Of a DNA stretch of 64,000 bases, positions 1 through 64,000 are shown one piece after another. A program made the position numbers and the translations under genes. Positions within the stretch are counted from its first letter, which is position 1, and every line of letters begins with the position of its first letter. The DNA is from Acidobacteriota bacterium. Lineage in GTDB: Bacteria > Acidobacteriota > Vicinamibacteria > Vicinamibacterales > CAVVIG01. The stretch covers positions 1,643 through 65,642 of the forward strand of contig JBDTVS010000181.1 of assembly GCA_040007095.1 (NCBI GenBank), read 5' to 3'. The notes below the pieces were generated by a model that made no database searches, had not been told where the DNA came from, and saw nothing but the letters and a program-made list of their open reading frames with translations.

Positions 1-408
1 ACAATCAGCACGGGCGCGGACGTTGCGCAAAACGGACAGGCCGGTACGCAGCGGGCGGACCAGGTTGCGGGCGTCGATCCCTACGCGGACCAGTCGATCA
101 ACGTGACCAACGGTGGCATCAGGTTCTTGAATCCGCTCGCGTTCGCGCAGCCGACGGCCGGCGCGCTCGGCAACAGCGTGCGAAACAGTATTCGCGGGCC
201 TGGGAGCAAGAATGTGGACCTGGCGTTGACCAGGAACTTCCGCCTGTCGAGCACACAGAGCTTTGAGCTTCGAGCGGAGGCGTTCAACGCGTTCAACTGG
301 TTCCAGTGGGGCCAACCGGTCACGGCTCGCAGCAGCGCGACATTCGGCCAGATTCTGACGGCCGTCAGTCCGCGCGTGCTCCAGCTTGCCGTGAAGTATG
401 CTTTCTAA
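1..408 (+). CDS. TonB-dependent receptor (Oar-like), C-terminal part, 5'-truncated by window edge
   Basis: Frame 1 is open from base 1. It ends NVDLALTRNF...ELRAEAFNAFN...TFGQI...PRVLQLAVKYAF, the typical acidobacterial TBDR C-terminus with terminal Phe. Confidence 0.85.
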   Translation, partial: TISTGADVAQNGQAGTQRADQVAGVDPYADQSINVTNGGIRFLNPLAFAQPTAGALGNSVRNSIRGPGSKNVDLALTRNFRLSSTQSFELRAEAFNAFNWFQWGQPVTARSSATFGQILTAVSPRVLQLAVKYAF

Positions 409-422
409 CTGACCCGATCCGC

Positions 423-455
423 CCGGTGCACAGCACGTTGAAACCTGTGCACCGG
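423..455 (+). terminator. 11-bp perfect stem-loop after the TBDR gene
   Basis: ccggtgcacag / ctgtgcaccgg with an 11-nt loop. No U-tract, so it may be a processing or stability hairpin. Confidence 0.4.
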
Positions 456-542
456 CTTGCATCCGTCGCCGGCTTGCCATTGACCATGAAGAAATCCGGT
501 CGAATTCCCATGGCGAACGGCACAATAGCAGCAGGAGGAAGG

Positions 543-1397
543 ATGGCTAACCGCAGGCGAGCCGCGTTGGCGGCCGCGCTGACGCTGCTGGCGATGACTG
601 TCGTCAGCGTCCCGGCGTTTGCCCAGATGGAGTTCTCCGGCGAGTGGGCTCCGGTGCAGGACGAGGACAACACCGGCAACCCGTATGTCGGCGAATTCCT
701 CGGCATCCCGATGAGCCGTGCCGGCAGCCTGCGCGCCCAGGCGTGGAACGCTTCCCTCTATACGCTGCCGGAATGGCAGTGTCGGCCCCACGGGGCCATG
801 TATATTTCGCGCGGTCCTTCGCAGGTGCGTATCTGGAAGGAAGTCGATCCGGTCTCCCGTCAAATCGTCGCCTATCACGCGGAATGGTTGCGGTCCGTCG
901 ACAATCCGTACTTCCTCGACGGCCGCCCGCGTCCGTCTCAACTGACGCCGCACACCTGGGGCGGATTCTCCACCGCGGTGTTCGAAGGCGAGGCGCTGAA
1001 GATCACGACGACGCACTTGAAAGAGGACTACTATCGGCGCAACGGTGTGCCGTCGAGCGATGAAGCCACGCTCACGCAGTACTGGATCCGTCGCGGCGAC
1101 TATCTGACGTGGGTGACCATCGCCTACGACCCGTTGTATCTCACCGAGCCGATGATTCGGAGCAGCGAATACCGCTTTTCGCCGAACCAACAGATTCCGC
1201 CATATCCGTGTACCGCCGTCGAGGAAGTTGCGCGGGAGCAAGGTGTCGTACCGCACCATCTGCCGGGAACCAACCCCTTCTTGAAGGAATTCGGGCAGAA
1301 ATTCAATCTCCCGCTCGAAGTGACTCTGGGCGGGTCCGAATCCATGCATCCCGAGCTGGCGCGCAAGATTCAACGCGAACGCAACGAGAAGAAGTAG
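543..1397 (+). CDS. Exported protein of unknown function (Cys-pair family, paralogue 1)
   Basis: GGAGGA RBS before ATG 543, signal peptide ending AFA-Q, motifs FSGEW, CRPHG, LDGRP, WGGFSTAVFEGEALKITT, DPLYLTEP, PYPC. Confidence 0.85.
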   Translation: MANRRRAALAAALTLLAMTVVSVPAFAQMEFSGEWAPVQDEDNTGNPYVGEFLGIPMSRAGSLRAQAWNASLYTLPEWQCRPHGAMYISRGPSQVRIWKEVDPVSRQIVAYHAEWLRSVDNPYFLDGRPRPSQLTPHTWGGFSTAVFEGEALKITTTHLKEDYYRRNGVPSSDEATLTQYWIRRGDYLTWVTIAYDPLYLTEPMIRSSEYRFSPNQQIPPYPCTAVEEVAREQGVVPHHLPGTNPFLKEFGQKFNLPLEVTLGGSESMHPELARKIQRERNEKK

Positions 1398-1419
1398 CGT
1401 TCGGACCAGGAGTAGAGCC

Positions 1420-2499
1420 GTGAAGAGACACGCCACGCGCGCCCGGTTTCTCTTTGCTGTCGTGGCGGGTGCCGGGTTGACGGCGACGACGATCGCGCAA
1501 CAGAACCGCGCGCCGGCGGCCCCGGCATCCGTCGAAGTCACGCCGGTTCGCGACAACATCTACGTCTTCTCCAGCGGCGGCACCAACATCGTGGCATCGG
1601 TCGGTCGAGACGGGGTGTTCCTCGTGGATACCGGACTCGAGCAGAATGTCGAACCGATGCTGGCGGCCCTCGCCCAGCTGCAAAAGATGCTGGATTTCAA
1701 ACGACCGGCGTCTGAGCGCTTCGGGGCGGAGGGTCGATCGTCAACCCTGCTCGAACCGTATTATCGAAGCGAGCCACCCAAACCCATCCGCTACGTCGCG
1801 AATACTACGTTTGCCCCGGACCACATCGGCGGCAACGCGAAGCTGAGAGCCGCAGGAAAGACGTTCACCGGCGGCAACGTGGCGGGCGAGATCGACGCAG
1901 CCAACGAGGGCGCCGCGATTCTGGGCTACGAGGAGCTCGTCGACCGGATGGTGAAGGCGAAATTTCCCACGCCGGCGTTGCCGACCGAGACCTTCTTCGG
2001 CGATCACATGAAGCTCAGCCACTTCTTCAACGGTGAAGGCGTCGTCCTGTATCACGCCCCCGCCGCCACCACCGACAGCGACAGCATCGTCAATTTCCGG
2101 CGGTCGGACGTGTTCGCCACGGGCGACATCTTTCGGATGTCGGGATTCCCGAAAATCGAGCTGGACAAGGGCGGCAGCATCCAGGGCGTGCTCGCGGCGC
2201 TGAATCGTCTGATCGACATGTCGGTGGCCGAGTTTCGGACCGAAGGCGGAACGATGTTCGTCGGCGGCCACGGCCGGATCGGCGATCTCGCAGATCTGAC
2301 GTACTACCGCGACATGTGCACCATCATTCGCGATCGAGTGCAGGACCTCGCGAAGAAGGGGATGACGCTCGCGCAGGTCAAAGCCGCAAAGCCCACCGAA
2401 GATTGGGACGGCCGCATGGGGACCGACCCTTCCTGGACGAGCGATATGTTCGTCGAGGCAGTGTTCAAGAGTCTCGCGGCGCCTCCAGCGAAGAAGTAG
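1420..2499 (+). CDS. Exported metallo-beta-lactamase-fold protein (cyclase-like) with degenerate HxHxDH motif
   Basis: AGGAG RBS + GTG start, signal peptide, motifs FLVDTG, NTTFAPDHIGGN, TGDIF, GGHG. Confidence 0.88.
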   Translation: MKRHATRARFLFAVVAGAGLTATTIAQQNRAPAAPASVEVTPVRDNIYVFSSGGTNIVASVGRDGVFLVDTGLEQNVEPMLAALAQLQKMLDFKRPASERFGAEGRSSTLLEPYYRSEPPKPIRYVANTTFAPDHIGGNAKLRAAGKTFTGGNVAGEIDAANEGAAILGYEELVDRMVKAKFPTPALPTETFFGDHMKLSHFFNGEGVVLYHAPAATTDSDSIVNFRRSDVFATGDIFRMSGFPKIELDKGGSIQGVLAALNRLIDMSVAEFRTEGGTMFVGGHGRIGDLADLTYYRDMCTIIRDRVQDLAKKGMTLAQVKAAKPTEDWDGRMGTDPSWTSDMFVEAVFKSLAAPPAKK

Positions 2500-2508
2500 C
2501 CCACGACC

Positions 2509-3342
2509 ATGTCGAATCACCAATCGCGCTGGGGAGTCTTCGCTTTGACGCTCGTCCTCTTCTTTGCGTGGCCTCCGCTCGCACCCCATCCCCTGCACGC
2601 CCAACAGCGCGGCGGGCGAGGCGGGGCGCCGCAGGGTCCGCCGGCCACGGGACAGAGCGCCGCGCCGATCGATCTCACCGGCTACTGGGTGTCGATGATC
2701 GTCGACGAATGGCGTTTCCGGGTGTCGCCGCAGAAAGGCGACATCGCATATCTGCCGCTCAACGCAGACGCCAGACAGCTGGCCAACACGTGGGACCCGG
2801 CAAAAGACGAAGCGGACGGCAAGGCGTGCAAGGCGTACGGGGCCGTCGGCGTGATGCAGCGGCCAGGCCGCCTGCACATCACGTGGGAGAACCCGAACAC
2901 TCTCAAGATCGAGGCCGACGCCGGCACACAGTCCCGGACGATTCATTTCGGTCCGGCTCCCGCCCAGGTCGGGGCACCTTCGTGGGCGGGCTATTCGAAC
3001 GGCAACTGGCGGGTGAATGGGCGCTTGATGATCGACACGGGCGGTATCGGCCTGGTGCCGGCGCTACGTCAGAGCGGCACCTCGACGAGTGGCGCGCTGA
3101 CGGTCGTCACGACGAACATGCTGTCCGGGTACATTCGCAAGAACGGCGTGCCGTATAGCGACAAGGCCGTCTTGACCGAGCACGTCAACCGCCTGACGGG
3201 ACAACAGAACGACGTCTATCTGTCGGTGACGGCGATGGTCGAGGATCCGGTGTATCTGACGCAACCATTTGTCCGAACATACACGTTCAAGAAGCAAGCG
3301 GACGCCGCCGGCTGGGCCCCGACGCCCTGTTGGAACCGCTAA
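2509..3342 (+). CDS. Exported protein of unknown function (Cys-pair family, paralogue 2)
   Basis: Signal peptide, motifs DLTGYW, CKAYG, WAGYSNGNW, RKNGVPYSD, EDPVYLTQP, PTPC. Starts 9 bp after the MBL gene. Confidence 0.85.
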   Translation: MSNHQSRWGVFALTLVLFFAWPPLAPHPLHAQQRGGRGGAPQGPPATGQSAAPIDLTGYWVSMIVDEWRFRVSPQKGDIAYLPLNADARQLANTWDPAKDEADGKACKAYGAVGVMQRPGRLHITWENPNTLKIEADAGTQSRTIHFGPAPAQVGAPSWAGYSNGNWRVNGRLMIDTGGIGLVPALRQSGTSTSGALTVVTTNMLSGYIRKNGVPYSDKAVLTEHVNRLTGQQNDVYLSVTAMVEDPVYLTQPFVRTYTFKKQADAAGWAPTPCWNR

Positions 3343-3343
3343 G

Positions 3344-3411
3344 AAAACTGAAAACTCAGAACTGTGCAGAATTGAAATCCGGAACCACAAAGACACGAAG
3401 AACACAAAGAA
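3344..3411. repeat. Compound heptamer (AAAACTG-type) and nonamer (CACAAAGAA-type) short tandem repeats
   Basis: aaaactg-aaaactc-agaactg...agaattg followed by cacaaaga-cacgaagaa-cacaaagaa, between convergent genes. Confidence 0.7.
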
Positions 3412-3415
3412 TCTC

Positions 3416-4474
3416 TCAGTTTTCGATCCGTTCCCGCCACAACCCCAGCGCCTTCTGTACCGGGCGATCGGAAAAACTGAACAGGACGACATCGTCCTGC
3501 GCGTGGTGGGACACGGGAGCCCACGACGGGGCAACGAAGACATCGCGCGCCTGCCACGACAAGGTCGTTTCGCCGATGCGGCTCTGCCCGCGTCCTTCGA
3601 TCACGTGATAGACCGTGGCGTCGGTCGAGCGGAACCCGGTGCCTGAGAATCCCCCGGGAAGGAACTGGAGAAACGCTCCGATCGTCGGCATCGGATAGCC
3701 TCCCGTCGCGGGATTCACGAACTGCATCTTGATTCCGTGCGCCGGGTCGAGCGGGCCGTGCCTGTGCATGCGATCGAGCGTCTCGCGGCTTCGCGCGTAG
3801 GGATACGTGAACAACGGCGAGGATTTGCGGTCGGGTGTGTACTCGAGCGGTAACAGGTTTGCGCCGAAGCGGTTCAGCGAGTCGCCCTCGATCTTCGACA
3901 CCGGCTGCATGGTCTCCGGATGATGCTCGGCGAATCCAGAGTCGAACATGTTGACAATCGGGATGTCGAGGCCATCCAGCCACACGACAGGGTCGTTGCC
4001 CGGATTGCCGTGATCGTGGTACGTCCATGATGGCGTCAGAATGAAGTCTCCTGGGTGCATCGTCGTACGCTCGCCATCCACCGCGGTGTAGGCGCCCTGA
4101 CCCTCGATGACCAGCCGGAGCGCGGCCGCCGTATGGCGGTGGGTGCGCGCGACTTCGCCGGGCAGAATGAGCTGCAGCCCGGCGTACAGACTCTGCGTGA
4201 TCCGTGACGCACCCGCGAGACCGGGATTTTCGAGGATGATGACGCGTCGTTCGGCCTCCTCGGCAGTGATGAGGCGACCGGCTTCCATCAGCAGAGGCCG
4301 AAGTTCCTCGTACCGCCAGATCGCCGCCACACACGGCGTCTGGGGCTCGCGGGGCACAATCGATCCCAGCACGTTCCACAAGGGCGCGGCGTTCTTCTCG
4401 CCGAGCCGACCGTTGAAGGCCTCCCGCTCTGGAGTGCTGGTGGGCTTGACGTAGAACGTCGACGGCGTTTCCAT
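3416..4474 (-). CDS. gtdA: Gentisate 1,2-dioxygenase (bicupin)
   Basis: Motifs [66 protein letters not shown]. Confidence 0.92.
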
Positions 4475-4630
4475 GGGCGATCCTTCGGATGGCTGACGGA
4501 TTGACCGAGCGGCTTTGGTCTCAGCGAACTGCGCCCCGCGAAAGCACGAAGCCTCGAAGTCAATCGATCAGGACGTGGTGTCCGTGTTTTCGGGTTGCAC
4601 TTGGCGTCTGCAAACGCGCGGAACCGGCCA

Positions 4631-5503
4631 CTACTGCTCCACGAGATCCGCCGCTCGCACCGCCACCTGCATGGCGCCGACTCCCTCTATGCTAGCCGTA
4701 ATCTGATCGCCGGGCTGGATCGGCCCGACGCCTTCGGGTGTGCCCGTGAAGATCACATCGCCGGGATGCAAGGTGTAGAAAGACGACGCGAATTCGATGA
4801 GCTCGGGAACTCCCAGAATGAGGTCTCGGGTGTTCGACTGTTGACGGATCTCGCCGTTCACGGACAAATGGACGTCGAGATTGCCGGGATCCTCGAGCTC
4901 GTCGGCGGTGACCAGCCAGGGACCGAGGACACTGTAGCTGTCCACCGACTTGCGCAAGGATCGCTCTTCCGGTCCCCTGATGGTGATGTCGAGACCGATG
5001 CAGTAGCCGGCGACGTAGGCGAGCGCGTCCGCGCGCGCGACTCCGCTGGCTCGTCGTCCGATCACAAAGGCGAGCTCTACCTCATGATCGCTGCGTCGGT
5101 CGAGCTTGCGTAAAGCCACGCCTTCGCCGGCGCCACTCATCGAGCTCGTCGCTTTCAAGAAGAGACCGGCGTTTTGGATCGTGGCGATCGGCCTGTTGTG
5201 GTGAATGTCCGCGTTGGCGCGGACTTCAGCAAGGTGTTTCTGGTAGTTGACCGGCGCAGCCACGAGCTTGCCGGGGTTGGCGACGGGGCTGAGCAGCGAC
5301 ACGGCCGCCAGCGGCCGCGATGGCGCGTCGGCCGCGAGCTCGAGAATCCGCGGCCGCAAGGCGTTGAGATGCTCGATCAACACGTCGTGTCCCGGGAGTG
5401 GATACCGATAGCTCGGCAGGACATCGAGTGCCGCCGTCACATCCTGCACCGTGTCCCCGTTCACGACGCCAAGACGTCCGTTGCCGAACCGGCAAAGCCG
5501 CAT
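4631..5503 (-). CDS. Fumarylacetoacetate hydrolase family protein (likely fumaryl/maleylpyruvate hydrolase)
   Basis: Motifs DHEVELAFVIG, GLDITIRG, RKSVDSYSVLGPW, PGDVIFTGTPEGVG. Lies next to gtdA. Confidence 0.9.
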   Translation of the reverse strand: MRLCRFGNGRLGVVNGDTVQDVTAALDVLPSYRYPLPGHDVLIEHLNALRPRILELAADAPSRPLAAVSLLSPVANPGKLVAAPVNYQKHLAEVRANADIHHNRPIATIQNAGLFLKATSSMSGAGEGVALRKLDRRSDHEVELAFVIGRRASGVARADALAYVAGYCIGLDITIRGPEERSLRKSVDSYSVLGPWLVTADELEDPGNLDVHLSVNGEIRQQSNTRDLILGVPELIEFASSFYTLHPGDVIFTGTPEGVGPIQPGDQITASIEGVGAMQVAVRAADLVEQ

Positions 5504-5583
5504 ACAATATTCCGTCGTTGACGCGAACCCCTTTATACACCACTTGAAAATTCTGAGTCTTGCAGGAAGAGCGACGAGGAGCC

Positions 5584-6957
5584 ATGGCTGATCAAAGTTT
5601 AGAAGACGTGTTGCAGCAGAGCGGGAACCCGGTGGAGTTGCTGAGGAATTCGCAGATCGGCCCGTATGCCTTTCCAGTGGTGCCGGCCGAGTTCACGAAT
5701 TGGCGGGATGAACAGCGGTCGTGGCGGGAGACGTGCGCCCTGTTCGACCAGTCTCACCACATGACGGATCTCTACGTCGAAGGTCCCGATGCGCTCAAAG
5801 TGTTTTCCGCTCTCGGCATCAATAGCTTCAAGAACTTCAAGGTCAATCAGGCCAAGCAATTCGTCGCCTGCAATCACGAAGGCCATGTGATCGGCGATGC
5901 GATTCTGTTTTATCTGGAAGACGGCAGATTGAGTCTCGTCGGCCGACCTTCGGCCATCAATTGGGTCCAATACAACATCGAGACCGGCGGCTACGCGGCC
6001 TCGGCGGAGCGAGACGAGCGGTCGGCCGTCAACAAGGGCACGCGAAAATTCTTCCGCTACCAGGTGCAGGGGCCGAACGCCCTCAAGGTGATGGAGAAGG
6101 TGCTGGGCAAACCGGCTCCCGACATCAAGTTCTTCAACATCAGCGGAATCGCCGTTGCGGGCCGGGAGATCCAGGCCTTGCGTCACGGCATGGTTGGGCA
6201 GCCGGGATGGGAACTGTTTGGCCCGTGGGAATACGGGAACGAGGTCAAGAGCGCGATTGTCGCCGCCGGCCAGGAGTACGGGATTCGCCAGGTGGGTGCG
6301 AGAACATACCCGACCAGCTGCCTTGAATCCGGCTGGATTCCCTCGCCTTTGCCCGCCGTTTACGTGGGTGACGAGTTGAAAGCCTACAGGCAGTGGCTGA
6401 GCTCGAAAAGCTACGAAGCCATGGCGTCACTCGGCGGCAGCTTCCACTCCGACAAGATCACCGACTACTACTTGACGCCCTACGACCTCGGCTATGGGCC
6501 GTTCGTCAAGTTCGATCATGAATTCGTGGGAAGAGCCGCCCTCGAGAAGATCGCCGAGAAGCCGAAGCGGAAGAAGGTGACGATTGTCTGGAATGGCGAC
6601 GATATCGCCAAGGCGTTCGGTTCCTTGTTTCATGTCGGCGGCGACGCCACCAAGTACATCGACCTGCCCCTCGCCAACTATGCGACGTTGCCGTACGACA
6701 AGCTGTTGAAAGACGGGAAGATCGTCGGCCTCTCGACCTATACCGGCTACACCTACAACGAACGCGCGATGGTTTCGCTCGGGATCGTCGATATCGAACA
6801 CAGCGAGCCCGGCACCGAAGTCACGCTGGTGTGGGGTGAGGACGGGCGCGGTTCGACGAAACCGACGGTGGAGCGTCACGCGCAGATGGAAATTCGCGCG
6901 ACGGTGGCGCCGGTCCCCATCGCCGAAGTCGCCCGCACTGCCTATCGACCACGATGA
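5584..6957 (+). CDS. ligM: THF-dependent aryl methyl ether O-demethylase (LigM/DesA/Dmt type, aminomethyltransferase family)
   Basis: GAGGA RBS before ATG 5584. Motifs WRDEQRSW, LFDQSHHM, YQVQGPNA, LESGWIPSPLPAVY, TPYDLGYG, VTLVWGE match LigM-family proteins. Confidence 0.88.
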   Translation: MADQSLEDVLQQSGNPVELLRNSQIGPYAFPVVPAEFTNWRDEQRSWRETCALFDQSHHMTDLYVEGPDALKVFSALGINSFKNFKVNQAKQFVACNHEGHVIGDAILFYLEDGRLSLVGRPSAINWVQYNIETGGYAASAERDERSAVNKGTRKFFRYQVQGPNALKVMEKVLGKPAPDIKFFNISGIAVAGREIQALRHGMVGQPGWELFGPWEYGNEVKSAIVAAGQEYGIRQVGARTYPTSCLESGWIPSPLPAVYVGDELKAYRQWLSSKSYEAMASLGGSFHSDKITDYYLTPYDLGYGPFVKFDHEFVGRAALEKIAEKPKRKKVTIVWNGDDIAKAFGSLFHVGGDATKYIDLPLANYATLPYDKLLKDGKIVGLSTYTGYTYNERAMVSLGIVDIEHSEPGTEVTLVWGEDGRGSTKPTVERHAQMEIRATVAPVPIAEVARTAYRPR

Positions 6958-6971
6958 GCGGCGAGTCCGCC

Positions 6972-6999
6972 TGCTCGCGGCCACGGCCGGACGCGAGCA
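6972..6999 (+). terminator. Stem-loop downstream of the demethylase
   Basis: tgctcgcg / cgcgagca inverted repeat, no U-tract. Confidence 0.3.
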
Positions 7000-7055
7000 C
7001 CGTGAACCGTATTTAGGAATGACGGATACGCGCCGGTCGTATCGGCGGAGGAATC

Positions 7056-7103
7056 ATGGAACTCGGACTGAGCGGCAGGGTGGCGCTGATCACCGGCTCA
7101 TAG
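7056..7103 (+). pseudogene. 15-codon N-terminal stub of a short-chain dehydrogenase/reductase
   Basis: GGAGGAATC-ATG then MELGLSGRVALITGS-stop, the classic SDR start, cut at the TGxxxGIG motif. Confidence 0.7.
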
Positions 7104-7144
7104 AGAAAAACCAGCTCGCCGGGCAGTTAGATGATCCCATCCAC

Positions 7145-9076
<1,932 letters not shown>

Positions 9077-9086
9077 TCAGCAGATT

Positions 9087-9701
9087 CTACTTCGGGGGCG
9101 CTCCAGCGGGCGGCATCGGATCGGGCACGTGATTCTTGATCGGGGGAATCGTCAGCAGATAGGCGTAGATGGCTTTGAGATCGCTCTCGCTCAGCTGGCC
9201 GTACCAGTACCACGGCATCGGCGGCAGGATGTCGCGGGCCGTTCCAAAGTGCTTGCCCGATTTCAGGGCCTTGACGAAGAGCTCTTCGGTCCAGACGCCA
9301 GAGGTAATGCCGGTGTCCTTGTCGGGCGTCAGGTTGGCCGCGAAGGAGACACCCCACGGTCCCGACCACGCCGTCAGCGTACCGGTGATCCCAATCTCCC
9401 ATTGACTGCCTTTGGCCGGCGTGTACGGCCGGGCGACCTTGATGTTCTCTGGATGGCCGGCCAGCATCATGCTCATGTCCGGCTCCGGGCCGTTGGGGCC
9501 GATCTTCTTGGTCGTGTGGCAATCGTGGCATCCGCCCCCGATCACCAGCATGTGTCCGCGCTCGGCCGGTGACGGCGCCGGAGCTGCAACGGGTGCGGCC
9601 GGGACCGGCTGACTGGCCGGCGGGGCGTTACAGGCAGACATCGCGAGGGCGATTGGCACGCTCGCCGCGAGCACGGCGAGTCGGGGCTGACGGAAGTGCA
9701 T
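9087..9701 (-). CDS. c-type cytochrome lipoprotein
   Basis: AGGAG RBS before ATG 9701, lipobox-like AMSAC, single CHDCH, ANLTPD and PPMPW (likely Met ligand). Confidence 0.85.
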   Translation of the reverse strand: MHFRQPRLAVLAASVPIALAMSACNAPPASQPVPAAPVAAPAPSPAERGHMLVIGGGCHDCHTTKKIGPNGPEPDMSMMLAGHPENIKVARPYTPAKGSQWEIGITGTLTAWSGPWGVSFAANLTPDKDTGITSGVWTEELFVKALKSGKHFGTARDILPPMPWYWYGQLSESDLKAIYAYLLTIPPIKNHVPDPMPPAGAPPK

Positions 9702-9904
9702 GAAACTCTCCTGTTGGGCTTGGCAGCCAGTAGTAAATGATGCGAACTGGGTTGAAACGCTGGAACTATACAACAGCTGTCGGCGTTGCGTCTGCGGCTG
9801 TGGGCACCGGTCGCGAGTCAGTTCCACTGCAACCACCGAGGCGTCATGTGCGGGGGCGCACCCCGTCGCATGAAAACGTGAGCGCAGGCGCTCACAACGT
9901 ATTG

Positions 9905-9931
9905 ACGCAGAGCACGCAGAGATCGCAGAGC
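9905..9931. repeat. Nonamer tandem repeat (ACGCAGAGN x3)
   Basis: acgcagagc-acgcagaga-tcgcagagc in an intergenic region. Confidence 0.7.
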
Positions 9932-10106
9932 GATCTGATTCTTCACGAATGGAGCGCTGGATTCGTGCCAAGCTCGACCTGTCGACGCGCTTTTGAGGAC
10001 CGGCTTCGGGCGTATACTCATCGGCGTTCGAGACAGGAACACGCGCTCGTCACCCAGGGGCATTGGACCCACGAGGGCTGTTGAGGCTTTGGGATAAGGA
10101 GTTGCC

Positions 10107-11519
10107 ATGAAGATTCGTGCGTCGGTTGTCGGGGCCCTCATTGTCGTCGGCGCCGTTGGCGGGGCCGTTGTCGGGCCTCACGCGCAGCAGCCGCCTGCAC
10201 CCGCAGCCGGAGGTCGGGGCCCTGCGCCGGCCGCGGGGCGAGGAGCGCCCACGGCGCCGCCCGGAATCAACTGGCCGTCCCCGCCGCTGCCCGACGGTCC
10301 GATCCTCGAAGACACCGGCATCGTCCACCAGATTCGGATCGTGCCGACCAAGGGCCTCAACAACCCGTGGGCCTCGGCATTTCTGCCGGATGGCAGCATC
10401 CTCGTGACTGAGCGTCCCGGCTGCCTGCGAATCATCAGGAACGGCGTGCTCGACCCGCAGCACGTCACCGGTTTGCCAGCAATTCAAGCCGCCGGCCTCG
10501 CGGGTCTGATGGACATTGCGCTGCACCCGCGCTTCGGTGAAAACCAGTGGGTCTATCTGACGTACCACAAACCAGCGGCCGGCAACCCAGGCACGAGCGG
10601 CGCACTCCAATCGAGCGGACGCTGCAGTCCGCCAGACGAAGGCCGCGGTGCGAATGCCGGCGGCGGTCGCGGGGGCGCCGGCGGCGGTCCGGGGACGATC
10701 ACGCTCGCGCGGGGACGCTGGAATGGGACCGGCCTCGTCGACGTGAAAGACCTGTTCACGGCGATCCCGTCGGGGAACGCGTCGCGAATCGTTTTCGGCA
10801 AAGACGGTATGGTCTACATGACCGTCGGCTTTGGCGACATTCCTCCTCCGTACGTGAACGCCGCCGCGGCGGCGCCGCAGGATCCCAATAACCTTGCTGG
10901 AAAGGTGCTTCGCTTGAAAGACGACGGCACGGTGCCGTCGGATAATCCGTTCGTGGGTCGCACCGGCTACCGTCCGGAGATCTTCACGATGGGACATCGC
11001 AACTCGCTCGGACTGACCATGCAGCCCGATACCGGAGCCATCTGGGAATCGGAGAATGGTCCAAACGGCGGCGACGAGGTCAACCTTCTGCAGGCGGGAA
11101 AAAACTACGGATGGCCGATCGTCAGCTACGGGCGGTTCTACCTCGGGCCTCGCGTGAGCACCAAAGCGTGGCAGGAGGGGATGGAAGATCCGATGGTCTT
11201 CTGGGTGCCCGCGATCGCCACGTCCGGCTTGACGTTCTACACCGGCGACCGGTTCCCGCAGTGGAAGGGCAACCTCTTTGCCGGCGGCATGCGGCAGGGC
11301 GAGGTTCCGCGTTCCGGTCATCTCGAGCGGATCGACTTCAACGACAAATGGGAAGAGCTGCACCGCGAGTCGTTCCTCCGCGAGCTGCAACAGCGCATTC
11401 GCGACGTGCGCCAAGGTCCGGACGGCCTGTTGTATGTGTTGACCGCCGAGGCCGACGGCGCGCTGCTTCGGATCGAACCCGCGCCCGCGCCCGTCGCGGC
11501 CGGCCGGGGGAGTCGGTGA
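10107..11519 (+). CDS. PQQ-dependent sugar dehydrogenase (glucose/sorbosone dehydrogenase family), exported
   Basis: AAGGAG RBS. Motifs PWASAFLPDG, GLMDIALHP, GHRN, NGGDEVN, NYGWP, RIRDVRQGPDGLLYVLT. Confidence 0.92.
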   Translation: MKIRASVVGALIVVGAVGGAVVGPHAQQPPAPAAGGRGPAPAAGRGAPTAPPGINWPSPPLPDGPILEDTGIVHQIRIVPTKGLNNPWASAFLPDGSILVTERPGCLRIIRNGVLDPQHVTGLPAIQAAGLAGLMDIALHPRFGENQWVYLTYHKPAAGNPGTSGALQSSGRCSPPDEGRGANAGGGRGGAGGGPGTITLARGRWNGTGLVDVKDLFTAIPSGNASRIVFGKDGMVYMTVGFGDIPPPYVNAAAAAPQDPNNLAGKVLRLKDDGTVPSDNPFVGRTGYRPEIFTMGHRNSLGLTMQPDTGAIWESENGPNGGDEVNLLQAGKNYGWPIVSYGRFYLGPRVSTKAWQEGMEDPMVFWVPAIATSGLTFYTGDRFPQWKGNLFAGGMRQGEVPRSGHLERIDFNDKWEELHRESFLRELQQRIRDVRQGPDGLLYVLTAEADGALLRIEPAPAPVAAGRGSR

Positions 11520-11523
11520 CTTC

Positions 11524-11565
11524 GAGTCTCAAGTCTGAAGTCTGAAGTCTCAAGTCTGAGGTCTG
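11524..11565. repeat. Heptamer tandem repeat (AAGTCTG x6)
   Basis: gagtctc-aagtctg-aagtctg-aagtctc-aagtctg-aggtctg. Confidence 0.9.
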
Positions 11566-11794
11566 CACGAAGAACTCACTGGAGAATTCTCCGTCGAGCC
11601 GGCGACGCTGCCGTCGCTCGGATTCGACTGAGTTCCGCCTGAAATCCGGGTCCGCTCGCGCCCTTCCATTTCCGATCGGACGATGCTACCGTCGTCGCCT
11701 TGCGACTCGGTCGATGAGTCGGCACGCGCTTCGCAGATGAGAACCTCGATAGCCGGCGGCAACGGGTGAACGAACCGCCTGGCGAGGAGGCGAC

Positions 11795-12082
11795 GTGGCG
11801 CAGAAATCCCTCGAAAGACGTGTGGAAGTGCTGGAAAAGCGAGTCGACATCCTGGAGCAACTTCCCGAGCGGGTCCGGGCCGTCGAGTTGCAGATTGTGC
11901 AACTTCGCGAGGACCTCCGCGGTGAATTTTCTGCGCTCCGCGCGGAGATTCGTGCAGGCGACGAAGACACGCGGAGGGTGCTACGCGACGAGATGCGCGA
12001 GCTCTTTGCCGATAATCAGCGCCAGATGAGGATCCTGCACGAAGACGTGATTGCACGCATCGCGACGATTCGGCAGGGCTGA
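11795..12082 (+). CDS. Small coiled-coil hypothetical protein
   Basis: GAGGAGG RBS + GTG start, heptad pattern LERRVEVLEKRVDILE...LREDLRGEFSALRAEIR. Confidence 0.75.
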   Translation: MAQKSLERRVEVLEKRVDILEQLPERVRAVELQIVQLREDLRGEFSALRAEIRAGDEDTRRVLRDEMRELFADNQRQMRILHEDVIARIATIRQG

Positions 12083-12177
12083 CCGGTCGGCGCGTTGGAC
12101 GATCCTGCTCGAGGTGGATCGCGGTCACTTTCAGGCTGCCGGCACGAAGCCACCAACGGCGGATATAATCCCTCCCC

Positions 12178-13326
12178 GTGACACAAGGTCCCCCATTTCG
12201 TGCCGAGCATGTCGGCAGCCTGCTCCGTCCTGAAACGCTCCTCAAAGCGCGCGCCGCCGCGGAGGGCGATCAGTACCGCCGCTCCAGCGGCCCACTCACG
12301 TACACGCAGCTGAAAGAGATTGAAGACGAGGCGATCCGCGACGTCGTGCGCCTGCAGGAGGATGTCGGTCTGCAGGTCGTGACCGACGGCGAGTTTCGCC
12401 GCCGCTCCTGGTTTCAGGATTTCATCCTGTCGTTGACAGGTACCGACATCACCTTTGTCGAGTCGTCGCAGACGGTGTCGGCGGCGTTGCCGTTTCAGGA
12501 CGACGCCACCATCGAGAAGCTCCCCGGCCATATCGTGCGGGTCACCAAGAAACTGGCGCGGGAGAAGGGCATCTTCACCGAACATTTTGCCTTCCTGAAG
12601 AATCTGACGAATCAAACGCCCAAGATCAGCCTGCCGTCGCCGAGCATGCTGCATTTCTGGGGAGGCCGGGCGGCCATCGACGCGGCGGTCTACCCGGATC
12701 TCGCCGAATTCTGGGAGGACGCCGTCAACATCTGGGTCGCCGAGATCAAGGCGCTGTATGCATTGGGCTGCCGTTACATCCAGATCGACGATGTGACTTT
12801 TCCGCTGATCTGCGATCCGAACGGTCAAGCGGCGCTGCGCCAGCGTGGCGACGATCCGGCCGAAATCCTGAGCACGTATGCGGGCGTCCTGACGCGGATC
12901 GCCGCCGGTGCGCCCGCCGACATGACGATCGGCATGCACATGTGCCGCGGAAACAACCGCGGAAAGTGGATGGGCAGCGGCGGATACGAGTACGTCAGCG
13001 AGGTGGTGTTCCGCCAGGTCGGCATCGCCAACTACTTCATGGAGTACGACAGCGATCGTGCCGGCGATTTCGCGCCGCTGCGCCACGTTCCGGCGGGCAA
13101 GCGGGTCATCCTCGGCCTGGTCTCGTCGAAAACGCCCGTGCTCGAGTCCCGCGACCTGCTCAAGCGCCGCATCGACGCCGCGGCGAAATACCTGCCGCTC
13201 GAACAGTTGTGTCTGAGTCCGCAGTGCGGCTTTGCCAGCAACTTCATGGGCAACCCGGTGACCGCCGACGATCAGCGCCGTAAGCTCGAACTGGTCGTCG
13301 AAACCGCCCGGGAAGTCTGGGGATGA
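12178..13326 (+). CDS. Cobalamin-independent methionine synthase II family protein (short single-barrel MetE-like, YxjH type)
   Basis: Motifs FRAEHVGSLLRP, TDGEFRR, HMCRGN (Zn His/Cys), EYDSDRAGDF, LSPQCGFAS. Confidence 0.9.
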   Translation: MTQGPPFRAEHVGSLLRPETLLKARAAAEGDQYRRSSGPLTYTQLKEIEDEAIRDVVRLQEDVGLQVVTDGEFRRRSWFQDFILSLTGTDITFVESSQTVSAALPFQDDATIEKLPGHIVRVTKKLAREKGIFTEHFAFLKNLTNQTPKISLPSPSMLHFWGGRAAIDAAVYPDLAEFWEDAVNIWVAEIKALYALGCRYIQIDDVTFPLICDPNGQAALRQRGDDPAEILSTYAGVLTRIAAGAPADMTIGMHMCRGNNRGKWMGSGGYEYVSEVVFRQVGIANYFMEYDSDRAGDFAPLRHVPAGKRVILGLVSSKTPVLESRDLLKRRIDAAAKYLPLEQLCLSPQCGFASNFMGNPVTADDQRRKLELVVETAREVWG

Positions 13327-13330
13327 CGAC

Positions 13331-13540
13331 GGTCCGGCTGAAGCCGGCTACAACGGTCCGGCTGAACAATGGTCCGATTGAAGCCCGGCTGAAGCCGGAC
13401 ACTACGGACGAACCGCTGGGGCCAATCGTATGTATGGCCGCCTTTCAGACGGACCGTAGTGCCGATGGTAGGTATGGGCGCCTTCAGACCGACTGTGGTG
13501 CCGATCGTATGTAGTGTCCGCCTTCGGGCGGACCGTGGAC
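13331..13540. repeat. REP cluster (GTCCGGCTGAAGCCGGACACTAC family): forward copies followed by three reverse ~40-nt units
   Basis: Copies at 13331-13351 and 13385-13406. Tandem units at 13422-13461, 13462-13500 and 13501-13540, ending gtagtgtccgccttcgggcggacc. Confidence 0.85.
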
Positions 13541-13553
13541 CGTGGTGCACGGG

Positions 13554-14561
13554 ATGACTATGGAACTGCAGTCCCTCGGCTACGTGGGGATTCGCGCGCG
13601 CGACGTGGACGAGTGGGCGGATTTCGGCGTCAAGCTCCTCGGCATGCAGATCGTCGATCGGAGCCGTTCGACGCTGACCTTTCGCATGGACGATCGGCGC
13701 CAGCGCGTTGTCGTGCATGGTGACGGCGGTGAAGGGGCCGCGTTTCTTGGCTGGGAGGTGGCCGACGCCGCGGCGCTTGGCGCGTTGGCGGGGCGGCTCG
13801 AAGCCTCTGGCGTCGGCGTCCGGCGATTGCCGGCGGCGGTCGCCGACGAGCGGCGCGTCGCGGAGGTTCTGGCGTTCCGCGATCCGATTGGCAATACCCT
13901 CGAGGCGTTTCATGGCGCTGAAGTCGCCTCCGATCCGTTTCGGCCCGGTCGCGCCATCTCAGGGTTCCGCACCGGTCCGCTCGGCATGGGCCACGTCGTG
14001 ATGAACGTCGAGCGGATCGACGACGTGCTGCCGTTCTATCGGGACCTGCTCGGCTTCCAGCTGAGCGACTACACGCTGCGTCCGTTCAAAGCGTTCTTCT
14101 TCCATCTCAATCCCCGTCATCACAGCTTCGCGATGGTCGAGACCGGGACGAACAGCGTGCACCATGTGATGGTCGAAACTTTCATGCTGGACGACGTCGG
14201 CCAGGCCTATGACCTCGCGCAGGGGGAAGAAGGGCGCGTTGCGACCACGCTCGGCCGACACTCGAACGACTTCATGACGTCGTTCTATGCGCGCACGCCC
14301 TCTGGGTTCTTCGTCGAGTACGGCTGGGGGGGGCGATCGATTGAGCCGGCGACCCACGAGCCGGTCGAGATGACGTGCGGACCGAGCCTCTGGGGCCACG
14401 ACCGCGATTGGCTGACGGTCGAGGGGCGCGCCGAAGCTCGCGCGCTCCGGCTGCAGGCGGCCGCCGATGGGCGGCGCGAACCGGTACAGGTCCTCGACGG
14501 CAATTACGCGCTCGCGCCCGGAACCTGCGGGTGGTTCGATAACCTGCGCACCCGATCCTGA
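13554..14561 (+). CDS. Type I extradiol ring-cleavage dioxygenase (BphC/HsaC-like, VOC fold)
   Basis: Motifs SLGYVGI, FRMDDRRQR, GMGHVV, NPRHHSFA, HHVMVE, LGRHSND, SFYARTPSGFFVEYGWG. Confidence 0.92.
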   Translation: MTMELQSLGYVGIRARDVDEWADFGVKLLGMQIVDRSRSTLTFRMDDRRQRVVVHGDGGEGAAFLGWEVADAAALGALAGRLEASGVGVRRLPAAVADERRVAEVLAFRDPIGNTLEAFHGAEVASDPFRPGRAISGFRTGPLGMGHVVMNVERIDDVLPFYRDLLGFQLSDYTLRPFKAFFFHLNPRHHSFAMVETGTNSVHHVMVETFMLDDVGQAYDLAQGEEGRVATTLGRHSNDFMTSFYARTPSGFFVEYGWGGRSIEPATHEPVEMTCGPSLWGHDRDWLTVEGRAEARALRLQAAADGRREPVQVLDGNYALAPGTCGWFDNLRTRS

Positions 14562-14681
14562 TGTCGACGTTCAGGAAGCACAACGACCGCAGCGATCACG
14601 GAAGCCGGTTCTTTGTGCCCTTTGTGGTTCATCATCTAATCCGCAACCTGCTCTGAGCGGTTATCAATCTGGGGGTTCAAC

Positions 14682-16043
14682 ATGGCGGCGCCGCGGACCG
14701 TGGTCAAGATCGCCGAAGTGATCGACAACGCGCAGGTGGGGAGGCTCCAGATCAGCCTCTTCATGCTGTGTGCTGCCTGCCTCATTCTTGACGGCTTCGA
14801 CGTCCAGGTGGTTGGCTACGTCGCGCCGACGATCTTCCAGGAATGGGGCGTTCCGCGCTCGGTGCTGGGCAACGTGCTGGCCGCGGGCAATTTCGGCGTC
14901 CTGCTGGGCTCGCTGGTGTTCACGATGGTCGCCGACAAGGTCGGGCGTCGGCCGGTACTGCTGTGGGCGACGGTGTTCTTTTCGCTGTTGACGCTTGTGA
15001 CGGCGCAGGTGACGTCGGTGCAGCAGCTCACCATCGTTCGCTTCATCGCGGGCATCGGCCTCGGGTGCATCATCCCCAACGCGACGGCCCTGATCGGCGA
15101 ATACAGCCCGCGCCGCCTGCGCATCACGTTCATGGCCTGCATCTCGGTGGGATTCACCGCCGGGGGGGCACTGGCGGGCTTTGTGTCGGCGTGGTTGATT
15201 CCGGCGTTCGGCTGGCGCGCGGTGTTCTATTTCGGCGGCGTGACCCCACTGGTGATTGCGGCGTTCATGTTCGTCGGGCTCCCAGAGTCGCTCCAATTTC
15301 TGGTGCTCCGGCGCGGCGACCGCCAGAAAGTGGCGCACTGGCTTCGCCGCATCGATCCCAGCGTGGCGACAGGTCCGCAGGTCGAGTTCGTGGTCCAGGA
15401 AGAAAACAAGTCCGGTGTCCCGGCGTTCCATCTGTTCAGGGAAGGCCGGGGAGCGACGACGCTGTTGTTGTGGCTCATCAACTTCATGAACATCTACAAC
15501 CTGTACTTGCTGTCGGGGTGGCTGCCGACCATCGCCGGTCAGCTTGGCTATTCGGCCCAGACCAGCGTGCTCATCGGCACGACACTGCAAGTGGGTGGCA
15601 CGCTCGGCACCTTCTGGCTGACATGGTTCATCGGCAAGTGGGGATTCATCCCCGTGCTGACGACCTGCTTCCTGGTGGCGTCGGCGAGCATCGCGGCGAT
15701 CGGCCAGCCCGGTCTTGCGCTCTGGGTGCTGGTCACCACCGTGTTCGTCGCCGGGTCGTGCGTCGTCGGCGGACAACCGACGGTCAATTCCATGGCGGCC
15801 GTGTACTACCCGACGTATCTGCGTTCGACCGGCATTGGCTGGTCGCTGGGGATTGGCCGTGCCGGAGCGATTCTGGGACCATGGCTGGTGGGGCGCTTCG
15901 TCGCGGCGAATTGGTCGGTGCAGGACATTCTGTATTCCGCCGCGATTCCAGCGCTGGTGTCGGCGCTCGCGATGTTCTGCCTGCACTGGGTGATGAAGCC
16001 GCAGCAGCAGGCTCCTGCTGCGCCGGTGGTGATCGCGCACTAG
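14682..16043 (+). CDS. MFS aromatic acid:H+ symporter (PcaK/GenK/MhpT family)
   Basis: Motifs LILDGFD, ADKVGRRP, EYSPRRLR, YYPTYLRSTGIGW, about 12 hydrophobic segments. Confidence 0.92.
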   Translation: MAAPRTVVKIAEVIDNAQVGRLQISLFMLCAACLILDGFDVQVVGYVAPTIFQEWGVPRSVLGNVLAAGNFGVLLGSLVFTMVADKVGRRPVLLWATVFFSLLTLVTAQVTSVQQLTIVRFIAGIGLGCIIPNATALIGEYSPRRLRITFMACISVGFTAGGALAGFVSAWLIPAFGWRAVFYFGGVTPLVIAAFMFVGLPESLQFLVLRRGDRQKVAHWLRRIDPSVATGPQVEFVVQEENKSGVPAFHLFREGRGATTLLLWLINFMNIYNLYLLSGWLPTIAGQLGYSAQTSVLIGTTLQVGGTLGTFWLTWFIGKWGFIPVLTTCFLVASASIAAIGQPGLALWVLVTTVFVAGSCVVGGQPTVNSMAAVYYPTYLRSTGIGWSLGIGRAGAILGPWLVGRFVAANWSVQDILYSAAIPALVSALAMFCLHWVMKPQQQAPAAPVVIAH

Positions 16044-16339
16044 ACCTTCTCAAGCCAGAGTCTCGCAAGATGAAGCACGTTGTGCTCGGTTCGGCTTTGG
16101 AAGCTGTCTGAGTTGCGGCCGCTGAGCGGCCGCCTCGTGAAGATTCGCCGCACCCTGGTCCGTTCTGGCTGGTCGGTTTGAGGCGAAGCTTCACTGACAG
16201 CCCGTGGTCCCGCGTCGCATCGAGACGGGCGAGGCGCGCTGGAAAACTCTCGGCGGCCGCCGCGAAGATCGCGGCTCGTTCGCTCAAAAACCGCCGCGAG
16301 TAACCTGCGTTAAGCACGTCGCGCGACGTCGTGCAAGTG

Positions 16340-16369
16340 TTGACGTCGTGATTCGCCTTGGGGTAGCAT
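16340..16369 (+). promoter_or_regulatory. Sigma70-type promoter for the second MetE-like gene
   Basis: TTGACG-N18-TAGCAT, preceded by the perfect palindrome acgtcgcgcgacgt (16316-16329). Confidence 0.55.
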
Positions 16370-16392
16370 CCTTCGGTTTCAGTCAGCTTCGC

Positions 16393-16481
16393 CATTCAGA
16401 CAACGCCGAGTGCCAAACCCAGGCGCCCGGCTGTCAATTGCTGGCAGATCGACACACCGAAAAACAGAGGACCTCTGAATG
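16393..16481 (+). promoter_or_regulatory. Structured 5' leader with alternative pairings over RBS and start codon (candidate translational switch)
   Basis: Hairpin at 16399-16435. cattcaga (16393-16400) is complementary to tctgaatg (16474-16481). A cagag/ctctg mini-hairpin covers the RBS. Confidence 0.4.
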
Positions 16482-17588
16482 ACAACGAAGATCGTCGACA
16501 CCATTCTTCCCACGACCATGGTGGGATCCTATCCCCGGCCCCACTGGTTCAAGCACCAGTTGCTCGGTCGCGACATTCAGGTCGCGTTCAAGGAAGTTCA
16601 ACACGAAGAGGCGTACGTCGACGCCGTGGCGACCGTCATCCGCGATCAGGAAGAAGCGGGCCTCGACATCGTGACCGACGGCAACATGTGGTACGACGAC
16701 TACGTCGGCGTCATCGGTTCGTTTTGCTGGTACATGTACGAGCGGATCGGCGGCTTCGAGCAAGCCAGGGAGCCGCATCCGTCGTATGCCGATTCTACCG
16801 ATGAGAGTCTGGGGAGAGACCTCCTCGACGACTGGGGTGGCGTCATCAACAGCGGGCCGGTAACCCACGGGCCCCTCCGCCTCGCCGATCTCTACAAGAT
16901 TGCCAAGAAGCATGCGCACGTCCCGGTGAAGGTGTCGGTCGGGGCCGGCCCCGCGAACCTTGCCTGGCATGCGTACTTCAAGCACTACAAGAACGCGAAG
17001 GAACTGAGCCTCGCGCTGGCGCCAATCTTCAACGCCGAGATGAAATCGCTGGTCAAGGCGGGCGCCAAGTACCTGCAGTTCGAAGACCTCGGTGCGTGGC
17101 TGCCGCTGTTCACCGGCGACAAGAACGACTACACGTGGATCAAGGACGTCGTCGCTCGGTGCTGCGACGGCGTGGACGCCACGATTGGCTGGCACTTCTG
17201 TTACGGGAATGCCTGGGGCAACGACATTCTGAGCGCCAGTTTTCCCGAGGGCTACCAGACGGTCCTTCCTCATTTCTTCGACACCCCCGGCATCGACGGG
17301 TTCGTGCTCGACTACGCGAATCGCGACATGGCCGGCATCGAGTTCATGAAGAACCTGCCAAAGGACAAACACCTCCAGGTGGGCGTCGTCGACATCCGCA
17401 CCAACGCGATGGAAACGCCGGCGCAGATTGTCGCCCGGATCAAGAAGGTGCTTGATGCCGTGCCCGCCGAGCGTGTGATTCTCAGTACGGACTGCGGCAT
17501 GAAGCCGCTCGCCCGCATGGTTGCCAAGCAGAAGCTGAGAGCGCTCAGCCAGGCCGCGCAGATCGTGCGGAAGGAGTTGGGCGCTTAG
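16479..17588 (+). CDS. MetE-like Zn thiol-alkyltransferase (methionine synthase II / epoxyalkane:CoM transferase-like)
   Basis: Motifs LPTTMVGSYPRP, RDQEEAGLDIVTDG, HFCYGN, VGVVDIR, STDCG. Confidence 0.88.
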   Translation: MTTKIVDTILPTTMVGSYPRPHWFKHQLLGRDIQVAFKEVQHEEAYVDAVATVIRDQEEAGLDIVTDGNMWYDDYVGVIGSFCWYMYERIGGFEQAREPHPSYADSTDESLGRDLLDDWGGVINSGPVTHGPLRLADLYKIAKKHAHVPVKVSVGAGPANLAWHAYFKHYKNAKELSLALAPIFNAEMKSLVKAGAKYLQFEDLGAWLPLFTGDKNDYTWIKDVVARCCDGVDATIGWHFCYGNAWGNDILSASFPEGYQTVLPHFFDTPGIDGFVLDYANRDMAGIEFMKNLPKDKHLQVGVVDIRTNAMETPAQIVARIKKVLDAVPAERVILSTDCGMKPLARMVAKQKLRALSQAAQIVRKELGA

Positions 17589-17591
17589 GGC

Positions 17592-17636
17592 CCGGGCGGG
17601 AGTAAGCCGGGCGGGAGTAGGCCGGGCGGGAGTAAG
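17592..17636. repeat. 15-bp tandem repeat x3
   Basis: ccgggcgggagtaag / ccgggcgggagtagg / ccgggcgggagtaag, directly after the stop codon. Confidence 0.9.
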
Positions 17637-17649
17637 GCTGTCAACTGTG

Positions 17650-17742
17650 GGCGTCGAGGCGCCCGCCCGACAAGGCGCGAGGAGCGCGCATACCGGGCGT
17701 ATGTAAGCGACGAGCAACGCAGCCCCGGCGGGAGTTGGAAGC
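17650..17742. repeat. Palindromic extragenic element (CAAGGCGCGAGGAGC...GAGCAACGCAG type)
   Basis: Internal catac/gtatg hairpin and gcccgcccg/cggcggg flanks. Resembles a dispersed repeat type I recall from GC-rich genomes (inference). Confidence 0.45.
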
Positions 17743-17803
17743 GGACACGTTATGCGGCGAGGACGGCTTTGAGGCCGTCCCACAACACGAGGAAACAGGA
17801 AAT

Positions 17804-18772
17804 ATGGCCGACAAGAAAATCATTGCGGTAGTGGGATCCACCGGCGCGCAGGGCGGTGGTCTGGTCGAGGCGATTCTGGCCGATCCGAATGGCGGATTCG
17901 GCGCCCGCGCGATCACGCGCGACACAGCCAAGGACAAGGCCACAGCGATCGCCGCCAAGGGCGGGGAAGTGGTCCAGGCCGATCTCGATGATGTCGAGAG
18001 CTTGAAAAAGGCGTTCGCGGGGGCATACGGCGTGTATGCCGTGACCAATTTCTGGGAGCACTTCTCCGGCGAGAAAGAAAAGACCCAGGCCAAGAACATC
18101 GCCGACGCGGCGAAGGCCGCCGGCGTCCAGCACGTGATCTGGTCGACGCTCGAAGACACGCGGACCTTGATGCAGGCCGACGACAAGCGCATGCCGATGC
18201 TGCAGGAGAAGTACCGGGTGCCGCACTTCGACGCGAAGGCCGAAGCGGACGCGTTCTTTCAGGGGGTGCCCACCACGTTCCTGGTGACGTCGTTCTACTG
18301 GGACAACCTCTATTCGTTCGGTCTCGCGCCCAAGAAAGGTGCTGACGGCCAGTACGAGTGGACGTTCCCCATGGGCGACAGCAAGCTGGCGGGCATCGCG
18401 GTCGAGGATATCGGCAAGGTCGCGTACGGGATCTTCAAGGCCGGTCAGCAGTATGTCGGCAAGACGGTGGGCATCCTGGGTGAGGCCCTGACGATCAGCG
18501 AGATGGGCGAGAAAATCTCGACCGCGATGGGCGTCGGTCCGGTCCGCTACAACGCCGTCGACGCGGACCTCTACCGCAGCTTTGGATTCCCGGGCGCGGA
18601 CGAGATGGGCAACATGTTCCAGGTGTACCGCGATTTCGCCGCCGAAGTGCTGGCGGCGCGCAGCGTGGACGTGGCGCGGCAGCTCAATCCGCAGCTTCAG
18701 AGCTTCGATCAGTTCCTCGCGAAGAACAAGAGCAAGATCGAGCCTGCGATGAATCCCGCGCCGGCACAGTAG
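17804..18772 (+). CDS. NmrA/HSCARG family NAD(P)-binding protein
   Basis: Motifs VVGSTGAQGG, AFAGAYGVYAVTNFWE, IWSTLED, PHFDAK. AGGA RBS before ATG 17804. Confidence 0.92.
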   Translation: MADKKIIAVVGSTGAQGGGLVEAILADPNGGFGARAITRDTAKDKATAIAAKGGEVVQADLDDVESLKKAFAGAYGVYAVTNFWEHFSGEKEKTQAKNIADAAKAAGVQHVIWSTLEDTRTLMQADDKRMPMLQEKYRVPHFDAKAEADAFFQGVPTTFLVTSFYWDNLYSFGLAPKKGADGQYEWTFPMGDSKLAGIAVEDIGKVAYGIFKAGQQYVGKTVGILGEALTISEMGEKISTAMGVGPVRYNAVDADLYRSFGFPGADEMGNMFQVYRDFAAEVLAARSVDVARQLNPQLQSFDQFLAKNKSKIEPAMNPAPAQ

Positions 18773-18800
18773 CATCGAGCACGCTCACAGAGCTCAGGAC

Positions 18801-18843
18801 GGGGCTCAGAGATCAGGTGCTTGTTACCCGATCGCTGAGCCCC
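18801..18843 (+). terminator. Stem-loop after the NmrA gene
   Basis: ggggctcag / ctgagcccc stem with an inner gatc pair and a weak T tail. Confidence 0.4.
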
Positions 18844-18984
18844 TTGCGTTGTCGCCCCCGGGCCGGATGCCGCTCTTGCGGCGCATTTTCACGTGCAAAT
18901 GCCACCACGACCGCACGAAGACACAGAAGAGTCATCCTGTCTTGGCTGTGGCGCCTTCATCACGGAGTACACTGACTAACCCGC

Positions 18985-19866
18985 ATGGCAAACCTCGGAT
19001 ACGTCGGCCTCGGCGCGATGGGCGGCCTCATGGCCGAGCGTCTAATCAGCAAGGGCCATTCGGTCACCGGCTACAACCGCACGAAGTCGAAGGCGCAAGG
19101 ACTCATCGACCAGGGGATGCAGTGGGCTGATTCGCCGCGCGAGGTCGCGGCGGCATCCGAGGCGACCTTCGTGATGGTGACCAATTCCGCCGCGCTCGAA
19201 GCGGTGGCCAACGGTCCCGATGGATTGCTCGCCGGACTGGGCAGCGGTAAGCTGCTCATCGACATGAGCACGGTCAGCCCGGCGGTCAGCCGCGCGTTGG
19301 CTCTGAGAGTCCGCGCCCAGGGTTCGGACATGGTGGATGCTCCTGTCTCCGGCAGCGTCGTCACGCTGCAGCAGGGCAAGTTGTCGGTGATGGTCGGCGG
19401 TGAGAAGGGCGGCTTCGATCGGGCGAAGCCGCTGCTCGACGACGTCGGACCGCGGGTGACGCACGTGGGTCCCAACGGGCTTGCACTGTCGATGAAGATC
19501 GCGATCAATCTCAGCCTGGCCGTGCAGATGCTGGCGTTCTCAGAAGGCCTGCTACTGGCGGAGAAGAGCGGCATTCCGCGCGAGGTCGCCGTCGACGTGA
19601 TGACCCACAGCGTCATCGGATCGCCGATGGTGCAATACCGGGGACCGATGGTGCTCAACATGCCGGAGGAAGCCTGGTTCGACGTCAACATGATGCAGAA
19701 AGACATGTTGCTCGCCCTCGAGATGGGCCGGCAGCTGGACGTGCCGCTCCCGACCACGGCGGTGACCAACGAGATGCTGACGGCGGCGCGGGGGATGGGG
19801 CTCGCGAAAAAGGATTTCGCAATCCTGTTCGAAGCGCTGTCGCGTATGGCAGGAGTCCAGAAATGA
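18985..19866 (+). CDS. NAD(P)-dependent beta-hydroxyacid dehydrogenase (3-hydroxyisobutyrate/tartronate semialdehyde reductase family)
   Basis: Motifs GYVGLGAMG, IDMSTVSP, DAPVSGS, MKIAIN, MMQKDM. Confidence 0.92.
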   Translation: MANLGYVGLGAMGGLMAERLISKGHSVTGYNRTKSKAQGLIDQGMQWADSPREVAAASEATFVMVTNSAALEAVANGPDGLLAGLGSGKLLIDMSTVSPAVSRALALRVRAQGSDMVDAPVSGSVVTLQQGKLSVMVGGEKGGFDRAKPLLDDVGPRVTHVGPNGLALSMKIAINLSLAVQMLAFSEGLLLAEKSGIPREVAVDVMTHSVIGSPMVQYRGPMVLNMPEEAWFDVNMMQKDMLLALEMGRQLDVPLPTTAVTNEMLTAARGMGLAKKDFAILFEALSRMAGVQK

Positions 19867-20864
19867 CTGTAACGGCGAAAAAGAAGGCGGGTGTCGCCGA
19901 CGACATCGGCGCTGAACGTCTCCTGCACATGTACCGGCAGATGGTGGCGATCCGCCTGTTCGAGGAGCGTGTCAACGATCTCTACACCCGCGCGCTGATG
20001 CCCGGGTTGGCGCATCTGTACATCGGGGAAGAGGCGATCGCGGTCGGCATCTGCGAGGTGCTCACGCGCGAGGACTACATCACGAGCACGCACCGGGGTC
20101 ATGGCCACTGTCTCGCGAAGGGTGCGTCGCCGGATCGCATGTTTGCGGAGCTGCTCGGCAAAGAAGCGGGCTACTGCAAGGGCAAGGGCGGATCGATGCA
20201 TATTGCCGATCCGGCCACCGGCAACCTCGGCGCCAATGCCATCGTCGGCGGCAGTGCGGGCATTGCCACGGGCGCGGCCTTCTCCGCCAAGTATTTGAAA
20301 ACCGGGCAGGTGTCGGTGTGCTTCTTCGGTGAGGGCGCCCTCGGCCAGGGTTTGCTCTACGAGGAGATGAACCTCGCGCAGTTGTGGAAGCTGCCGGTCA
20401 TCTTCGTCTGCGAGAACAACGGCTACAACGAGTACACGCATTTTTCCGAGTCGACGGCCGGCGACGTGTGCGCGCGCGCCGCCGCGTTCGGCATCCGGAC
20501 CGAGACGGTCGACGGCCAGAACGTCCGGGCCGTCTACGCTGCGGCCCAGGCCCATATCGAGCGAGCGCGAAACGGTGAGGGCCCGGCCTTTCTCGAGTTC
20601 AAGACGTACCGCTACCACGGGCATCACGTCGGCGACATCGCCCGGGCGTACTACCGCCCGAAGGCGGAAGAAGAGGAATGGGTCACCGAGCGGGATCCCG
20701 TCACCCTCCATGGGCAGTGGCTCATGGCGAATGGCGTGGCCGATCGCGCTGCCCTCGATGCGATTCAGGACGAGCTCGTCGCGCAGATGGATGCGGCGGT
20801 GGAGTTTGCCGTCGGCTCGTCCTACCCGGACCCCAGCAAAGTGGACCAGGACATCTATGCTTGA
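19863..20864 (+). CDS. TPP-dependent dehydrogenase E1 alpha subunit (AcoA/PdhA-like)
   Basis: Motifs HLYIGEEA, STHRGHGH, GKGGSMH, FFGEGA...ENNGY. ATGA overlap with the upstream gene. Confidence 0.93.
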   Translation: MTVTAKKKAGVADDIGAERLLHMYRQMVAIRLFEERVNDLYTRALMPGLAHLYIGEEAIAVGICEVLTREDYITSTHRGHGHCLAKGASPDRMFAELLGKEAGYCKGKGGSMHIADPATGNLGANAIVGGSAGIATGAAFSAKYLKTGQVSVCFFGEGALGQGLLYEEMNLAQLWKLPVIFVCENNGYNEYTHFSESTAGDVCARAAAFGIRTETVDGQNVRAVYAAAQAHIERARNGEGPAFLEFKTYRYHGHHVGDIARAYYRPKAEEEEWVTERDPVTLHGQWLMANGVADRAALDAIQDELVAQMDAAVEFAVGSSYPDPSKVDQDIYA

Positions 20865-21858
20865 GACTGCCACACCGGTGCGAGAGCTGTCGTTCGGCGA
20901 CGCGATCAAGGAAGCCATCGCAGAAGAGATGCGCCGCGATCCGAGCGTAATCCTCATGGGAGAGGACGTGGCGGAGGCGGGCACGACCTTCAAGGTGCTC
21001 ACCGGGCTCGTCGACGAGTTCGGCAAGGATCGCATCATCGATACGCCGATTTCCGAAGCCGGCTTCACCGGCCTCGGGGTCGGCGCCGCCATGACCGGTC
21101 TGCGTCCGATCGTCGACATCATGTTCGGCGATTTCCTGACGATCATCATGGACCAGGTCGTCAACCAGGCGGCCAAGATCCACTACATGTCCGGGGGGCA
21201 CTGGAAGGTGCCGATGGTCGTTCGCTGCACGATGGGCGCGACGCGCCGGTCCGCGGCGCAGCATTCGCAGTCGCTGCACGCATGGCCGAGTCACATTCCC
21301 GGGTTGAAGGTGGTGGTGCCTTCGACGCCCTACGACGCGAAGGGACTGTTCAAGTCCGCGATTCGCGACGACAACCCGGTCGTGATCTTCGAGCACAAGA
21401 TCAGCTATCGGAAGGTCAAGGGGCCGGTGCCGGAGGGCGAATACGTCATCCCGCTGGGCGTTGCCGACGTGAAGCGGACGGGGAGCGACCTGACGATCAT
21501 CGCGCTCAGCAGCATGGTGCAGGTGGCGCTCGGCGCCGCCAAGCTGCTCGAGGACGTGGGCGTCAGCGTGGAGGTCGTGGATCCGCGTACCACGTGGCCG
21601 CTCGACGAGAAGGCGCTGATTGAGTCGGTGAAAAAGACCTCGCGCTGCATCGTGATGGACGAAGGCTACGGTCGTTATGGTGTGGCCGCCGAGCTCGCGG
21701 CGGTGGTGGCCCAAGGGGCGTTCTATCATCTCGACGCGCCGGTCTCGCGGCTGTGCGCGATGCACGTGCCGATACCGTTCTCGCCCTCGCTTGAAGACGT
21801 GACGGTGCCGAACGAGCGGCAGGTCGTCGACCTGGCGTTGAAGCTGTGCGGGAAATAG
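20857..21858 (+). CDS. TPP-dependent dehydrogenase E1 beta subunit
   Basis: Motifs MGEDV, DTPISEAG, AAQHSQS, IRDDNPVVIFEHK, PIPFSPSLE. Overlaps the E1a stop. Confidence 0.93.
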   Translation: MLETATPVRELSFGDAIKEAIAEEMRRDPSVILMGEDVAEAGTTFKVLTGLVDEFGKDRIIDTPISEAGFTGLGVGAAMTGLRPIVDIMFGDFLTIIMDQVVNQAAKIHYMSGGHWKVPMVVRCTMGATRRSAAQHSQSLHAWPSHIPGLKVVVPSTPYDAKGLFKSAIRDDNPVVIFEHKISYRKVKGPVPEGEYVIPLGVADVKRTGSDLTIIALSSMVQVALGAAKLLEDVGVSVEVVDPRTTWPLDEKALIESVKKTSRCIVMDEGYGRYGVAAELAAVVAQGAFYHLDAPVSRLCAMHVPIPFSPSLEDVTVPNERQVVDLALKLCGK

Positions 21859-21983
21859 ATGAAGGCCACCACCAGGCTGACCGGATGCGGCCAGAACACG
21901 AATCAGTGGCTCGGTCGCCGGCGCGACACGTTGCGGCGAGAATGAGCACAGTGGCGCGGCGTGCGCGCCGGGCGCTTGACGAC

Positions 21984-22023
21984 TCGGTGGTCGATCCGAT
22001 TATTCGGCGGTCGATCCGATTAT
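21984..22023. repeat. 20-bp tandem duplication overlapping a possible promoter
   Basis: tcggtggtcgatccgattat / tcggcggtcgatccgattat. TTGACG at 21976 with GATTAT 16 nt downstream. Confidence 0.75.
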
Positions 22024-22046
22024 GTGGTGTCCGGCGTCAGCCGGAC
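22023..22046. repeat. REP copy
   Basis: tgtggtgtccggcgtcagccggac. Confidence 0.75.
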
Positions 22047-22064
22047 TGTCAGAGGAGGTAAGTC

Positions 22065-23411
22065 GTGGCGATCAAAACCTACGGAACGATGGCGGTCGAT
22101 TGGGAACGGCGGATCGACTTCGATCGGCTGCGTCGCGAGCGTCTGGATCGGGTCAAGGACCTGCTGGTGAAGTCCGAAATGGGCTCGGTGCTGTGCTTCG
22201 ACATGAACAACGTGCGCTATATCACGGCGACGCACATCGGCACCTGGGCGCAGGACAAGATCAGCCGCTTCACGCTGCTCGCGCAAAACGACGAACCGAT
22301 CCTGTGGGACTTCGGATCGGCGGCCAGGCACCACGCGCTCAATTGCGACTGGCTCGGCGAGCGGTCGCGCGCAGGCATTCCGTTGATGCGCGGCGCGATG
22401 TCGCCCGAGATGGGACGCGCCGAAGAGGTCGCCAAGAAGATTCGCGTCGAGCTCGAGATGCGCGGCCTGCACAAGGAGCCGGTCGGCGTGGACGTCGTCG
22501 AGCCGCCGATCTTGTTCGCGTTGCAGAAGGAAGGCCTGACGATCGTCGACGGTCAGCAGCTGATGTCGAACGCCCGCGAGATCAAGACGCAGGACGAAAT
22601 TTCGCTGTTGACCCATTCCGCAGCGATGGTCGACGCGGCGTACCACGACCTCTACGAAGCGATGAAGCCGGGGATGCGAGAGAACGAAGCGGTCGGGCTC
22701 GTCGCGAAGCGGCTCTACGACCTCGGATCGGAGTACGTGGAAGGCGTGAACGCCATCTCCGGCGAACGCTGCAGCCCGCATCCGCACGTGTTCTCGGACC
22801 GGATGCTGCGACCAGGCGATCCGGTGTATTACGACGTGCTCCATTCCTACATGGGCTATCGCACGTGCTACTACCGCAGTTTCGCGATCGGCTCCGCCTC
22901 CCACGCGATGAACGACGCCTACAAGCGGTGCCGCGACTATCTCGACGCGGCGATCGAGCTGGTGCGGCCAGGACGGACGACCGCAGAGATTGCCGCGGTG
23001 TGGCCCAAAGCGCAGGAGTTCGGGTTTCCGAGCGAGGAAGCGGCGTTCGCGCTGCAGATGGGTCACGGCATCGGCCTCGCGATCTGGGAAAAGCCGATGA
23101 TCAGCCGTCTGGTGTCGCTCGAACACCCCCACGAGATCAAGCCGGGGATGGTGTTCGCGCTCGAGACGTTCTGGCCCTCGACAGACGGCTGGACGGCGGC
23201 CCGGATCGAGGAAGAAGTCGTCGTGACTCCGACCGGTCACGAGGTCATCACTCGGTTCCCCGCTGAGCAGTTGCTGGTCTGTGGTCGACCGTACGTGACC
23301 GTCAGCGGCCCGCTGCCGACAACGCGGGAGCTCGAAGCGCCGCCGAACCGGGAAGTGCTGGACATGATCGCGGCCGGCGCCAAGGCTGAGAGCGTCGGAG
23401 CGAATCCCTGA
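22065..23411 (+). CDS. M24 (Xaa-Pro peptidase/creatinase fold) family protein with altered metal ligands
   Basis: GAGGAGG RBS + GTG start, creatinase-type N-domain, motifs KTQDEI, GHGIG, FALET, RIEEEV. Confidence 0.9.
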   Translation: MAIKTYGTMAVDWERRIDFDRLRRERLDRVKDLLVKSEMGSVLCFDMNNVRYITATHIGTWAQDKISRFTLLAQNDEPILWDFGSAARHHALNCDWLGERSRAGIPLMRGAMSPEMGRAEEVAKKIRVELEMRGLHKEPVGVDVVEPPILFALQKEGLTIVDGQQLMSNAREIKTQDEISLLTHSAAMVDAAYHDLYEAMKPGMRENEAVGLVAKRLYDLGSEYVEGVNAISGERCSPHPHVFSDRMLRPGDPVYYDVLHSYMGYRTCYYRSFAIGSASHAMNDAYKRCRDYLDAAIELVRPGRTTAEIAAVWPKAQEFGFPSEEAAFALQMGHGIGLAIWEKPMISRLVSLEHPHEIKPGMVFALETFWPSTDGWTAARIEEEVVVTPTGHEVITRFPAEQLLVCGRPYVTVSGPLPTTRELEAPPNREVLDMIAAGAKAESVGANP

Positions 23412-23453
23412 GCGTTGTAATTCCACGATTCGTTTCTTGACACCAGTACACAT

Positions 23454-24701
23454 ATGGCCGTAAGCGTCGTCATGCCAGCCCTCGAAATGGCCCAGGAAAC
23501 GGGCAAGCTGATTTCCTGGAAAAAGAAAGAGGGCGAGAAGGTCCTCAAAGGAGAAATGCTCCTTGAGGTCGAGACCGACAAGGCCGTCGTCGAAATCGAG
23601 GCCCAGGCCGAGGGGATCCTTGGCGGCGTGACCGCGCAGGTGGGCGACGTCGTCCCGGTGGGTCAGACCATTGCCTGGCTGCTGAAGGCCGGCGAACAGG
23701 CGCCCATCACCACGACCCAGACGCAGACCGGACGAACGATGGACAAGGCCGCCGCGACGGCCGCTCCGGTGGTCACCGCTCCGGCGGGTGACGTGACCCC
23801 GGCCGGTCCGGCGCGGCTGTCGCCAAAAGCGCGACGTTTGGCCAAGGAGCTCGGTGTTGACGTCAGTCGACTCCGCGGTTCGGGGCCTGATGGCGAAATC
23901 GTGGCCGCGGACGTTCAGGCCGCCCAGGCCGCTGGCCGCGCCGCTCCGGCGTTTGCGCCTCCAGTCGTGTTGCCGACCGCTGCGGCCACTGCGACCAGCG
24001 CTCCAGCCGATATCGGATCGCTGAGCTCGATCGGCCGCCTGATGGCGCAGCGGACGACACAGAGCTGGACCACGGTTCCGCATTTCTTCGTCACTCGCGA
24101 AGTCGACGGCAGCGCCCTGGTCGCGCTTCGCCAGAAGTTGAGTCCGTCGATTGAAAAGAACCGCGGCGTAAAGCTTACCTACACCGATCTCCTGACCGCG
24201 ATCGTCGCGCGCGTGTTGAAGCAGCACCCGCGTTTGAACGCGAGTTGGATCGACGACACCATCAAGGCGAATCCAGAAGTGAAGATGGGTCTGGCCATGG
24301 CAGTGAGCGACGCCGTGGTGGTCGCGGTCGTCAACGGGGCTGATAGCGGCGACCTGGCTGGTGTGGCCGTCCAGCGGCGCGATCTTGCCGAGCGTGCACG
24401 CACCGGCAAGCTGACGCCAGGCGATATCACCGGTGCGACCTTCACGATCAGCAATCTCGGGATGTATCACGTCGATCAGTTCACGGCGATCATCGTTCCG
24501 CCGCAGGCCGCGATTCTGGCGGTTGGCGCGATGACCGATCGCGTCGTGCCGATGCCCGGTGCGTTGATACCGATCGGCGTGAAACCCATGCTGACTTTGA
24601 CGCTGTCGTGCGACCACCGCGTAGTCGACGGCGCCCGCGGCGCGGCCTTTCTCCACGACGTCGTCGAGGCCATTCAGGCGGCGGACAAGCACTTCGCGTA
24701 G
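23454..24701 (+). CDS. Dihydrolipoamide acyltransferase E2
   Basis: Lipoyl motif ETDKAVVE, E3-binding domain LSPKARRLAKELGVD, TFTISNLG, catalytic DHRVVDG. Confidence 0.93.
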   Translation: MAVSVVMPALEMAQETGKLISWKKKEGEKVLKGEMLLEVETDKAVVEIEAQAEGILGGVTAQVGDVVPVGQTIAWLLKAGEQAPITTTQTQTGRTMDKAAATAAPVVTAPAGDVTPAGPARLSPKARRLAKELGVDVSRLRGSGPDGEIVAADVQAAQAAGRAAPAFAPPVVLPTAAATATSAPADIGSLSSIGRLMAQRTTQSWTTVPHFFVTREVDGSALVALRQKLSPSIEKNRGVKLTYTDLLTAIVARVLKQHPRLNASWIDDTIKANPEVKMGLAMAVSDAVVVAVVNGADSGDLAGVAVQRRDLAERARTGKLTPGDITGATFTISNLGMYHVDQFTAIIVPPQAAILAVGAMTDRVVPMPGALIPIGVKPMLTLTLSCDHRVVDGARGAAFLHDVVEAIQAADKHFA

Positions 24702-24758
24702 CGCGGCGACAAGTGTGGCGACGTTTCCGGCGCTGAAGCCGGGAGCATTGTTCGGTCG

Positions 24759-24901
24759 AGCAGGTTGCTGAAAAACCAGCAACCTGAACTTAAGAGTGAG
24801 AACTCAGAACTTTGAAGTGCGAATTACCTGGCAATCTCGCATTCCTTCTAAGCTCTCACTTCTGAGTTTTCAGTTCGGGTTGCGTTTTTCAGCAGCCTGC
24901 T
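24759..24901. mobile_element. 143-bp palindromic MITE-like element with 17-bp terminal inverted repeats
   Basis: agcaggttgctgaaaaa / tttttcagcagcctgct (16/17), inner gcaacctgaact / agttcgggttgc, heptamer repeats inside, no ORF. Confidence 0.6.
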
Positions 24902-25035
24902 AGAGTCTGGACATCACGTACCTGTGAAAACGCACGAACTCGAGTTCGCGTCGTGGGCGTTGGTTGCGATTTCGGCGGCGTTCTCATCAATCGCGCAAGG
25001 AATCAGCGGCGGAATCGATAGTCTGGAGGCATAGC

Positions 25036-25653
25036 ATGCAGACACGACGATGGATTGTCGTGACGATCATCAGTTTGCTCGTCACGATACCGACGGCGGC
25101 GCAGGAGCGTGGACAACGCGCGGCGGGCGCAGCCGCCCCGGCAGGTCCCGCCATGACGCTGACGATACGGGCGTTCCCGGATGGCGGTCCCATTCCCGTG
25201 AGATTCAGCCAGGCCGCTGAAGGTGCCGCGCCGGGCGAAGGCACCTCGCCAGCGATCACCTGGGCCAACCCGCCGGCGGGTACTCAGTCGTTCCTCCTCA
25301 ACATGCACGATATGGACGTCGCTCGCAACAAGACGACCGACGACCAGGCGCACTGGGTCGTTTGGAATATTCCGGCGACAGCCACCGGTTTGCCCGAGGG
25401 AGTGCCGAAGGGGCCGCAGTTGGCGGACGGCAGCCATCAAATCAGTGCCACCGGCCAGGTCTATCGCGGGCCGGGCGCGCCGGCCAACGGACCACCGCAC
25501 CACTACATGTTCGAGCTCTATGCCTTGGACACCAAGCTCGACGTCCAACCGACCGCCGACGCGTTCGAGACGCGTGCAAATGTCGTGAAGGCAGCGCAGG
25601 GGCATATCCTCGGTAAAGCGGTCTACGGCGGCCTGTTCAGGCGTCCGCAGTAG
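25036..25653 (+). CDS. YbhB/YbcL family (PEBP, Raf kinase inhibitor-like) exported protein
   Basis: GGAGG RBS, signal peptide, motifs MHDMD, HWVVWNIP, YRGPGAP, HHYMFELYALD. Confidence 0.92.
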   Translation: MQTRRWIVVTIISLLVTIPTAAQERGQRAAGAAAPAGPAMTLTIRAFPDGGPIPVRFSQAAEGAAPGEGTSPAITWANPPAGTQSFLLNMHDMDVARNKTTDDQAHWVVWNIPATATGLPEGVPKGPQLADGSHQISATGQVYRGPGAPANGPPHHYMFELYALDTKLDVQPTADAFETRANVVKAAQGHILGKAVYGGLFRRPQ

Positions 25654-25703
25654 ATCGCAATCTGGGTAGGAGTGAGTCTGACTAGCGCATTTCTCGTCAA
25701 TAA

Positions 25704-25903
25704 GTAGGCGTCCGCCTTCAGGCGGACTATCACGGTCCGGCTAAATAGCCGGACGCTGCGTCGTTCCCGGCGATTCCCGACGTATTCCTCGCACCCCTCT
25801 CGAGCTCCGCCGTCCGGCTAACGCTCACCTCGGCGACGGTTGAGCCCGACACGACAATCCGGCAGTTGATCGACAGCACGGAGTGTCCGGCTTGAGCCGG
25901 ACC
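25704..25903. repeat. REP cluster between convergent genes
   Basis: gtccgccttcaggcggac (25710-25727), gtccggctaaatagccggac (25735-25754), gtccggcttgagccggac (25885-25902). Confidence 0.8.
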
Positions 25904-25925
25904 GCGATAGTCCGCCGCGGCGCCC

Positions 25926-27443
25926 TCAGCCCTCCATGGCCAGCTCACTCTGCAGGCTCGTCATGTCGCGTCCGATGGTCGCGACCGCGAGCGTGCGATC
26001 GCCGCGCTTGTAGTTGATTGCGCAGTCGCGGGCGTCGAGCGCGCCGTCGATCTGGACGGCATCCCAGTGTTCCGCGTGCCCCACATAGTTGATCGTGACG
26101 TCGTAGTGCTGGCTCCAAAAGAACGGCACCGCCTCGAATCGCTCGGCGAATCCGAGCATGTTCCGCGCCGCGACCTGACCCTGGCGTTGGGCGACGACCC
26201 AATGTTCGACGCGGATGCGCTCACCCGAGTGAGGATCCGGCCACCGCGCGACATCGCCGGCGGCGAAGATGCCAGGCGCACTGGTCTCGAGATACTCGTT
26301 GACGGCGATCCCGCGGTCGATGGTCAGCCCGGCCTGCTCGGCAAGACTTATCGCGGGCCGCACGCCAACGCCAAGCACGACGAAGTCCGCGTCGATCGTC
26401 GTCGCGTCGGTCAGCGCGACGGTACGCCCGTCGACGCGAGCGACGGTTTGCCCCAGGTGAAATGTCACGCCGTGTGCTTCGTGGAGCCGCCGGATGAACT
26501 CTCCGACTTCCGGTCCCATGATGCGCTCCAGCGGCTGATGGTCCGGCGCGACGACGTGGACGGCGAGTCCGCGCGCGTTCAGAGACGCCGCGACCTCGAG
26601 GCCGATGAAGCTCGCCCCGACGATCACCACGCTCTTCGCCGCCGCGGCTTTGGCGACAATGGCGCGGCTGTCCGCGAAGGTGCGAAGGTAATGGACCTGC
26701 GAGTCGGTCGCGCCCGGGATGCTCAACCTCACGGGCTCCGCGCCGGTCGCGATCAGCAGACAATCGAACCCATACGAACGACCGCTCTCGAGTTGGACCT
26801 GCTTCTGTCGGACGTCGAGCGAGGACACCCTCGAATTCAGGACGATGTCGATCTTTCGTTCCGTGTAGTACTCGAGAGATCGCAGCGGAATCCAATCCTC
26901 GCCGGCGGTACCTGCGAGGAAGTCCTTCGACAGATTCGGTCGATCGTTGGGCGGATAGTCGTCGGCGCTGAGCATGGTCAGCGGACCGTCGTAGCCTTCC
27001 CGGCGAAGCATGTCCGCGCCGGCGAGGCCCGCGCCGCCTCCACCGATGATGACCACCGAAGCGGGAGAGCGTCGCGCACTCGGAGCAGGCCGCGCGGGTT
27101 CAGACGCCGGCTCCTGCCGCTTCTCGCGCACGAACACGGTGTCGCCGACGCGCTCCACACGCCAGCAGGCGATCGGATCCAGGGCCGGGGCGCGCAGCGC
27201 TTCTCCGGTGCGAAGGCTGAAACACGCATGGTGCATGGGACATCGCACGGAGTCGCCGTCGATGAGACCATCGGCCAGCGGAGCATGATAGTGCGTGCAC
27301 AAGGCGCCGACGGCAAACAGGTCGTCTCCCCGACGTACCAGGAGCACATCCTCGCCGTCGACATGCCCGAGCACCTTGCCGTTGTCCGGAAGGTCCGTGA
27401 GCGGAAGTCCGCTTTTGAAGTCCGGCCCCGAAGCCTGATCCAT
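25926..27443 (-). CDS. Rieske [2Fe-2S] domain fused to FAD-dependent pyridine nucleotide-disulfide oxidoreductase (AIF3-like)
   Basis: CTHYH...CPMHH Rieske ligands, GGGGAG and GASFIG dinucleotide motifs, TSAPGIFAAGD, RVEHW, PFFWS. Confidence 0.93.
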   Translation of the reverse strand: MDQASGPDFKSGLPLTDLPDNGKVLGHVDGEDVLLVRRGDDLFAVGALCTHYHAPLADGLIDGDSVRCPMHHACFSLRTGEALRAPALDPIACWRVERVGDTVFVREKRQEPASEPARPAPSARRSPASVVIIGGGGAGLAGADMLRREGYDGPLTMLSADDYPPNDRPNLSKDFLAGTAGEDWIPLRSLEYYTERKIDIVLNSRVSSLDVRQKQVQLESGRSYGFDCLLIATGAEPVRLSIPGATDSQVHYLRTFADSRAIVAKAAAAKSVVIVGASFIGLEVAASLNARGLAVHVVAPDHQPLERIMGPEVGEFIRRLHEAHGVTFHLGQTVARVDGRTVALTDATTIDADFVVLGVGVRPAISLAEQAGLTIDRGIAVNEYLETSAPGIFAAGDVARWPDPHSGERIRVEHWVVAQRQGQVAARNMLGFAERFEAVPFFWSQHYDVTINYVGHAEHWDAVQIDGALDARDCAINYKRGDRTLAVATIGRDMTSLQSELAMEG

Positions 27444-27641
27444 GTGCCTGCCTCCCCGCTGGTCTGTTATCCTGCTGGTTTCCCGGCCGGCGCCGCTGTT
27501 TTGGCGTTGTTTTCCGCCGCCATCATCGTGTGGAACACGGTCGCCTTGTCTCCTGCAGTCGCCATCATCGCGACCTGTCTTTTCGAGCGAGACGTGATGG
27601 GCGAGTGTCGCCCGATCGCCTGAGCGCTGAGATCAGTTTAG

Positions 27642-27831
27642 TGCCCACGTGCCAGGTTTAAAACCACCGGCTTTCAGCAGGTCCGGCCGTGAGATGTTTC
27701 GGACCGACGAGCACGTGGGCATCGTGCGAACCACGATCGTGACTATGGAACGGCTGCCGCACGCAGGCGGCGCGGTCTGCGACTTCCAGTCGCGCGCGGA
27801 GACTACCGCCTTTCAGGCGGTAGTCGTTCAA
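27642..27831 (-). mobile_element. Non-autonomous IS200/IS605-type element (subterminal hairpins only)
   Basis: Minus strand reads TTGAAC-GACTACCGCC-TGAAA-GGCGGTAGTC...GCGAC-TGGAA-GTCGC...ACCTGCTGAAAGCCGGTGGTTTTAAA. No tnpA or tnpB. Confidence 0.55.
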
Positions 27832-28021
27832 TGGGGTTTGGCGTTTGAACTGCCACTGATAGGCATGGCTTTCGGCGGCGCGTGGACCGCCCGAACCCGC
27901 GATGCGACCCTGCCCGGCCCTGCCCCGGCCTTGCCCCGGCCTTGCCGACCGGCTGTGCGGTGCGGCGGCAGGCGTGTGCGGCGGTGCGGATGCACGGGAA
28001 GCTTCGAAGTAAGATTCGTTC

Positions 28022-28213
28022 ATGGACGTCAAAGATCTGCGCTACGTGTTCCACTGCCTGAAATGCCCGACCGTGGTGACCGGGACGCTACCGGAGGTCG
28101 AGCGACACGGGTGGGTCGACGTCTCATCGATGACCCATCCCAATCAATGGTTGTGTCCAGCATGTTCCCGCGGCCTTCAACCCGCACCGGCAGACGAGCT
28201 GGTGGGGGGATAA
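28022..28213 (+). CDS. Small CxxC...CxxC (zinc-ribbon-like) protein
   Basis: 63 aa with CLKC and CPAC. Confidence 0.5.
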   Translation: MDVKDLRYVFHCLKCPTVVTGTLPEVERHGWVDVSSMTHPNQWLCPACSRGLQPAPADELVGG

Positions 28214-28284
28214 GGACCCGCAGATGAAGAACGTGCGCACGTTATTCATCTCCGGGTCCTAAGGACCAAGGCGGGTCCTAAGGA
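28213..28284. repeat. 48-bp near-perfect palindrome plus degenerate GGTCCT-N-AGGACC REP-like pieces
   Basis: 28213-28260 pairs at 22 of 24 positions. ggtcctaaggacc lies at 28255-28267. Confidence 0.75.
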
Positions 28285-28391
28285 GCGTCCTGTCACCCGC
28301 CGTCGATGTTCAGAAGTGCGGCGCAACGCTACCCTGTCGGGCGCGTTATGATGCGACGGTACGCACTTATTTCCTGACGAGCCCTGATCGA

Positions 28392-29378
28392 ATGAGACGC
28401 GTCCACCACGTGCTCGCCGTCGCCATGACCCTGCTGGTCGGTGTGCCAGCTTGCTCCCGGGACGGCCGGTCATTCTGGTCGTCGGCGTCCACCCGCACGG
28501 GTCCGCTGATTGCCGCTCGCACGACGATGGTGACGGCCTGGGACTTTCCGAGAAATCCGCTGACCGACGCGACGCTGGACGATTCCAAGTTGTCGAATGA
28601 AATCCGGTTGGGATTCCGGATCTTCACGAACACGCCAACCGAAGCCGCGCGGTTCACGCCGAGCAAGGTCTCGTGCAATAACTGTCATCTGAACGGTGGA
28701 CAACGCGAGCGATCGTTGCCGCTTGTCGGCGTGGCGGGGATGTTTCCCGAGTACAACCGGCGCTCGGGTCGGCTTTACACGCTCGGCGACCGCATCGTCG
28801 ACTGCTTCCTGCGGAGCGAGAACGCCACGGGACTGATCGAGGCGGGCGGGGGGCGGCGGGCCGGCGAGGAGGCCGGCGAGGAGGACAGCGAGATCGTGCC
28901 CGCGCCAACCTCAAAGGAAGTGCTGGCCGTCGCCGCCTACATCACCTGGCTCGCACGCGGCGCAGAGGTGGGGAAGAACCCCGCGTGGCGCGGCCAGAAC
29001 GTCATCACCGGGTCAAACGTGCTTCCGATGGAGAGGCTTGATACGCAGAAGGGCAGGGCGATCTTCATGGAATCGTGCAGCAGTTGCCACGGCGTGGATG
29101 GGCAAGGCGTCGCCGTCGGAGACAAAAAGCCTGGACCGCTGTGGGGGCCGGAATCGTGGAACGACGGCGCGGGGGCGGCCCGTGTCTACACGTTGGCGGG
29201 CATCATCCGCTATTCGATGCCGTATCTCAATCCTGGCAGCTTGACCGACGAAGAAGCGCAGCACGTGGCCGCATTCGTCGATGCCCAGCCGCGCCCGTCG
29301 TACCCGTTCAAGGCGCAGGACTATCGAACGGAGAAGCTGCCTGTCGACAGCGTGTACTACCCTAAACGCTCTCGCTGA
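28392..29378 (+). CDS. Diheme c-type cytochrome, TsdA (thiosulfate dehydrogenase)-like
   Basis: Two CxxCH (CNNCH, CSSCH), RIVDCFLRSEN, LWGPESWNDGAG, SMP, lipoprotein-like leader. Confidence 0.8.
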   Translation: MRRVHHVLAVAMTLLVGVPACSRDGRSFWSSASTRTGPLIAARTTMVTAWDFPRNPLTDATLDDSKLSNEIRLGFRIFTNTPTEAARFTPSKVSCNNCHLNGGQRERSLPLVGVAGMFPEYNRRSGRLYTLGDRIVDCFLRSENATGLIEAGGGRRAGEEAGEEDSEIVPAPTSKEVLAVAAYITWLARGAEVGKNPAWRGQNVITGSNVLPMERLDTQKGRAIFMESCSSCHGVDGQGVAVGDKKPGPLWGPESWNDGAGAARVYTLAGIIRYSMPYLNPGSLTDEEAQHVAAFVDAQPRPSYPFKAQDYRTEKLPVDSVYYPKRSR

Positions 29379-29389
29379 AGACCGCGCGA

Positions 29390-30613
29390 GTGATGTCGAT
29401 GACGATTACCCATCTTTGCCGCATCGTCGCAATCACGACCGTTCTCGGAGCCGTTGCTGTTGACGCCCACGGTCAGTTGCGGACTACGGTCTACGCCTCC
29501 GGGTTCAGGAATCCAGTCGGGTTCGTTCAGGATCCGACCGACCAGCGCGTACAGTTCGTCGTTCAACAGAACGGCCACATCCGGACGATCGAAAGTGGCA
29601 CCGTACGCCGCGCCGATTTTCTCGACCTCTCGTCCGTCGTGTCTTCAGGAGGCGAGCGCGGTCTGCTGGGCCTGGCCTTCCCGCCGGATGCCGCGACCAG
29701 CCGGCGATTCTTCGTGAATTTCACAGATGCGGCCGGGAACACCGTTGTCGCCCGTTTTCGGCGGTCGTCGGATCCGCTTGTCGCCGATCCCGTGTCGCGA
29801 TTCGATCTGCGATGGGGCGGGGCCGCCGGTCCGGCGTTCATCTTCCAGCCGTTCGCGAACCACAATGGCGGACATCTGGCCTTCGGTCCGGACGGGTATT
29901 TGTACATTGGGCTGGGCGACGGAGGTTCCGGCGGCGACCCTGGAGACTACGCGCAGAATCCGGCGGAGCTGCTGGGGAAGATGCTGAGGATCGACGTCAG
30001 CGTGCGCGATCGCGACCCTTTGGGTTACGCGGTGCCGCGCTCGAATCCGTTTCAGTCCGCCGCGCATCCCAGGTATCGGCCGGAGATCTGGGCCGTCGGC
30101 CTCCGGAACCCATGGCGGTACGCGTTTGACGAGATCACGCGTGGCGGCACGGGCGCACTCATCATCGCCGACGTTGGCCAGGATGCCTGGGAAGAGATCG
30201 ACTACGAACCAAGAGGGCGCGGTGGGCGCAACTACGGCTGGCGGAATCGGGAGGGCGCTCACGACTACAACCGCGCGCACCCGCCGGCGCTGGTGCCCGT
30301 CACTGAGCCGATCTACGAGTACAACCACTCGGTCGGCGAGTCGATCACCGGCGGCCTCGTCTATCGGGGTCGTGCGCTGCCCGCGACGAACCGCGGCCGC
30401 TATTTTTTCGCCGATTTCATCAGCGGTCGCGTGTGGTCGTTAGAGCTGACGACTGATCAGGACGGGGAAGGGCATGCGGCAGACGTCGTCGAGCACACGG
30501 CGGAGCTGAGCGACGGGACGCCGCTTGGGAACATCAGCAGTTTCGGCGTCGACGCGGCTGGTGATCTGTACATCCTGAGCTATTCGCGCGGCGCCATTCT
30601 GAAGGTGCAATAG
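29390..30613 (+). CDS. PQQ-dependent sugar dehydrogenase family protein, exported
   Basis: Motifs GERGLLGLAFPP, NHNGGHLAFGPDGYLYIGLGDGG, GLRNPWR, WEEID, NYGW, ISSFGVD. Exact start uncertain. Confidence 0.92.
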   Translation: MMSMTITHLCRIVAITTVLGAVAVDAHGQLRTTVYASGFRNPVGFVQDPTDQRVQFVVQQNGHIRTIESGTVRRADFLDLSSVVSSGGERGLLGLAFPPDAATSRRFFVNFTDAAGNTVVARFRRSSDPLVADPVSRFDLRWGGAAGPAFIFQPFANHNGGHLAFGPDGYLYIGLGDGGSGGDPGDYAQNPAELLGKMLRIDVSVRDRDPLGYAVPRSNPFQSAAHPRYRPEIWAVGLRNPWRYAFDEITRGGTGALIIADVGQDAWEEIDYEPRGRGGRNYGWRNREGAHDYNRAHPPALVPVTEPIYEYNHSVGESITGGLVYRGRALPATNRGRYFFADFISGRVWSLELTTDQDGEGHAADVVEHTAELSDGTPLGNISSFGVDAAGDLYILSYSRGAILKVQ

Positions 30614-30751
30614 CACGGGCTCGACGACACTGGCATCCGCTATCGGTCCAGACGGGAGACGACCCCCGCTCCGACCGGGCGAGCAGGGCTGCCGAGTACC
30701 GCTGGAGGAACGACGAGGCCATCGCCCCGTCGTGGTCTCCTCGGATGGCCG

Positions 30752-31015
30752 CTAGTCGGCGGGACCTGCCGATGAGTCGCTGACCGTCTCGGGCGAGGGC
30801 GCGCGCTTGGCTTTGCGCGTCAGGCGCACGCGCTGCGCGCGGGGTCCGCTGACCCGATCGTCAATCAGCTCGAAGCTCACGGCGCTGCCCACTTCCACGT
30901 CGTTGTATTTGGCGCCTTCCAGATCGCGACCGTGGAAGAAGACGTTCCGGCCATCGCTGGCTCGGATCACGCCACACGAGCGGCCGCGCGACAGTTCCGA
31001 GATGCGTCCCGTCAT
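30752..31015 (-). CDS. Divergent cold-shock domain protein
   Basis: MTGRI..., CGVIRASDGRNVFFH, VEVGSAVSFEL, GPRAQRV. The RNP1 aromatics are replaced. Confidence 0.8.
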   Translation of the reverse strand: MTGRISELSRGRSCGVIRASDGRNVFFHGRDLEGAKYNDVEVGSAVSFELIDDRVSGPRAQRVRLTRKAKRAPSPETVSDSSAGPAD

Positions 31016-31133
31016 TTCACGACCGCGCTTTGGTGCGATGTCTGAATTCCAAGATGTCATCATGTGGATGAATCCGTCTGATGCGCGCCGGTCAACGTTC
31101 CTCGCTGGCGGCCGTTCGACGCGCTGGCACAGG

Positions 31134-31325
31134 TTACTCGATCGGAACGACCGGTGCGTTCGGCGCCCGCACGACTTTCCTCGCCGCTACCTCCATTTGC
31201 GCCGTCATGATGACCTTGTGTGAGCCTTCGACCCTGGGGATGCATCCACGCATCAATTGAGCGGCGCGAAGTCCCGACAGTATGACGAACTCGAAGACGC
31301 TCAGCTCGGCTGGACGGTGAATCAT
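31134..31325 (-). CDS. RNA polymerase omega subunit-like small protein
   Basis: FEFVILSGLRAAQLMRGCIPRV...HKVIMTAQMEVAARKV follows the omega pattern. AAGGA RBS. Confidence 0.7.
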   Translation of the reverse strand: MIHRPAELSVFEFVILSGLRAAQLMRGCIPRVEGSHKVIMTAQMEVAARKVVRAPNAPVVPIE

Positions 31326-31356
31326 TCATCCTTCTTTCTAACGACAGGAGCAATGG

Positions 31357-31447
31357 GCGCGGCCTTTGGGCCGCGCTCGGCAAGGAGCTTTGGTGAGGGC
31401 TGAGGGCCGGAGTGGCCGCAGGGCTCACCAAAGCCATTTCTATTATA
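31357..31447 (-). promoter_or_regulatory. -10 box (TATAAT) and double-hairpin 5' leader of the omega-like gene
   Basis: attata at 31442-31447. Stems 31387-31397/31424-31434 (11 bp) and 31357-31364/31369-31376 (8 bp). Confidence 0.5.
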
Positions 31448-31668
31448 CCTCCCGATCGCTGCCTTCCGTCGCTGAAGTAACGGATCGTGCCAGGAAACGC
31501 ACGACGCGACTATCGGCGTGGAATCACCCGGACTGCAGCTTGACGGCCGCCCCTCCTCGCTGGCCGCGTTGCTCTTCCCTCAGATATTCCCGATATTCTT
31601 GGTCGTCGCGCCTTGCGATCCGGGCGCCGCGCTCCGGGACTTTTGCAACGAATCACGCTTCCAGGGCA

Positions 31669-33933
31669 CTAGACCAGCTTCTGCCGCGATAGGGGCAGGT
31701 CGCGCACTCGCTTGCCGGTGGCCGCGAATATCGCATTCCCGAACGCCGCCAGGACCGGCGGCACGCCGGGTTCGCCGACCCCCGTAGGCAGGGCGTCGCT
31801 GTCCATCAGGTGCACGTTCACTTGGACCGGGGCGTCGTTCATGCGCGCGACCTGGAAGTCGTTGAAGTTGCTCTGACGAATGCGGCCGTTGACTGCGGTG
31901 ATCTCGCCCGTCCGCGCGAGGCCGACCGCCATCACCGCCGATCCCTCCATCTGCGATCGCACGCGATCGGGATTGACGATCATGCCGGCGTCGACGACCT
32001 GCTCGACCCGCGGTACCCGGACGACACCGCGGCTGTCGACCTGGACTTCGACGACCGAGGCGACATACGTATTGAAGCTGCGATGCGCGGCGATGCCGAG
32101 GCCCCAGCCGTTGCCGGGCGTCCGCTTGCCCCATCCAGACCGTTCACCAGCGACCTCCAGCACCCGCCGCAGTCTGCGTGTATCGATCGGGTACTTGTCG
32201 TAAGGCGCCCCGTAGTTCGAGTAGTCGACACCCTGTGCTTTGAGGTCCAGGATCTTCCCCGGCCCGATCATGTCGAGCAGGAACTCGAGCGAGTCACGGC
32301 CGGCCGCCCGTGCCATCTCGTCGGCGAAACTGTGGGCCGCAAACGCGTGAAAGTTGTTGCTGACGGCTCGGAACCAGCCGATTCGGACGTGGGCATCGGC
32401 GGGTCCGTTTTCGGCGCGAATGTTGGCGACGTCGAACGGCAGGTCCACGAGTCCGAGGTCGAGCTCGAAGCTCAGAGGCTCGCGTGCATTCGGCGCAAAC
32501 GTCGAGGCGATCGGTGGAAACGCCGAGCGCTGGAGCCAGGCCGTCGGGCGGCCGCGGCCGTCGACGGCCGCCTTCTGATAGATCGCGGCGGTGGTGTGGT
32601 AGTAGTCGAATCGGATGTCGTCTTCGCGCGTCCACACCACTTTGACGGGCTTACCGAGCTGCTTCGAGAGCACCGCCGCCTCGGCTGCGTAGTCCGGCTT
32701 CGACTTGCGGCCGAAGCCGCCGCCGAGCAACGTCACGTGGCAGGTGACATCTTTCTTGTCGACGCCCACCGCGGCCCCCACGGCTTCCTGGACAGCCTGG
32801 GGGTTCTGCGTCGGGCACCACACGGTCACCTTGCCGTCGCGGAACTCGGCGACGGCCGCCGGAGGTTCCATCGACGCGTGCGCCGCCAACGGCGTGGAGT
32901 AGGTGGCCTCGAGCACCTTGCCGCCTTTGGCGAATTCCGCGTCGACGTTGCCGAGGTTTCTGGCGACCTTTGCCGGTTTGCTCACCGTGTCGATCAGTTG
33001 TTTCTTGAACGCCTCCGACTCGAAGCTCGCATGCGCGCCGTCGATCCAATTGACTTTGAGCTGCCGACGGCCTTTGAGCGCGGCCCACGTGTTGTCGGCG
33101 ATCACGGCCACTCCACCGAGCGGTTGGAAAAGGTGTGGCGGCTTGAAGGCCGCGATGGTCACCGTCTGCCTGACGCCCTTGACGGCGAGCGCGGCCTTGT
33201 CGTCGTAGTCTCGAACGGTGCCGCCGAGCACGGGCGGGTGCTCGATCGACGCGTGCACCATTCCGTCCCGGAACACGTCGAGCCCGAACTGTGCCTTGCC
33301 CGTAATGATGTTCGATTGGTCGTAGGTGGCCGTCTGCTTCCCAACGAAGCGCCAGGCCGTCTTCGGCTTGAACTTCAACATCTCACCCTTGGGGACGCCC
33401 ATCTTGGCAGCCGCCGGCACGAGCGCACCGTAGCCGAGCTTGCGGCCGCTCGGCGTGTGCACCACTTCGTGGTTCTGTGCGGCGCACTCGGATTCCGGCA
33501 CGGTCCACTGCGCCGCCGCCGAGCTCACCAGCATCGAACGCGCCGTGGCGCCGGCATGGCGGAATGCTTCGTAGAAATCCCGGATCGATCGCGAACCGTC
33601 GGTATTCTGGTCCCCGTATCTCGGATCGCCGATCCCTTGTTCGATGGTGACGCGACTCCAGTCCGCCTCGAGCTCGTCGGCGGCGACCTGCGGCAGGCTC
33701 GTGCGAATGCCGGTGCCCATTTCAGATCGGTGCGTGACGATGAACACCGAGCCGTCGGGTGTGATGCCGAGGTAGACGCTCGGGTTGAGCGGCGATGATT
33801 CCGCCTGGGTACGGAAGGGCACGGTTTGCGCCCACACCGACCTCGGGAGCACCTGCGCGGCCAGGACGAACGCCCCGGTGGAGAAGACGCCGCTGAGGAA
33901 TTCGCGCCGGCTGACGTTTTCGATGGCGCTCAT
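31669..33933 (-). CDS. Molybdopterin-binding subunit, xanthine dehydrogenase family (isoquinoline 1-oxidoreductase beta-like)
   Basis: Tat-like SRREFL, motifs [36 protein letters not shown]. Confidence 0.93.
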
Positions 33934-34385
33934 GCCCGCTCCTTTGCCGCCGCCTTGACCGCGGCGCGGATGCGCTGGTAGGTGCCGCAGCGGCAGATGT
34001 TGCCGGCCATGGCGCGGTCGATGTCTTGATCGTTGGGGTTGGGCGTCTGTTTGAGCAGCGACACGGCCTGCATGATCTGGCCCGTCTGGCAATAGCCGCA
34101 CTGGGCCACGTTGAGCGTCGCCCAGGCACGCTGGACGGGATGGCTTCCATCCGTGCTCAATCCTTCGATCGTCACGACCCGCTTGTTTTGCAGCGTCCGC
34201 ACGGGTGTCTGGCACGACCTGACGGCCAGCCCTTCGACATGCACGGTGCACGCGCCGCAGAGTCCCGCGCCGCAGCCGAATCTGGTACCGGTCAGACGAA
34301 GATCGTCACGGAGGTACCAGAGCAGCGGCATGTCCTGGTCGCCGTCGAACGATCGGTCGGTTCCGTTGACTTTGAAATTAACCAT
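33930..34385 (-). CDS. (2Fe-2S)-binding subunit (IorA-like)
   Basis: Motifs [28 protein letters not shown]. Overlaps the beta subunit start. Confidence 0.94.
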
Positions 34386-34612
34386 ACGTGGTCTACCTCG
34401 TGGGTCGGCATTATCCCATGAACGTCCGTCACTGAGTCAGCGAGAAGATTGATCACCGGGCGCCGACGGCACCGGGCTGAAGACAGATTCCGACGATCTC
34501 TGTGCTTCGGTCCCGGGAAATGTGAACCGGCGATCCGACGGCCCAACCGAAGCCCGGCTGTAGCTGAACACCACATTCAGCACTTAGGCCGCAGGCTCAT
34601 CAATCAATCGAG

Positions 34613-34621
34613 TGCTATAGT
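34613..34621 (+). promoter_or_regulatory. Extended -10 promoter
   Basis: TG-C-TATAGT upstream of the small-ORF pair. Confidence 0.4.
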
Positions 34622-34787
34622 AATTGTGGTTTTCGAGGCTGAGCCCGCCTATAAGTGCGCACCGTGTCATCTACGGATCGTATGCGCCGACTGGCCCAAC
34701 TTTTCATCCGGTATCGAGCGCGGTTGACGCAACCACCAGCCGTTCGTGAATCTGGGCCGGCGCGGTCCCCGTTCGGCGTAACCCGAG

Positions 34788-34988
34788 GTGACGTTGATGC
34801 ATGATGAGTCCCCGCCGCTGGTCAAGCCGACGACGTGTCCGTTCTGCGCGTCGTCGCGTATCGCCGCGACGAGCGAAAAGATGGATGCGTCCACATATTG
34901 GCGCTGTGAGTCGTGCGGCGAGATGTGGAACCTTGGCAGGTTGAAGGGTTCGGCGCATCGGCAGAATTATCTTCCGCACTGGAAATGA
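34788..34988 (+). CDS. Small zinc-ribbon protein
   Basis: CPFC...YWRCESCGEMWN. GAGG precedes the start, which may be TTG 34794 or ATG 34797. Confidence 0.65.
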   Translation: MTLMHDESPPLVKPTTCPFCASSRIAATSEKMDASTYWRCESCGEMWNLGRLKGSAHRQNYLPHWK

Positions 34989-35022
34989 TTCTGAGGACCG
35001 CGCGGCAGAGAGGGGAGGGGGC

Positions 35023-35184
35023 GTGATTACAGTATGGGTCGTGGTGGGGTTGGCCGTCGTCGGCGTCGTCATTGCCCTCGTGACGTCATGGCAGCGTCGG
35101 GATCCGGATGGCGACCTGGGAGCGGTGAGCAATCAGTGGATTTCAGAACACCGGCTGGATCAAGAGTATACCCACAGGCATTAG
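35023..35184 (+). CDS. 53-aa single-pass membrane protein (not in the ORF track)
   Basis: GGAGG RBS + GTG: MITVWVVVGLAVVGVVIALVTSWQRRDPDGDLGAVSNQWISEHRLDQEYTHRH. Confidence 0.6.
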   Translation: MITVWVVVGLAVVGVVIALVTSWQRRDPDGDLGAVSNQWISEHRLDQEYTHRH

Positions 35185-35384
35185 CAGCCCGTGGTGAAAG
35201 TCTGGCGTCGCACCGAGACGGCATAGGCGCCTCGATGGCATGGCGCGATGGGTGAGAATATCGTGACCACGGCTGTTAAGCAGAGCACACGACTGGCGAT
35301 GCCCAGACCGCAGCGTCCGCGGAGCGTCCAACGTGAGGACTCTCCGCGGACGTTGCGTCCAGGTCTTGTTTCGGAACCGGGGTG

Positions 35385-35699
35385 TTACCAGCGCGGCTCT
35401 GATCGGTAACGGTTCTGCCCGCCACCGCCGAAGCCGCCGCCGCCGGAGCTCGGCTTCGGCCGCGCCTCGTTGACGGTGAGGCTGCGCCCACCCATCTGGT
35501 ACTCGTTCAGGTCCGAGATGGCTTTCTGCGCATCTTCATCAGAGCCCATCTCGACAAAGGCGAACCCGCGCGCGCGGCCCGTCGCCATGTCGCGCATGAC
35601 CTTCACCGATTCAACCGTCCCCGCCTTGGCAAACAGATCCTGAAGCTCCGTTTCGCCAACCTCATACGGAAAGTTCCCGACGTACAATTTTCGACCCAT
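35385..35699 (-). CDS. RRM (RNP-1) RNA-binding protein with Gly-rich tail
   Basis: RNP2 LYVGNF, RNP1 RGFAFVEM, motif LTVNEARP. AGGAG RBS. Confidence 0.95.
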   Translation of the reverse strand: MGRKLYVGNFPYEVGETELQDLFAKAGTVESVKVMRDMATGRARGFAFVEMGSDEDAQKAISDLNEYQMGGRSLTVNEARPKPSSGGGGFGGGGQNRYRSEPRW

Positions 35700-35887
35700 G
35701 TTCGCTCAACTCCTGTCGCAACTGCGACAAATGGCGCCGCGTCTGCGGCGCACGTCACTGATGGTCCAGACCGGACCCCTCGAATGGATTCGTCTCGTAG
35801 CTCGGCAGGACTTCAGGAGGAGCGAGTCAGGAGAAGGCTCGTTACACTTAAAGGCAGCACAGCACGCGGCAAGATCCTACGCGAGGG

Positions 35888-35896
35888 AGTGTATCA
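35888..35896 (-). promoter_or_regulatory. Extended -10 promoter for the RRM gene
   Basis: TG-A-TACACT on the minus strand, about 190 nt upstream of the ATG. Confidence 0.45.
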
Positions 35897-35946
35897 CACC
35901 AGAGATTGGCCACGGCGCAGCCCACTGAAAACTTGAAGGTCAGCAC

Positions 35947-36435
35947 TCAGCGGGCGAGCAGCGTGCGGACGATGGGATAGCGGCCGATTCGAGTCCATTG
36001 TCCGGAGCCGTATTTGGCGAACAGGTCGACCCTGGCATCGATGAATTGTGAATGACCGAGCAGCAACGGGCTCGAATCGAGTCCGGTATAGCCGACCGGC
36101 GATGTCACGGTCAGAGGCCCGGTCGCTTCCTTGGGCGCCAGGCCCTTGGTGCCTGCGGCCGTCACGAAGCTGCTGCCCCACTCGTCTTCCGCTCCGACCC
36201 GCCCGAACAGCGCATTCAATTGCAACACGCTGAGCGTTTCCTCGGATCCGTTCTTCAGCGTGAAGGAAATGGTCGGCACCAGCTTGGTCTTGCCCCCGAA
36301 GATGCCGGCGCTGACCCAACCGCTCGAAACCGTCTCCAATTCGAGGGTCCGCGCAAGATCGACGGTTCGTCCGCAGGCTGATGTCAGGGGCACGATCAAC
36401 AACAGCACTATCAGAGTGGTTTTCGGAACGTTCAT
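35947..36435 (-). CDS. Hypothetical lipoprotein
   Basis: MNVPKTTLIVLLLIVPLTSAC lipobox, beta-rich mature part. Confidence 0.7.
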   Translation of the reverse strand: MNVPKTTLIVLLLIVPLTSACGRTVDLARTLELETVSSGWVSAGIFGGKTKLVPTISFTLKNGSEETLSVLQLNALFGRVGAEDEWGSSFVTAAGTKGLAPKEATGPLTVTSPVGYTGLDSSPLLLGHSQFIDARVDLFAKYGSGQWTRIGRYPIVRTLLAR

Positions 36436-36833
36436 GTATGGTTTGACACCGAACCGGCGCGATCGTTCCGCGATTGCCAATCGCCGTTTGTCACACCAGT
36501 GCCACGGATTGAGCTGAGACACACTCACACACACTGTCGTCATGCGAGGGCACGCTGTCACCGATGATGAACGGATGACGCGAGTCGCGATTGGCGCGAC
36601 AGGGCGGCAGACGGGTCGGAATTTTTATGAAACGTCGTTGTGGACAGGTGTTGCGCCGCGAAGAGCTGGAGATCTGACAGGCCGCCGCCAGAATTCGCCA
36701 CCACGGGCTCCCCAAGAACTGATGTGTCCTTCGCATGACGACAACGAGGCGAGTCGTCGGAGCGCGAGCCTCAGGATGATCTCGCGATCGCCGGCACAAG
36801 GCGTGCACGAAACGCCGCGAGAGGTCCTCGTCC

Positions 36834-38978
36834 ATGTCCCGACGCGTCGTCATCATCCTGGCTTGCGCTTTGTTTATTGCTCCGTTGTTCGCATATGCAG
36901 CCACCACCGTCCAGTCGCAGGGCGATGCGTCGATCACGCACGATCCCCAGTCGCGAACCTGGACGGTCAGCGCCGGCGGTGCCACGCTCACCGCCTCGCT
37001 CGATCCGTCGAGCGATTGGCAAATCATGTCGTTGGTCAGTCCCGGCGGCCGGAACTGGATCAGCGGCAACGTGCCCGATACGCTGATTACGGCCAATGGT
37101 GTGGCGTATGCGTTTGGCAGCCGCGCGGCCGGCTTCACGTACGCGCTCGCATCAACCGTCAACGATGGCCGCCATCTGGAACTCGACGCCGCATTCACAC
37201 TGCAGAGAACGAACCTGCTGGTGACCCGACACATCGCGGTGGTGTCCGGGTCGCCCACCTTTGAAATGTGGACCAGCTTCAAGTCGTTGAACGCCGTCGT
37301 TTCGGTCTCGAACATCAGCGCGATGCAAGCGCTCGTCGCGCCAGGCACGATTCACTGGCTGAGCGGGCACGCGGGCGACCCGGGCGATACGACACTCGAC
37401 TCGGAATTCGCGCAGCGGCAGCAGACCCTTCGCGTCGGCGACACGTTGACGCTCGGCGGTCCCAATCGATCGTCCGAACAATCAGTACCCTGGTTCACCG
37501 TCGACGGCGCTGGAGACGAGTTCTACGCGGGCCTGATGTGGTCAGGTGGCTGGTCGTTGACGGCGGTCCGCAACCCCAACGGCATCGACGTGACCTGGGG
37601 ACTTGGTGCCATGACGACGACCGTCGGCACCGCAAGCGTTGAGGGACCGCACGTGCTCATCGGTGTCGCGCGCGGCGCCCGACCGGAAGCCTCGGCGGCG
37701 ATGAAGGCCTTCATCGTGAATAGCATCCGCCAGGGTCAACCATTCACGCCGTTCGTCACCTACAACACATGGTTCGCGTACGGCACCGACGTCGACGAGA
37801 TGTCGATGCGCGCCGAAATGGAGTCGGCAGCCGCTCTCGGCGCGGAACTGTTCGTGATTGATGCCGGCTGGTACACGGGTGCCGATACCGACGACCCGTC
37901 AGACTTCGACCAGGGCCTGGGGACGTGGGAGGTCGATCCCGTTCGGTTTCCGAACGGGATGGCCGCCCTCAAGGACTACGCGCACCGCCTTGGCATGAAG
38001 TTCGGCCTGTGGGTGGAGCCCGAGCGCGTGAACCGTTCGGTGATCGGCACCGACGGCCTCGACGAGTCGGCGATTGCGACAGCCGGCGGGGACTATCAGT
38101 CCAGCGACTCTGGTCAAATCTGCCTCGCCGGCGCCGCCGGCAGGAAGTGGGTCATCGATCACCTGACGGCGCTGCTCGACGCCGTGCAACCGGACTATCT
38201 CAAGTGGGACAATAACCTCTGGGTGAACTGCGATCGGGCCGGCCACGGCCACGGCACCGCCGACGGCAACTTCGCCCACGTCACCGCGCTCTACCAGATT
38301 CTCGCGGCGCTGCGTGAGCGATACCCGAATCTCATCATCGAGAACTGCTCGCAAGGCGGCAACCGGTTGGATTTCGGCATGCTGCGCTACACCGAGACGG
38401 CGTGGATGGACGATCGGACCGCGCCATCCGTCCACGTGCGGCACAACATCGAAGGTCTCAGCGAGATGTTTCCGCCCGGCTATCTCTTGTCGTTCGTCAC
38501 CGATCACGTGGGGGAGTCGATCGAAAACGCGCAGGACCTCTCGCTCTACTTTCGCAGCCGCATGACGGGCATTCTCGGGCTCTGTTTTCGCGGCGGCGCG
38601 CTGGCAGACAGCGACGCCGCCGCAATTCAACGGGAGATTGCGACCTATAAGTCGGCGCGCTCGACCCAGTCCGACGGATCGGCCGCGCTCTTGTCCCTGC
38701 AGGCCAGCTTCTCGGACGGTCCGGCCTGGGACGTCCTGCAGGAAACCTCCGCCGAGGGCGCGGTCTTGCTCTATGCCTTCGAGAACGGCGGCTCCGGTGG
38801 CGACGGCACGAACGTGGTCCCGAAGGACCTGCAGCCCGACACGACCTATCTCGTGCAGTCGGCCGACGCTGGCGAGATCGGAGAAGCGACGGGGGCCGAT
38901 CTGATGACGAGCGGCATCTCACTGCTGCGATCGCCAGCGTCCGCCTCGCATCTGCTCATGCTGGTACCACAACCGTGA
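36834..38978 (+). CDS. Glycoside hydrolase family 36 (alpha-galactosidase), exported
   Basis: Motifs YNTW, FVIDAGWY, FPNGM, FGLWVEPE, YLKWDNN, IENCSQGG. Confidence 0.9.
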   Translation: MSRRVVIILACALFIAPLFAYAATTVQSQGDASITHDPQSRTWTVSAGGATLTASLDPSSDWQIMSLVSPGGRNWISGNVPDTLITANGVAYAFGSRAAGFTYALASTVNDGRHLELDAAFTLQRTNLLVTRHIAVVSGSPTFEMWTSFKSLNAVVSVSNISAMQALVAPGTIHWLSGHAGDPGDTTLDSEFAQRQQTLRVGDTLTLGGPNRSSEQSVPWFTVDGAGDEFYAGLMWSGGWSLTAVRNPNGIDVTWGLGAMTTTVGTASVEGPHVLIGVARGARPEASAAMKAFIVNSIRQGQPFTPFVTYNTWFAYGTDVDEMSMRAEMESAAALGAELFVIDAGWYTGADTDDPSDFDQGLGTWEVDPVRFPNGMAALKDYAHRLGMKFGLWVEPERVNRSVIGTDGLDESAIATAGGDYQSSDSGQICLAGAAGRKWVIDHLTALLDAVQPDYLKWDNNLWVNCDRAGHGHGTADGNFAHVTALYQILAALRERYPNLIIENCSQGGNRLDFGMLRYTETAWMDDRTAPSVHVRHNIEGLSEMFPPGYLLSFVTDHVGESIENAQDLSLYFRSRMTGILGLCFRGGALADSDAAAIQREIATYKSARSTQSDGSAALLSLQASFSDGPAWDVLQETSAEGAVLLYAFENGGSGGDGTNVVPKDLQPDTTYLVQSADAGEIGEATGADLMTSGISLLRSPASASHLLMLVPQP

Positions 38979-39392
38979 GGCCGTTGTCGCGACGCGGCTC
39001 GCGTCCCAGTCGGCGCGTTCATTGGCAATCGCGCAATGGAGCACCTCACCGATGTCGCCCTGATGTTCCAGGACCGCACGCTTCCAATCGTCGCTCAGCG
39101 GCAGCGAAGCGAGAATTTCGGGCAACGGTAGCCCGAACACGGCGCCGAGCGATGAGATCAGTCCTGCCGTAAAACAGGCCGAGGCTTCGCCGTTTCCTGG
39201 AGCCGCGCCAGCCGTTCGCACATGAGCGCTCGCTGGGTCGCGTCCCTGAGCAGATCACCGGGCCGCTGTACCGTGCCGGCCAGAGACGCCAGCATCGCCA
39301 TGGTTCGAATCCCCTCCAGACCGAGCAGCAGAATCACCTGGCGCAGCGACTCATTTTCGTTGGCCGCGAAAATCTGGCGGAGTTGATGTGTC
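38919..39392 (-). pseudogene. Frameshifted HDOD-domain (EAL/HDOD type) gene remnant
   Basis: Consecutive HDOD motifs in three frames: HINSARF / SLRQVILLLGLEGIR...RALMCERLA / FTAGLISSL...LASLPLSDD...ERADW. Confidence 0.65.
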
Positions 39393-39575
39393 GGGCGGAG
39401 TATCGATCATGGCGACGCTGCCCACAGACGGTCAGGGATGCGTGGTTCGCCGGGTTTGAGGAGTGACGGGTTGGTGCGAAAGATTCTCCTGGTTTCCTCG
39501 CGGCGGCTGCCGCGAGGAAACCACGGAGTCCGCACAGGGCGTCGAGGGCGCGGCGTCCGGGATTTCAGCGAGCGA

Positions 39576-41450
39576 CTACTGCCAGACGCGTTCCTTGCAG
39601 ATCGCGACGATACAGACCGAATCGACCGTCCGATTCGCCGGCGGCACGGGCATGCCACGCTCGGTCATCAGCTTTCTGATGAGCGAGGCCGTTTCGGGGC
39701 GGTTGACCGCCGACTGCACGCCCACCCGCACGAGACCGTCGGCGTAGTCGAGCGCCTCCCAGGTATGTCCGGCGTTGACGGAGACCGTGGTATCAGTGTC
39801 GCGGCTGCCGTTGTCGCGCGCGTCCAGTTTCGCGCCCTTGTCCACCAGCATCTGGACCACTTCGTTGCGCCCCTTCATCGCCGCCCCCATCAACGGGGTT
39901 CGGCCATCTTTGTTGGCGGCGTTCGGATCGAGTCCGAGATCGAGGAGTAGTTTCACGGCCTCGACGTTCTCCTTGGCCGAGTGCTCGTAGGTGACGCCTT
40001 CCACCCATCCGATGCCGGCCGCGGTGGTCAGCGCGGTGTCGTTGTGCGCGGTGGCGATCTTCGGGTCGGCCCCATATGCCAGCAGAAGCTTCATCAGCGC
40101 GACGTCGCTCGACTGCGACGCGCGGACAAACGGCGTGGCGCCATCTTCCAGAAACCACTGCATGGTGAAGATCGTTCTCGACAGCGTGTTGTCCTTGATG
40201 CGTCCGTTCACGTTCGCACCGTGGTCCAACAGGATCTTGATGTAATCGAGATGATCCATGTCGGCCTTGGGCACAGGATAGTCGCCGCCTTCGATATTGC
40301 GGTTGTCGGTCGCTACATACAAAGGCGTCCAGCCGCCTTTGTTCGGCAGGTTGACGTCGGCGCCCCAGTCGATGAGCAGCGATGCGAGCTGATAGTGGCG
40401 GTTGTTGGTCGCGGTGAGCAGGGGCGTCCACCCGTACTCGGTCGTTTGATTCACATCGGCGCCCGACCGCAGCAAGTACTCGGCGGACTCGAGGTCGCCT
40501 TCTCGCGCGGCGAACACCAACGCGGTCAGACCTCCGCCGCCGGAGCCGACCAGTCCAGCCACGACCACTTCGCTATCGTCGGCCGCATCGGCGGCTTCCG
40601 GCGCGGGCGTCTGACTTGGCGCTGGCGCCGCAGTTGCGGCCGCCGTGCCGGCACCACGGCCGACGCCTCCTCGGCCGCCAGCCTGTCCACGCCCGCCGGT
40701 CGCCTGCGGCTGGACCGCGCCCGCACCACCCGGCGCGCCAAACCGGCCGTTCACGCCTTCGAAATCAAGCTGCTCCTCGTAGGTTCGGCCTGCCGCCGCA
40801 GCCGCCGCCCTCCGGCGCACCGCCGCCTGAACCGATCCGGCATTGACCCGACCCGCCATGTAGTTTCGTGGAAGACCGGCGGGGCCCGTTTTCGCGGCCG
40901 CGTCGGCGCCGCGGTCGAGCAGCGCTTTTACCGCCGCAGGATGCCTCTGTTCCACGGCCCACATCAGGGCGGTCGTGCCACGCAGCGACTCCGTCGCGTT
41001 CACGTCGGCGCCCGCCGCCGCCAGAATGTTGATCGCCTCGGGCTGGCCGTTGCGCGCCGCGAGCATCAGCAGCGTCTGGCCGTTTGGTCCGCGTTGCGCG
41101 ACATCGGCGCCCGCCTTGATCAGCTTGTTGATCATCGAGACGTTCCCGTACAGGCACGCCATTGCCAGCGGTGTGACGCCCTCGGGATTCGCGGCGTCGA
41201 GCTTGGCGCCCGCACGAACCAGCAAGTCGACGGCGTCGAGGTCGTCGCGATAGACCGCCCAGTGCAGGGCCGTGGCGCCGTCCGTCTGCGGGGCGTTCAC
41301 GTCGGCCTTGCGCTGCAGGAGGGCCGCAAGGGCGGCCCGATCGCCTTTCATCACCGCGTCGGCGACCTCGCTGCGTCCGGCGGCCGACATGAGACCGGAC
41401 ACCGAGAGCACCACGGCGGCGACCACGACGGAAATTCGATGTCGATTCAT
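39576..41450 (-). CDS. Exported ankyrin-repeat protein with Gly/Ala-rich linker
   Basis: Many ankyrin repeats (GATALHWA, GTTALMWA, GWTPLL, GRTPLMGAA), signal peptide. Confidence 0.93.
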   Translation of the reverse strand: MNRHRISVVVAAVVLSVSGLMSAAGRSEVADAVMKGDRAALAALLQRKADVNAPQTDGATALHWAVYRDDLDAVDLLVRAGAKLDAANPEGVTPLAMACLYGNVSMINKLIKAGADVAQRGPNGQTLLMLAARNGQPEAINILAAAGADVNATESLRGTTALMWAVEQRHPAAVKALLDRGADAAAKTGPAGLPRNYMAGRVNAGSVQAAVRRRAAAAAAGRTYEEQLDFEGVNGRFGAPGGAGAVQPQATGGRGQAGGRGGVGRGAGTAAATAAPAPSQTPAPEAADAADDSEVVVAGLVGSGGGGLTALVFAAREGDLESAEYLLRSGADVNQTTEYGWTPLLTATNNRHYQLASLLIDWGADVNLPNKGGWTPLYVATDNRNIEGGDYPVPKADMDHLDYIKILLDHGANVNGRIKDNTLSRTIFTMQWFLEDGATPFVRASQSSDVALMKLLLAYGADPKIATAHNDTALTTAAGIGWVEGVTYEHSAKENVEAVKLLLDLGLDPNAANKDGRTPLMGAAMKGRNEVVQMLVDKGAKLDARDNGSRDTDTTVSVNAGHTWEALDYADGLVRVGVQSAVNRPETASLIRKLMTERGMPVPPANRTVDSVCIVAICKERVWQ

Positions 41451-41515
41451 GCCACTCCTTGAATCTCTCGAATTATACCTTCCGGCCGCGTGGGACGGGA
41501 ACCGATCAGCTGCGG

Positions 41516-42388
41516 CTAGCGCGTTGTGCGCACCGATTCCCTGCGACCAAAGGTATCGCAGGCGTCAGGGCTGCCGGTGGTCAAGCCTTTCTTGAACCAC
41601 TCGACGCGTTGGGCGGACGACCCGTGCGTGAACCGGTCCGGAGCCACGTGCCCGGTGGCCATGCGCTGGAGCCGGTCGTCGCCGATGGCCGCGGCCGCCG
41701 TCAGTCCCGCTTCGACGTCGCCAGGATCCAACTCCACCTTCCCGGCTGCGGCTCGGCCCGGCTGCGCCGCAGTGTGACCCCAGACGCCCGCGAAACAGTC
41801 AGCCTGCAGCTCCAACGCAACCGACGATGCGTTCCCGGATCCGGGCCGACTCTGCACGGCGCGGGCCCGGTCGTCGATGCCGAGCAGGTGCTGTACGTGA
41901 TGGCCGACTTCATGCGCGATCACGTAGGCCTGCGCGAACTCCCCGGGCGCACCGAGGTGATTCTTGAGCTCGTCAAAAAACCCCAGGTCGAGGTACACCA
42001 GCTGGTCGGAGGGGCAGTAGAACGGTCCGGTCGCCGACTGCGCGGATCCGCAGCCCGACTCGATGCCATCACGAAACAGCACCAGTCGCGTCGGCTCGTA
42101 ACGGCTACTCAGCAGACGGCTCCACGTCTCCTGCACATCCTTCATCACGGCGCCGACGAAGTCGACGGATCGCTCTTCGGCGGGGGATGAGGCGGCCGGG
42201 CCCGCCGGGCCGCTGGAGTCAGAGGCGGGCGAGACCGACCCGAATTGCGACAGGAAGTCGGTACCTGTCGCCCAGCTCAAGAAGAGCAGCACGACCACCC
42301 CGCCGATACCCAGGGGCACACCGCCCCGAATCCCTGAACGGCCGCGTTGGTCGTCGATGTCGCCGCGATTGCCGGGTGTCCATCGCAT
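41516..42388 (-). CDS. Neutral zinc metallopeptidase (YpfJ family)
   Basis: Motifs GPFYCP, AYVIAHEVGHHVQ, ELQADC, IGDD, FTHGSSAQR. Confidence 0.93.
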   Translation of the reverse strand: MRWTPGNRGDIDDQRGRSGIRGGVPLGIGGVVVLLFLSWATGTDFLSQFGSVSPASDSSGPAGPAASSPAEERSVDFVGAVMKDVQETWSRLLSSRYEPTRLVLFRDGIESGCGSAQSATGPFYCPSDQLVYLDLGFFDELKNHLGAPGEFAQAYVIAHEVGHHVQHLLGIDDRARAVQSRPGSGNASSVALELQADCFAGVWGHTAAQPGRAAAGKVELDPGDVEAGLTAAAAIGDDRLQRMATGHVAPDRFTHGSSAQRVEWFKKGLTTGSPDACDTFGRRESVRTTR

Positions 42389-42654
42389 TACTCATCTCCT
42401 CCGTCGGAATTGTCCTTCTGCAAGCCCGATACCGCCGTTCGGAATCGGATAGCGCTCGCGACACTTCACAGCAACGAGCAAACAGATCGAATGCGCGTCC
42501 TCATCATCTGTGACGTCCGTCTTTTTCGCGAGCCCACACGCGGCCGTCGACGACCGATGGTCGAAAGCGAAAAGAATCGTAAGGACAATTTCGTGTGACT
42601 GTATGTATAGTATGGCCGCGTTCGACAGGACGACCGCGAAATGTGGAGGATGCG

Positions 42655-42981
42655 ATGCAGTTGATCAAGGCCATCGTGCGGCCCGACAAGGTCGACGATG
42701 TGAAGGACGCGCTGACGAAAATCCATGTCGCGGGAATGACGGTCTCGGAAGTGCGCGGTCATGGCAAGCAGAAGGGCCACACGGCCATCTATCGCGGCAA
42801 GGAGTACCAGGTGACCCTGCTGCCGAAGATGCAGATTGAAACCGTCGTGGCCGACGAAGTGGTCGAGGCGGTCGTCGAAGCGATTATCGGCGCCGCCAGA
42901 ACGGGCGAAATCGGAGACGGACGGGTGTTTGTCACGCCAGTGTCCAGAAGCTACAAGATCCGAACCGGTGAATCGGAGTAG
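42655..42981 (+). CDS. glnK: P-II nitrogen regulatory protein
   Basis: Motifs GHGKQKG, YRGKEY (Tyr51), RTGEIGDGRVFV. GGAGG RBS, upstream of amtB. Confidence 0.95.
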   Translation: MQLIKAIVRPDKVDDVKDALTKIHVAGMTVSEVRGHGKQKGHTAIYRGKEYQVTLLPKMQIETVVADEVVEAVVEAIIGAARTGEIGDGRVFVTPVSRSYKIRTGESE

Positions 42982-42988
42982 GTGACCC

Positions 42989-44212
42989 ATGAATCAGGCT
43001 GATACGGCGTGGATGCTGATCTCGACGGCGCTCGTCCTGTTGATGACCCCTGCCTTGGCGTTTTTCTACGGCGGGCTGGTGCGCTCGAAGCACGTGCTCA
43101 ACGCCATGATGATGAGCTTCGTCTCACTCGGCGTCATTGGCGTGTTATGGGCCCTCGTCGGCTACTCACTCGCCTTCGCACCGGGGAGCGCGTGGGTGGG
43201 CGGCCTATCGCGCGTATTTCTCCAGGGCGTCGGCCTCGAGCCGAACGGCACGATCCCGCACCTGCTCTACATGTGCTACCAGGGCACCTTCGCGATCATC
43301 ACGGCGGCGCTGATCTCTGGCGCCATCGTCGAGCGCATGCGATTTCCCGCCTACGTCGTGTTCATTTCCTTGTGGTCGATTGTCGTGTATAGCCCGGTTG
43401 CGCACTGGGTGTGGGGCGGCGGATGGCTCGCCCAGATGGGCGCGCTGGATTTCGCCGGCGGCACCGTCGTGCACGTCAATGCCGGCATCGCGGCCCTGGT
43501 CGCCGCCAAAGTGGTTGGACCTCGGCGCGATTATCCGTCGGGGGCGTTGTTGCCGCATAGCATCCCCTTCACGCTGCTGGGCGCCGGACTACTGTGGTTT
43601 GGCTGGTTCGGATTCAACGCGGGGAGTGCCCTCGCCGCCAACGGTATTGCGGCCCTCGCGTTCACCACCACCATGCTCGCTCCGGCCGCGACCCTGGTGG
43701 TCTGGCTGCTCCTGGACATCGTGCGCTCTCGCAATCCGACCGCCGTGGGCGCCGCGACGGCGATTGTCGTCGGCCTGGTGGCGATCACGCCGGCGGCCGG
43801 CTTCGTCGGTCCCATGAGCGCGATCGCCCTCGGCGGCATCGCGGCGATTCCCAGTTACTTCGGGCTGTTGTATCGCGCACGCACCTCGCTCGACGATTCG
43901 CTCGACGTGGTCGCCGCCCATGGGCTGGGTGGAACCGTAGGGGCGCTGCTGACCGGCGTCTTCGCCCAGAAAGCCTGGAACGGAGTCGCCGACGGACTGC
44001 TGTTCGGCAATCCCAAGCAACTGGGGATACAGGCTACGGCGGTCGTCGCCGCGATCGTGTACAGCGGCGTGATGACATTCGTGCTTCTGAAGATCGTCGG
44101 CGCGGTGATGCCGCTGATGGCGGACCGCGATCAGCAGACCCTGGGGATGGACCTCAGCGAGCACGGCGAAGAGGCGTACGTGCATGCCGGGGGAGCGGGA
44201 ACGAGTGCCTGA
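42989..44212 (+). CDS. amtB: Ammonium transporter
   Basis: Motifs DFAGGTVVH, LLWFGWFGFNAGS, DDSLDVVAAHG, GMDLSEHGEEAY. Confidence 0.96.
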   Translation: MNQADTAWMLISTALVLLMTPALAFFYGGLVRSKHVLNAMMMSFVSLGVIGVLWALVGYSLAFAPGSAWVGGLSRVFLQGVGLEPNGTIPHLLYMCYQGTFAIITAALISGAIVERMRFPAYVVFISLWSIVVYSPVAHWVWGGGWLAQMGALDFAGGTVVHVNAGIAALVAAKVVGPRRDYPSGALLPHSIPFTLLGAGLLWFGWFGFNAGSALAANGIAALAFTTTMLAPAATLVVWLLLDIVRSRNPTAVGAATAIVVGLVAITPAAGFVGPMSAIALGGIAAIPSYFGLLYRARTSLDDSLDVVAAHGLGGTVGALLTGVFAQKAWNGVADGLLFGNPKQLGIQATAVVAAIVYSGVMTFVLLKIVGAVMPLMADRDQQTLGMDLSEHGEEAYVHAGGAGTSA

Positions 44213-44274
44213 TAGCGCGTGTCCCGACGATCGCGACGCGCAGGTGACGCGTCGTGAGGTATACATGTCTGGTC

Positions 44275-44958
44275 ATGGCGACGCGTGCCCGCGAGGACGG
44301 CCAACGAGAAGATCCCGAGACGTCAACTGTCACGGGCCGCGTCGCCCCCACGCCCCAGGTGTTTCTGCTGTCGCCGGCGTATTGCGCCGGGCGCCGCGCC
44401 GCGATGCTCCTTCGGGAGGGGTCGGAGATGCCCCTCGCCCGCCAACTTCGATCCGATACCCTCACCCTCGGCGCGGCGTTTTCGTTCTTGAGCGGGCTCT
44501 ATTTCCGCGGCAAGCTGAGCTACGCCATGACGTTTGGTCACCTCCGCGACACGCCGACCGACGCCACGCTGATCATCACGCCCACACGCGGACTCGAACG
44601 GCCAGAGTTGCCACTCACGGCCGAGTTACTGAGGGAATTCGCGTCGGTGGATATCGACGTGGACAACCTGCGCTACCGCGGCGCCCTCGAGCGGGACGTC
44701 GCCGCGTTGAGCGCCCGGCTGCCTGAGAACGTTCGGGTGATCTTGCTGGGCAGTATCGCCACGGGAAAATACGTCGACGTACTGCACCCGCTGCTGGGTC
44801 CGCGACTTCACTATCCGCCGTCGTTCATTGGCCGCGGCGACATGAGTCGCGGCGCATTGCTGCTACGAAGCGTCACCTCAGGCGTCGAGCTGGATTACAC
44901 GGTCGTCGACGCCGGCAGCCGCCCACGAGGGCCCCGCCCGCCGAAGTTGGCGAAGTGA
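44275..44958 (+). CDS. Conserved hypothetical protein, possibly YaaA/DUF328-like
   Basis: Motifs FLLSPA, LSGLYFRGKL, LLGSIATGKY, GRGDMSRG. Coding-like composition. Confidence 0.75.
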   Translation: MATRAREDGQREDPETSTVTGRVAPTPQVFLLSPAYCAGRRAAMLLREGSEMPLARQLRSDTLTLGAAFSFLSGLYFRGKLSYAMTFGHLRDTPTDATLIITPTRGLERPELPLTAELLREFASVDIDVDNLRYRGALERDVAALSARLPENVRVILLGSIATGKYVDVLHPLLGPRLHYPPSFIGRGDMSRGALLLRSVTSGVELDYTVVDAGSRPRGPRPPKLAK

Positions 44959-45084
44959 CCCCTCCTCTCCGCTGGACGCGCGGATCCCTGCGAGAAGTGA
45001 AGTTCGCCCGATATCCGATGGTTGCGGGCGCCTGATATCAATCGTCAGGCAGGTGCCATACTTAGGCACTTGGGTCCCTACGAG

Positions 45085-45336
45085 ATGACGCATGCGGTAC
45101 GCGCCGGCATATTCGGCATGGCCCTTGGCGCCTTTCCGATCGTCGTCTCCGTCTATGGGTTTCTGACCGACCACGCGGAAAAGATGTTCGGGTCCAGAAC
45201 CTGGGTATGGGTGAGCCGCGCAGATGACCCGTTTCTTTACTGGTTCTCGAACACGACGTTCCTGGTGATGGGCGCCTTGATCGTTGGTGGGTCCTCGATG
45301 ATCGTCTTGAGGGCCAGGCGCGATCATCCTGGGTGA
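45085..45336 (+). CDS. Small two-TM membrane protein
   Basis: Two hydrophobic segments flanking SRADDPFLYW. Start uncertain. Confidence 0.5.
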   Translation: MTHAVRAGIFGMALGAFPIVVSVYGFLTDHAEKMFGSRTWVWVSRADDPFLYWFSNTTFLVMGALIVGGSSMIVLRARRDHPG

Positions 45337-45366
45337 GCAGTGAACAGCTGTATTCGCGCCGGGATC

Positions 45367-47139
45367 CTAGGGCGCGAGCGCCAGACGAACGCGTGAGGTC
45401 ATCGCGTCCTCAACCTGGATAGGCACGCCACGATTTTCCGAGGCGCCAGTGAAGTCCGGGTCCAGCCAGTCGCCGTCAACCACCTCGTTCCACCCGAACA
45501 GCTTGTATTGCCCGGGAGCCACGTGGTCCATACGGAACCGGCCCGAGGCGTCAGCGGTCGCGGTTCGAACGAGATCGAACCGCCCCCGAACGTTGGGCAG
45601 GAGCGCGACGGTTGCTCCCGCAGCGTTTGCCTGTGTGCCGTTGACCACGGTCCCTTCGACCGCTCCCGGATTCATTCCCAAGACAATTTCCAGCGCGCTC
45701 GCCGTGGCACCCTCGAGGCGAAGCCTGGCATTCAGGACGTCCACGTCGCCGAGCCGAATCGACTTCACGTACGCCTGCTCAAATCCCTTGGGGACGGGCA
45801 CGACGAATTCTGAAGTGCCGGGTGCGACGCTCAGAAACGGCAGGAGACTCACTTGGTAGTCTCCGGGTCCGGCGGATACCACAAATGTGCCGTCGGCTCG
45901 CGGCAGACTGTACGAGGACGATGGGGTTGGCACGCCAAGGTCGCGCCACAGGCTGATGCGGACGTTCGTCAGGTCCGGCCTTTCGACTGGCGCGTCGGTG
46001 ACGATCCGGCCGGTGATGTTGAATGCGGGCACGGCGACAATTCGCGCTCCGTCGAGGTCGGCGTCACGTACCTCCAACGAGACGAAACCCACACCGGTGC
46101 CCGCTGTGCCCATCAACGTATGCCGTCCGGGCAGCAGTGTCACGTCGAACGAGCCGTCCGGATCGATGGGATTGAGTCCATTGTTCGAAAGCCTGCCGCT
46201 GTCAGGACCGCCGATGGATCGGCCCGGCGGGATGCCCGCCTGGACCTCGCTCAGACCTGCGTATTGGGCGACCTGTCCCGTCGCGCCGTTGATGACGACT
46301 CCACGGACGTGGCGCGCGCGCACCGGCGCGACCGGCACGTCGATCGCGCCGATGTCCGCGCCAGCCCGGAGGTCGATCGCCGTCGCCGTCTGGTCGTCGG
46401 TTGTCCCGGGGAAATAGACCGGTAGAAACCGTTCGGCCGGTGTGTCGATTCCGACACCAAACGTGTCGGCCAGCACTGGATCGCCAGTACTGCGGATCTC
46501 GAAGACTCCGTTTGGCCCCAGCCCTCCTCCTGCCATTATCTGGAACCGGTAGCCGCCGCCAATCCTCGGCGGACCGATCATCGCCATTGGACCGGCCTCG
46601 GCATCGGGATGGGTCGCCCTGACGGCGTATCTGCCCGGTGAGAGCCAGAAAAGGCGATACTCGCCGCGGTCGTTGGTCCGCACCGATTGCACGGCCGTCA
46701 GGACGCGGTGTCCGTTCTGGTAGGAGGACTTGAGCGCCGAGACCTCGACGTTGCCGAGGGGCTCGCCGTTTTGCCCGTAGACGCGTCCGGCGATGGCGCC
46801 GGTGGCGGTCATGGCGACTGCAAGATCTTCCGTTCGCCCTCCCGAGACGGTGACATCGATCGGCCGGCTCACATCGCCGGGCCGAGTGACGATCAGCCGA
46901 TACGTGCCCGGACGCACGTTCGGAAACAAGAATCGACCATCGGTCTCTGTGGTCGTCGAGCCGATCGCCGGCAGACGGTCATCGTCGCCTCGCAAATCGA
47001 CCACGGCTTTAGCCAGCGCCTCGGCTGTTCCCGCTCGTACGACGATCCCACGGATGGCACCCGACGACCCCGGTGGAGTCTGGGCGTTCTGCGCAGGCGC
47101 GGCGAGGAGCGCTGCGCCCGCGAGCACAAGCACGTCCAC
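45367..47139 (-). CDS. Carboxypeptidase-regulatory-like (Ig-like) repeat protein, exported
   Basis: Repeats TETDGRFLF...PGTYRL, TNDRGEYRLFWLSPGRY, DASGRFRM...PGQY. GTG 47139 start inferred. Confidence 0.85.
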   Translation of the reverse strand: MDVLVLAGAALLAAPAQNAQTPPGSSGAIRGIVVRAGTAEALAKAVVDLRGDDDRLPAIGSTTTETDGRFLFPNVRPGTYRLIVTRPGDVSRPIDVTVSGGRTEDLAVAMTATGAIAGRVYGQNGEPLGNVEVSALKSSYQNGHRVLTAVQSVRTNDRGEYRLFWLSPGRYAVRATHPDAEAGPMAMIGPPRIGGGYRFQIMAGGGLGPNGVFEIRSTGDPVLADTFGVGIDTPAERFLPVYFPGTTDDQTATAIDLRAGADIGAIDVPVAPVRARHVRGVVINGATGQVAQYAGLSEVQAGIPPGRSIGGPDSGRLSNNGLNPIDPDGSFDVTLLPGRHTLMGTAGTGVGFVSLEVRDADLDGARIVAVPAFNITGRIVTDAPVERPDLTNVRISLWRDLGVPTPSSSYSLPRADGTFVVSAGPGDYQVSLLPFLSVAPGTSEFVVPVPKGFEQAYVKSIRLGDVDVLNARLRLEGATASALEIVLGMNPGAVEGTVVNGTQANAAGATVALLPNVRGRFDLVRTATADASGRFRMDHVAPGQYKLFGWNEVVDGDWLDPDFTGASENRGVPIQVEDAMTSRVRLALAP

Positions 47140-47262
47140 ACAGCAGGAAACGCCGACGAGCCGAAGCCAATCAAGCCAGCAAATCCAACCTGCTTTGTGA
47201 TTGCTACGGGGTTTGTGGTTCATATCCTTGTGGCGGGTTGATTCGACGCGATCGCGCTCAAG

Positions 47263-49020
47263 TCAGCGCGCCGCGATCGCCGTCAACTGGATGGTCTCGT
47301 CGTTGCCGTCGCGAATCGCGATGGACTTGGCATGGCTCTCGTACGACCGGACGATTTCGGGATCCATCCATGCGCCCGCTTCAATCGCCGTCCACGCGAA
47401 GGCGGCGTAGCGCCCACCGGCGAGGCCGCGGATGTGAAATCGTCCCGCATTGTCAGTCGTCGTGCTCCTGTAGAGATCGATGCGGTGGCGATCCGCGGGA
47501 CCGGGCACGACCACGACCGTGGCGTTCGAGACCGGCTCCTGTCTTGCGTTCACCGCGGTGCCGGTCAGTCCGCCGCCGTTCGCGCCGATGACGATCTCCA
47601 GCGTGTCGCGCGGTGCGCCTGCGATGTGCAGTCCGCCGTCGAGGACGTCGACGCCGCCCAGTCGCATGGACTTGATGTAGGCGTCGGGCGGGAGAGCTCG
47701 AACGGACACTCGAAAATCGCCCGGCGGAACGCCTTGCAGTTCGAAGGAGCCGTCCGGCGCCGGTGGAGGACTGAACGTGGGACCAGCCTGCGGCATGCCA
47801 ATGACGTCTGGATCGCGACGCAAGGTCGCGCGGAGGACGGCCATGTCCAGGTCGCCACCGCTGCGCGCACGGCCGTCGATCACGAATCGGCCGGTGACAC
47901 GAGCGCCGGAGGTGACAGGTATGACGAGGTTGTCGACGTCGGCATCGCCGACCTGAAGGGCCAGGCCGCCAGTCATCCCCGGATTCGTTCGGGCGAACAC
48001 GAAGTACGCTCCAGGCACGACACCCGCGATGTCGAACGAACCGTCGGCAGTGGTTTGGCCGCTTGGAATCAGCAGACTCGGATCGCCAGTGCGAGGAATC
48101 GCTGTCAAGCCGGCGGCGGCGACCGGCTGGCCGTTCGCCAGAACGACGCCGCGGATTCGCCGCGTGCGCACGACGCCGGTTGTGAGGGCAATGTCGACGC
48201 CGTCGGCGCTCGACCCCGATCGCAGGTCGATGCGCGTGGCCGCACCGACGTCCGTCCTGCCGGGGTAGTAGACAGGGACTTGAGTCTCTTCCATCACTTC
48301 GCCGCTCGACAGCGTTCGACTGGTGATCACCGGGCTCGACGCCTGCTCGAAGGTGCCGACCCGCAGCGGTTCACTGATGTGCACACCGCTCGAGATGATG
48401 GTCTGGTTAGCGTCTCTCCCGGTGAACGGCCTGGCGGTGATGTAGTACGAGCCCGGCGGCAGCCAGAAGAGCCGATACTCGCCCCGATCGTCGGTTTGCA
48501 CCGACTGCACGATCGTCAGCATCCGTTGGCCGTCGCGGTAAACCGGCTTCAACGCCTGAACCTGCAGCTTGCCGACCGGGCCCTCGCGATCGTACACGCG
48601 GCCGGAAATCGCGGCCGTCGGCGTCAGCAGAAGTTGGACGTTCCGCATCTGCTGGCCGGCCGAGAGCTCGAAACTGATCCCGAGACCAGTGGCGGAACGT
48701 TGTCCGTATTCGCCCGGCACGTATCCGCCGCTGCGCGTGGCCACCAGGCGATACTCTCCCGGTTTCACCTGGTCGAAAACAAAGCGTCCGTCCTGCGCGG
48801 TCGTGGCCGAGTGCGGCACCTCGTCGAAACCAGGGGGTTGGTTGTCTCGGCCGACCGGCGGCGCAGTGCTTTGAGGGCCCTGGGCACGAACACGAAAGAG
48901 CTGCACCCGCGCGCCCGGCAGGGGCTGCCCGGTGCCGGAATGAATGACGGTGGCCGGCGGCTGTGGGGCGCTTGACGTTTGCGCCAGCAAAGCGACGACT
49001 GCCAGGTGCGCGACGTTCAC
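47263..49020 (-). CDS. Carboxypeptidase-regulatory-like (Ig-like) repeat protein, exported; paralogue of the neighbour
   Basis: Motifs QDGRFVF...PGEYRL, TDDRGEYRLFWLPPGSY, YIKSMRLGGVDVL, DNAGRFHI. Confidence 0.88.
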   Translation of the reverse strand: MNVAHLAVVALLAQTSSAPQPPATVIHSGTGQPLPGARVQLFRVRAQGPQSTAPPVGRDNQPPGFDEVPHSATTAQDGRFVFDQVKPGEYRLVATRSGGYVPGEYGQRSATGLGISFELSAGQQMRNVQLLLTPTAAISGRVYDREGPVGKLQVQALKPVYRDGQRMLTIVQSVQTDDRGEYRLFWLPPGSYYITARPFTGRDANQTIISSGVHISEPLRVGTFEQASSPVITSRTLSSGEVMEETQVPVYYPGRTDVGAATRIDLRSGSSADGVDIALTTGVVRTRRIRGVVLANGQPVAAAGLTAIPRTGDPSLLIPSGQTTADGSFDIAGVVPGAYFVFARTNPGMTGGLALQVGDADVDNLVIPVTSGARVTGRFVIDGRARSGGDLDMAVLRATLRRDPDVIGMPQAGPTFSPPPAPDGSFELQGVPPGDFRVSVRALPPDAYIKSMRLGGVDVLDGGLHIAGAPRDTLEIVIGANGGGLTGTAVNARQEPVSNATVVVVPGPADRHRIDLYRSTTTDNAGRFHIRGLAGGRYAAFAWTAIEAGAWMDPEIVRSYESHAKSIAIRDGNDETIQLTAIAAR

Positions 49021-49393
49021 GGCGACTCCAGTAGCACTGAGGTCCGCGAAAGAACAGTTTGCCGCCGCCGCATTTCAACGTTGTTCTTCCACGGGCCCGA
49101 AGATCCCCGAGCGCAAAGCACTGCTGGGGTTTGACGACAGGCAACCGTAGATGGTCGAAGCATTAGACCCCTCCTCGACGATCGCCTTCAGGGCACCCGC
49201 CTGTCGGTCGCCTCGACACGTCAATATAGCGCCCGCCACGGTACTCCATCTACGTTCTTGGACCCGACGCGATTCGAGGCGGTTCTATCGCAACTGGGCA
49301 ATTCCGCGGCCTGGCGTACGGCGCCGAACACGGCTGCCGTTTCTTTCACAATGGGACCTTCTGAGGCGGCTGGTCCGGGTGTATCCTCCCTCA

Positions 49394-50470
49394 ATGAAGC
49401 CTCCCGCCAGGATTCGCGGCGATATCCCATCGAAGGAGGACCAGTCAATATCAAGGGCCAGCCATTGGCTGGTTGGCCTGACGGTCGTACTGGTTTTGCT
49501 CGTGAATAGATCCGCATCGACCGCCCCAGTGGGCGGAGAAGGTGCCGCGGCGGCTCTGGTCGCGCAGAAGGCGCCGGGTTTTGTCACGCCTCGAACGCCG
49601 TGGGGCGACCCTGATTTGAATGGCATCTGGCCGAGCATCGACATGGTCCGGGTCCCGATGCAGCGTCCGGCGATCTACGGCTCCCGCTTGTTCATGACGG
49701 CGCTGGAACACAGCGTGCTGGAGAAGCAGGAGCAGGAACGGATCGTCCAGATGGCGAACGAAGGCGCGGGCGGCGCAACCGGCGCGCCGGGGCATTGGGT
49801 GGAGTGGGGCAAGTCCCAACGGCAGACGTCGCTGATCGTCGATCCACCGGACGGCCATATGCCGGCGCTGACTCCGGCAGGGCAGGCGCGCACGGCGTCG
49901 GCGCCGAGAGGCACCATGGGGTCCACCTCCCTCAATGGGCCGGAAGACTTCACGATGTGGGAGCGCTGCTTGTCGCGTGGTGCGCTTGGCTCGACGCTGC
50001 CGGTGCTCTACAACAGCGGGATTGACATCACCCAGGGACCCGGTGTCATCGCGATTCGTTACGAGATGGTGCACGATCAGCGGATCATTCCGCTCGACGG
50101 CCGCCCGCACCTCGCGGCGTCCATCCGGCAGTACATGGGTGATGCACGCGGCCGATGGGATGGCGACACGCTGGTCGTCGAAACCACGAACTTTACCGAT
50201 CGCATCGGCGTAGGCATCAGCGGTGGAGGCACGCCAAACAGCCCGTCGATGCGGCTGGTCGAGCGGTTCACCCGGACGGCGAAAGACACGATTCGATATG
50301 TCGCGACGGTCGACGATCCCGAGACCTGGACGGCGCCCTGGACGGTGGCTTTCCCCCTGACGCGGATGCCCGAGTACGGGATGTTCGAGTACGCATGCCA
50401 CGAGGGAAATTACGGGCTGCGCAATGCGTTGAGCGGATCACGCGCGGTGGAGCAGCTGGCAGTGCCGTAA
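49394..50470 (+). CDS. Exported protein of unknown function (Cys-pair family, paralogue 3)
   Basis: Motifs TPWGDPDLNGIW, ERCLSRG, PLDGRPH, MGDARGRWDGDTLVVETT, FEYACHEGN. Start uncertain. Confidence 0.82.
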   Translation: MKPPARIRGDIPSKEDQSISRASHWLVGLTVVLVLLVNRSASTAPVGGEGAAAALVAQKAPGFVTPRTPWGDPDLNGIWPSIDMVRVPMQRPAIYGSRLFMTALEHSVLEKQEQERIVQMANEGAGGATGAPGHWVEWGKSQRQTSLIVDPPDGHMPALTPAGQARTASAPRGTMGSTSLNGPEDFTMWERCLSRGALGSTLPVLYNSGIDITQGPGVIAIRYEMVHDQRIIPLDGRPHLAASIRQYMGDARGRWDGDTLVVETTNFTDRIGVGISGGGTPNSPSMRLVERFTRTAKDTIRYVATVDDPETWTAPWTVAFPLTRMPEYGMFEYACHEGNYGLRNALSGSRAVEQLAVP

Positions 50471-50478
50471 CTCACTGC

Positions 50479-51258
50479 CTACTTCCCGACCATGTGCGCC
50501 AGGTCCTTGTTGTTCTCTTCGCAGATGCTCTCGATCAGATCCGTATCGGGAAGCAGACTCCAGGACAGCGTCACCGACCACGGCTTCGTGTACGCCTTCG
50601 GATCGTCGATGGTCACGTCAACATTGATATGTCCGATGGTCGGACGAGAAAAACGCTCGACCACGCGCAGCGCCTCCGTGGCGGGAAGCCCGCGCATGTC
50701 GAGCCACGTCCGGCCATTCTGGCCGATGGTTTCCACCACCAGGGTGTCCCCGTCCCACTTGCCGACGGAGTAGCCCATCCAGGTTGGTTGAGGATTTCGC
50801 GGGAGCGGGCGGCCGTCTGTGAAGATCTGGCGGTAGATCGTGCGCGATTCGTGCAGGAACACGATCAGGTCGGGAGTCTGCACCAGCTTGAGACCGTCGG
50901 GAATGTTGTTCTTTTCGGGAATGCCCGAAGGCCAACACCGCGCGCCGGGGTGATCCTTGCCGTTGGTCTCAATGCGCTCTTTGTAGAGCGCGTCCGCCCA
51001 GGGTTGCAGCGGCACCTCGCCCGGCTTCAGGTCCGCGGCAAGATTGAGCAGGTGCTTGACCGGATTGGTCGGCATCCAGAACCCCGAAAGGTCCGGCTTC
51101 CCGTCGGCGGTGCGACGTGCCGGCGCTCCCATATCCACCTTGCCGTCGGCGGTGCGGGGCACGTTCTTCCACGGAAACGGATCCCATTGTGCCTCGGAGG
51201 GGGACCCCGTGATGAGGATCGCCACGCAAGCCAGCGCACGCACAAATGCTTTCATCAT
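50479..51258 (-). CDS. Exported protein of unknown function (Cys-pair family, paralogue 4)
   Basis: GGAG RBS. Motifs PDLSGFW, RCWPSG, FTDGRP, WMGYSVGKWDGDTLVVET, ESICEEN. Confidence 0.88.
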   Translation of the reverse strand: MMKAFVRALACVAILITGSPSEAQWDPFPWKNVPRTADGKVDMGAPARRTADGKPDLSGFWMPTNPVKHLLNLAADLKPGEVPLQPWADALYKERIETNGKDHPGARCWPSGIPEKNNIPDGLKLVQTPDLIVFLHESRTIYRQIFTDGRPLPRNPQPTWMGYSVGKWDGDTLVVETIGQNGRTWLDMRGLPATEALRVVERFSRPTIGHINVDVTIDDPKAYTKPWSVTLSWSLLPDTDLIESICEENNKDLAHMVGK

Positions 51259-51366
51259 GTCGGCTCCATGGCGCGACGATTCGGCCGCGCGGGAAAACGG
51301 AAGACAGGACATGTATACCCTAATTCCCGTCAGGCCGCAGCAGGCCGCGTGCGAAAATACGGGGCC

Positions 51367-52275
51367 ATGTTCAGGTCCCTGACGCTTCTTCTCATCGTCT
51401 CGACCGCAATCATGTCGGCGCAATCCGCGGCTCCTGGCAGCCAACCGCCGGCCCCCGCCAGCCCGGTGGCATCCGCCCTCTGGACCGTCACGGAAGGGAT
51501 GGACAGTCCGGAAAGCGTGTATTTCGATCCAGCGTCAGGTTTGGTGTTCGTCTCGCAAATCGGTGGCCAGGCCGCGGACCGCGATGGCAATGGCCGCATC
51601 TCGAAGCTGACCGTCGAGGGCAGAGTAGTAGCGGCGGACTGGGTGAAAGGACTGAACGCGCCCAAGGGACTGCGGAGCCGTCAAGGCACGCTCTACGCGG
51701 CGGATCTTGACGAAATCGTGGCCATCGACGTTGCGCGCGGAACGATCACCTCGAGGATCAAGATCGAGGGGGCGCAGTTCCTGAACGACCTCGCCACCGC
51801 GCCCGACGGCGCCATTTATACGTCCGATTCGTTCGCGAACAGAATTTACGTGGTCAGGGACGGGAAGGCGTCGACGTTCTTCGAAGGAGACGGCATCCTC
51901 CTCCCGAACGGTGTGCTCGTCGATGGCAACCGGTTGATCGTTGCGTCCGACGGTCGGCCGGCCCGCGGCGGAGGCGGCACACCGGCGCGGCTGGTCGCGA
52001 TCGACCTGGCCACCAAACAGCTCACGCAAATCAACACTGCGCCGATCGGCACGCCGGACGGTATTGAACGGGACGGCCGTGGCGGCTACATCGTGAGCGA
52101 CGTGGCCTCGGGGCGCATCCTGCAGCTGTCGGCCAGCGGCGACGTGAAGGTGTTGCGTCAACTCGCGCCGCAAACCGCCGACATCGGATTCGTCCCCGAG
52201 AAGGCGCTTCTGCTCGTTCCGCACCTCGGGCTGAATCGGGTGTCCGCCTACGATCTCCCGGAACTGAAGCGCTAG
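51367..52275 (+). CDS. SMP-30/gluconolactonase/LRE-like beta-propeller, exported
   Basis: Signal peptide from ATG 51367. Motifs SPESVYFD, LNAPKGL, FLNDLA, PNGV, PDGIE, ADIG. Confidence 0.88.
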   Translation: MFRSLTLLLIVSTAIMSAQSAAPGSQPPAPASPVASALWTVTEGMDSPESVYFDPASGLVFVSQIGGQAADRDGNGRISKLTVEGRVVAADWVKGLNAPKGLRSRQGTLYAADLDEIVAIDVARGTITSRIKIEGAQFLNDLATAPDGAIYTSDSFANRIYVVRDGKASTFFEGDGILLPNGVLVDGNRLIVASDGRPARGGGGTPARLVAIDLATKQLTQINTAPIGTPDGIERDGRGGYIVSDVASGRILQLSASGDVKVLRQLAPQTADIGFVPEKALLLVPHLGLNRVSAYDLPELKR

Positions 52276-52286
52276 AGCATGTTCGT

Positions 52287-52337
52287 TTGTACGGAGTGTC
52301 CGCCTTCAGGCTGGCTAAAGCCGGACACTCCGTACAA
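52287..52337. repeat. Inverted REP pair (REPIN-like) between convergent genes
   Basis: 16-bp perfect inverted repeat ttgtacggagtgtccg / cggacactccgtacaa. Confidence 0.85.
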
Positions 52338-52355
52338 GTCAAGAACGCTCCGGAA

Positions 52356-54266
52356 TTACCGACCGAAGATCAGCACGCTGTTCGCCGGCAAGGTCAGCGC
52401 CGCGGAATCGCCGAATCCGTGCATCGGTTGCGCGTCCGTCGACACGCGACCGCCGTTGCCGACGACGCCCGGATTCACCCAGTCTTCATAGGCGTCGCTG
52501 TTGAAGATTTCCTGCCAGTCGCCCCCGCCGGGAAAGCCGATGCGATAGTTGAACCGGTGAAACGTGGAGAGGTGGACGACGACGAGCACGTCGCCGCCGG
52601 CTCGGGTCACCCAGCGGTGAAAGGCCAGGACGCGGTTCTGATCCTGGGCGTGCACGACGCGAAATCCGTCGCCGCGCAGCGCCGGATACCGCCACCGCAA
52701 AGCGATCAACTCGCGGGTGAACCGAACGTGATCGAGCATCTGCTTGTCGCCCTGATCCAATCCGGCCCAATAGAGCAGCAGATCCTTGTGGAACTCGAAG
52801 TTGTCGGACCACTGCTTGTCTTCCAGGAACTCCTGACCCATGAACAGCATGGGAATGCCCGGGGCGGTGAGACTGATCGCGGTAGCGACGCGCGCGCGGC
52901 TCCGGCCGAACCAGGATCGTGGATTGCCCGGGTCGCCAAGCCGGGCCACCCGCAGCTCCCGCCCTTCCTGGACGATGTCGTGATTTTCGGGGCCCTGGAC
53001 GAAGCGCCACGGCTCAGTGAATCCGGCGGGCCACAGGCTGCCTGCCAGGCCGTTCATGTCGAGGGGCCGTTCGTCGGGAGCGCTCGCATTCGAGATGACG
53101 TTGCGAATGGCAATGCGCAGTCCGTCGGTCAGCGTGGTGTCGAAACCGGCGCCTTCCGGCGGCGCTTTGACGATGTAGGGATTGACGTCCCAATACTCCG
53201 CCTTGTCCAACGCGCCAGGGCGGTGCCGGTTGAGCGTGGACGTGAGGTCCTGGCAAAACGACCAGCCGTCGGGTGCTCCGTCGTGGTCGATCACGCTCAC
53301 CTGGTCATAGCGGAAACCGTCGACGCGGTATTCGTCGAGAAAGAACTTCGCGTTGTGGATCAGGAAATCGCGCACTTCCGGCTTGCCGTAGTCGAACACC
53401 AGTCCGCCGGCATGGCCGCGATCGGTGAAGTACAACGAGTTGCGATTGCCGCCAGACGCCGGTTGCCGGTCGAAGAAGTACAGGCTCTGGTCGCCGAAAT
53501 CCCCGCCGGCGTGGTTGTAGACGACGTCCAGGATGATGGCCAGGCCATGAACGTGGCAGAGGTCCACCAGCGCCTTCAGCTGATTCATCTCCCCGCGCAG
53601 GGCGTCGACTTCGTAGCGCGGCAGGCGCTTGGCGTCCAACAGCTGATTGACGGTATCCGCATACGGCGCAAGGTCGCCGTCCTCGATCGCGAAGTCCATT
53701 TCCGGAGAGAAATAGTCGGTGCCGTTGTATCCCAGACTGAACGCCGTCTGGAACTCCTGAATGGGCATCAATTGGATGGCGGTCACTCCGAGCGCGGCGA
53801 AGTGCGGGATCTTGGTCGCCACATCCAGGAATGTCCCGCCCTTGCGCGGCAGGTTCGGCGTGAAAAAGGTGCCGACGTGGAGCTGGTAGATCACGAAGTT
53901 GTGAAACTGCGGCGTCACGAAGCCGCTCTCGTGCCACGGAAAATCTGCCCGGCGCACGACGCAATCACTGGGGAACGGCGTCTTCAGCTCGCGCGCGTAC
54001 GGATCGCGCTTGGGTCCTTCACTGCCGGTGCCCACGACGTAGAAAATATACCCTTGGCGGTCTCGCACATCCGGGATGAAGCCCCGCCAATGGCCGCGCC
54101 CATCAACCGTCAGCAGGCTGGCGTCGTTGCGCTGTCGATGGTTGAAATCGCCGAGCACGTACACCGCGCGCGCGTTCGGCGCCCAGGCGCGAAACGTCGC
54201 CCCGCCCGCAACAAGGTTCGCGCCCATCGGCGTGGCAGGGTGAATATGGTCGAGCGATGCCGGCAT
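52356..54266 (-). CDS. GH13 alpha-amylase family (branching enzyme / TreZ-like) with N-terminal CBM48
   Basis: Motifs FRAWAPNA, YQLHVGTF, LDVVYNH, DGFRYD, ENHD, IPMLFMGQEF. Confidence 0.92.
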   Translation of the reverse strand: MPASLDHIHPATPMGANLVAGGATFRAWAPNARAVYVLGDFNHRQRNDASLLTVDGRGHWRGFIPDVRDRQGYIFYVVGTGSEGPKRDPYARELKTPFPSDCVVRRADFPWHESGFVTPQFHNFVIYQLHVGTFFTPNLPRKGGTFLDVATKIPHFAALGVTAIQLMPIQEFQTAFSLGYNGTDYFSPEMDFAIEDGDLAPYADTVNQLLDAKRLPRYEVDALRGEMNQLKALVDLCHVHGLAIILDVVYNHAGGDFGDQSLYFFDRQPASGGNRNSLYFTDRGHAGGLVFDYGKPEVRDFLIHNAKFFLDEYRVDGFRYDQVSVIDHDGAPDGWSFCQDLTSTLNRHRPGALDKAEYWDVNPYIVKAPPEGAGFDTTLTDGLRIAIRNVISNASAPDERPLDMNGLAGSLWPAGFTEPWRFVQGPENHDIVQEGRELRVARLGDPGNPRSWFGRSRARVATAISLTAPGIPMLFMGQEFLEDKQWSDNFEFHKDLLLYWAGLDQGDKQMLDHVRFTRELIALRWRYPALRGDGFRVVHAQDQNRVLAFHRWVTRAGGDVLVVVHLSTFHRFNYRIGFPGGGDWQEIFNSDAYEDWVNPGVVGNGGRVSTDAQPMHGFGDSAALTLPANSVLIFGR

Positions 54267-54274
54267 GGTCGGGG

Positions 54275-54850
54275 TTACTTTGCTTCGAGCGCCTTGGCGA
54301 TGGCGCCGCGCAGTTGCGGCGACTCGGGTGTCACGTCGCTCGGGAAGAACGCGAGAATCCTGCCGTCCTTACCGATGACGTATTTGCTGAAGTTCCAGGC
54401 CGGCAGGTGGCCTTGCCGGCCCAGGAAGGCGTAGACAGGTGATTGATCGGCGCCAGACTTCGTCACGACCTTCGAGAACATCGGGAAGGTGACGTCGTAG
54501 GTCAGCTTGCAAAACTGGGCGATTTCCTGCGGCGTGCCGGGCTCCTGTTCGCCGAAGTCGTTGCTCGGGAACCCAAGCACGGCAAATCCTTTCGGCGCGA
54601 GCTCGCGGTTCAGCTTCTCGAGGCCTTCGTATTGCGGGGTGAAGCCGCACTTGCTGGCCACATTGACCACCAGCGCGACTTTGCCGCGGAAGGCGGCGAG
54701 GTCGGCCGGCTTGCCGTCCAGGTACGAAGTCTTCAGGTCGTAAAACGATGACACGGTCGCTCCTGCTGGCCGCGATTGCGCGGCGGGAATGGAGGTGGCG
54801 GCGGCGAAGGCGACAACAAAGCCATAGGCGACAGTACGGCGATTCAGCAT
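54275..54850 (-). CDS. Glutathione peroxidase (Cys type), exported
   Basis: Motifs NVASKCGFTPQY, FPSNDFGEQEPG, WNFSKY. The active-site codon is TGC. Confidence 0.93.
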   Translation of the reverse strand: MLNRRTVAYGFVVAFAAATSIPAAQSRPAGATVSSFYDLKTSYLDGKPADLAAFRGKVALVVNVASKCGFTPQYEGLEKLNRELAPKGFAVLGFPSNDFGEQEPGTPQEIAQFCKLTYDVTFPMFSKVVTKSGADQSPVYAFLGRQGHLPAWNFSKYVIGKDGRILAFFPSDVTPESPQLRGAIAKALEAK

Positions 54851-55071
54851 CTTGTCTCTCCTGACGTCAGTCACTCATATTGTAGAGCGTATTTTGTCCG
54901 GTTCGGGCCTGTCGATTTCGGGCGCGCCCGATCGACAATAGCCAGTAGGCATTCGCGACGGCAGTCGAGCGGCCAACTCGACGCCACACACGGGTGACGC
55001 CTGACGGCGGCGCCGTCCGATAGAGGTGTGGCCTGTTGGAGCACAGACATTCGGCCAAGAAGGAGTGAACA

Positions 55072-56187
55072 ATGAGCGGGGTCCGCGTACTGGTTGGCAC
55101 ACGAAAGGGCGCGTTCGTCCTGGAGTCGGACGGAAAGCGCGAACGCTGGGACGTCAGCGGTCCTCATTTTGGAGGGTGGGAGATCTATCACGTGAAGGGA
55201 TCCGCGGTTGAGCCGAATCGTCTCTACGCGTCGCAATCGAGCGGCTGGTTCGGGCAGATCATCCAGCGCTCCGACGACGGCGGCAAGACGTGGGCAACGG
55301 TGGACAACAAGTTCACGTACGACGGCATTCCAGGCACGCACCAGTGGTACGACGGCACGCCGCATCCCTGGGAGTTCAAACGCGTGTGGCACCTCGAACC
55401 CTCGTTGACCGATCCGGACACGGTGTATGCCGGGGTCGAAGACGCGGCATTGTTCAAGAGCGCCGACGGTGGACAGTCGTGGCACGAACTGTCGGGCCTG
55501 CGCGGCCACGGGTCAGGCCCACGCTGGCAGCCAGGCGCCGGGGGGATGTGCCTCCATACGATCGTCCTTGATCCTGGCAAACCCGCTCGGATCTTCATCG
55601 CGATCTCGGCAGCGGGCGCGTTCCGGAGCGACGACGGCGGTGAGACGTGGCGGCCGATCAACCAGGGGCTGCGGTCGGCACAGATTCCGGACCCGACGGC
55701 CGAAGTGGGCCACTGCGTGCATCGCATCGCGATGCACAAGGCGCGGCCCGACGTGCTGTTCATGCAGAAGCACTGGGACGTCATGCGCACCGACAACGCC
55801 GGCGAGTCGTGGCACGAGGTCAGCGGCAATCTGCCCACCGACTTCGGATTCGCGATCGACGTGCACGCGCACGAGCCGGACACCATCTACGTCGTGCCGA
55901 TCAAGAGCGACTCCGAGCACTATCCGATCGACGGAAAGCTGAGCGTCTATCGCAGCCGGACCGGCGGCCACGAGTGGGAGGCGCTTTCGAACGGCCTGCC
56001 GCAGCGCGACTGTTATGTGAACGTCTTGCGCGACGCCATGGCGGTCGACGCACTCGATGCGTGCGGCGTGTACTTCGGGACAACGGGCGGGCAGGTGTAT
56101 GCCTCGGCTGACGCCGGCGACCATTGGGCGCCGATTGTTCGAGATCTGCCGGCGGTGCTGTCGGTCGAGGTCCAGACACTGCCATGA
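55072..56187 (+). CDS. BNR/Asp-box beta-propeller protein (sialidase-like fold), cytoplasmic
   Basis: Asp-box repeats [49 protein letters not shown], no signal peptide. Confidence 0.9.
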
Positions 56188-56480
56188 TTCGCGTCGAGCT
56201 GCCGGCCCATCTGCGGACGCTGGCGCACGTCGCCGACGAGGTCCAGCTCGAGGTCGGCAGCCCGGCCACCCAGCGCTCGGTCCTCGACGCGCTCGAAGCC
56301 CGCTATCCGATGTTGCGCGGGACCATCCGCGACCATGTGACCCAGCGTCGCCGGCCGTTCGTGAGGTTCTTTGCCTGCGAACAGGACTTGTCACACGAAC
56401 TGCCGGATGCGGCACTGCCCGACGCCGTGGCGACAGGCGCCGAGCCGCTGCTGGTCGTAGGGGCCATGGCCGGGGGGTAG
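56184..56480 (+). CDS. MoaD/ThiS family ubiquitin-like protein
   Basis: [10 protein letters not shown]...RFF...AMAGG with C-terminal Gly-Gly. ATGA overlap with the propeller gene. Confidence 0.9.
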
Positions 56481-56497
56481 TGGCCGGTTCTGCTGGA

Positions 56498-56554
56498 CAC
56501 CACCGAGGCCACCGAGCTCACCGAGAAAAGATTCCCGGTGTTCCCCGGTGGTTG
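56498..56554. repeat. Nonamer repeats with inverted counterpart
   Basis: caccgaggc-caccgagct-caccgagaa followed by cccggtgttccccggtggtt. Confidence 0.7.
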
Positions 56555-56624
56555 ACGTGTAGACCGACGACTCAGCCGCGGACCGCGCGTCGATTGGGGC
56601 CTTGACGAGCCCTTTGGCCGGACC

Positions 56625-58337
56625 GTGCGAAGATACTCGGCCTTGGGCCTGTCCACCACGTCAACGAGTACGGTCCGCCGCATCGCGATCTGGGCGCCCA
56701 TCCTCGCGGCCCTGTTCGTGTTCCGGCTGCTGTTCGGGCTGTCCAACGAGTTCTTCTTCGAGGACGAGACGCAGATCTTTCTCATGGGTCTGCGCTATTA
56801 CGCCACGGGGGCGTGGCCGTATTTTGGCCCCGATGTGGTCTGGACCAAGAGCGAGATCCCCGGCGCGCTGCAATCGTTGCTGGTCGGTTTTCCATTCAAA
56901 ATCGTGCCGGTGCCCGAAGCGCCGTTCGTGTTTCTCAATCTGATTTCGATGACGGCGCTTGCGGGTTTCGCGTGGTATCTCACAAGGCGACTCCCGTCGA
57001 TCCCCAGGTGGCTCGTGTGGGGCTGGTTGATGACGCTGCCGTGGACCCTCGAGTTCTCGACGCATGTCATCAACCCGTCGTACGTGCTGGCGCCCGCGCT
57101 CGTATTTTTCGTCGGCTTTTTCGAAGCCGTGCCTGTCTTCCGGCGGGGGCTGGTCCCGCTGCCGACGGCGTTCTTCATGATCGGCGCGGCGATCCCGTGG
57201 GTGCTTCAGGTCCACATGTCGTGGCCGCTGCTGCTGCCGTATGCCGCGCTCGCCCTGCTGTCGCGGCGGTCGGACGGCGTCGCGTCGCTCGCGCGGCACG
57301 CTGCCGCGATGCTGTGCGGTCTCCTCGTGTTCGGCGTCTTTCTGGTGCCGACCCTTTTGCGGTATGGCTGGCAGGCCGGAGGAGGCGGTACCGCCAGAAA
57401 CATTCACCCGCATTGGGTGAATCCGTGGGTTGCCGTTACAACACTGGCTCGCTTCTTTTCCTTTGCCAGCTTCGAGATCGCGCGATTCGTCGCGCCCGAC
57501 AGCGGCAAGCGTCTGGTGCTCTTCCTGCGGCATCTCTGGCTGGCGCCGATCGCGGTGATCGTGTGGATCCTCGGTGTCTGGCAGCCGCTGTGGATGCTGA
57601 AGGAATGGGGCCGCAGCCGCTCGCCATATGCTGAGTGGCCCGCCTTGAGATGGCTCGTCGCCGGCACGGTCGCCATCGTCTACGCCAGCTATTGGTTCGT
57701 CATCGAACCCCCGCAGGCCCATGCGTTCTATGTCGTGGCGCCCGTCGCCATGACGTTCGCCGCGTACTGCTGGACGTTCGTCGACGGTTCCCGCTGGCGG
57801 CGAATTGCGGCCGGCGGGTTGGCCGCGAATCTCGCATTCCACGCGGGACTGGCCCTGGCTCAGGCGCCCGACAAGTCGCTGTATCGAAACCGGACGCCCG
57901 TCGCCGCTGCAGTGCGGCTCAAACAGCCGGAGATGTTTGGCCATCGCCGGGCGTTCGCCGTAGATGGCGGGCCGCTGCTGCTTGACGATCCGTCCCGGCC
58001 GTACGACAACCGGCACGATATCCAGTTTTCCGCAGTGAACCGCCGGACTGGTCCGTATCGGGTCGTGCTCTGGACGCTGCGCCTGACGAACCACAACGAG
58101 CGCGTCGCCTTTCGAGACGTGCTCTACCAGACCGCGTATCGCGATGAGAGCGGACGAGTCGTCGACGAACGATACGACTACATCAAGGACATTTTTCAGC
58201 CCGGCGACGTGCGTGACATCGAAATCAACGATGGGATCGTCAGCGCTCGCTTTGCATCGGCGACTATTGTCATGGCCGGCGCCGAAGCGTTGCTCCCCGC
58301 TGTCCTCGATTCGCCGACACAATCGAGAAATCCATAG
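56625..58337 (+). CDS. Polytopic membrane protein, GT-C (ArnT/PMT-like) glycosyltransferase candidate
   Basis: Acidic EFFFEDE after the first TM, many TM helices, NPSY and QVHMS motifs, C-terminal soluble domain. Confidence 0.75.
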   Translation: MRRYSALGLSTTSTSTVRRIAIWAPILAALFVFRLLFGLSNEFFFEDETQIFLMGLRYYATGAWPYFGPDVVWTKSEIPGALQSLLVGFPFKIVPVPEAPFVFLNLISMTALAGFAWYLTRRLPSIPRWLVWGWLMTLPWTLEFSTHVINPSYVLAPALVFFVGFFEAVPVFRRGLVPLPTAFFMIGAAIPWVLQVHMSWPLLLPYAALALLSRRSDGVASLARHAAAMLCGLLVFGVFLVPTLLRYGWQAGGGGTARNIHPHWVNPWVAVTTLARFFSFASFEIARFVAPDSGKRLVLFLRHLWLAPIAVIVWILGVWQPLWMLKEWGRSRSPYAEWPALRWLVAGTVAIVYASYWFVIEPPQAHAFYVVAPVAMTFAAYCWTFVDGSRWRRIAAGGLAANLAFHAGLALAQAPDKSLYRNRTPVAAAVRLKQPEMFGHRRAFAVDGGPLLLDDPSRPYDNRHDIQFSAVNRRTGPYRVVLWTLRLTNHNERVAFRDVLYQTAYRDESGRVVDERYDYIKDIFQPGDVRDIEINDGIVSARFASATIVMAGAEALLPAVLDSPTQSRNP

Positions 58338-58540
58338 CCTCCCCCCTCCGACGCCAGACTTTGCCCGTCTGCCAGACGTAGCAGATACGGACGTCGCGCC
58401 GTCTTTGTTGACGGCTTGTCGGCGCTGGCGTCGGGTTCTGACGTGTCTGCGGGTGTTTTCATGGCGTCAGTAAGGCCTTGTACACGGCAACCTTCTTGCT
58501 GTACTGTCGCAGGTTAGACGGTATTCAGAGGAGGTGGCTC

Positions 58541-58648
58541 GTGTTTCATCCAGTGCCTCGCGCCGACCGTTGGGACGTACTGATCTCGAGTGCGGGATTG
58601 CTGATTGTCGCCGGCGCGCTGATCGCCACATTCATTGTGGGGAAGTAG
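58541..58648 (+). CDS. 35-aa single-TM microprotein (not in the ORF track)
   Basis: GAGGAGG RBS + GTG: MFHPVPRADRWDVLISSAGLLIVAGALIATFIVGK. Confidence 0.55.
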   Translation: MFHPVPRADRWDVLISSAGLLIVAGALIATFIVGK

Positions 58649-59010
58649 GGAGAGCAGCGCCGACCGAACCCATGAACCTGCGGCCCGGTGCGAAGCGACC
58701 GAGCCTCCAGGCGCACGAGTCGAAAACGTCACGATTTGGAGCTGATCGACCACCGTCGATGAGCGCTTCGTGCATCCCGCACGTGTACAGGTGATGGATC
58801 GTGTATAGTCGATCCAGTCAACAAGAACTGAGCCTGCCAGCGTTCGCGTAGTGCCCCCCTCAATCAGGGGCGCGCCGACCGGCCCAACTTCGGCCCCGTG
58901 TCGAGCGCGCGTAATACGACTCCAGACTCTCAGCCCGACTGTTTTACCCGCGGAGCGACCGGACTTCGCGACGCGCCAGGTCGCCTTTCCACGAAAGCAG
59001 AGTGCATCAC

Positions 59011-59235
59011 ATGTTCGAATCAATTGAGAGGCACACCGCCATCGGTGCCTGGATCGCGGCGCTGGTGGCGATCGCTGTCGTTGGCGCGCTGTCCGGCGTG
59101 TCCATCACGATGGGCGCCGGCATGATCTGGCTGGTGGCCTGCGTGGTGCCCTCGGCCGTGACACTGGCGGTGTGGCGTGGAGCGCCGCCGCCGACGGTCG
59201 CGGAAATCCTGCACACCGTCAATCGGCGCGGTTGA
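59011..59235 (+). CDS. Small two-TM membrane protein
   Basis: Hydrophobic hairpin followed by WRGAPPPTVAEILH. Confidence 0.65.
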   Translation: MFESIERHTAIGAWIAALVAIAVVGALSGVSITMGAGMIWLVACVVPSAVTLAVWRGAPPPTVAEILHTVNRRG

Positions 59236-59272
59236 TCGTCCATCGCGCTACACCCACGCAACTGAGGTATCT

Positions 59273-59407
59273 ATGTCCAGACGGAACGGGGATCGCGCAC
59301 GGTTTCACAAGAATCGCCGCAGCAAGCTGCGCCGTCGGCAACGTATTCGCGCCTTGCTTTCGGCGCTGCATCCCGAAGCCACGAACCCGCCTGTCGCCAA
59401 GCTGTAG
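59273..59407 (+). CDS. 44-aa Arg/Lys-rich basic microprotein
   Basis: GAGGT RBS: MSRRNGDRARFHKNRRSKLRRRQRIRALLSALHPEATNPPVAKL. Confidence 0.6.
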   Translation: MSRRNGDRARFHKNRRSKLRRRQRIRALLSALHPEATNPPVAKL

Positions 59408-59422
59408 AGAGGAAGGCGTGAT

Positions 59423-59932
59423 ATGAGCACTGACATCGCCGTGGCGGATTGGATCAAGCGGATCGCGGACGACGAGCAAAGGCGGGACGCTGTGCGTGTC
59501 CGCGAAGAGGAGACCGCGGCCCGGAAGGCTGAGCTGGTCAGTCAGCACGGCCGGCGCCTCCTTGACGAATTGCGCGTGACGGTCACGCGTGACCTCGAAG
59601 CGTTCCTGGGCCTCTTCTCGGGAAGTCACCTGCGCGACATTGTCCTGGAGGACATGGAGCTCGCCGGCTTCGTGGTTCGCAAATCGTCCCCCCCGGCGGT
59701 ATCACTGACGGTGGCGCCGCATCTGAACGTCGCTGCCCTGCGTTGTCACTACCGCTTCACGGCGAGCAACGGTCTCCCGCCGCGCGAGGATCGCCTCGAG
59801 CTGATGTTCGCGGAAGATGCCGACACCGGCGTCATGCATCTGAAGGATCACGGGACCGGCCAGGTCTTCACCACCCCCGACGCGCTGTCCGAGTTTCTGC
59901 TCGTGCCTGTGTTCACCGGCCGTCCGCGTTAG
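59423..59932 (+). CDS. Hypothetical protein
   Basis: AGGAAGG RBS, N-terminal coiled coil, coding-like composition. Confidence 0.7.
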   Translation: MSTDIAVADWIKRIADDEQRRDAVRVREEETAARKAELVSQHGRRLLDELRVTVTRDLEAFLGLFSGSHLRDIVLEDMELAGFVVRKSSPPAVSLTVAPHLNVAALRCHYRFTASNGLPPREDRLELMFAEDADTGVMHLKDHGTGQVFTTPDALSEFLLVPVFTGRPR

Positions 59933-59975
59933 GTGACCCACCTGCACCAGATCGCCGATCTCATAGAATGATCAG

Positions 59976-60326
59976 ATGCCAAAACTGACTGTCGAGGGAT
60001 ATGGAACGTTTGAGGTTCCATTAGAGAAACGACTGGTGCTTGCAATGGAGCAGGACGCCCACGTGGACGTGCTCCACGCCTGTGGCGGGAACGCACGCTG
60101 CACGACGTGCCGCGTCGAGTTCGTTGAAGGCGAGCCGACGAGGATGACCGTGGCCGAGAAGGAACGCCTCACCGCGAAAGGTCTCACGGGCGTGAGGCTC
60201 TCTTGCCAGATCGCCTGCGATCACGACATGACCGTCCGGGCGATCAGCCGTCTGGAAGGCTCGGGCCGACCCGACCCGGGCGCGACCCCGGACGCCGCCA
60301 TCACACCGCCACCACAGTGGGTGTGA
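59976..60326 (+). CDS. 2Fe-2S ferredoxin
   Basis: CGGNARCTTC...RLSCQ. Confidence 0.9.
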   Translation: MPKLTVEGYGTFEVPLEKRLVLAMEQDAHVDVLHACGGNARCTTCRVEFVEGEPTRMTVAEKERLTAKGLTGVRLSCQIACDHDMTVRAISRLEGSGRPDPGATPDAAITPPPQWV

Positions 60327-60559
60327 ACCCTCCTTCGCGCGTTTCCCCCCGATCGCTCTATAGTTCGCCAGCGTCCGACGTCCGCTGCAGTGTGAGCAGC
60401 GGCGTCCGGTCGGTGGGCGTTGCCGGCGAACGCTGAAATTGACCGTCATCCTCGACCCGAACGACGTCAGGCTGCCGTTCGGGACCGGGGGCGGGTTGGG
60501 GCGAGTACCGCCGAGCGCGCGGCAATTGCACCAGCCGCGCGAGCGTGATACAGGAGAGT

Positions 60560-61096
60560 ATGGCGAATACGTATCTGCAACGACTCATCGGCGCCGCCGC
60601 ATTGGATGTCGCCATCTACGAAGAAGTAGAAGCCGACGAGAGCGCAATGCTGCAGGCCTGCGCCACGGTGTTGCTTTCGAGCCTTGCCGCCGGCATCGGA
60701 TCTCGTGGGCTCGGCGGCAACACGGTGGCCAACATCGCGTTCATCAGCACCGCCGCGCTGCTGACCTGGGGCGCATGGGCGCTCGTGACGTACGGCATCG
60801 GCGTGCGCATCCTGCCTCAGCCGCAGACGCGCTCGAACGTCGGCGAGCTCCTTCGAACTCTGGGTTTTGCCACGGCGCCGGGCTGTCTACGAATATTGGG
60901 CTTTCTGCCCGGTGTCGCGATTCCGGTCTTTGCGGTGACCGCGGTGTGGATGCTGGCGGCCATGGTCGTGGCGGTGCGCCAGGCGCTCGACTATGACAGC
61001 ACGATCCGGGCTGTCGCCGTCTGCGCGATCGGCTGGACCATGGCGGTTGTGATGGTCATCGTGCTGGGCTTGATCTTCGGACCCTCGCTGTCCTGA
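60560..61096 (+). CDS. YIP1-family membrane protein
   Basis: AGGAG RBS, five hydrophobic helices, motifs LGFATAPG and VVAVRQALDY. Confidence 0.82.
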   Translation: MANTYLQRLIGAAALDVAIYEEVEADESAMLQACATVLLSSLAAGIGSRGLGGNTVANIAFISTAALLTWGAWALVTYGIGVRILPQPQTRSNVGELLRTLGFATAPGCLRILGFLPGVAIPVFAVTAVWMLAAMVVAVRQALDYDSTIRAVAVCAIGWTMAVVMVIVLGLIFGPSLS

Positions 61097-61200
61097 ACGG
61101 CAAAGGCCCTAGCGGCTGTAGAATTCGACCTGCCCAGCCAGGTGGATCCCGACTCAGGGGGCGTCCGTCAGTGAACGGATGGGCAGAGGAGATTCCGACG

Positions 61201-62463
61201 ATGCGTAGTCCATGTGCCGCGTTCTCCCTCTCGCTACTGTTGATCGGCGGCGCCACGGCGCACGCGCAGACTGGTCCGGCTCCCGCGTCGGGCTGGCGCG
61301 CGAGTGCGGCGGAGCCAAGAATCCCGCCGGTGGCCGAGAGCGAGCGCAGCGAGGCGGAACGCGCGCTCGTCGCGCGATTCGGAACCGGGGGACGCGCCGA
61401 CAACGACCTCGCGACGTACCTGCGTCACCCCGTGCTGGCGGCGAACATCATGCCGTTCGAGCGCTACATCGCGAACGAGTCGACGCTCCCGCCGCGTCAC
61501 CGCGAGCTGTTGATCCTGCGGACGGCCTGGTTGTGTCGTGCCGACTACGTGTGGGCGCATCATGCGGACTCGGCGAAGAAGGCCGGCATGACGGCCGAGG
61601 AGCTCGTGCGCATCGCGCGTGGCCCGGATGCCCCGGGTTGGGATCCGTTCGAGGCATCGCTGCTGCGTGCCGCCGACGAGCTGCATGTCAGCGCCTTTAT
61701 CAGCGACGGCACCTGGAACGCGCTGGCGGCTCGATACAAGACTCCCGAAATGATGGACGCCGTGTTCACCGTCGCCGAGTTTACGATGGTGGCCGGTACG
61801 CTCAATTCAATCGGCGTGCAGATCGAGGATCGCTTCAAGGACAGACTGCCCGCCAACATTCCGTCACACGTGGCCACGGCGCGCAACGACGAGCGTCTGA
61901 TCGGCAAGAACGCGCGCGTCACGCCGCTCGAGCCAGCGGAGTGGTCGCCGGAAGTTCGCCAATGGCTCGATCGCAGCGGCTCTGGCCGTCCGGTCGCCGC
62001 CATCTATCGCACCTACGCACGCCACCTGCCGATGGACCAGCCGCGCACGCAGGTCTCCGAGCACATCCGCCAGACCTCGACGCTCACGCCCCGTGTCCGG
62101 GAAATGTTGATCATGCGGATTGGCCTTCTGTGTCGATCGGAGTATGAGTGGGCGGCGCATGCGCCCGCCGGCCGGCGCACCGGCATGACCGACGCCGACG
62201 TTGACCGTGTGGTCAACGGTCCCGATTCTGGTGGTGGCGAGGTGCTCGAGATCGCGCTTCTCCGAGCCGTAGACGAGCTGTATCGCGATGACGTGGTGTC
62301 CCAGAAGACGTGGAGCGCGCTGGCTGCCGGCCTCGACACCAAGCAACTGCTGGACGTGCTGATCACCGCCGGCGGCTATCGGATGGTGTCGATGGCGCTG
62401 AACAGCCTGGGCGTGCAGCTCGAGCCTGGCGCGGTGCGCTTTCCGGCCTCCCTGTCGCGGTGA
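61201..62463 (+). CDS. Exported tandem carboxymuconolactone decarboxylase/AhpD-like protein
   Basis: GAGGAG RBS, signal peptide, two repeats (RELLILRTAWLCRADYVWAHH; REMLIMRIGLLCRSEYEWAAH). Confidence 0.88.
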   Translation: MRSPCAAFSLSLLLIGGATAHAQTGPAPASGWRASAAEPRIPPVAESERSEAERALVARFGTGGRADNDLATYLRHPVLAANIMPFERYIANESTLPPRHRELLILRTAWLCRADYVWAHHADSAKKAGMTAEELVRIARGPDAPGWDPFEASLLRAADELHVSAFISDGTWNALAARYKTPEMMDAVFTVAEFTMVAGTLNSIGVQIEDRFKDRLPANIPSHVATARNDERLIGKNARVTPLEPAEWSPEVRQWLDRSGSGRPVAAIYRTYARHLPMDQPRTQVSEHIRQTSTLTPRVREMLIMRIGLLCRSEYEWAAHAPAGRRTGMTDADVDRVVNGPDSGGGEVLEIALLRAVDELYRDDVVSQKTWSALAAGLDTKQLLDVLITAGGYRMVSMALNSLGVQLEPGAVRFPASLSR

Positions 62464-62485
62464 GGACGGGCGCAAAAAACCGGCG

Positions 62486-62552
62486 TTCAACGCAGAGCAC
62501 GCTGAGATGCATCAGGATTTCTCCCTGCGGTCTCCGCGGCCTCTGCATTGAA
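62486..62552. repeat. Nonamer-repeat palindrome between convergent genes
   Basis: ttcaacgcagag / ctctgcattgaa (11/12) enclosing cacgctgag and tctccgcgg units. Confidence 0.75.
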
Positions 62553-62595
62553 AGTCGAGAGCACAGGCCCGAAGATCTCGCCGCGCGGTTCGACG

Positions 62596-63669
62596 CTACT
62601 TCTCCTCGACCAGTTCGAGGGCCTCGTGGCTGGGGCCTTCGACCATTACCGCGCGCGATGCGCCGAACGCGTACGGCTCCCGCAGAAGCGTGACGTTCTC
62701 GCGTTTCAGCTTCGCCACCCACGCATCCAGATCGCGCACCGCCAAGGCCAGGTGATCGACAGCCTGTCCGCGGGTGCTGACGAGTGGACGATCGCCTGGC
62801 CGTGTGTACCAGAAAAGAGCGACGTCCCCATACGCGCCACGCCCGCTCGGCGTCCGCCTGGTGCCTTGCTTCATGGTCGACGGCCAACTCGGCTCACCAG
62901 GCGGCACTTTGCAGGTGGCCTCGGTGGGCGGCGCGGTTTCCCCCCGAGGTGCGCGGCGTGTGCTGCCGAGATGCTCCTGGTACCACAGTTCCGCGCAGAC
63001 CGGATCGTCCTGCCACATGTCGATCTGGGCGAGGCGCCCGGTTTCGCCGGCGCGCTCGAAGCCTTCAACCGATAGCCCTTCGGGTCCGTGCGTGAAGGTG
63101 AAGCCGGCCTGATGTGTCGGCATCACGCCCTTTGCTTTTGCCTCGGCGAGCGCGGACTTGGTCAACGATCCGGCGAAGGTGTCGCTGCTGATGTCCACGT
63201 GATTGCCCTCGTCGGACGTGTAGAGCGGCTCAGGCTGCATCTGGTTCGCGCGGGCGCGCGCGACATACTCCCGGACGTTCGGCGTCAGCCAGACCTGATG
63301 CCAGTACGCGCTCTGCGGTTCGCGCGGAGCCGGCGTGTTGACCTTGGTGAAGAGGAGATACGCCTTGCCGTTCTTGACGCCATCGAACCCTGCCAGCGTC
63401 GTTTTCTCCGTGGAGTTCGGCCACAGCTTGAGGTAGCCCGCGATGGCCGCGGCCGGGTTGGTCGAATTCAAATGCAGGTGATGAAACACCGGCTGGGCGA
63501 GCGGCGCAGTTGCCGGTGCCTGCGTCGCCAGCACCACGGACCCCATGGCTGCGGCAGCGATCAGCGCGACACTCGCGGACGGAACCCTCCGTGCGTGCCG
63601 GGTCCGCCCGCTGGTTCTCTCACACGACCGGTTTGAAACTGACCCACCATCGACGGGTGTGGTGTTCAT
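62596..63669 (-). CDS. Exported VOC/glyoxalase-fold protein
   Basis: Motifs FHHLHLNSTNP, DHLALAVRDLDAW, GPSHEALELVE. The true start may be further downstream. Confidence 0.8.
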   Translation of the reverse strand: MNTTPVDGGSVSNRSCERTSGRTRHARRVPSASVALIAAAAMGSVVLATQAPATAPLAQPVFHHLHLNSTNPAAAIAGYLKLWPNSTEKTTLAGFDGVKNGKAYLLFTKVNTPAPREPQSAYWHQVWLTPNVREYVARARANQMQPEPLYTSDEGNHVDISSDTFAGSLTKSALAEAKAKGVMPTHQAGFTFTHGPEGLSVEGFERAGETGRLAQIDMWQDDPVCAELWYQEHLGSTRRAPRGETAPPTEATCKVPPGEPSWPSTMKQGTRRTPSGRGAYGDVALFWYTRPGDRPLVSTRGQAVDHLALAVRDLDAWVAKLKRENVTLLREPYAFGASRAVMVEGPSHEALELVEEK

Positions 63670-63864
63670 GAAAAGGTTGCTCCGTCAGAATCTGAGCTGT
63701 ATCGCGAACTTGACGAGGCGTCCGGGACAATCGCCTGCGGGACGTGGCGGACAATCGAAGGCCACACCAGGCGCTCAGTCCGGGGTGGCCCTCGAATGTC
63801 ACGCGACAAACTATTGTGGACTAGTACGACTGTGGTACTCCTTCAACGTATACAGGTCACGAGC

Positions 63865-64000
63865 CTATCGCGTTGGCGGCAAGGCGGCGCTGATCGCCGA
63901 TACGCCGTCGGCCCCCGCGATCTTGCAAATCGGATGAGAAAAGTCGTAGGCGAGGCTGGGATTGGCGACGAGGCCCTGATAGTTGATGTTGTCTTTCTGC
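63865..64000 (-). CDS. C-terminal end of a protein starting outside the window
   Basis: Open frame QKDNINYQGLVANPSLAYDFSHPICKIAGADGVSAISAALPPTR-stop. Confidence 0.35.
   Translation of the reverse strand, partial: QKDNINYQGLVANPSLAYDFSHPICKIAGADGVSAISAALPPTR

Follow-up and report, generated by a model that had tools for sequence, protein, structure and literature searches.

The locus described here is best explained as a complete, isomerase-free lower gentisate pathway combined with a specialised LigM/DesA-family paralogue, the family being that of the tetrahydrofolate (THF) dependent aryl O-demethylases, as judged from sequence comparisons. It lies in a 64,000 nucleotide stretch of an Acidobacteriota genome, hereafter the window, from an organism sourced from rhizosphere metagenomes. 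We find it plausible, with the scales about level, that the demethylase is coupled to gentisate. A gentisate 1,2-dioxygenase (GDO), an FAH-family hydrolase and a LigM/DesA-family gene are all present where the original prediction had placed them, and the three genes and the 80-bp divergent gap were confirmed by ORF coordinates and family matches. The features of the window are as follows.

306-3342, plus strand: three-gene module, two paralogous domain-less proteins around an MBL-fold protein, convergent on GDO (Lactamase_B in the middle gene)
3416-4474, minus strand: GDO, bicupin, 352 aa (TIGR02272, 2D40 match)
4631-5503, minus strand: FAH-family hydrolase, probably maleylpyruvate hydrolase, 290 aa (PF01557, 6jvv/6jvw match)
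5504-5583, no strand: divergent intergenic spacer, exactly 80 bp, with the conserved motif TTTATACACCA at 5532-5542
5584-6957, plus strand: predicted LigM/DesA-family THF-dependent aryl O-demethylase, third-clade paralogue, 457 aa from ATG (PF01571, LigM/DesA models)
7056-7103, plus strand: truncated SDR remnant (MELGLSGRVALITGS, then stop), matching the N-terminus of the intact SDR of locus L089
12178-17588, plus strand: MetE-like 1, BphC-type extradiol dioxygenase, aromatic-acid/H+ MFS transporter and MetE-like 2, syntenic in L009, L042 and L116

The demethylase ORF opens at TTG 5560 (5560-6957, plus strand), and ATG 5584 (MADQSLEDV...) is the probable start. The GDO and FAH genes are separated by 156 bp, and all three ORFs have a coding-type GC3 of 0.78-0.80. 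Metatranscriptome contigs with 98-99% identity span 5573-5871 and 6553-6737 of the demethylase; such near-identical contigs were found for the demethylase only, and the matches to GDO and FAH are relatives at approximately 90% identity.

In brief, transcription of the two units would diverge from the 80-bp spacer. The demethylase would most likely transfer a methyl group from a methoxylated hydroxybenzoate to THF by the LigM-type Tyr247 mechanism, with 5-methoxysalicylate or a close analogue as candidate substrates. The product, gentisate or a substituted gentisate, would be used by the neighbouring genes: GDO would open gentisate to maleylpyruvate, which the FAH-family maleylpyruvate hydrolase would convert to maleate and pyruvate. 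The 5-methyl-THF may pass to the short MetE-like enzymes 5-10 kbp downstream.

The probable lower gentisate pathway

The GDO scores 538 bits against TIGR02272 (cut-off 442), and its nearest solved relative is the characterised GDO of E. coli O157, 2D40 (58% identity, E 5e-132), with which its HRH metal motif and HDH align. The score, the bicupin architecture and the histidine metal motif together place it among the gentisate 1,2-dioxygenases. It is the only GDO copy in the 8.56-Mb assembly.

The FAH gene product (PF01557, E 8e-54) has as its closest solved or characterised relative the maleylpyruvate hydrolase 6jvv/6jvw (E 1.5e-61, 45% identity), and the alignment, residues 1-282 against 1-273, is full length and includes the N-terminal domain. 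HpaG and LRA6 come next, and 4maq, a putative fumarylpyruvate hydrolase, does no better than 3e-26. A search for maiA (TIGR01262), and so for isomerases other than the thiol-dependent DinB type, found no copy in the genome, which is 94% complete. Since the nearest solved relative is a maleylpyruvate hydrolase and maiA is missing, isomerase-free degradation of gentisate is supported, and the predicted direct hydrolysis of maleylpyruvate by the FAH protein is likely. The locus thereby fits the isomerase-independent gentisate branch, where HbzF of Pseudomonas alcaligenes is a functional analogue of the maleylpyruvate hydrolase 6JVV/6JVW; the assignment of the FAH protein would make this the second phylum-level example of that rarer branch. 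Neither a maleate isomerase nor a maleate hydratase turned up in the genome of the window; an Amdase/maleate-isomerase-like gene comes after GDO in L097, L119, L121 and L123. The order FAH then GDO is kept in all related loci.

The motif TTTATACACCA is invariant in the window, L089, L090 and L091, the L042 copy differs by a single change, and the remainder of the spacer diverges around it in these five loci. It occurs once in the window, where 0.06 matches are expected. Related forms are found in L009 and L116, where FAH faces a cupin gene; in L116 FAH diverges from the cupin gene and not from the demethylase. We therefore rejected the motif as an operator for the demethylase and assigned it to the promoter of FAH-GDO instead. 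Its minus-strand sequence includes TATAAA approximately 30 nt upstream of the FAH ATG, and on this ground we infer that it may be the -10 box.

The demethylase and its paralogues

A profile search matched the demethylase to PF01571. It exceeds the cut-off of the LigM model NF047885 (618 against 580 bits), and its top-scoring NCBIfam model is that of DesA, the syringate O-demethylase (NF047633), where its 689 bits nevertheless fall below the cut-off of 800, the DesA placement being one of HMM scores only. DesA-model scores in the clade of the window are 684-702 bits, and only L065, from another clade, passes (810). The LigM structures 5x1i/5tl4 match the protein from end to end (E 7e-158). That it is another GcvT-fold enzyme, e.g. 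an aminomethyltransferase or a DMSP or methylamine demethylase, is very improbable: the PF01571 fold is common to these, and there are weak matches to GcvT, DmdA, sarcosine oxidase and TMAO demethylase models, but these reach 40-90 bits against 618-689 for LigM/DesA, and next to the full-length alignment with LigM there is Tyr247, kept in 96 of 97 family members.

The genome encodes three LigM/DesA-family paralogues, the one in the window and those designated C194 and C206. The window protein is 52% identical to LigM of strain SYK-6, 59% to C194 and 51% to C206. Of these, C194 is the copy that resembles LigM (745 bits; 63% identical to the SYK-6 enzyme), and in the protein tree it groups with SYK-6 LigM in a well-supported clade. 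The window demethylase falls in a different clade of six members (SH-aLRT 98), every one of them GDO-linked, and this clade is distinct from both LigM and the DesA-passing sequences. The predicted LigM-type enzyme is thus a paralogue outside the LigM clade.

LigM of SYK-6, a vanillate/3-O-methylgallate O-demethylase (5X1I, 5TL4), shares fold, length and Tyr247 with the window protein. The clade of the window retains Y29, H60, M61, Q93, R122, Q165, F188, F189, E215, Y247 and W256 of LigM. It differs clade-wide at Y31F, N250S/T (N250S in the window protein), T251C, A211Q, L214W, W217F and Y220W. The LigM residues that reportedly have substrate, folate or catalytic roles, compared here by letter and position only, are all kept in the window protein except Y31 and N250.

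The score above the LigM cut-off and these retained residues fit a second reading, that of an aromatic-catabolic island in which the two units have no metabolic coupling. The demethylase would then act on guaiacyl or syringyl acids of the lignin type (vanillate, syringate, 3-O-methylgallate), the product would be cut by the BphC-type dioxygenase or by a LigB-type cluster on contig C63, and FAH-GDO would separately serve imported gentisate or its conjugates; the locus would be an ordinary catabolic island. We regard this as the lesser possibility, although one to be taken seriously. It is at odds with the separate clade of the window protein and with the presence of a more LigM-like paralogue in the same genome.

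The cluster on C63 encodes LigB, Amidohydro_2, Gfo/Idh/MocA and MFS proteins, is a candidate class III extradiol system and could serve the C194 paralogue. The original prediction had set gentisate in place of protocatechuate/gallate cleavage. This holds at the locus only, given the C63 candidate and the BphC-type dioxygenase, which with the aromatic-acid transporter lies 6.6 kbp from the locus. Synteny of these two genes between the window, L009, L042 and L116 speaks for the uncoupled island; the dioxygenase could take a catecholic product.

Linkage to the gentisate genes among relatives

FAH and GDO lie within approximately 4 kbp of a demethylase orthologue in 8 of the 42 acidobacterial loci (the window, L009, L017, L022, L042, L089, L090 and L091), and the adjacency is thus not unique to this genome. 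FAH is divergent from LigM alone, from LigM-cupin-cupin or from cupin-LigM-cupin, or the genes run co-directionally as FAH-GDO-LigM-cupin-cupin. The last arrangement is found in L022, with 15- and 16-bp gaps. This juxtaposition in at least three arrangements, one of them an operon, argues against two uncoupled units. On the protein tree the GDO-linkage label clusters strongly: it takes at least 2-3 changes, and none of 500 shuffles was as low.

The remaining 34 of the 42 loci have no GDO in their flanks of approximately 8 kbp, and this majority speaks against a dedicated link and for the uncoupled island, as does the lack of a residue pattern that tracks linkage. Just three positions, P34, L116 and S123, consistently separate GDO-linked from unlinked orthologues, and these are the sole residues marking the core clade. 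We rejected them as evidence for a specificity shift that tracks linkage, since L022 and L042 do not share these three and carry the "unlinked" residues.

GDO was found in 26 of the 39 genomes with a close orthologue, and 13 gave no GDO match. Set against a phylum sample of 401 genomes, of which 4 have GDO and 3 a LigM-family member, i.e. approximately 1%, this had seemed strong evidence. It was downgraded because the GDO-positive and LigM-positive genomes of that sample share only the genome of the window, and because control genomes with only more distant LigM-family clades have GDO in 12 of 39 cases (31%), a figure that also favours the uncoupled island. All 12 are Proteobacteria or Acidobacteriota, with none among approximately 17 Actinomycetota. 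We therefore treat the co-occurrence as weak and partly taxon-driven evidence; part of it reflects taxon and lifestyle.

FAH-GDO has recurrent partners of its own, namely the MBL module, an MFS transporter and a TonB-type receptor, and it exists in LigM-free genomes, two further points for the uncoupled island. Thus, G122 and G343 have FAH-GDO and the exported MBL module, and no LigM-family match at E 1e-100. Homologous MBL modules stand beside FAH-GDO in L009, L089, L096, L097, L116, L117, L119, L123 and L124, often co-directional and abutting, with a gap of 29 bp between module and FAH in L096. In the three-gene module of the window the middle gene only has a Pfam match (Lactamase_B).

The orthologue is most often accompanied by two small cupins, in 28 of the 42 loci. 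The E1a/E1b/M24/E2 set is a neighbour in 8 of the 42, as frequent as GDO, and both counts weigh against the coupling to gentisate; E1a-E1b-M24-E2-LigM-cupin-cupin is contiguous in L010, L024 and L045, and this E1/M24/E2 set is also present at 19-24.7 kbp of the window. In L116 FAH-GDO stays beside, and divergent from, the cupins alone, with the demethylase absent. These patterns would suit a third reading, which we consider unlikely: the demethylase would be one step of a longer, undescribed pathway on a more complex methoxylated aromatic, with the demethylase and the two cupins as its core (and E1a/E1b/M24/E2 in some genomes) and gentisate or the GDO substrate as its end or one of several. 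The window would have lost the cupins and the SDR by rearrangement, in line with the SDR remnant at 7056-7103. An intact SDR of 269 aa, beginning MELGLTGRVALVTGGSKGIG..., follows the demethylase in L089, and the remnant therefore points to a rearrangement just downstream of the demethylase in the window. Against the longer pathway, the genome of the window has no homologue of the c10 cupin and only a 40-43% identical homologue of c9, on another contig, so the demethylase must work here without the cupins. Moreover, Pfam and PDB searches gave the small cupins no function, and the unknown exported proteins likewise had no informative matches.

Comparison with known systems

The THF-dependent aryl O-demethylases known so far, among them DmtS, all feed protocatechuate/gallate cleavage or the degradation of the xenobiotic dicamba. 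Those characterised are a handful, i.e. LigM, DesA and the Dmt enzymes (PMC9404685). If the clade of the window supplies the gentisate pathway, it would define a new route by which rhizosphere Acidobacteriota demethylate plant methoxysalicylates independently of oxygen, and thousands of genes annotated "vanillate O-demethylase" or "GcvT" would gain a substrate hypothesis that can be tested.

Unlike the window gene, which has FAH-GDO as neighbours, LigM is found with metF/ligH and LigAB. Dmt, Dmt50 and Dmt06, the THF-dependent dicamba demethylases of sphingomonads, belong to the same family by their description (PMC9404685). Methoxybenzoates of non-guaiacyl type are thus within the reach of the family, and a gentisate-type dioxygenase later cuts the Dmt products (PMC9404685). 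Their substrate differs, being a chlorinated xenobiotic whose methoxy group is ortho to the carboxylate, hydroxylation is required before cleavage, and their clusters carry THF-recycling genes (PMC9404685).

The metabolic logic proposed for the window has a counterpart in Rhodococcus ruber R1, where a Rieske-type VanAB converts 5-methoxysalicylate to gentisate and 3-methoxybenzoate to 3-hydroxybenzoate, which enters the 3-hydroxybenzoate/gentisate pathway (PMC9867520). VanAB is of an unrelated class, however; it depends on oxygen and NADH and releases formaldehyde and not 5-methyl-THF.

The block at 12178-17588 is a possible methyl-THF sink with an alternative ring-cleavage enzyme. A MetE1-like gene is also located immediately upstream of tandem LigM-family genes in the proteobacterial loci L066 and L071. 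Going further, we speculate, with little confidence, that the locus represents an undescribed acidobacterial system. Here the uptake and processing of methoxylated or conjugated gentisates from plants would fall to a TonB-type receptor and the exported MBL-fold module, and the third-clade demethylase, accompanied in most genomes by two small cupins, would make gentisate for the isomerase-free GDO/maleylpyruvate hydrolase; short MetE-like enzymes, in place of MetF/LigH, would recycle the 5-methyl-THF.

A wider group of homologues from soil organisms and thermophiles, all uncharacterised, has been described as "DesA-like aminomethyltransferases" (PMC9296663), and these come from the same taxa as loci examined here (Rubrobacter, Solirubrobacterales). 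A plasmid search likewise yielded homologues annotated just "aminomethyltransferase", the best-ranking cultured relative being a 60% identical protein of Rhizobium pRL9, encoded beside MTHFR and a GntR regulator. The clade is very abundant in soil metagenomes, where every one of the 8000 candidates scored was significant.

Genes of the locus and their spacer

The original prediction placed a ligM-like gene divergent from genes for an FAH-family hydrolase (FAH) and a gentisate 1,2-dioxygenase (GDO, gtdA) over 80 bp. We found all three genes, and the gap is exactly 80 bp, counted between the FAH start at 5503 and the demethylase ATG at 5584 (MADQSLEDV...).

Genes at the locus
3416-4474, minus strand: gentisate 1,2-dioxygenase (TIGR02272, 538 bits against a cut-off of 442)
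4631-5503, minus strand: FAH-family protein (PF01557, E 8e-54)
5560-6957, plus strand: ORF of a LigM/DesA-family GcvT-fold protein (LigM and DesA models, LigM structures)

The closest solved relative of the GDO is E. coli GDO 2D40 (E 5e-132, 58% identity). The demethylase matches the LigM structures 5x1i/5tl4 (E 7e-158); with the LigM model it reaches 618 bits (cut-off 580), with the DesA model 689 bits (cut-off 800). The window, on contig C181, belongs to an acidobacterial assembly of 8.56 Mb that is 94% complete, and rhizosphere metagenomes contain the window sequence. Metatranscriptomes from plants, soil and wetland include contigs with 98-99% identity to the demethylase; for GDO and FAH, the metatranscriptome matches derive from relatives.

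The spacer holds the motif TTTATACAYCA at 5532-5542, its single occurrence in the window. The motif is invariant or nearly so across the GDO-linked loci and is also present where FAH faces a cupin gene. We read it as the predicted -10 region (TATAAA, minus strand) of an FAH-GDO promoter. On the other side of the demethylase, 3' of it, a short-chain dehydrogenase (SDR) remnant of fifteen codons (MELGLSGRVALITGS, then a stop) lies at 7056-7103; an intact SDR of 269 aa occupies this position in metagenome contig L089.

Placement of the demethylase

The genome encodes three LigM-family proteins, in the window and on contigs C194 and C206. Identity to SYK-6 LigM is 52% for the window copy, 63% for the C194 copy (LigM-model score 745 bits) and 47% for the C206 copy. 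The last, in the C206 region 11845-18464, is the most divergent, with a LigM-model score of 530 bits; its neighbours are a fragmentary IS66 transposase and a histidine kinase (Reg_prop/Y_Y_Y) paired with a LuxR-type response regulator.

We built a tree from 97 sequences, which comprised SYK-6 LigM, the paralogues and the family members of 80 genome loci and three metagenome contigs. The C194 copy groups with SYK-6 LigM, and the window demethylase belongs to a different clade with 50 members (SH-aLRT 99). Representatives of this clade score 684-702 bits on the DesA model, and the 800-bit cut-off is passed only by L065, a member of another clade. Judged from this separate placement and the DesA scores below 800, the window demethylase appears to be an orthologue of neither LigM nor DesA. 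The phylogeny proposed as a check sets SYK-6 LigM outside the clade; DesA was compared by HMM score. Four loci from Gammaproteobacteria and Rhodospirillaceae (L047, L049, L051 and L061) have three LigM-family genes each, in tandem in L047 and L051, and the three copies fall each into a different clade.

LigM Tyr247 is kept in the window demethylase and is Tyr in 96 of the 97 sequences. Y29, H60, M61, Q93, R122, Q165, F188, F189, E215 and W256 are also retained, and the clade-wide changes relative to LigM are Y31F, N250S/T, T251C, A211Q, L214W, W217F and Y220W. Only the positions of these LigM residues were checked in the alignment; their functional roles are assumed.

Linkage of the demethylase gene to gentisate-cleavage genes

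FAH and GDO genes lie within about 4 kb of a demethylase orthologue in genome loci L009, L017, L022 and L042 and in metagenome contigs L089, L090 and L091; in L089 each of the two carries one frameshift. With the window counted, 8 of 42 acidobacterial orthologue loci are GDO-linked, so the ligM-gtdA adjacency is not unique to this genome. Six of the eight linked demethylases form one clade (SH-aLRT 98), with L022 and L042 placed elsewhere. The linkage label needs two to three changes on the tree and clusters far above shuffled labels. The core linked clade is set apart from unlinked orthologues at only three positions, where L022 and L042 carry the unlinked residues; this counts against a dedicated link.

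Gene order at GDO-linked loci (LigM, the demethylase gene; c9 and c10, two small cupins)
<GDO<FAH>LigM: window, L042, L089
<GDO<FAH>LigM>c9>c10: L090, L091
<GDO<FAH>c9>LigM>c10: L009
>FAH>GDO>LigM>c9>c10: L022, gaps of 15 and 16 bp

The best argument for a shared demethylase/gentisate pathway is the co-directional string of L022. Whether the demethylase is metabolically coupled to gentisate cleavage is in our judgement an even call. The broader interpretation, that methoxysalicylates are demethylated to gentisate, stands in part: the adjacency recurs and maleylpyruvate hydrolysis is probable. A dedicated link faces counter-evidence, such as the 34 of 42 orthologue loci where GDO is absent nearby and the two cupins as the commonest neighbours instead.

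That the demethylase and FAH-GDO are merely co-located is a possibility we rate as somewhat unlikely. The survey from the GDO side showed FAH then GDO as a fixed pair, whose most frequent neighbours are an exported module (unknown-MBL-unknown), an aromatic-acid MFS transporter and a TonB-type receptor. Genomes G122 and G343 have this neighbour set and no LigM-family match, which also counts against a dedicated link. In L116, FAH-GDO is divergent from c9-c10 and the demethylase sits on a different contig. An even phylum sample of 401 genomes contains 4 with GDO and 3 with a LigM-family gene, and the two sets intersect only in the window's own genome. Of 39 genomes with a close demethylase orthologue, 26 have GDO, and so do 12 of 39 control genomes with more distant family members only; about 17 of these controls are Actinomycetota, all lacking GDO. 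Given these control genomes and the single overlap, we therefore regard the co-occurrence as partly taxon- and lifestyle-driven.

A longer pathway with the demethylase and two cupins as its core seems improbable to us. The cupins are the commonest orthologue neighbours (28 of 42 acidobacterial loci); c9 (about 138 aa) has an intact HxHx3E...H metal motif, which is missing from c10 (about 116 aa). They are not beside the window demethylase, and the genome's sole homologue, 40-43% identical depending on the representative, is a c9-like gene of contig C84.

Cupin positions
L009: 7539-7955, 9384-9734
L090/L091: 9430-10251
L022: about 6840-7605

An E1a/E1b/M24/E2 set equals GDO in frequency as an orthologue neighbour. 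In several Bryobacterales/Terriglobia loci, among them L010, L024 and L045, E1a-E1b-M24-like-E2 lies immediately 5' of demethylase-cupin-cupin and is co-directional. The set of the window is at 18985-24701, 12 kb downstream.

The exported module consists of an MBL-fold protein between two paralogous domain-less proteins and is the top FAH-GDO neighbour in other Acidobacteriota. It is found at 306-3342 of the window, at 4896-9922 of L096 and in L117, L119, L123 and L124. Often it is co-directional with and abutting FAH-GDO (in L096, 29 bp separate it from FAH), and sometimes there is a copy on each side. Gammaproteobacterial L052 and L057 also have it, close to LigM-family genes in tandem.

Coupling to gentisate cleavage would have a counterpart in the Rieske-type VanAB of Rhodococcus, a different enzyme type for which the same conversion of 5-methoxysalicylate to gentisate is documented (PMC9867520). 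Vanillate, syringate and dicamba are substrates of THF-dependent family members (PMC9404685), and 'DesA-like' homologues of soil and thermophile MAGs have been recorded without function (PMC9296663). Our literature search found no published link between the LigM/DesA family and the gentisate pathway in Acidobacteriota.

Lower pathway and other ring-cleavage genes

The best solved relative of the FAH protein is 'maleylpyruvate hydrolase' 6JVV/6JVW (E 1.5e-61, 45% identity, full length), with the putative fumarylpyruvate hydrolase 4MAQ far behind (3e-26). A search of the 94% complete assembly gave no maiA match. Both results support the guess that the FAH protein may hydrolyse maleylpyruvate directly. 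An Amdase-family maleate-isomerase-like gene (about 259 aa) lies 3' of GDO in L097, L119, L121 and L123, which would fit maleate as the product; no such gene was found in the window's genome. In two Bryobacteraceae loci (L127/L128), the genes flanking FAH-GDO encode two type-B carboxylesterase-like proteins (about 540 aa), DUF6152 proteins, a PQQ dehydrogenase and a MetE2-like protein. These genes hint that the natural substrates may be esterified gentisate derivatives.

A BphC-type extradiol dioxygenase and an aromatic-acid MFS transporter are encoded at 13.5-16 kb of the window, between two MetE-like genes.

MetE-like genes
Window: 12178-13326, 16479-17588
L066: 5193-6284
L071: 5277-6371
L096: 10735-13933

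In proteobacterial L066 and L071, a MetE1-like gene (47-49% identity to that of the window) is directly 5' of tandem LigM-family genes. The position beside LigM-family genes would fit 5-methyl-THF use. Genome G343, without a LigM-family match, also has two MetE-like genes after GDO, which a 5-methyl-THF role leaves unexplained.

No intradiol dioxygenase was found in the window's genome, and LigB-family matches number three. One, of 417 aa, is encoded on contig C63 of the same genome in a cluster (46473-53010, contig end) with an aromatic-acid MFS transporter, Amidohydro_2, a Gfo/Idh/MocA oxidoreductase and NAD_binding_2/DUF1932. The cluster resembles a divergent protocatechuate/gallate meta-cleavage set, for which it is a candidate, and it could act for the LigM-like C194 paralogue.

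Follow-up and report, generated by a model that had tools for sequence, protein, structure and literature searches.

A MetE-type zinc enzyme as a possible direct demethylase of plant-derived aromatics

What are two methionine synthase-like proteins doing beside genes for the cleavage of aromatic rings? In the 64,000-nucleotide stretch of DNA analysed here (the window), two single-barrel homologues of MetE, labelled MetEA and MetEB in this report, lie on either side of the genes for a BphC-type extradiol dioxygenase and a PcaK-like MFS transporter, with intergenic gaps of 215, 120, and 436 bp from MetEA to MetEB. The host is a soil acidobacterium. The initial annotation had regarded the two enzymes as bracketing the ring-cleavage genes, and had proposed that they either drain the aryl-derived methyl group of LigM to a thiol or catalyse an unrecognised step of aromatic catabolism. 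The features concerned are as follows.

3416–4474, minus strand: gentisate 1,2-dioxygenase, context (TIGR02272, 538 bits, above the cut-off)
4631–5503, minus strand: FAH-family hydrolase, context (PF01557)
5560–6957, plus strand: LigM/DesA-type tetrahydrofolate-dependent aryl O-demethylase, context (NF047885, NF047633)
12178–13326, plus strand: MetEA, single-barrel MetE homologue of the YxjG/PRK06520 type (PF01717, NF005085, 1YPX)
13542–14561, plus strand: Fe(II) type I extradiol (BphC-like) ring-cleavage dioxygenase (PF22632 and PF00903, 1HAN)
14682–16043, plus strand: MFS transporter, aromatic acid/H+ symporter-like (PcaK-like; MFS_1, TIGR00895)
16340–16369, plus strand: sigma-70-like promoter match in the 436-bp gap upstream of MetEB (motif scan)
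16479–17588, plus strand: MetEB, single-barrel MetE homologue of an uncharacterised subfamily (PF01717)
17735–18772, plus strand: NmrA-like NAD(P)-binding protein, constantly paired with MetEB (PF05368, E = 2.3e-51)

Two MetE homologues of different clades

Both proteins match Pfam Meth_synt_2 (PF01717) above the cut-off with one barrel each, and the coordinates and intact H-x-C...C zinc motifs first read from the DNA were confirmed (H254-M-C256...C350 in MetEA; H239-F-C241...C339 in MetEB). MetEA (382 residues; PF01717, E = 5.8e-14) scores 387.7 bits against NF005085 (cut-off, 313) and matches PDB entry 1YPX over its full length (3e-78, 267 bits), which is also the top fold match of its AlphaFold model (pLDDT, 84; TM, 0.87). 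The zinc ligands (H254, C256, E289, and C350) and homocysteine ligands (S14, E72, and D204) are all kept, corresponding to seven of seven residues of E. coli MetE (S433, E484, D599, H641, C643, E665, and C726), and are invariant across the MetEA orthogroup. MetEA is a member of the clade of YxjG/YxjH-type "methionine synthase II" of Firmicutes (1YPX from Listeria monocytogenes; NCBIfam PRK06520/PRK06233), sharing with it a single barrel of ~375 residues, the same zinc and homocysteine motifs, the FRR and CRGN motifs, and a family-specific loop after the D204 strand. Since a Listeria member is under SAM-riboswitch control, the product of the family is plausibly methionine. The Firmicute gene stands alone under this control, whereas MetEA belongs to a cassette with importer and ring-cleavage genes, and neither the window nor any of 17 Gram-negative loci yielded a methionine/SAM or B12 riboswitch; the methionine regulation of an ordinary synthase, which the initial annotation had named as the contrary case, has left no such sign here. 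Literature searches returned no paper that establishes what the methyl donor of a YxjG/YxjH-type member is, and nothing addressing this MetE subfamily or this arrangement, in agreement with the earlier remark that substrates are unassigned for many short MetE homologues.

MetEB (369 residues; PF01717, E = 4e-24) reaches the cut-off of none of the NCBIfam methionine-synthase models. Its identity to MetEA is ~23%, the two lie in separate major clades of the tree, and they belong to different subfamilies. MetEB keeps H239, C241, and C339, with the zinc-ligand Glu replaced by D278; relative to E. coli MetE, E484, D599, and E665 have become N69, E202, and D278, respectively, and these substitutions are invariant among 120 homologues. 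The predicted model is poor (pLDDT, 67), with 3RPD as its best fold match. MetEB has the single MetE-type barrel, the zinc site, and the folate independence of MesD/MesX and other core synthases (3RPD; Price et al. 2021, PMC7857596), but scores 108 bits against the MesD structure 3RPD, the family being defined by at least 390 bits to ACIAD3523, and carries Asn and Glu in place of Glu73 and Asp188, the homocysteine ligands of 3RPD. The MesD gene of Pantoea has DUF1852/MesX adjacent, whereas DUF1852/MesX is absent from the genome of MetEB.

Two units in the window and the recurrence of the MetEA cassette

The arrangement is not one bracketing system, as had been supposed, but two independent units, namely an operon-like MetEA–dioxygenase–MFS cassette (12178–16043) and the MetEB–NmrA pair, in which MetEB is joined by an NmrA-like reductase (16479–18772). 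The MetEB–NmrA pair is also found, in unrelated neighbourhoods, in five loci (L009, L101, L107, L108, and L109) besides the syntenic ones; G258, G262, and G257 carry the MetEA cassette at another place in the genome; and in L019 and L037 other genes intervene between the MFS gene and MetEB. The promoter-like match before MetEB suggests a separate transcription unit, and is the sole one in 11400–19000, where ~1 is expected by chance. The full order, beginning with the gentisate 1,2-dioxygenase and FAH-family hydrolase genes (3416–5503) divergent from ligM and running through MetEA, the dioxygenase, and the MFS gene to MetEB and NmrA, was found in close relatives only, and the adjacency of MetEB to the MetEA cassette is lineage-specific synteny.

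The MetEA–dioxygenase–MFS triad is present in at least 13 further MAGs of Acidobacteriota, where neighbouring genes were called by a home-made GC3 filter. In some of the triads the genes are 9–27 bp apart or overlapping; on a 229-kb contig, a 14-bp gap is followed by a 4-bp overlap at the next junction, with neither MetEB nor ligM nearby. Proteobacterial orthologues of MetEA (55–72% identical) adjoin a carboxylate importer of the TRAP (DctPQM) or ABC type, often with small VOC proteins, a VanA-like Rieske oxygenase, and cupin dioxygenases in the vicinity; one locus (L053) has a BphC-like dioxygenase of the same kind (60% identity), and in another (L030) a VanA-like oxygenase adjoins MetEA. Linkage to an importer and VOC or ring-cleavage genes persists from one phylum to another despite varying gene order and transporter type; in Alpha- and Betaproteobacteria it is assembled anew from other transporter families and other VOC proteins. 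The supposed tie to aromatic catabolism is upheld for MetEA. In more distant family members, the gene is flanked by ABC importers on one side and by pobA or a gene for a CoA-transferase (PF01144) on the other, and homologues on Klebsiella plasmids (44% identical) adjoin a urea-type ABC system, not aromatic genes.

A candidate role for MetEA

The dioxygenase partnered with MetEA, a single-copy gene in the genome, matches BphC (PDB entry 1HAN, 5e-63) and keeps the iron ligands and catalytic His/Tyr (equivalents of H146, H195, H210, Y250, and E260), with a C-terminal extension of ~45 residues that sets it apart from BphC and the plasmid enzymes described next. The MFS protein (MFS_1, E = 1.4e-43) scores 351 bits against TIGR00895 and 318 bits against the PcaK model, both below the cut-off. 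Homologues of the dioxygenase on Martelella and Pannonibacter plasmids (57–58% identical) belong to modules of a TRAP transporter, the dioxygenase, an MhpA-like hydroxylase, and an FAH protein, in which the flavin hydroxylase occupies the slot that MetEA has in the window; the window cassette, unlike these modules, has no hydrolase for the ring-fission product.

Based on this context, we tentatively favour the explanation that MetEA transfers the methyl group of an imported methoxy-aromatic acid to homocysteine and that the dioxygenase opens the resulting catechol; plant-derived aromatics may, in other words, be demethylated by MetEA directly. The importer would bring in a methoxylated aromatic acid. 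MetEA, judged from its seven conserved ligand residues, would be a zinc enzyme that binds L-homocysteine like MetE, and the zinc-activated thiolate would accept the methyl group straight from the aryl methyl ether, with neither folate nor B12, giving methionine and a catechol. The dioxygenase, the class of which is clear from its residues, would then act on that catechol. MetEA would fill the slot held by a hydroxylase, VanAB, or LigM in other clusters. Cleavage of aryl methyl ethers by thiolates is a standard synthetic reaction, and on this chemistry the direct transfer is modelled; we know of no enzyme of the MetE fold with an aryl ether as its methyl donor. LigM/DesA (tetrahydrofolate-dependent), VanAB (Rieske), and GcoAB-type P450 likewise convert methoxy-phenols to catechols for a neighbouring dioxygenase, from the same genomic position beside importer and dioxygenase, but the fold and proposed chemistry of MetEA (an SN2 attack by a zinc-bound thiolate, homocysteine being the acceptor and neither O2 nor folate nor a redox partner being required) are unrelated, so that the likeness is an analogy of the proposed role only, not membership.

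Several points weigh against direct demethylation. One methionine would be formed per substrate molecule, which is awkward for high-flux catabolism; homocysteine supply would limit flux, so that the cassette may be as much a means of scavenging methyl groups for methionine/SAM as one of carbon catabolism. BphC-type enzymes usually favour substrates with 2,3-dihydroxy groups, a pattern atypical of lignin. Furthermore, L030 already has a VanA-like oxygenase beside MetEA, and the Klebsiella homologues have no aromatic genes beside them.

The Klebsiella plasmids are also what would be expected if MetEA were an ordinary folate-independent (core) methionine synthase, with a different donor, for example a corrinoid protein, S-methylmethionine, or some other small methylated compound, and a position in the cassette due to co-regulation or chance rather than shared substrate flow. 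This is unlikely, but it accords with the complete set of homocysteine and zinc ligands, the SAM riboswitch of the Listeria relative, and the lack of a full-length MetE in the genome, where the sole match to Meth_synt_1 (the N-terminal barrel) is weak and on another contig. Characterised core MetEs use methylcobalamin in vitro to make methionine (PMC7857596, PMC7005905). Against it stand the linkage kept across phyla, the lack of methionine and B12 riboswitches in the loci surveyed, the rarity of MetEA as an accessory gene (1 of 251 genomes sampled across the phylum), and the presence in the genome of other candidate synthases, namely a more canonical core enzyme on contig C163 and a YitJ-like fusion plus a separate B12-binding protein.

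MetEB, its partner, and LigM

The amino-group ligands of homocysteine are altered in MetEB, and this enzyme probably alkylates a thiol or nucleophile other than homocysteine. Its closest characterised relatives are epoxyalkane:coenzyme M transferases (EtnE of Nocardioides JS614 and Mycolicibacterium NBB4; XecA), the best match in a plasmid collection being EtnE of Nocardioides JS614 (33% identity). Both have a single barrel with an H-x-C...C zinc site and replaced homocysteine ligands (N69/E202/D278 in MetEB; N/K/D/E in EtnE), and they form weakly supported sister clades (88/90, below the starred level) on long branches. An extension of this likeness to MetEA and/or MetEB, in which the thiol is alkylated by addition to an epoxide, quinone, or ring-fission electrophile arising in aromatic catabolism, with no methyl transfer, and the NmrA-like protein acts as the following dehydrogenase or reductase, seems to us rather improbable. 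The SDR-like NmrA partner does parallel the pairing of the transferase with hydroxyalkyl-CoM dehydrogenase, and the neighbours of MetEB elsewhere (HpaB, flavin reductase, bicupin, and pirins) suggest quinone or phenol chemistry. However, no alkene or arene monooxygenase adjoins either enzyme in the window, MetEB also lacks the CoA-transferase and CoA-ligase neighbours of EtnE, its model is poor, and MetEA has the full homocysteine site that EtnE does not.

That one or both enzymes pass the methyl group of LigM-derived 5-methyl-tetrahydrofolate to a thiol, regenerating tetrahydrofolate in place of metF/ligH, is doubtful indeed. The LigM protein (NF047885, 618 bits, cut-off 580; NF047633, 689 bits) is encoded 5.2 and 9.5 kb away from MetEA and MetEB, respectively, within the 5–10 kb first estimated, and metF and ligH are absent from the contig of the window (C181) as stated then: in the genome, MTHFR (metF) matches occurred on C116 and C135 only and FTHFS (ligH-type) matches on C31 and C127 only, hence on no contig carrying the three ligM paralogues (the other two on C194 and C206). 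The co-occurrence of MetEA with ligM held in Acidobacteriota, where LigM and MetEB were both present in 14 of 14 genomes with MetEA and either one in 0 of 21 same-order genomes without it, and failed in Proteobacteria (LigM homologues in 0 of 11 genomes with MetEA orthologues), so that MetEA is unlikely to drain the methyl-folate of LigM. MetEB could be coupled to LigM, lying 3–13 kb from ligM in at least nine genomes, including three with the MetEA cassette elsewhere. These genomes are apparently one lineage with conserved synteny, and the co-occurrence is therefore inseparable from shared ancestry. The N-terminal barrel of MetE, which holds the folate tail, is missing from both MetEA and MetEB, no ligM lies within 10 kb of the MetEB–NmrA pair in L009, L107, L108, and L109, and MTHFR and two FTHFS genes are present elsewhere in the genome.

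Mere inherited synteny among related acidobacteria, with MetE-like genes of unrelated metabolism, would suit the full gene order confined to close relatives, the large gaps in the window, and the many other contexts of MetEB, but is very unlikely in view of the MetEA–transporter–VOC linkage rebuilt from different families in Alpha- and Betaproteobacteria, the same dioxygenase family in L053, and the tight or overlapping junctions in several loci.

Gene context and family assignment of MetEA

The region has a GC content of ~64%. Spurious open reading frames (ORFs) were abundant in the high-GC window, and the true genes were picked out by profile searches, as follows:

3416-4474, minus strand, gentisate 1,2-dioxygenase (GDO)
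4631-5503, minus strand, FAH-family hydrolase
5560-6957, plus strand, LigM/DesA-type O-demethylase
7145-11519, mixed strands, block of exported proteins (FG-GAP/ASPIC, cytochrome c, PQQ-type GSDH)
12178-13326, plus strand, MetEA
13542-14561, plus strand, BphC-like extradiol dioxygenase
14682-16043, plus strand, PcaK-like MFS transporter
16479-17588, plus strand, MetEB
17735-18772, plus strand, NmrA-like protein
from 18985, plus strand, acetoin-dehydrogenase-like operon

As the initial annotation had described, two single-barrel MetE-like proteins with intact H-x-C...C motifs stand around the dioxygenase and the transporter, and neither metF nor ligH is near, all MTHFR (metF product) and FTHFS (ligH-type product) genes of the genome being located on contigs other than that of the window. 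The MFS transporter scored 351 bits against TIGR00895, its top-scoring family, yet stayed under the threshold of 418.55. Just upstream of MetEA, a 95-residue ORF (11795-12082) shows coding-like GC3 and resembles a coiled coil in its sequence; it matched no family and lacks conservation in the other loci compared. A short run of tandem GTCTGA/AGTCTCA-type units occurs at ~11525-11565, just past the stop of the GSDH gene.

MetEA (382 residues) matched PF01717 (Meth_synt_2) over the whole barrel (52.5 bits; cut-off, 21). The zinc ligands H254, C256, E289, and C350 correspond to H641, C643, E665, and C726 of Escherichia coli MetE, and the homocysteine ligands, S14, E72, and D204, equivalent to Ser433, Glu484, and Asp599, are all kept. 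The protein scored 387.7 bits against NF005085 (YxjG/PRK06520; cut-off, 313), fell into one clade with a Listeria protein in the family tree (support, 100/100), matched PDB entry 1YPX at 3e-78, and yielded a structure model (pLDDT, 84) whose fold matched 1YPX with a TM score of 0.87. By profile score and tree position, MetEA belongs to the YxjG/PRK06520 subfamily. It shares only ~23% identity with MetEB (369 residues), which lies on the opposite side of the family tree. Fold searches with both models returned 1YPX, 3RPD, and MetE C-terminal barrels, and the models are taken to support the fold only. Full-length MetE has ~750 residues, two barrels, and an N-terminal Meth_synt_1 domain binding the folate polyglutamate tail, whereas MetEA and MetEB are single barrels of 369-382 residues that scored 22-52 bits against TIGR01371 (cut-off, 930). 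An adjacent MesX (DUF1852) and high similarity to ACIAD3523/3RPD, both expected of MesD, are absent for the two proteins; MetEA gave 31 bits with 3RPD.

Linkage of MetEA to ring cleavage and carboxylate import

GTDB species genomes were scanned, and the window's proteins were mapped onto the 80 loci obtained; since longest-ORF calling in high-GC loci gave spurious antisense ORFs, a heuristic GC3 filter was used instead to identify neighbors in the MAG loci. By comparative genomics on MAGs, which is the basis of the analysis throughout, MetEA is linked to carboxylate import and VOC/ring-cleavage genes across phyla. Of the loci in which MetEA identity reaches at least 70%, 13 have a BphC-like dioxygenase adjacent or within ~5 kb, and the MFS gene then follows in 11 of these 13. 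The gap between MetEA and the dioxygenase narrows to 9-27 bp in three loci (L015, L019, and L023) and is 14 bp on a 229-kb metagenome contig, on which the dioxygenase and MFS genes overlap by 4 bp, and MetEB and ligM are absent within 10 kb of these genes.

In Proteobacteria, orthologues 55-72% identical to MetEA are followed by TRAP DctPQM genes in six loci (L024, L026, L027, L030, L031, and L053) and, in L028, by ABC genes that include one for a Peripla_BP_6 binding protein. Small VOC proteins are encoded upstream in four of the loci (L026, L027, L030, and L031), a VanA-like Rieske oxygenase and a cupin dioxygenase nearby in two (L030 and L031), and a BphC-like dioxygenase 60% identical to that of the window in L053; a second YxjG-type paralogue is often present 3′ of the transporter. 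More distant family members (42-48% identical to MetEA) are found behind genes for ABC or TctC binding proteins; in Beijerinckiaceae, they have an ABC importer on one side and, on the other, a CoA-transferase gene (PF01144) with pobA. Family members are also carried by cultured strains, among them Terripilifer ovatus H3SJ34-1 (L043) and Aurantiacibacter luteus KA37 (L057). The plasmid contexts of distant homologues in Klebsiella, Roseinatronobacter, and Nonomuraea were uninformative or not aromatic. The alphaproteobacterial MAG locus L030 holds a compact cluster (3054-13580) comprising a cupin dioxygenase, an NMT1-like protein, a small VOC protein, the VanA-like Rieske oxygenase, the MetEA orthologue (60% identical), TRAP DctPQM, and the second YxjG-type paralogue, so that here as well the transporter is bracketed by two MetE-like genes, both of the A type.

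MetEA sequences from Acidobacteriota and Proteobacteria diverge by just ~30% and are interleaved in the tree, which suggests that MetEA may be an accessory gene spread horizontally between phyla. In an even sample of 251 genomes of the phylum, MetEA and MetEB were each present in one, the window's own, which made this sample uninformative as to their co-occurrence. The sequences from Burkholderiales/Alphaproteobacteria (L024, L026, L028, and L053) share 70-72% identity with those of the acidobacterial loci L013-L021.

The dioxygenase of the window, the sole copy in the genome, keeps H146, H195, H210, Y250, and E260 in alignment with 1HAN (Fe triad plus catalytic His and Tyr) and is a two-domain, Fe(II)-dependent extradiol dioxygenase of type I (VOC fold). 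It is not BphC itself, scoring 275 bits against TIGR03213, under the equivalog cut-off of 366. Among cultured bacteria, its nearest homologues (57-58% identity) are carried by plasmids of Martelella sp. AD-3 (L095, 6074-12344) and Pannonibacter phragmitetus (L096, 5957-10975), in modules apparently unnamed in the record annotations. In both, a TRAP transporter directly precedes the dioxygenase and an FAH-family hydrolase follows it, and an MhpA-like hydroxylase is encoded between these genes in Martelella (order TRAP–dioxygenase–hydroxylase–FAH) and ~3 kb upstream in Pannonibacter. Whereas the hydroxylase makes the catechol in the plasmid modules, the acidobacterial cassette contains no hydroxylase and has MetEA in that place.

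A candidate role for MetEA in O-demethylation

From this gene context, it is conceivable that the aromatic acid brought in, in the simplest case an aryl methyl ether, supplies a methyl group to MetEA, which would transfer it to homocysteine to form methionine; the BphC-like dioxygenase would then open the resulting catechol. We put this reading forward tentatively, as the best of those considered but possible rather than probable. Cleavage of aryl methyl ethers by thiolates is known from synthesis, and the demethylation would therefore be chemically plausible for MetEA; to our knowledge, it has no precedent for the MetE-type fold. Because methionine would be made one-to-one with the substrate, the stoichiometry argues for methyl scavenging more than for high-flux catabolism.

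O-Demethylation is a gatekeeping step in the bacterial use of lignin-derived aromatics, and the aerobic routes that we know of depend either on tetrahydrofolate or on O2 together with a Rieske or P450 system. A broader and more doubtful proposal is that MetEA-type proteins (YxjG/PRK06520) might constitute a fourth class of aerobic aryl O-demethylase, one free of cofactors, in which a homocysteine thiolate activated by zinc would remove the methyl group directly from lignin-type methoxy-aromatic acids, giving methionine without folate, B12, or O2 and passing the catechol to the adjoining dioxygenase. If true, demethylation by zinc and homocysteine would offer lignin valorization a new enzyme class, would tie plant methoxy groups directly to the methionine/SAM supply of soil bacteria, and would assign a methyl donor to a large family, including Firmicute YxjG/YxjH, that is widely annotated as "cobalamin-independent methionine synthase II". 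Our literature search found no paper on this subfamily in aromatic catabolism and no reported methyl donor for the SAM-riboswitch-controlled Firmicute YxjG/YxjH proteins.

It is unlikely, in our estimation, that MetEA is an ordinary core methionine synthase using another methyl donor. The expectation that such enzymes be regulated by methionine was borne out only for a relative: the Listeria member has a SAM riboswitch, whereas no methionine riboswitch was found at the window or the Gram-negative loci. Specifically, Rfam searches gave no match at an E-value of 1 or better in the window at 11400-19000, and no match exceeded the gathering scores in the 17 Gram-negative loci searched; in the same batch, the positive control worked, with a SAM riboswitch (RF00162; 76.7 bits) detected at 3808-3905 of the Listeria monocytogenes locus L111 (NZ_LR134399.1), directly upstream of a YxjG-type gene (4001-5104). 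The Listeria riboswitch indicates that, in Firmicutes, the product of the family is methionine-related, and the searches indicate that no known methionine riboswitch controls the Gram-negative cassette genes. The 8.56-Mb genome encodes eight short MetE-like paralogues of at least five subfamilies (on its contigs C163, C213, C15, C87, C125, C76, C116, and C157), of which the one on C163, the site of the single, weak PF08267 match, looks like a canonical core synthase. No full-length MetE, MetH activation domain, or MesX was found in the genome, the last also giving no match in tblastn with Pantoea MesX. A YitJ-like protein, in which a homocysteine methyltransferase domain is fused to MTHFR, is encoded at a contig end, and one B12-binding_2 protein is present; the methionine route of the organism is not obvious from this gene set.

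The MetEB–NmrA pair and its possible relation to LigM

MetEB also matched PF01717 over the whole barrel (85.9 bits; cut-off, 21), with zinc-site residues H239, C241, D278 (Asp for Glu), and C339. Its residues at the homocysteine-ligand positions are S17, N69 (E484 in E. coli MetE), and E202 (D599), and N69, E202, and D278 (for E665) are invariant across 120 homologues. It fell under the cut-off of every curated methionine-synthase model, including NF005085 (53 bits), of which it is not a member; its structure model was poor (pLDDT, 67). The best characterized relative is EtnE of Nocardioides JS614 (33% identity), whose match adjoins etnABCD-type monooxygenase genes; the two form sister clades, with long branches and moderate support. 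MetEB was rejected as a true EaCoMT at this identity and with no monooxygenase nearby, its neighbors being the MFS transporter and the NmrA-like gene rather than etnABCD as expected for EtnE/XecA; EaCoMT is kept as a mechanistic analogy. It was likewise rejected as MesD (3RPD, 108 bits; ligands changed; no MesX in the genome). A non-methyl thiol alkylation, which would fit the MetEB–NmrA pair best, is again an unlikely account.

As in the window, an NmrA-like gene lies 3′ of MetEB in six syntenic MAG loci and in five further neighborhoods (L009, L101, L107, L108, and L109); it encodes an NAD(P)-binding protein and is adjacent in 10 of the 11 MetEB loci examined, the exception being L010. The pair is divergent from bicupin, HpaB, and flavin reductase genes in L107, an SDR gene and two pirin genes come after it in L109, and it looks like a separate two-gene system. 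In three genomes (G258, G262, and G257), the order GDO–FAH–LigM ... MetEB–NmrA–E1alpha is kept and the MetEA cassette lies at another genome site; other genes intervene between the MFS gene and MetEB in L019 and L037. Because of these separate occurrences, the bracket is better described as two adjacent units standing side by side in one lineage. In the window, the 436-bp gap before MetEB holds the sole promoter-like match of the stretch 11400-19000, for which about one is expected by chance. In the long-read MAGs G258 and G262, ligM and MetEB appear split into two frames (L098, 10683-12057; L099, 6046-7133 and 13755-15141), probably as assembly frameshifts rather than pseudogenes.

Table. Occurrence of LigM and MetEB orthologues in genomes with and without MetEA
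Acidobacterial genomes with the MetEA cassette (n = 14): LigM, 14/14; MetEB orthologue, 14/14
Proteobacterial genomes with MetEA orthologues (n = 11): LigM, 0/11; MetEB orthologue, 0/11
Same-order genomes without MetEA (n = 21): LigM, 0/21; MetEB orthologue, 0/21

The predicted co-occurrence with ligM held in Acidobacteriota, where it is inseparable from lineage, but not in the Proteobacteria with MetEA; the 14/14 versus 0/21 pattern may reflect one lineage with conserved synteny, the counts being uncorrected for phylogeny. MetEA is independent of LigM, and its suggested general role as a sink for the methyl-THF of LigM was discarded on account of the proteobacterial carriers without LigM. For MetEB, a functional link to LigM is still conceivable, because MetEB is located 3-13 kb from ligM in at least nine genomes; MetEB–NmrA is also found without ligM nearby. 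Overall, a methyl-THF drain is improbable. There is similarly little likelihood that the MetE-like genes have no functional link to their recurrent neighbors. Even if the role proposed for MetEA is wrong, the cross-phylum linkage of MetEA, importer, and VOC genes and the invariant MetEB–NmrA pair define two uncharacterized enzyme systems, both currently annotated as methionine synthase.

Follow-up and report, generated by a model that had tools for sequence, protein, structure and literature searches.

Several described systems resemble parts of the five-gene operon analysed here, which lies in a 64,000-nucleotide stretch of acidobacterial DNA (the window). The acetoin system (AcoA/AcoB/AcoC/AcoL) shares with it a heterotetramer-type E1 α/β and a lipoyl E2, and an aldehyde-oxidising enzyme is often found near the operon in its relatives; in contrast, the operon here lacks an E3 (AcoL) gene, and we know of no aco operon in which an M24 enzyme occurs with a dehydrogenase of the HIBADH type. 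The E1 α/β-type pyruvate dehydrogenase, PdhABCD, provides the best HMMs for E1α, E1β and E2 and, as human PDHA1, the closest solved relative of E1α. However, the equivalog cut-offs are all missed, the genome has its own aceE-aceF-lpdA, and the operon is patchy, being present in 7 of the 301 sampled Acidobacteriota genomes.

The M24 protein has its best sequence and fold match, full-length in both domains, in DddP, the M24-fold DMSP lyase (PDB 4b28, 4rzy, 4s00), with which it has in common the N-domain NxRY motif and four metal ligands. Yet its identity to DddP is merely 22–23%, a ligand Asp is replaced by Cys, and the residue aligned with the catalytic Asp377 of DddP is not Asp. For ectoine catabolism, PMC13188858 describes EutD/DoeA, a non-peptidase M24 enzyme, and Ssd/DoeC, an SSADH-like aldehyde dehydrogenase, as paired in one catabolic cluster; the likeness lies in a non-peptidase M24 enzyme found with an SSADH-family aldehyde dehydrogenase and in a small carboxylate as substrate. 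Ectoine hydrolase is also similar in fold to the M24 protein (6twk/6yo9, TM 0.70), but the acidobacterial loci have TPP- and lipoate-dependent enzymes in place of the deacetylase and aminotransferase, and the M24 protein scores only 60 bits against DoeA models with cut-offs of 575–613. Finally, oadhAB2 and oadhAB3 of Haloferax volcanii are, according to a table in PMC8305020, acetoin-type orphan E1 pairs for which pyruvate and 2-oxoglutarate were excluded as substrates. A Cys-site M24 gene adjoins such a pair in H. mediterranei, although the H. volcanii pairs are archaeal and lack an adjacent E2, and Haloferax E1α falls outside the acidobacterial E1α clade.

Open reading frames and Pfam domains placed all five genes on the + strand exactly where the sequence-only reading had put them, within the following set of features.

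17735..18772, + strand: NmrA-like NAD(P)-binding protein (Pfam NmrA, 175.6 bits)
18985..19866, + strand: HIBADH-family β/γ-hydroxyacid dehydrogenase (Pfam NAD_binding_2 and NAD_binding_11)
19863..20864, + strand: E1α, TPP-binding subunit (Pfam E1_dh, 249.8 bits)
20857..21858, + strand: E1β (Transket_pyr and Transketolase_C)
21984..22023, no strand: tandem 20-nt direct repeat TCGGYGGTCGATCCGATTAT, two copies (repeat search)
22065..23411, + strand: Cys-site M24 (pita-bread fold) protein (Pfam Peptidase_M24, 128 bits)
23454..24701, + strand: E2 dihydrolipoyl acyltransferase (Pfam Biotin_lipoyl, E3_binding and 2-oxoacid_dh)
24756..24904, no strand: nested imperfect inverted repeats (repeat search, 21-nt and 23-nt arms)

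The first three genes of the operon overlap, as had been noted, and are translationally coupled: the HIBADH-like stop and the E1α start share ATGA, and E1α overlaps E1β by 8 nt, the true E1β start being the ATG at 20857. The M24 gene indeed lies between E1β, which ends at 21858, and E2, which starts at 23454, and begins at a GTG preceded by GAGGAGG. The 206-nt spacer between E1β and M24 contains the tandem repeat, which could be an internal promoter, an operator or a repeat remnant; a σ70-like match at 21976–22003 overlaps it, with a promoter scan score not above chance. In relatives this spacer carries long palindromic repeats unrelated to the tandem repeat. The inverted repeats directly 3′ of E2 probably represent the operon end, a terminator or a REP-like element, and no canonical T-tract terminator was seen after E2. 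Upstream, the NmrA-like gene, whose likely start is an ATG about 70 nt inside the ORF (MADKKII), is separated from the operon by a 212-nt gap, making its membership doubtful. It is present here as originally noted, but its association is lineage-restricted: only in some Vicinamibacterales loci does it lie beside the cluster, in either orientation and with a MetE-like gene.

The E1 and E2 proteins are intact members of their families that fall short of named functions. E1α scored 341.8 against TIGR03182 (cut-off 393.85), and E1β exceeded the cut-off of subfamily model NF006667 (387.8 versus 321) but not that of equivalog NF008854 (392.5 versus 454). E2 is complete: it has a single lipoyl domain carrying ETDKA, plus E3-binding and catalytic domains, the last with DHRVVDG. 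It is likewise under every equivalog cut-off, the best being TIGR01349 (293 versus 445). These scores and the separate aceE-aceF-lpdA set show that E1 and the housekeeping pyruvate dehydrogenase are different enzymes; the separate set also makes the operon an extra catabolic module. Of the sequence peculiarities singled out in E1α, the GEG of the TPP motif (GEG...ENNGY) is present (FFGEGALGQG) but not unusual, since two other E1α paralogues of the genome have it; it is kept in 48 of 50 acidobacterial orthologues, and the Phaeobacter orthologue has GDG. Similarly, RYHGHHVGD is present, but alignment to human PDHA1 identifies it as the canonical YRYHGH loop with two residues changed. No E3 gene is found in the window, in agreement with the earlier claim, the sole match to a lipoamide dehydrogenase model (80 bits) being in a Rieske-FAD reductase; an LpdA gene lies elsewhere in the genome, on contig C143, so that E3 is available in trans.

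E1α is 45–50% identical to plasmid genes annotated as acoA or acetoin E1 and 40–42% identical to pdhA, a ranking that relies on database names and not on characterised enzymes. In the E1α tree, the M24-linked sequences of Acidobacteriota and Rhodobacterales cluster apart from the genome's own paralogues and from human PDHA1, and the next-nearest E1 clade is located in sugar or polyol clusters. The M24-linked E1 of Streptomyces, like that of Haloferax, is placed outside the acidobacterial clade, suggesting that the M24–E1 partnership may have more than one origin and possibly different chemistry.

The HIBADH-like protein retains the Rossmann (GLGAMGG), DAPVSGS and catalytic-Lys (SMKIAIN) motifs and is under all NCBIfam equivalog cut-offs, the best being tartronate semialdehyde reductase (223 versus 341). 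Among solved structures its closest relatives are 3pef and 3pdu (Geobacter succinic-semialdehyde reductases) and 3doj (plant GLYR1, a glyoxylate reductase), and it resembles the succinic-semialdehyde reductases.

The operon most likely breaks down a small hydroxy-carboxylate through cleavage of an acyloin or a 2-oxoacid. One possibility, which we hold with some doubt, is that E1 and E2 are a genuine 2-oxoacid dehydrogenase. An unusual 2-oxoacid, made by the HIBADH-like enzyme, the M24 enzyme or both, would then undergo oxidative decarboxylation by E1/E2 to an acyl-CoA; the hydroxyacid dehydrogenase and a GabD-like aldehyde dehydrogenase would separately turn a terminal CH2OH into COOH. L-threonate dehydrogenase is a precedent for a HIBADH-like enzyme in making an unusual 2-oxoacid, and the ThreonDh model matches the protein here with 161 bits. 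The pyruvate dehydrogenase names of the top HMMs for E1 and E2 are a point against an acyloin and make a 2-oxoacid substrate nearly as likely; PDHA1 as the best solved relative of E1α and the full 2-oxoacid dehydrogenase architecture of E2 are consistent with the latter. However, every pyruvate dehydrogenase equivalog cut-off is missed, E1α is nearer the annotated acetoin-type E1, and a 2-oxoacid substrate explains less economically the E2 plus adjacent aldehyde dehydrogenase of many loci.

Comparison with 160 related loci (80 genome and 80 metagenome) revealed that the M24 gene is kept with these genes almost everywhere it occurs, the opposite of what the sequence-only reading had named as refuting it. 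Where the flank sufficed, about 90% of loci have it between E1β and E2. Among the 71 genome loci with enough flank, E1β (67/71), E1α (66/71) and HIBADH (64/71) were found upstream of M24 and E2 (62/71) downstream; in metagenome loci the upstream counts, where flank sufficed, were 39/40 for both E1α and E1β and 33/40 for HIBADH, with E2 downstream in 53/58. This recurrence of gene order is far beyond chance, and the five genes remain together while flanks differ between loci. Mean identity was 83% for M24, 78% for E1β, 76% for E1α, 73% for HIBADH and 58% for E2, making M24 the best-conserved gene of the operon and not a passenger. The linkage of M24 to E1α/β extends to Rhodobacterales plasmids, which also carry E2, LpdA and SSADH, and to Streptomyces, Paenarthrobacter and Haloferax mediterranei, in keeping with the proposal of a dedicated route that includes M24. 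The operon is a self-contained module that has spread horizontally.

These data largely refute the reading as an ordinary operon for pyruvate dehydrogenase or for acetoin/2,3-butanediol use, into which an unrelated M24 peptidase was inserted by chance. Such an operon would account for E1 and E2 families that are those of AcoABC and PdhABC, but we regard it as very unlikely: more than 90% of the 160 loci keep M24 with E1, a linkage is seen in a halophilic archaeon too, purifying selection in the operon is strongest on M24, changes affect its peptidase metal site as well as the second motif His, and a housekeeping pyruvate dehydrogenase exists elsewhere in the genome. AcoR, AcoX and AcoL were not seen among the annotated neighbours. 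A GabD1-like aldehyde dehydrogenase (660 bits versus a cut-off of 730) adjoins the operon, besides E2, in 38 of 80 loci, which fits an aldehyde product. Other recurrent neighbours are a GntR-FCD regulator and a short-chain acid transporter of the AtoE type. The transporter, the regulator and the SSADH-type partners make it almost certain that acetoin itself is not the substrate. The same catabolic neighbours (transporters, regulators, aldehyde dehydrogenases) also speak against a biosynthetic role, in which E1/E2 would load a carrier with two carbons taken from a ketose, the way quinocarcin and renieramycin are made. RenH of the renieramycin cluster is among the distant E1α matches (32% identity), but NRPS, PKS or carrier-protein genes were found in no examined locus, and we give this role scarcely any credence.

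The M24 protein has two domains, as in DddP or creatinase, and scored 118 bits against the DddP model (cut-off 600). Its AlphaFold model (pLDDT 83.7) had DddP 4b28/4s00 as top Foldseek matches (TM 0.76–0.78). Alignment to DddP structures assigned D257, C268, H334, E367 and E382 as the metal-ligand set, with Cys replacing Asp at C268 (motif GYRTCYYR); in addition, the HGxGxxxHE motif has Trp for its second His. C268 is invariant or nearly so among homologues down to 33% identity. The Asp-to-Cys change marks a wide M24 subfamily, which is linked to E1α/β on replicons of Rhodobacterales, Streptomyces, Paenarthrobacter and Haloferax as well. The protein ends in a 40-residue tail with a predicted helix; members of the clade formed by Acidobacteriota and actinobacteria conserve this tail, and homologues from Phaeobacter, Streptomyces YIM and Haloferax lack it. 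This tail, the conservation of M24 and its fixed place between E1β and E2 in Acidobacteriota would suit a putative fourth component docked on E1 or E2, either handing over a labile intermediate or serving as a non-catalytic or regulatory subunit. A precedent is the ectoine hydrolase–deacetylase complex, as named in the title of Mais et al. 2020, cited in PMC13188858. Nevertheless, such docking seems improbable, as the gene lies before E1α in Rhodobacterales and beside HIBADH in Streptomyces, and the sole apparent M24–E2 fusion is on a frameshift-rich contig.

We tentatively favour reading the five genes as a self-contained catabolic operon, spread horizontally, that degrades a small hydroxy-carboxylate via acyloin cleavage. 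All chemical steps of this route, and their order, are what we infer from the genes; the order M24 cleavage, dehydrogenase oxidation and acyl-CoA formation by the complex is plausible. DddP, creatinase and ectoine hydrolase perform M24-type ring opening or leaving-group removal on small carboxylates, and the Cys-site M24 protein, as a hydrolase or lyase and not a peptidase, would unmask the substrate in one of these ways. The HIBADH-like enzyme would then oxidise a hydroxyl beside another oxygenated carbon to give an α-hydroxyketone (acyloin), and the acetoin-type E1 α2β2 with TPP would split the acyloin C–C bond, passing the acyl half to the E2 lipoyl arm and freeing the remainder, a carboxy-aldehyde (semialdehyde). 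E2 would form the acyl-CoA, the borrowed LpdA would re-oxidise the lipoyl arm, and an aldehyde dehydrogenase, GabD-like and operon-adjacent in many relatives but unlinked in this genome, would oxidise the semialdehyde. Two further points count against the acyloin route: the usual target of HIBADH-family enzymes is the 3-hydroxyl of a carboxylate and not a vicinal diol, and this genome has no transporter linked to the operon and no orthologue of the linked aldehyde dehydrogenase of relatives (best paralogues 38–39%).

A literature search found no paper on the substrate, biochemistry or genetics of any operon of this kind. In sum, this soil acidobacterium shares its gene set with further bacteria from soils and the sea, and a related set occurs in a salt-loving archaeon.

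ORF listing and domain scans placed the genes of the operon, all on the + strand, where the sequence-only reading had put them:

18985-19866, + strand: HIBADH-family dehydrogenase
19863-20864, + strand: E1alpha, its ATG overlapping the stop of the HIBADH-like gene as ATGA
from 20857, + strand: E1beta, real start ATG at 20857, 8 bases inside E1alpha
between E1beta and M24: spacer of 206 nt
22065-23411, + strand: M24-fold protein, GTG start preceded by GAGGAGG
23454-24701, + strand: E2, 42 nt past M24, complete, with lipoyl motif ETDKA, E3-binding domain and catalytic DHRVVDG
212 nt upstream of the operon: NmrA-like gene

Pfam domains and motifs revealed both the TPP motif in E1 and the lipoyl domain in E2. 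The window contains no dihydrolipoamide dehydrogenase (E3, AcoL type), the sole weak match to an E3 model (80 bits) being a Rieske-FAD reductase on the opposite strand. A 505-aa fusion of a Rieske [2Fe-2S] domain and a ferredoxin-reductase-type FAD/NAD module is encoded at 25926-27443 (− strand), downstream of a PEBP/YbhB-like gene (24964-25653). An Rfam scan of 17500-25800 gave no credible match, and promoter and terminator scans gave no excess above shuffled expectation. Directly 3' of E2, at 24756-24904, lie ~150 nt of nested inverted repeats with arms of 21 and 23 nt, which may represent a terminator or a palindromic repeat element. The spacer between E1beta and M24 carries just a 20-nt tandem duplication in the window (21984-22023); in five related loci (L002, L004, L014, L045 and L058) it holds long imperfect palindromes of short repeated words directly 5' of the M24 start, whose sequences differ between genomes and which resemble REP or MITE elements. 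Upstream of the operon, 5560-17588 encodes a gene set for lignin-derived aromatics, including a LigM-type vanillate/3-O-methylgallate O-demethylase (618 bits, above the cut-off of 580), two short MetE-like proteins, a BphC/HsaC-like extradiol dioxygenase and an MFS transporter; this block precedes the operon in the closest relatives only (L002, L004, L006 and L076).

A scan of one genome per species yielded 228 stretches with relatives of the operon. In the best 80 of these 228, which were analysed further, M24 was 79-92% identical to that of the window; the sources were MAGs of Vicinamibacterales and Terriglobales and, in three cases, contigs with an Acidimicrobiia or Bifidobacteriaceae label. 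For genome loci with enough flank (71 upstream, 71 downstream), M24 was accompanied by E1beta in 67/71, E1alpha in 66/71, HIBADH in 64/71 and a downstream E2 in 62/71, and the apparent gene losses fell mostly in long-read assemblies with frameshifts. Metagenome loci from JGI with enough flank (40 upstream, 58 downstream) gave a similar picture, with E1beta and E1alpha each in 39/40, HIBADH in 33/40 and E2 in 53/58; a clade further removed (69-73% identity) is part of this set. The sequence-only reading had staked its proposal on the M24 gene being conserved with E1 and E2 elsewhere, and in both sets of loci it is. M24 is also the best-conserved gene of the operon: in the 49 loci where the operon is complete, identity to the window averaged 83% for M24, 78% for E1beta, 76% for E1alpha, 73% for HIBADH and 58% for E2. 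A plain aco/pdh operon with M24 as a passenger is possible, and we consider it the less likely reading beside these figures. Flanks around the operon vary by lineage, indicating that the five genes behave as a unit. Among 301 evenly sampled Acidobacteriota genomes only seven have an orthologue, and these seven are ~80% identical across classes, pointing to an accessory, horizontally spread module.

Three apparent signals were set aside or reinterpreted. A 721-aa M24-E2 fusion (P0048, L081 10001-12166) was rejected as evidence for a functional link; E1alpha, E1beta and HIBADH on the same contig are each split into fragments by frameshifts, so the fusion is probably an assembly artefact as well. 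The contigs labelled Bifidobacteriaceae (L010, L018) and Acidimicrobiia (L022) encode M24 proteins 84-86% identical to ours with an E1alpha gene upstream, and at least for L010 and L018 mis-binning is a more likely explanation than transfer. Finally, the gene upstream of a 55%-identical relative (P0121) ends in a Transketolase_C domain, which E1beta has too, so that it could be either an E1beta or part of a split transketolase.

Analysis of the M24 protein indicated a two-domain creatinase-like pita-bread fold with an altered metal site. The best-scoring model was that of the DMSP lyase DddP (NF043017), at 117.9 bits against an equivalog cut-off of 600; prolidase, ectoine hydrolase and aminopeptidase models scored below DddP, and the PepQ and PepP models stayed far under their cut-offs. 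Foldseek searches with the AlphaFold model (pLDDT 83.7) likewise ranked DddP first (4b28/4s00, TM 0.76-0.78, ~424 columns, 22-23% identity), followed by prolidases, creatinase and ectoine hydrolase. In a HMMER alignment to DddP, the ligand positions are occupied by Asp (YYDV), Cys (RTCYYR), His (HGIG), Glu (ALET) and Glu (IEEE); thus four of the five metal ligands are kept and the second Asp, which belongs to the bridging pair, is replaced by Cys. By these ligands, and by an HGxGxxxHE motif that reads HGIGLAIWE, the protein falls outside the M24B Xaa-Pro peptidases (prolidase and aminopeptidase P). The position aligned with the catalytic Asp377 of DddP is not Asp; the roles given here to this residue and to the ligands are those known from DddP structure work. 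DddP therefore shares the two-domain fold with M24 but not the complete Asp/Asp/His/Glu/Glu site or Asp377. The ectoine hydrolase DoeA/EutD is more distant still, M24 scoring 60 bits vs 613 (TIGR02993) and 575 (NF038259), and the acidobacterial loci contain no deacetylase or aminotransferase neighbours.

Cys268 shows no or almost no variation among homologues with as little as 33% identity, marking a large subfamily. The His-to-Trp change in HGIGLAIWE is narrower, extending to Rhodococcus, Paenarthrobacter and one 55% relative, whereas the Phaeobacter and Streptomyces YIM proteins retain His. Because four ligands are retained and a thiolate replaces a carboxylate, the most reasonable reading of the sequence is a metal-dependent, non-peptidase activity. 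The acidobacterial and actinobacterial clade alone conserves a C-terminal tail of ~40 residues (about 405-448) that includes a predicted helix. That M24 is docked to the complex as a fourth subunit is possible, and in our view less likely than an enzyme acting on a substrate of the pathway.

Models of named enzymes did not assign the dehydrogenase complex to the pyruvate type. E1alpha (341.8 vs 393.85), E1beta (392.5 vs 454) and E2 (293.2 vs 445) all missed the NCBIfam PDH equivalog cut-offs, the sole passing model was the E1beta subfamily NF006667, and the closest solved E1alpha structure was human PDHA1. In a search of annotated plasmids, where class names are database annotations, the window E1alpha was 58-63% identical to M24-linked Rhodobacterales E1alpha, ~50% to a rhizobial clade in sugar-type clusters, 45-50% to genes annotated as acoA or acetoin E1 (Thermus, Burkholderia), 46-50% to un- or generically annotated genes of Acinetobacter and Enterococcus, and 38-43% to pdhA-annotated genes. 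A small E1alpha tree grouped the acidobacterial and Rhodobacterales M24-linked sequences (support 80/93) apart from PDHA1 and the paralogues of the window's own genome, and placed the Streptomyces and Haloferax M24-linked sequences on long branches elsewhere. The GEG of the E1alpha TPP motif, which the sequence-only reading had singled out, is conserved in the acidobacterial clade but has no special meaning, since two other E1alpha paralogues of the same genome carry it; it also occurs in branched-chain E1alpha. Compared with AcoABCL, the operon has E1alpha/beta with a TPP motif and a lipoyl E2 in common but lacks the dedicated E3 (AcoL), an LpdA being encoded on contig C143 of the genome.

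The HIBADH-like protein belongs to the beta-hydroxyacid dehydrogenase family, with a Rossmann N-terminal domain (PF03446), a helical C-terminal domain (PF14833) and the motifs GLGAMGG, DAPVSGS and SMKIAIN, the last being the catalytic Lys motif. It missed the equivalog cut-offs for tartronate semialdehyde reductase, HIBADH, L-threonate DH and sulfolactaldehyde reductase. The nearest structures were 3pef, 3pdu and 3doj, which are succinic-semialdehyde and glyoxylate reductases.

Inspection of the window's own assembly (8.56 Mb, 243 contigs) showed that the operon is neither its only nor its housekeeping PDH, as contig C143 carries a canonical aceE (1426 bits) together with E2 and lpdA and as the operon occurs in so few genomes of the phylum. 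This set and the lack of an E3 in the window indicate that the operon encodes an additional complex, which has to borrow its E3. The genome has four further E1alpha/beta sets. The 2-oxoglutarate dehydrogenase E1 model TIGR00239 had no match in the whole assembly at E<=1e-20; as an E2 and a partial E3 lie at the end of contig C160, this may reflect an assembly gap or a different 2-oxoglutarate enzyme. The genes around a paralogue on contig C105, at 35% identity, were not informative. Rhizosphere and soil metagenomes contain sequence near-identical to the window.

When all ORFs of the 80 genome loci were clustered and scanned against families, several recurrent neighbours emerged. An aldehyde dehydrogenase scoring just under the NADP-succinic-semialdehyde dehydrogenase cut-off (660 vs 730) was found in 38/80 loci, and it has no close orthologue in the window's genome. 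An AtoE/TIGR00366 short-chain-acid transporter is divergent from the operon in Vicinamibacterales (25/80); its orthologue in the window's genome (80% identity) is unlinked, on contig C19. Terriglobales loci contain a GntR-FCD regulator (25/80) and a TonB-dependent receptor (20/80), and an SDR lies 3' of E2 in 12/80 loci.

The metagenome search yielded mostly close relatives, and the deep diversity of M24 proteins with the Cys site was sampled through plasmid records only, by tblastn of M24 against annotated plasmids. In Phaeobacter, Tritonibacter, Marinovum and Pacificitalea (M24 55-57% identity) the gene order is SDR, M24, E1alpha, E1beta, lipoyl protein, SSADH and E2 catalytic domain, followed by LpdA in Phaeobacter where the locus reaches that far; facing it are a sugar-type ABC system, a HIBADH-family gene and ThuA. 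Streptomyces sp. YIM 121038 (M24 55%) has the order HIBADH-like, M24, SSADH, VOC, fused E1alpha-beta and E2, along with a flavin reductase and an LLM monooxygenase. Both the Rhodobacterales and the Streptomyces loci also encode solute-binding proteins next to the module. The Paenarthrobacter cluster (M24 61%) comprises E2, fused E1, VOC, amidase, a Liv-type ABC system, RidA, cupin, a HIBADH-like gene, M24 and flavin reductase, and is the only metabolic cargo of the 42-kb P. ureafaciens SD-1 plasmid NZ_CP101190.1 (loci L089/L096), which also carries a Pycsar defence pair and a zeta toxin. The Paenarthrobacter plasmids come from sulfonamide degraders, and strain R1 has a copy of the module on CP127116.1, a plasmid shared with sad genes; the sad genes are described from other replicons or positions, and no link between them and the module emerged. 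On Haloferax mediterranei pHM500, M24 (36%) adjoins a pdhA-like E1alpha/beta pair near an SSADH, an aminotransferase and a second TPP enzyme. A review of unsolved annotations (PMC8305020) lists orphan acetoin-type E1 pairs in H. volcanii; the search for their substrate had been unsuccessful, with pyruvate and 2-oxoglutarate ruled out.

Together, these components are consistent with catabolism of an imported small hydroxy-carboxylate. The unassigned catabolic operon of the sequence-only reading stood as an observation and in part as an interpretation. We tentatively favour an acetoin-like scheme in which M24 would unmask the substrate, the HIBADH-like enzyme would form an alpha-hydroxyketone, E1 would cleave it and E2 would make an acyl-CoA, while the freed carboxy-aldehyde would pass to the SSADH-like dehydrogenase. 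This scheme uses each recurrent gene once, and release of a carboxy-aldehyde would explain an aldehyde dehydrogenase alongside a complete E2. Nearly as likely, though doubtful in itself, is that E1/E2 is a true 2-oxoacid dehydrogenase; a biosynthetic role for the operon is possible and less likely. Several candidate substrates (DMSP or S-methylmethionine, carnitine, 4-hydroxybutyrate, pantoate, guanidino acids by the ketoarginine route, homoserine, L-threonate, deoxy-sugar acids and Rut-like pyrimidine products) gained no support from any test; each accounts for part of the gene set and none for the whole.

Few enzyme machines are as well studied as the TPP/lipoate dehydrogenase complexes, and to our knowledge none of these complexes has been described with a pita-bread-fold enzyme in its operon; full-text literature searches found no description of an M24 gene in an aco/pdh-type operon. 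The system belongs to a widespread module and combines a TPP/lipoate dehydrogenase operon with a Cys-site M24 enzyme encoded inside it. A broader combination of claims, which we regard as improbable when taken jointly, is that the Cys-M24 proteins form a large unrecognised family with new pita-bread chemistry, which would be, for example, a lyase, isomerase or ring-opening activity on an oxo- or hydroxy-acid; that the acidobacterial form is an integral fourth component; and that the module (hydroxyacid dehydrogenase, Cys-M24, acetoin-type E1 with or without E2, and SSADH-like ALDH) represents a so far undescribed pathway, present in more than one domain, for the catabolism of a common small metabolite.

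Well over a hundred genomes and metagenome contigs from soil retain the partnership of M24 with E1/E2, which also occurs on marine roseobacter plasmids, actinobacterial catabolic plasmids and a haloarchaeal megaplasmid; this distribution suggests that a widespread small compound is handled by an unrecognised route, here in a rhizosphere organism. Cultured, genetically tractable carriers exist, among them Phaeobacter gallaeciensis DSM 26640 (plasmid NC_023141.1), P. inhibens P92 and Haloferax mediterranei (pHM500), making the question directly testable. Its solution would give a function to a large family mis-annotated as "Xaa-Pro peptidase", could account for the Haloferax orphan E1 pairs that have resisted assignment, and would add a route of carbon flow to abundant soil Acidobacteriota.

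Follow-up and report, generated by a model that had tools for sequence, protein, structure and literature searches.

We find that a soil acidobacterium of the Vicinamibacterales, with a single β′ gene, carries three omega-type genes, and that one of them, ω2, lies behind a conserved, structured leader element that also precedes other genes. This leader, common to ω2 and other genes and absent from Rfam, is the main addition of our analysis. We interpret ω2 as the omega isoform of a stress regulon that competes with the canonical omega and with a third protein, ω3, for the one β′ subunit, and we assign this interpretation a probability of about 0.55. The locus was identified in a 64,000-nucleotide stretch of DNA (the window), in which the following features are relevant.

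31442–31447, minus strand: −10 box TATAAT, preceded by G, read from the sequence (putative promoter)
31387–31434, minus strand: conserved 5′ leader stem-loop, from the alignment of ω2 upstream regions and covariance model R1
31357–31376, minus strand: second, GC-rich leader hairpin (gcgcggcc-caaa-ggccgcgc), from RNA folding
31134–31325, minus strand: ω2, a 63-aa paralogue of RNA polymerase subunit omega, from the ORF and from profile and family comparison
30752–31063, minus strand: CSD2, a 103-aa cold-shock-domain protein, from the ORF, Pfam and a predicted structure
30704–30740, minus strand: stable hairpin and probable transcript end, from RNA folding (putative terminator)
31669–34385, minus strand: 2Fe-2S subunit and molybdopterin oxidoreductase pair, upstream of ω2 on the same strand
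34788–34988, plus strand: CxxC...CxxC zinc-ribbon protein, 66 aa, from the ORF; homologues lie behind the leader in relatives
35385–35699, minus strand: glycine-rich RRM RNA-binding protein, 104 aa, from the ORF and from RRM homologues in relatives

The ω2 locus and the omega genes of the order

The preliminary description had proposed a 63-aa omega-like ORF outside the usual rpoZ context. The ORF is present on the minus strand. On one side of it lies the oxidoreductase pair and on the other, beyond CSD2, a convergent gene for a PQQ-type dehydrogenase (end at 30613); this is not a housekeeping omega context. CSD2 follows ω2 on the same strand after a gap of 70 nt, and a search of the window for a terminator-like element between the two genes found none. 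Directly 3′ of the CSD2 stop codon, the hairpin at 30704–30740 has a folding energy of −31.6 kcal/mol (z = −2.57) and carries no U-tract. On the 5′ side, the AAGGA ribosome-binding site of ω2 comes after the second GC-rich hairpin, and the region 31310–31436 folds with −57 kcal/mol (z = −5.05 versus shuffled sequences). A scan of the locus for consensus promoters and terminators gave no match, and the ω2-CSD2 unit has no conserved −35 element. The best explanation of this layout is a two-gene unit that consists of a −10 box, a structured leader, ω2, CSD2 and a hairpin. Judged by eye, the upstream oxidoreductase pair is of the isoquinoline oxidoreductase or aldehyde oxidase type, and a 53-aa ORF with a hydrophobic N-terminal helix (35023–35184, plus strand) lies between the zinc-ribbon and RRM genes.

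Profile searches bear out the proposed homology of ω2 to omega. The window ω2 covers positions 7–51 of the 53 in the PF01192 profile, with 20.7 bits versus a gathering score of 26 (E 4e-4); many members of its family carry a precomputed PF01192 match, and an NCBIfam search with ω2 gave no match. When a family profile built from 28 members was compared to the canonical Vicinamibacterales omegas with hhalign, the homology was clear (99.5% probability, E 3e-22), and a search of the PDB with the same profile retrieved the omega chains of solved polymerases (6j9e_E with E 8.5e-4, 7f0r_E and 6wmp_E). ω2 is 46% identical to the canonical omega of its own genome, is homologous to it over the whole conserved core and has a similar length, 63 aa versus the lineage's 61 aa. 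The alignment core common to both reads FEFV..(A/S)G.RA.QLM.G..PRV...HK...A..EV, and ω2 keeps all of the residues that are invariant across the three omega classes (F11, F13, V14, R20, A21, Q23, L24, G27, R31, H36, K37, A42, E45 and V46).

The ω2 family also has sequence traits of its own. The family search returned 246 related proteins, and the alignment of the 28 family members contains 17 invariant positions, including L19, A22 and C28. Position 22 belongs to the canonical RA-R-QL motif, where nearly all canonical omegas of the order have an arginine; in ω2 this basic residue is replaced by an alanine that is invariant in the family, a substitution that could weaken or change the contact with β′. 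With 246 proteins related to ω2, the 17 invariant positions in its family and 93 proteins related to CSD2, the two are real genes and not chance ORFs. The AlphaFold model of the ω2 monomer has low confidence (pLDDT 61.8), contains helices only at residues 10–25 and 41–47, and led to no meaningful match in a Foldseek search. Because omega is expected to fold on β′, we consider the poor monomer model to be uninformative rather than negative.

The source genome (8.56 Mb in 243 contigs) contains a separate canonical rpoZ, as the proposal of an accessory omega demands. It is a 61-aa ORF on another contig (C164) in the order yicC-gmk-rpoZ-coaBC, followed by udg and priA, and it scores 37.9 bits against PF01192, better than ω2. 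A third omega-like gene, ω3 (89 aa; contig C48:86149–86415, or L011:6150–6419), directly follows dnaK and hsp20 and precedes a 91-aa ORF. ω3 matches the canonical omega with 97.7% probability and occurs in 34 of the 41 genomes of the order; of 30 loci from these relatives, 29 show the arrangement dnaK-hsp20-ω3, and the remaining one has dnaK but no hsp20 match. The potential partner of all three is the product of a single rpoC gene, encoding β′.

Among the 41 Vicinamibacterales genomes sampled, 23 have a strong ω2 match (45–75% identity) together with a weaker omega match. All 26 of the weaker matches that were fetched from relatives adjoin coaBC, and 25 also adjoin gmk; from this location we identify them as the canonical gene. 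In three genomes (G007, G024 and G034), ω2 and the canonical rpoZ are found on one contig, which excludes a binning artefact. When 151 genomes were sampled across the phylum, the strong ω2 matches were confined to the order, with weak matches of the canonical level outside of it, and public ω2 loci are almost all labelled as Vicinamibacterales, Vicinamibacteria or Acidobacteriota metagenome-assembled genomes. A quick maximum-likelihood tree of 80 sequences has three groups (SH-aLRT of 99 for ω3 and 92 for ω2) and places ω2 and the canonical omega together on one side of a well-supported branch; the tree is built on few columns and its inner branching is unresolved. This topology fits a duplication of rpoZ within the order, and by sequence comparison the ω2 paralogy is real and old. 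In one relative (G007), the canonical rpoZ (contig C4:595301–595456, L154) contains an in-frame TAG, which may be a sequencing error or mark a pseudogene; the same genome keeps an RRM-ω2-CSD2 cluster.

The leader stem-loop and the genes behind it

When the sequences preceding ω2 were aligned, a −10 box became apparent, and behind it a conserved element with the consensus GCUUUYCUGAGC, a variable hairpin and then AGCCCUCACCAAAGC. The −10 box of the leader copies is TATACT or TATAAT preceded by G, that is, GTATA(C/A)T, and it lies mostly 9–11 nt upstream of the leader across 65 copies, with a distance of 7 nt in the window. Upstream of these 65 copies, neither a −35 element nor the signature of an alternative sigma factor is conserved. 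The leader would thus be located at the extreme 5′ end of its transcript.

All 43 distinct copies fold alike into a P1 stem (GCUUU/AAAGC), a 2x2 internal loop, a P2 stem (UGAG/CUCA) and a variable P3/P4 hairpin that insertions can lengthen; the whole element measures 44–68 nt. The covariance model R1 scores the window copy at 72.4 bits. In the R1 alignment, which was fitted to the model and therefore leans towards structure, 97.5% of the cells are paired, five pairs show compensatory changes and none of 500 shuffles reaches the observed score. The window copy differs in that its internal loop, usually CC/CC, is closed (GG/CC) to create a perfect helix of 11 bp. Rfam 15, including its cspA-type elements, has no gathering-score match in the window and nothing relevant around the locus at E ≤5, and the same search at 15 other leader-bearing loci found nothing relevant at E up to 1.

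Two other identities for the element were considered. We reject a terminator of the upstream oxidoreductase gene, as the element lies behind a −10 box that is itself conserved, lacks a U-tract and is found again before ω2 in unrelated contexts. A double-stranded DNA operator is unlikely, since the arms are parted by a hairpin of variable length and show compensatory changes. Judged on its alignment and predicted fold, the leader is a candidate for a cis-regulatory RNA of a new kind, and the genes behind it define its regulon.

A search of the 41 genomes with R1 found about 44 copies, 19 of them directly upstream of ω2. The others precede genes for zinc-ribbon proteins (often with a coiled-coil partner), NdvB/GH94-like proteins, Hsp20 and secreted proteins, so the leader is not specific to ω2. 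The source genome has exactly two copies, one before ω2 and one before a canonical csp gene. The latter copy is outside of the window (contig C145:10074–10119, plus strand), follows a TATACT box and lies about 110 nt upstream of the csp gene (MAETKGRIKRLVSAKGFGFI...). In six loci (L083, L123, L124, L127, L131 and L134), homologues of the zinc-ribbon protein, 62–73 aa long, lie directly behind the leader. In seven genomes (L128, L129, L132, L135, L136, L137 and L138), the gene behind it encodes a large protein that, judged by a motif, is putatively NdvB/GH94-like (N-terminus ...KPFRDELLSIERLEERALALAASFT...AAEWLLDNFHL). The leader-bearing genes are a mixed set of csp, Hsp20, glucan-synthase-like, and small membrane or zinc-ribbon protein genes.

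Several further observations concern individual copies. Upstream of the zinc-ribbon gene in the window, positions 34614–34650 contain a TATAGT box and then GTTTTCGAGGCTGAGCCCGCC, which is possibly a decayed leader copy. One contig (G013, C38) has two ω2 copies 18 kb apart (399374–399535 and 417582–417743), both preceded by the leader element, and a further leader copy on the opposite strand at 419664. At three loci (L027, L030 and L074), the leader and ω2 are separated by a gene for a protein of 53–71 aa that has a C-terminal transmembrane helix and carries the motif F(D/E)xRWxAW, and a related sequence is present in the zinc-ribbon operon of L123.

In many copies, the leader could act on ribosome binding. 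In 34 of 62 copies, at least 6 bp can form between the 3′ arm, (A)GCCCUC(AC), and a GAGGGC Shine-Dalgarno sequence located 6–15 nt downstream, compared to 16% of shuffles; for a complementarity of at least 8 bp, the proportions are 23% and 1%. Compensatory variants of this pairing occur in L087 (GAACCUCAC/GUGAGGUUC) and L131 (GACCUC/GAGGUC). From this complementarity, the leader's 5′ arm and the Shine-Dalgarno sequence compete for the same anti-Shine-Dalgarno arm, and the predicted energies of the two states are nearly equal. In-silico folding at different temperatures had no consistent direction, with the Shine-Dalgarno sequence more exposed at low temperature in some copies; because the direction differs between copies, temperature folding favours neither a cold nor a heat switch. 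The window leader has no Shine-Dalgarno pairing alternative and its stem is fully paired; it is therefore more likely to be a 5′ stabilizer or a protein-binding site.

Structured 5′-UTR elements are known from cold-shock genes, including the E. coli cspA thermosensor and its 'cold box', and the 5′ stem-loop of a Thermus thermophilus csp mRNA. The leader resembles them as a structured element, placed by inference at the 5′ end, that is common to csp and the other genes of its regulon, and by its predicted alternative pairings, which would expose or hide the ribosome-binding site. However, it has no sequence or Rfam relationship to these elements, it is much shorter than the cspA leader, and its regulon also contains omega, zinc-ribbon, Hsp20 and NdvB-like genes.

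CSD2 and the genes around ω2

The preliminary description had noted a cold-shock-domain ORF with an altered RNP1 motif behind ω2 on the same strand, and residue-by-residue alignment to Bacillus caldolyticus Csp confirms it. CSD2 scores 34.7 bits against Pfam CSD PF00313 (threshold 27), and its AlphaFold model is a five-stranded OB barrel with a core pLDDT of 84–92. Foldseek aligns this model to CspA, CspC and CspE with a TM score of 0.80–0.83, normalized to the target, and an rmsd of 2.0 Å. A match to the Retron Se72 effector family (NF038236) was rejected, as its 27.9 bits, versus a cut-off of 82, reflect a generic likeness of the CSD fold only.

The nucleic-acid-binding face of this barrel has been rebuilt. 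In CSD2, RNP1 reads R-S-C-G-V-I instead of the usual K-G-F-G-F-I, and compared to B. caldolyticus Csp, CSD2 has the substitutions W8E, F9L, Y15C, F17V and F30G; F27 and H29 of RNP2 (usually V-F-V-H-F) are kept. Four of seven aromatic RNA-binding residues are lost, and the RNP changes are conserved across the 93-member CSD2 family. While CspA/CspB-type proteins (PF00313) thus share with CSD2 the barrel fold and the residues F27 and H29, CSD2 has lost the aromatic positions W8, Y/F15, F17 and F30 (to E, C, V and G), and it differs further by 16 additional N-terminal residues and a basic C-terminal tail. Its homologues share the N-terminal extension MMTSW-S, which makes the first ATG the likely start, and a cysteine is nearly invariant in the family. 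None of the other five CSD genes in the genome is as divergent as CSD2. From these substitutions, the canonical RNA-stacking surface appears largely lost and the ligand is probably altered.

Genes for RNA-binding proteins recur around ω2. An RRM gene, a CSD gene or both lie within 5 kb of ω2 in 26 of 46 public loci, and a CSD gene lies within 1.5 kb in nine of 22 relatives, where about 0.2% is expected by chance (six CSD genes in 8.56 Mb). The recurrent arrangements are RRM-ω2-CSD2, RRM-ω2, a convergent CSD2-like gene just downstream of ω2, a CSD2-like gene upstream of it, and an upstream gene for a canonical 68-aa Csp; in some other loci the CSD2-like gene is divergent from ω2. Of the 46 public loci, 14 have an RRM homologue with 58–83% identity at a distance of 180–800 nt upstream of ω2, and a further homologue is encoded on the opposite strand. 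The RRM gene of the window is on the same strand about 4 kb upstream of ω2, with the oxidoreductase pair in between, and its adjacency to ω2 in relatives suggests that an insertion or rearrangement split the two.

The linkage between ω2 and CSD2 is looser. The operon in which CSD2 follows ω2 is known from seven distinct loci, including the window, in one sub-lineage only, and just a few lineages have a close CSD2 match (>100 bits) immediately behind ω2. CSD2-like genes are present in four genomes without ω2 (G009, G014, G015 and G016), ω2 is present in six without a CSD2-like gene (G002, G017, G022, G027, G029 and G034), and no strict co-occurrence of the two was found across the genomes of the order. 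The proximity of ω2 to CSD and RRM genes well exceeds chance, but their arrangement varies. Of the module that was proposed to join ω2 and a specialized CSD protein, the operon in the window stands and an obligate pairing is not supported, with seven loci and with each gene also occurring alone. CSD2 is a frequent partner of ω2, not an obligate one.

A proposed stress-regulon omega and its alternatives

We now relate these observations to the function of ω2. Homology, paralogy, conservation, gene clustering and the common leader are established; binding to β′, induction under stress and the switch mechanism we infer. ω2 is a true omega paralogue that, in agreement with the tree, arose from the canonical rpoZ within Vicinamibacterales (Acidobacteriota), and selection has kept it. 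In the proposed mechanism, ω2 would be made when the stress regulon is turned on and would occupy the omega site on β′, and the resulting core enzyme would have a changed assembly, stability or regulatory behaviour. The regulon would be marked by the 5′-terminal stem-loop after a GTATA(C/A)T −10 box. In many of its copies, alternative pairing of the 3′ arm with the Shine-Dalgarno sequence would create an on/off translational switch, and CSD2 would be a co-expressed protein of the cold-shock fold with a rebuilt binding surface. The stress component of this interpretation gains indirectly from the leader that ω2 has in common with a canonical csp gene and stress-type genes, and from its clustering with CSD and RRM genes; together, they suggest omega swapping under stress in these bacteria.

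The same clustering can be explained differently. ω2 could keep the omega fold and work away from RNA polymerase, recruited as a small protein that assists or regulates the RNA-binding proteins encoded nearby (CSD2, Csp and RRM) or another target, in a cluster of genes for small proteins that bind nucleic acids. The persistence of RRM and CSD genes near ω2 in many orientations would agree with such a role, as would the family-specific, invariant changes in the main helix relative to the canonical omega (L19, A22, R26 and C28), and the low-confidence monomer model, being uninformative, is compatible with it. However, ω2 retains the positions that are invariant across three omega classes, its length and architecture are the same as those of the canonical omega (61 aa), roughly half of the ω2 loci lack both a CSD and an RRM neighbour, and ω2 occurs in genomes without a CSD2-like gene. 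We consider a role away from the polymerase to be unlikely. In a stricter version of the partnership, ω2 and CSD2 would always act as a physical complex, with ω2 tethering CSD2 to the polymerase. Co-transcription in the window across a 70-nt gap with no terminator, the gaps of 9–15 nt in L015, L047 and one further contig, the conserved N-terminal extension of CSD2 and a nearly invariant cysteine in both proteins would all fit a pair. But the ω2-then-CSD2 operon is found in seven distinct loci only, at other loci the CSD2-like gene lies upstream of ω2 or has a convergent or divergent orientation, and either gene is found in genomes that lack the other, four with CSD2-like genes alone and six with ω2 alone, leaving an obligate pair quite improbable.

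A further account is that ω2 would be a redundant spare copy of rpoZ with no specialized role and an incidental neighbourhood. Omega is dispensable in several model bacteria, and duplicates of small genes are easily retained. Yet ω2 forms a distinct clade that is kept across the order and has invariant residues of its own, it lies behind a conserved leader that stress-type genes share, and its neighbourhood is non-random; we therefore give the spare-copy account little credence. The reading that we prefer, a stress-regulon omega isoform, may also be extended: the three omega-type subunits would compete for one β′ to create stress-specific core enzymes, with ω2 controlled by a leader that resembles a riboswitch, and ω2 would additionally dock CSD2 and the RRM protein near the polymerase. 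This extension is speculative and we hold it to be a long shot. If true, the ω2-docked CSD2 and RRM proteins would be the bacterial counterpart of the Rpb4/7 stalk of archaea and eukaryotes, which is anchored by Rpb6; Rpb7 itself combines an RNP-like domain with an OB domain.

The preliminary description knew of no account of such a module, and our literature search for omega paralogues likewise gave no paper; searches on Acidobacteria cold shock and on Vicinamibacterales transcriptomics also returned nothing relevant. In the literature searched, omega is treated as single-copy. ω2 shares with RpoZ (PF01192) the core motif FEFV...RA.QL..G..PRV...HK...A..EV, but it is an extra copy outside of gmk-rpoZ-coaBC, in a separate clade defined by L19, A22 and C28, and with a stress-type leader and RNA-binding-protein neighbours of its own. 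The closest comparisons come from systems in which omega is a regulatory handle or has diverged highly in sequence: GafA acts through omega in Rhodobacter (PMC9638019), and divergent omegas were found by modelling in Chlamydiae (PMC9973325). Only one omega gene is at work in each of these systems, whereas here there are three omega-type genes and one β′.

These findings have consequences at several levels. CSD2 would be a natural example of a cold-shock domain whose canonical RNA-stacking surface has been rebuilt, and the leader adds a new cis-regulatory RNA candidate from abundant, poorly studied soil bacteria. In the prevailing view, sigma factors and polymerase-binding factors do most of the re-targeting of bacterial transcription, and the core subunits are treated as fixed. 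In the Vicinamibacterales, ω2 is tied to a csp-type regulon through the common leader RNA and ω3 is located in a dnaK-hsp20 cluster; three omega-type genes across the lineage, together with a single β′, would make the exchange of a core subunit a testable layer of regulation.
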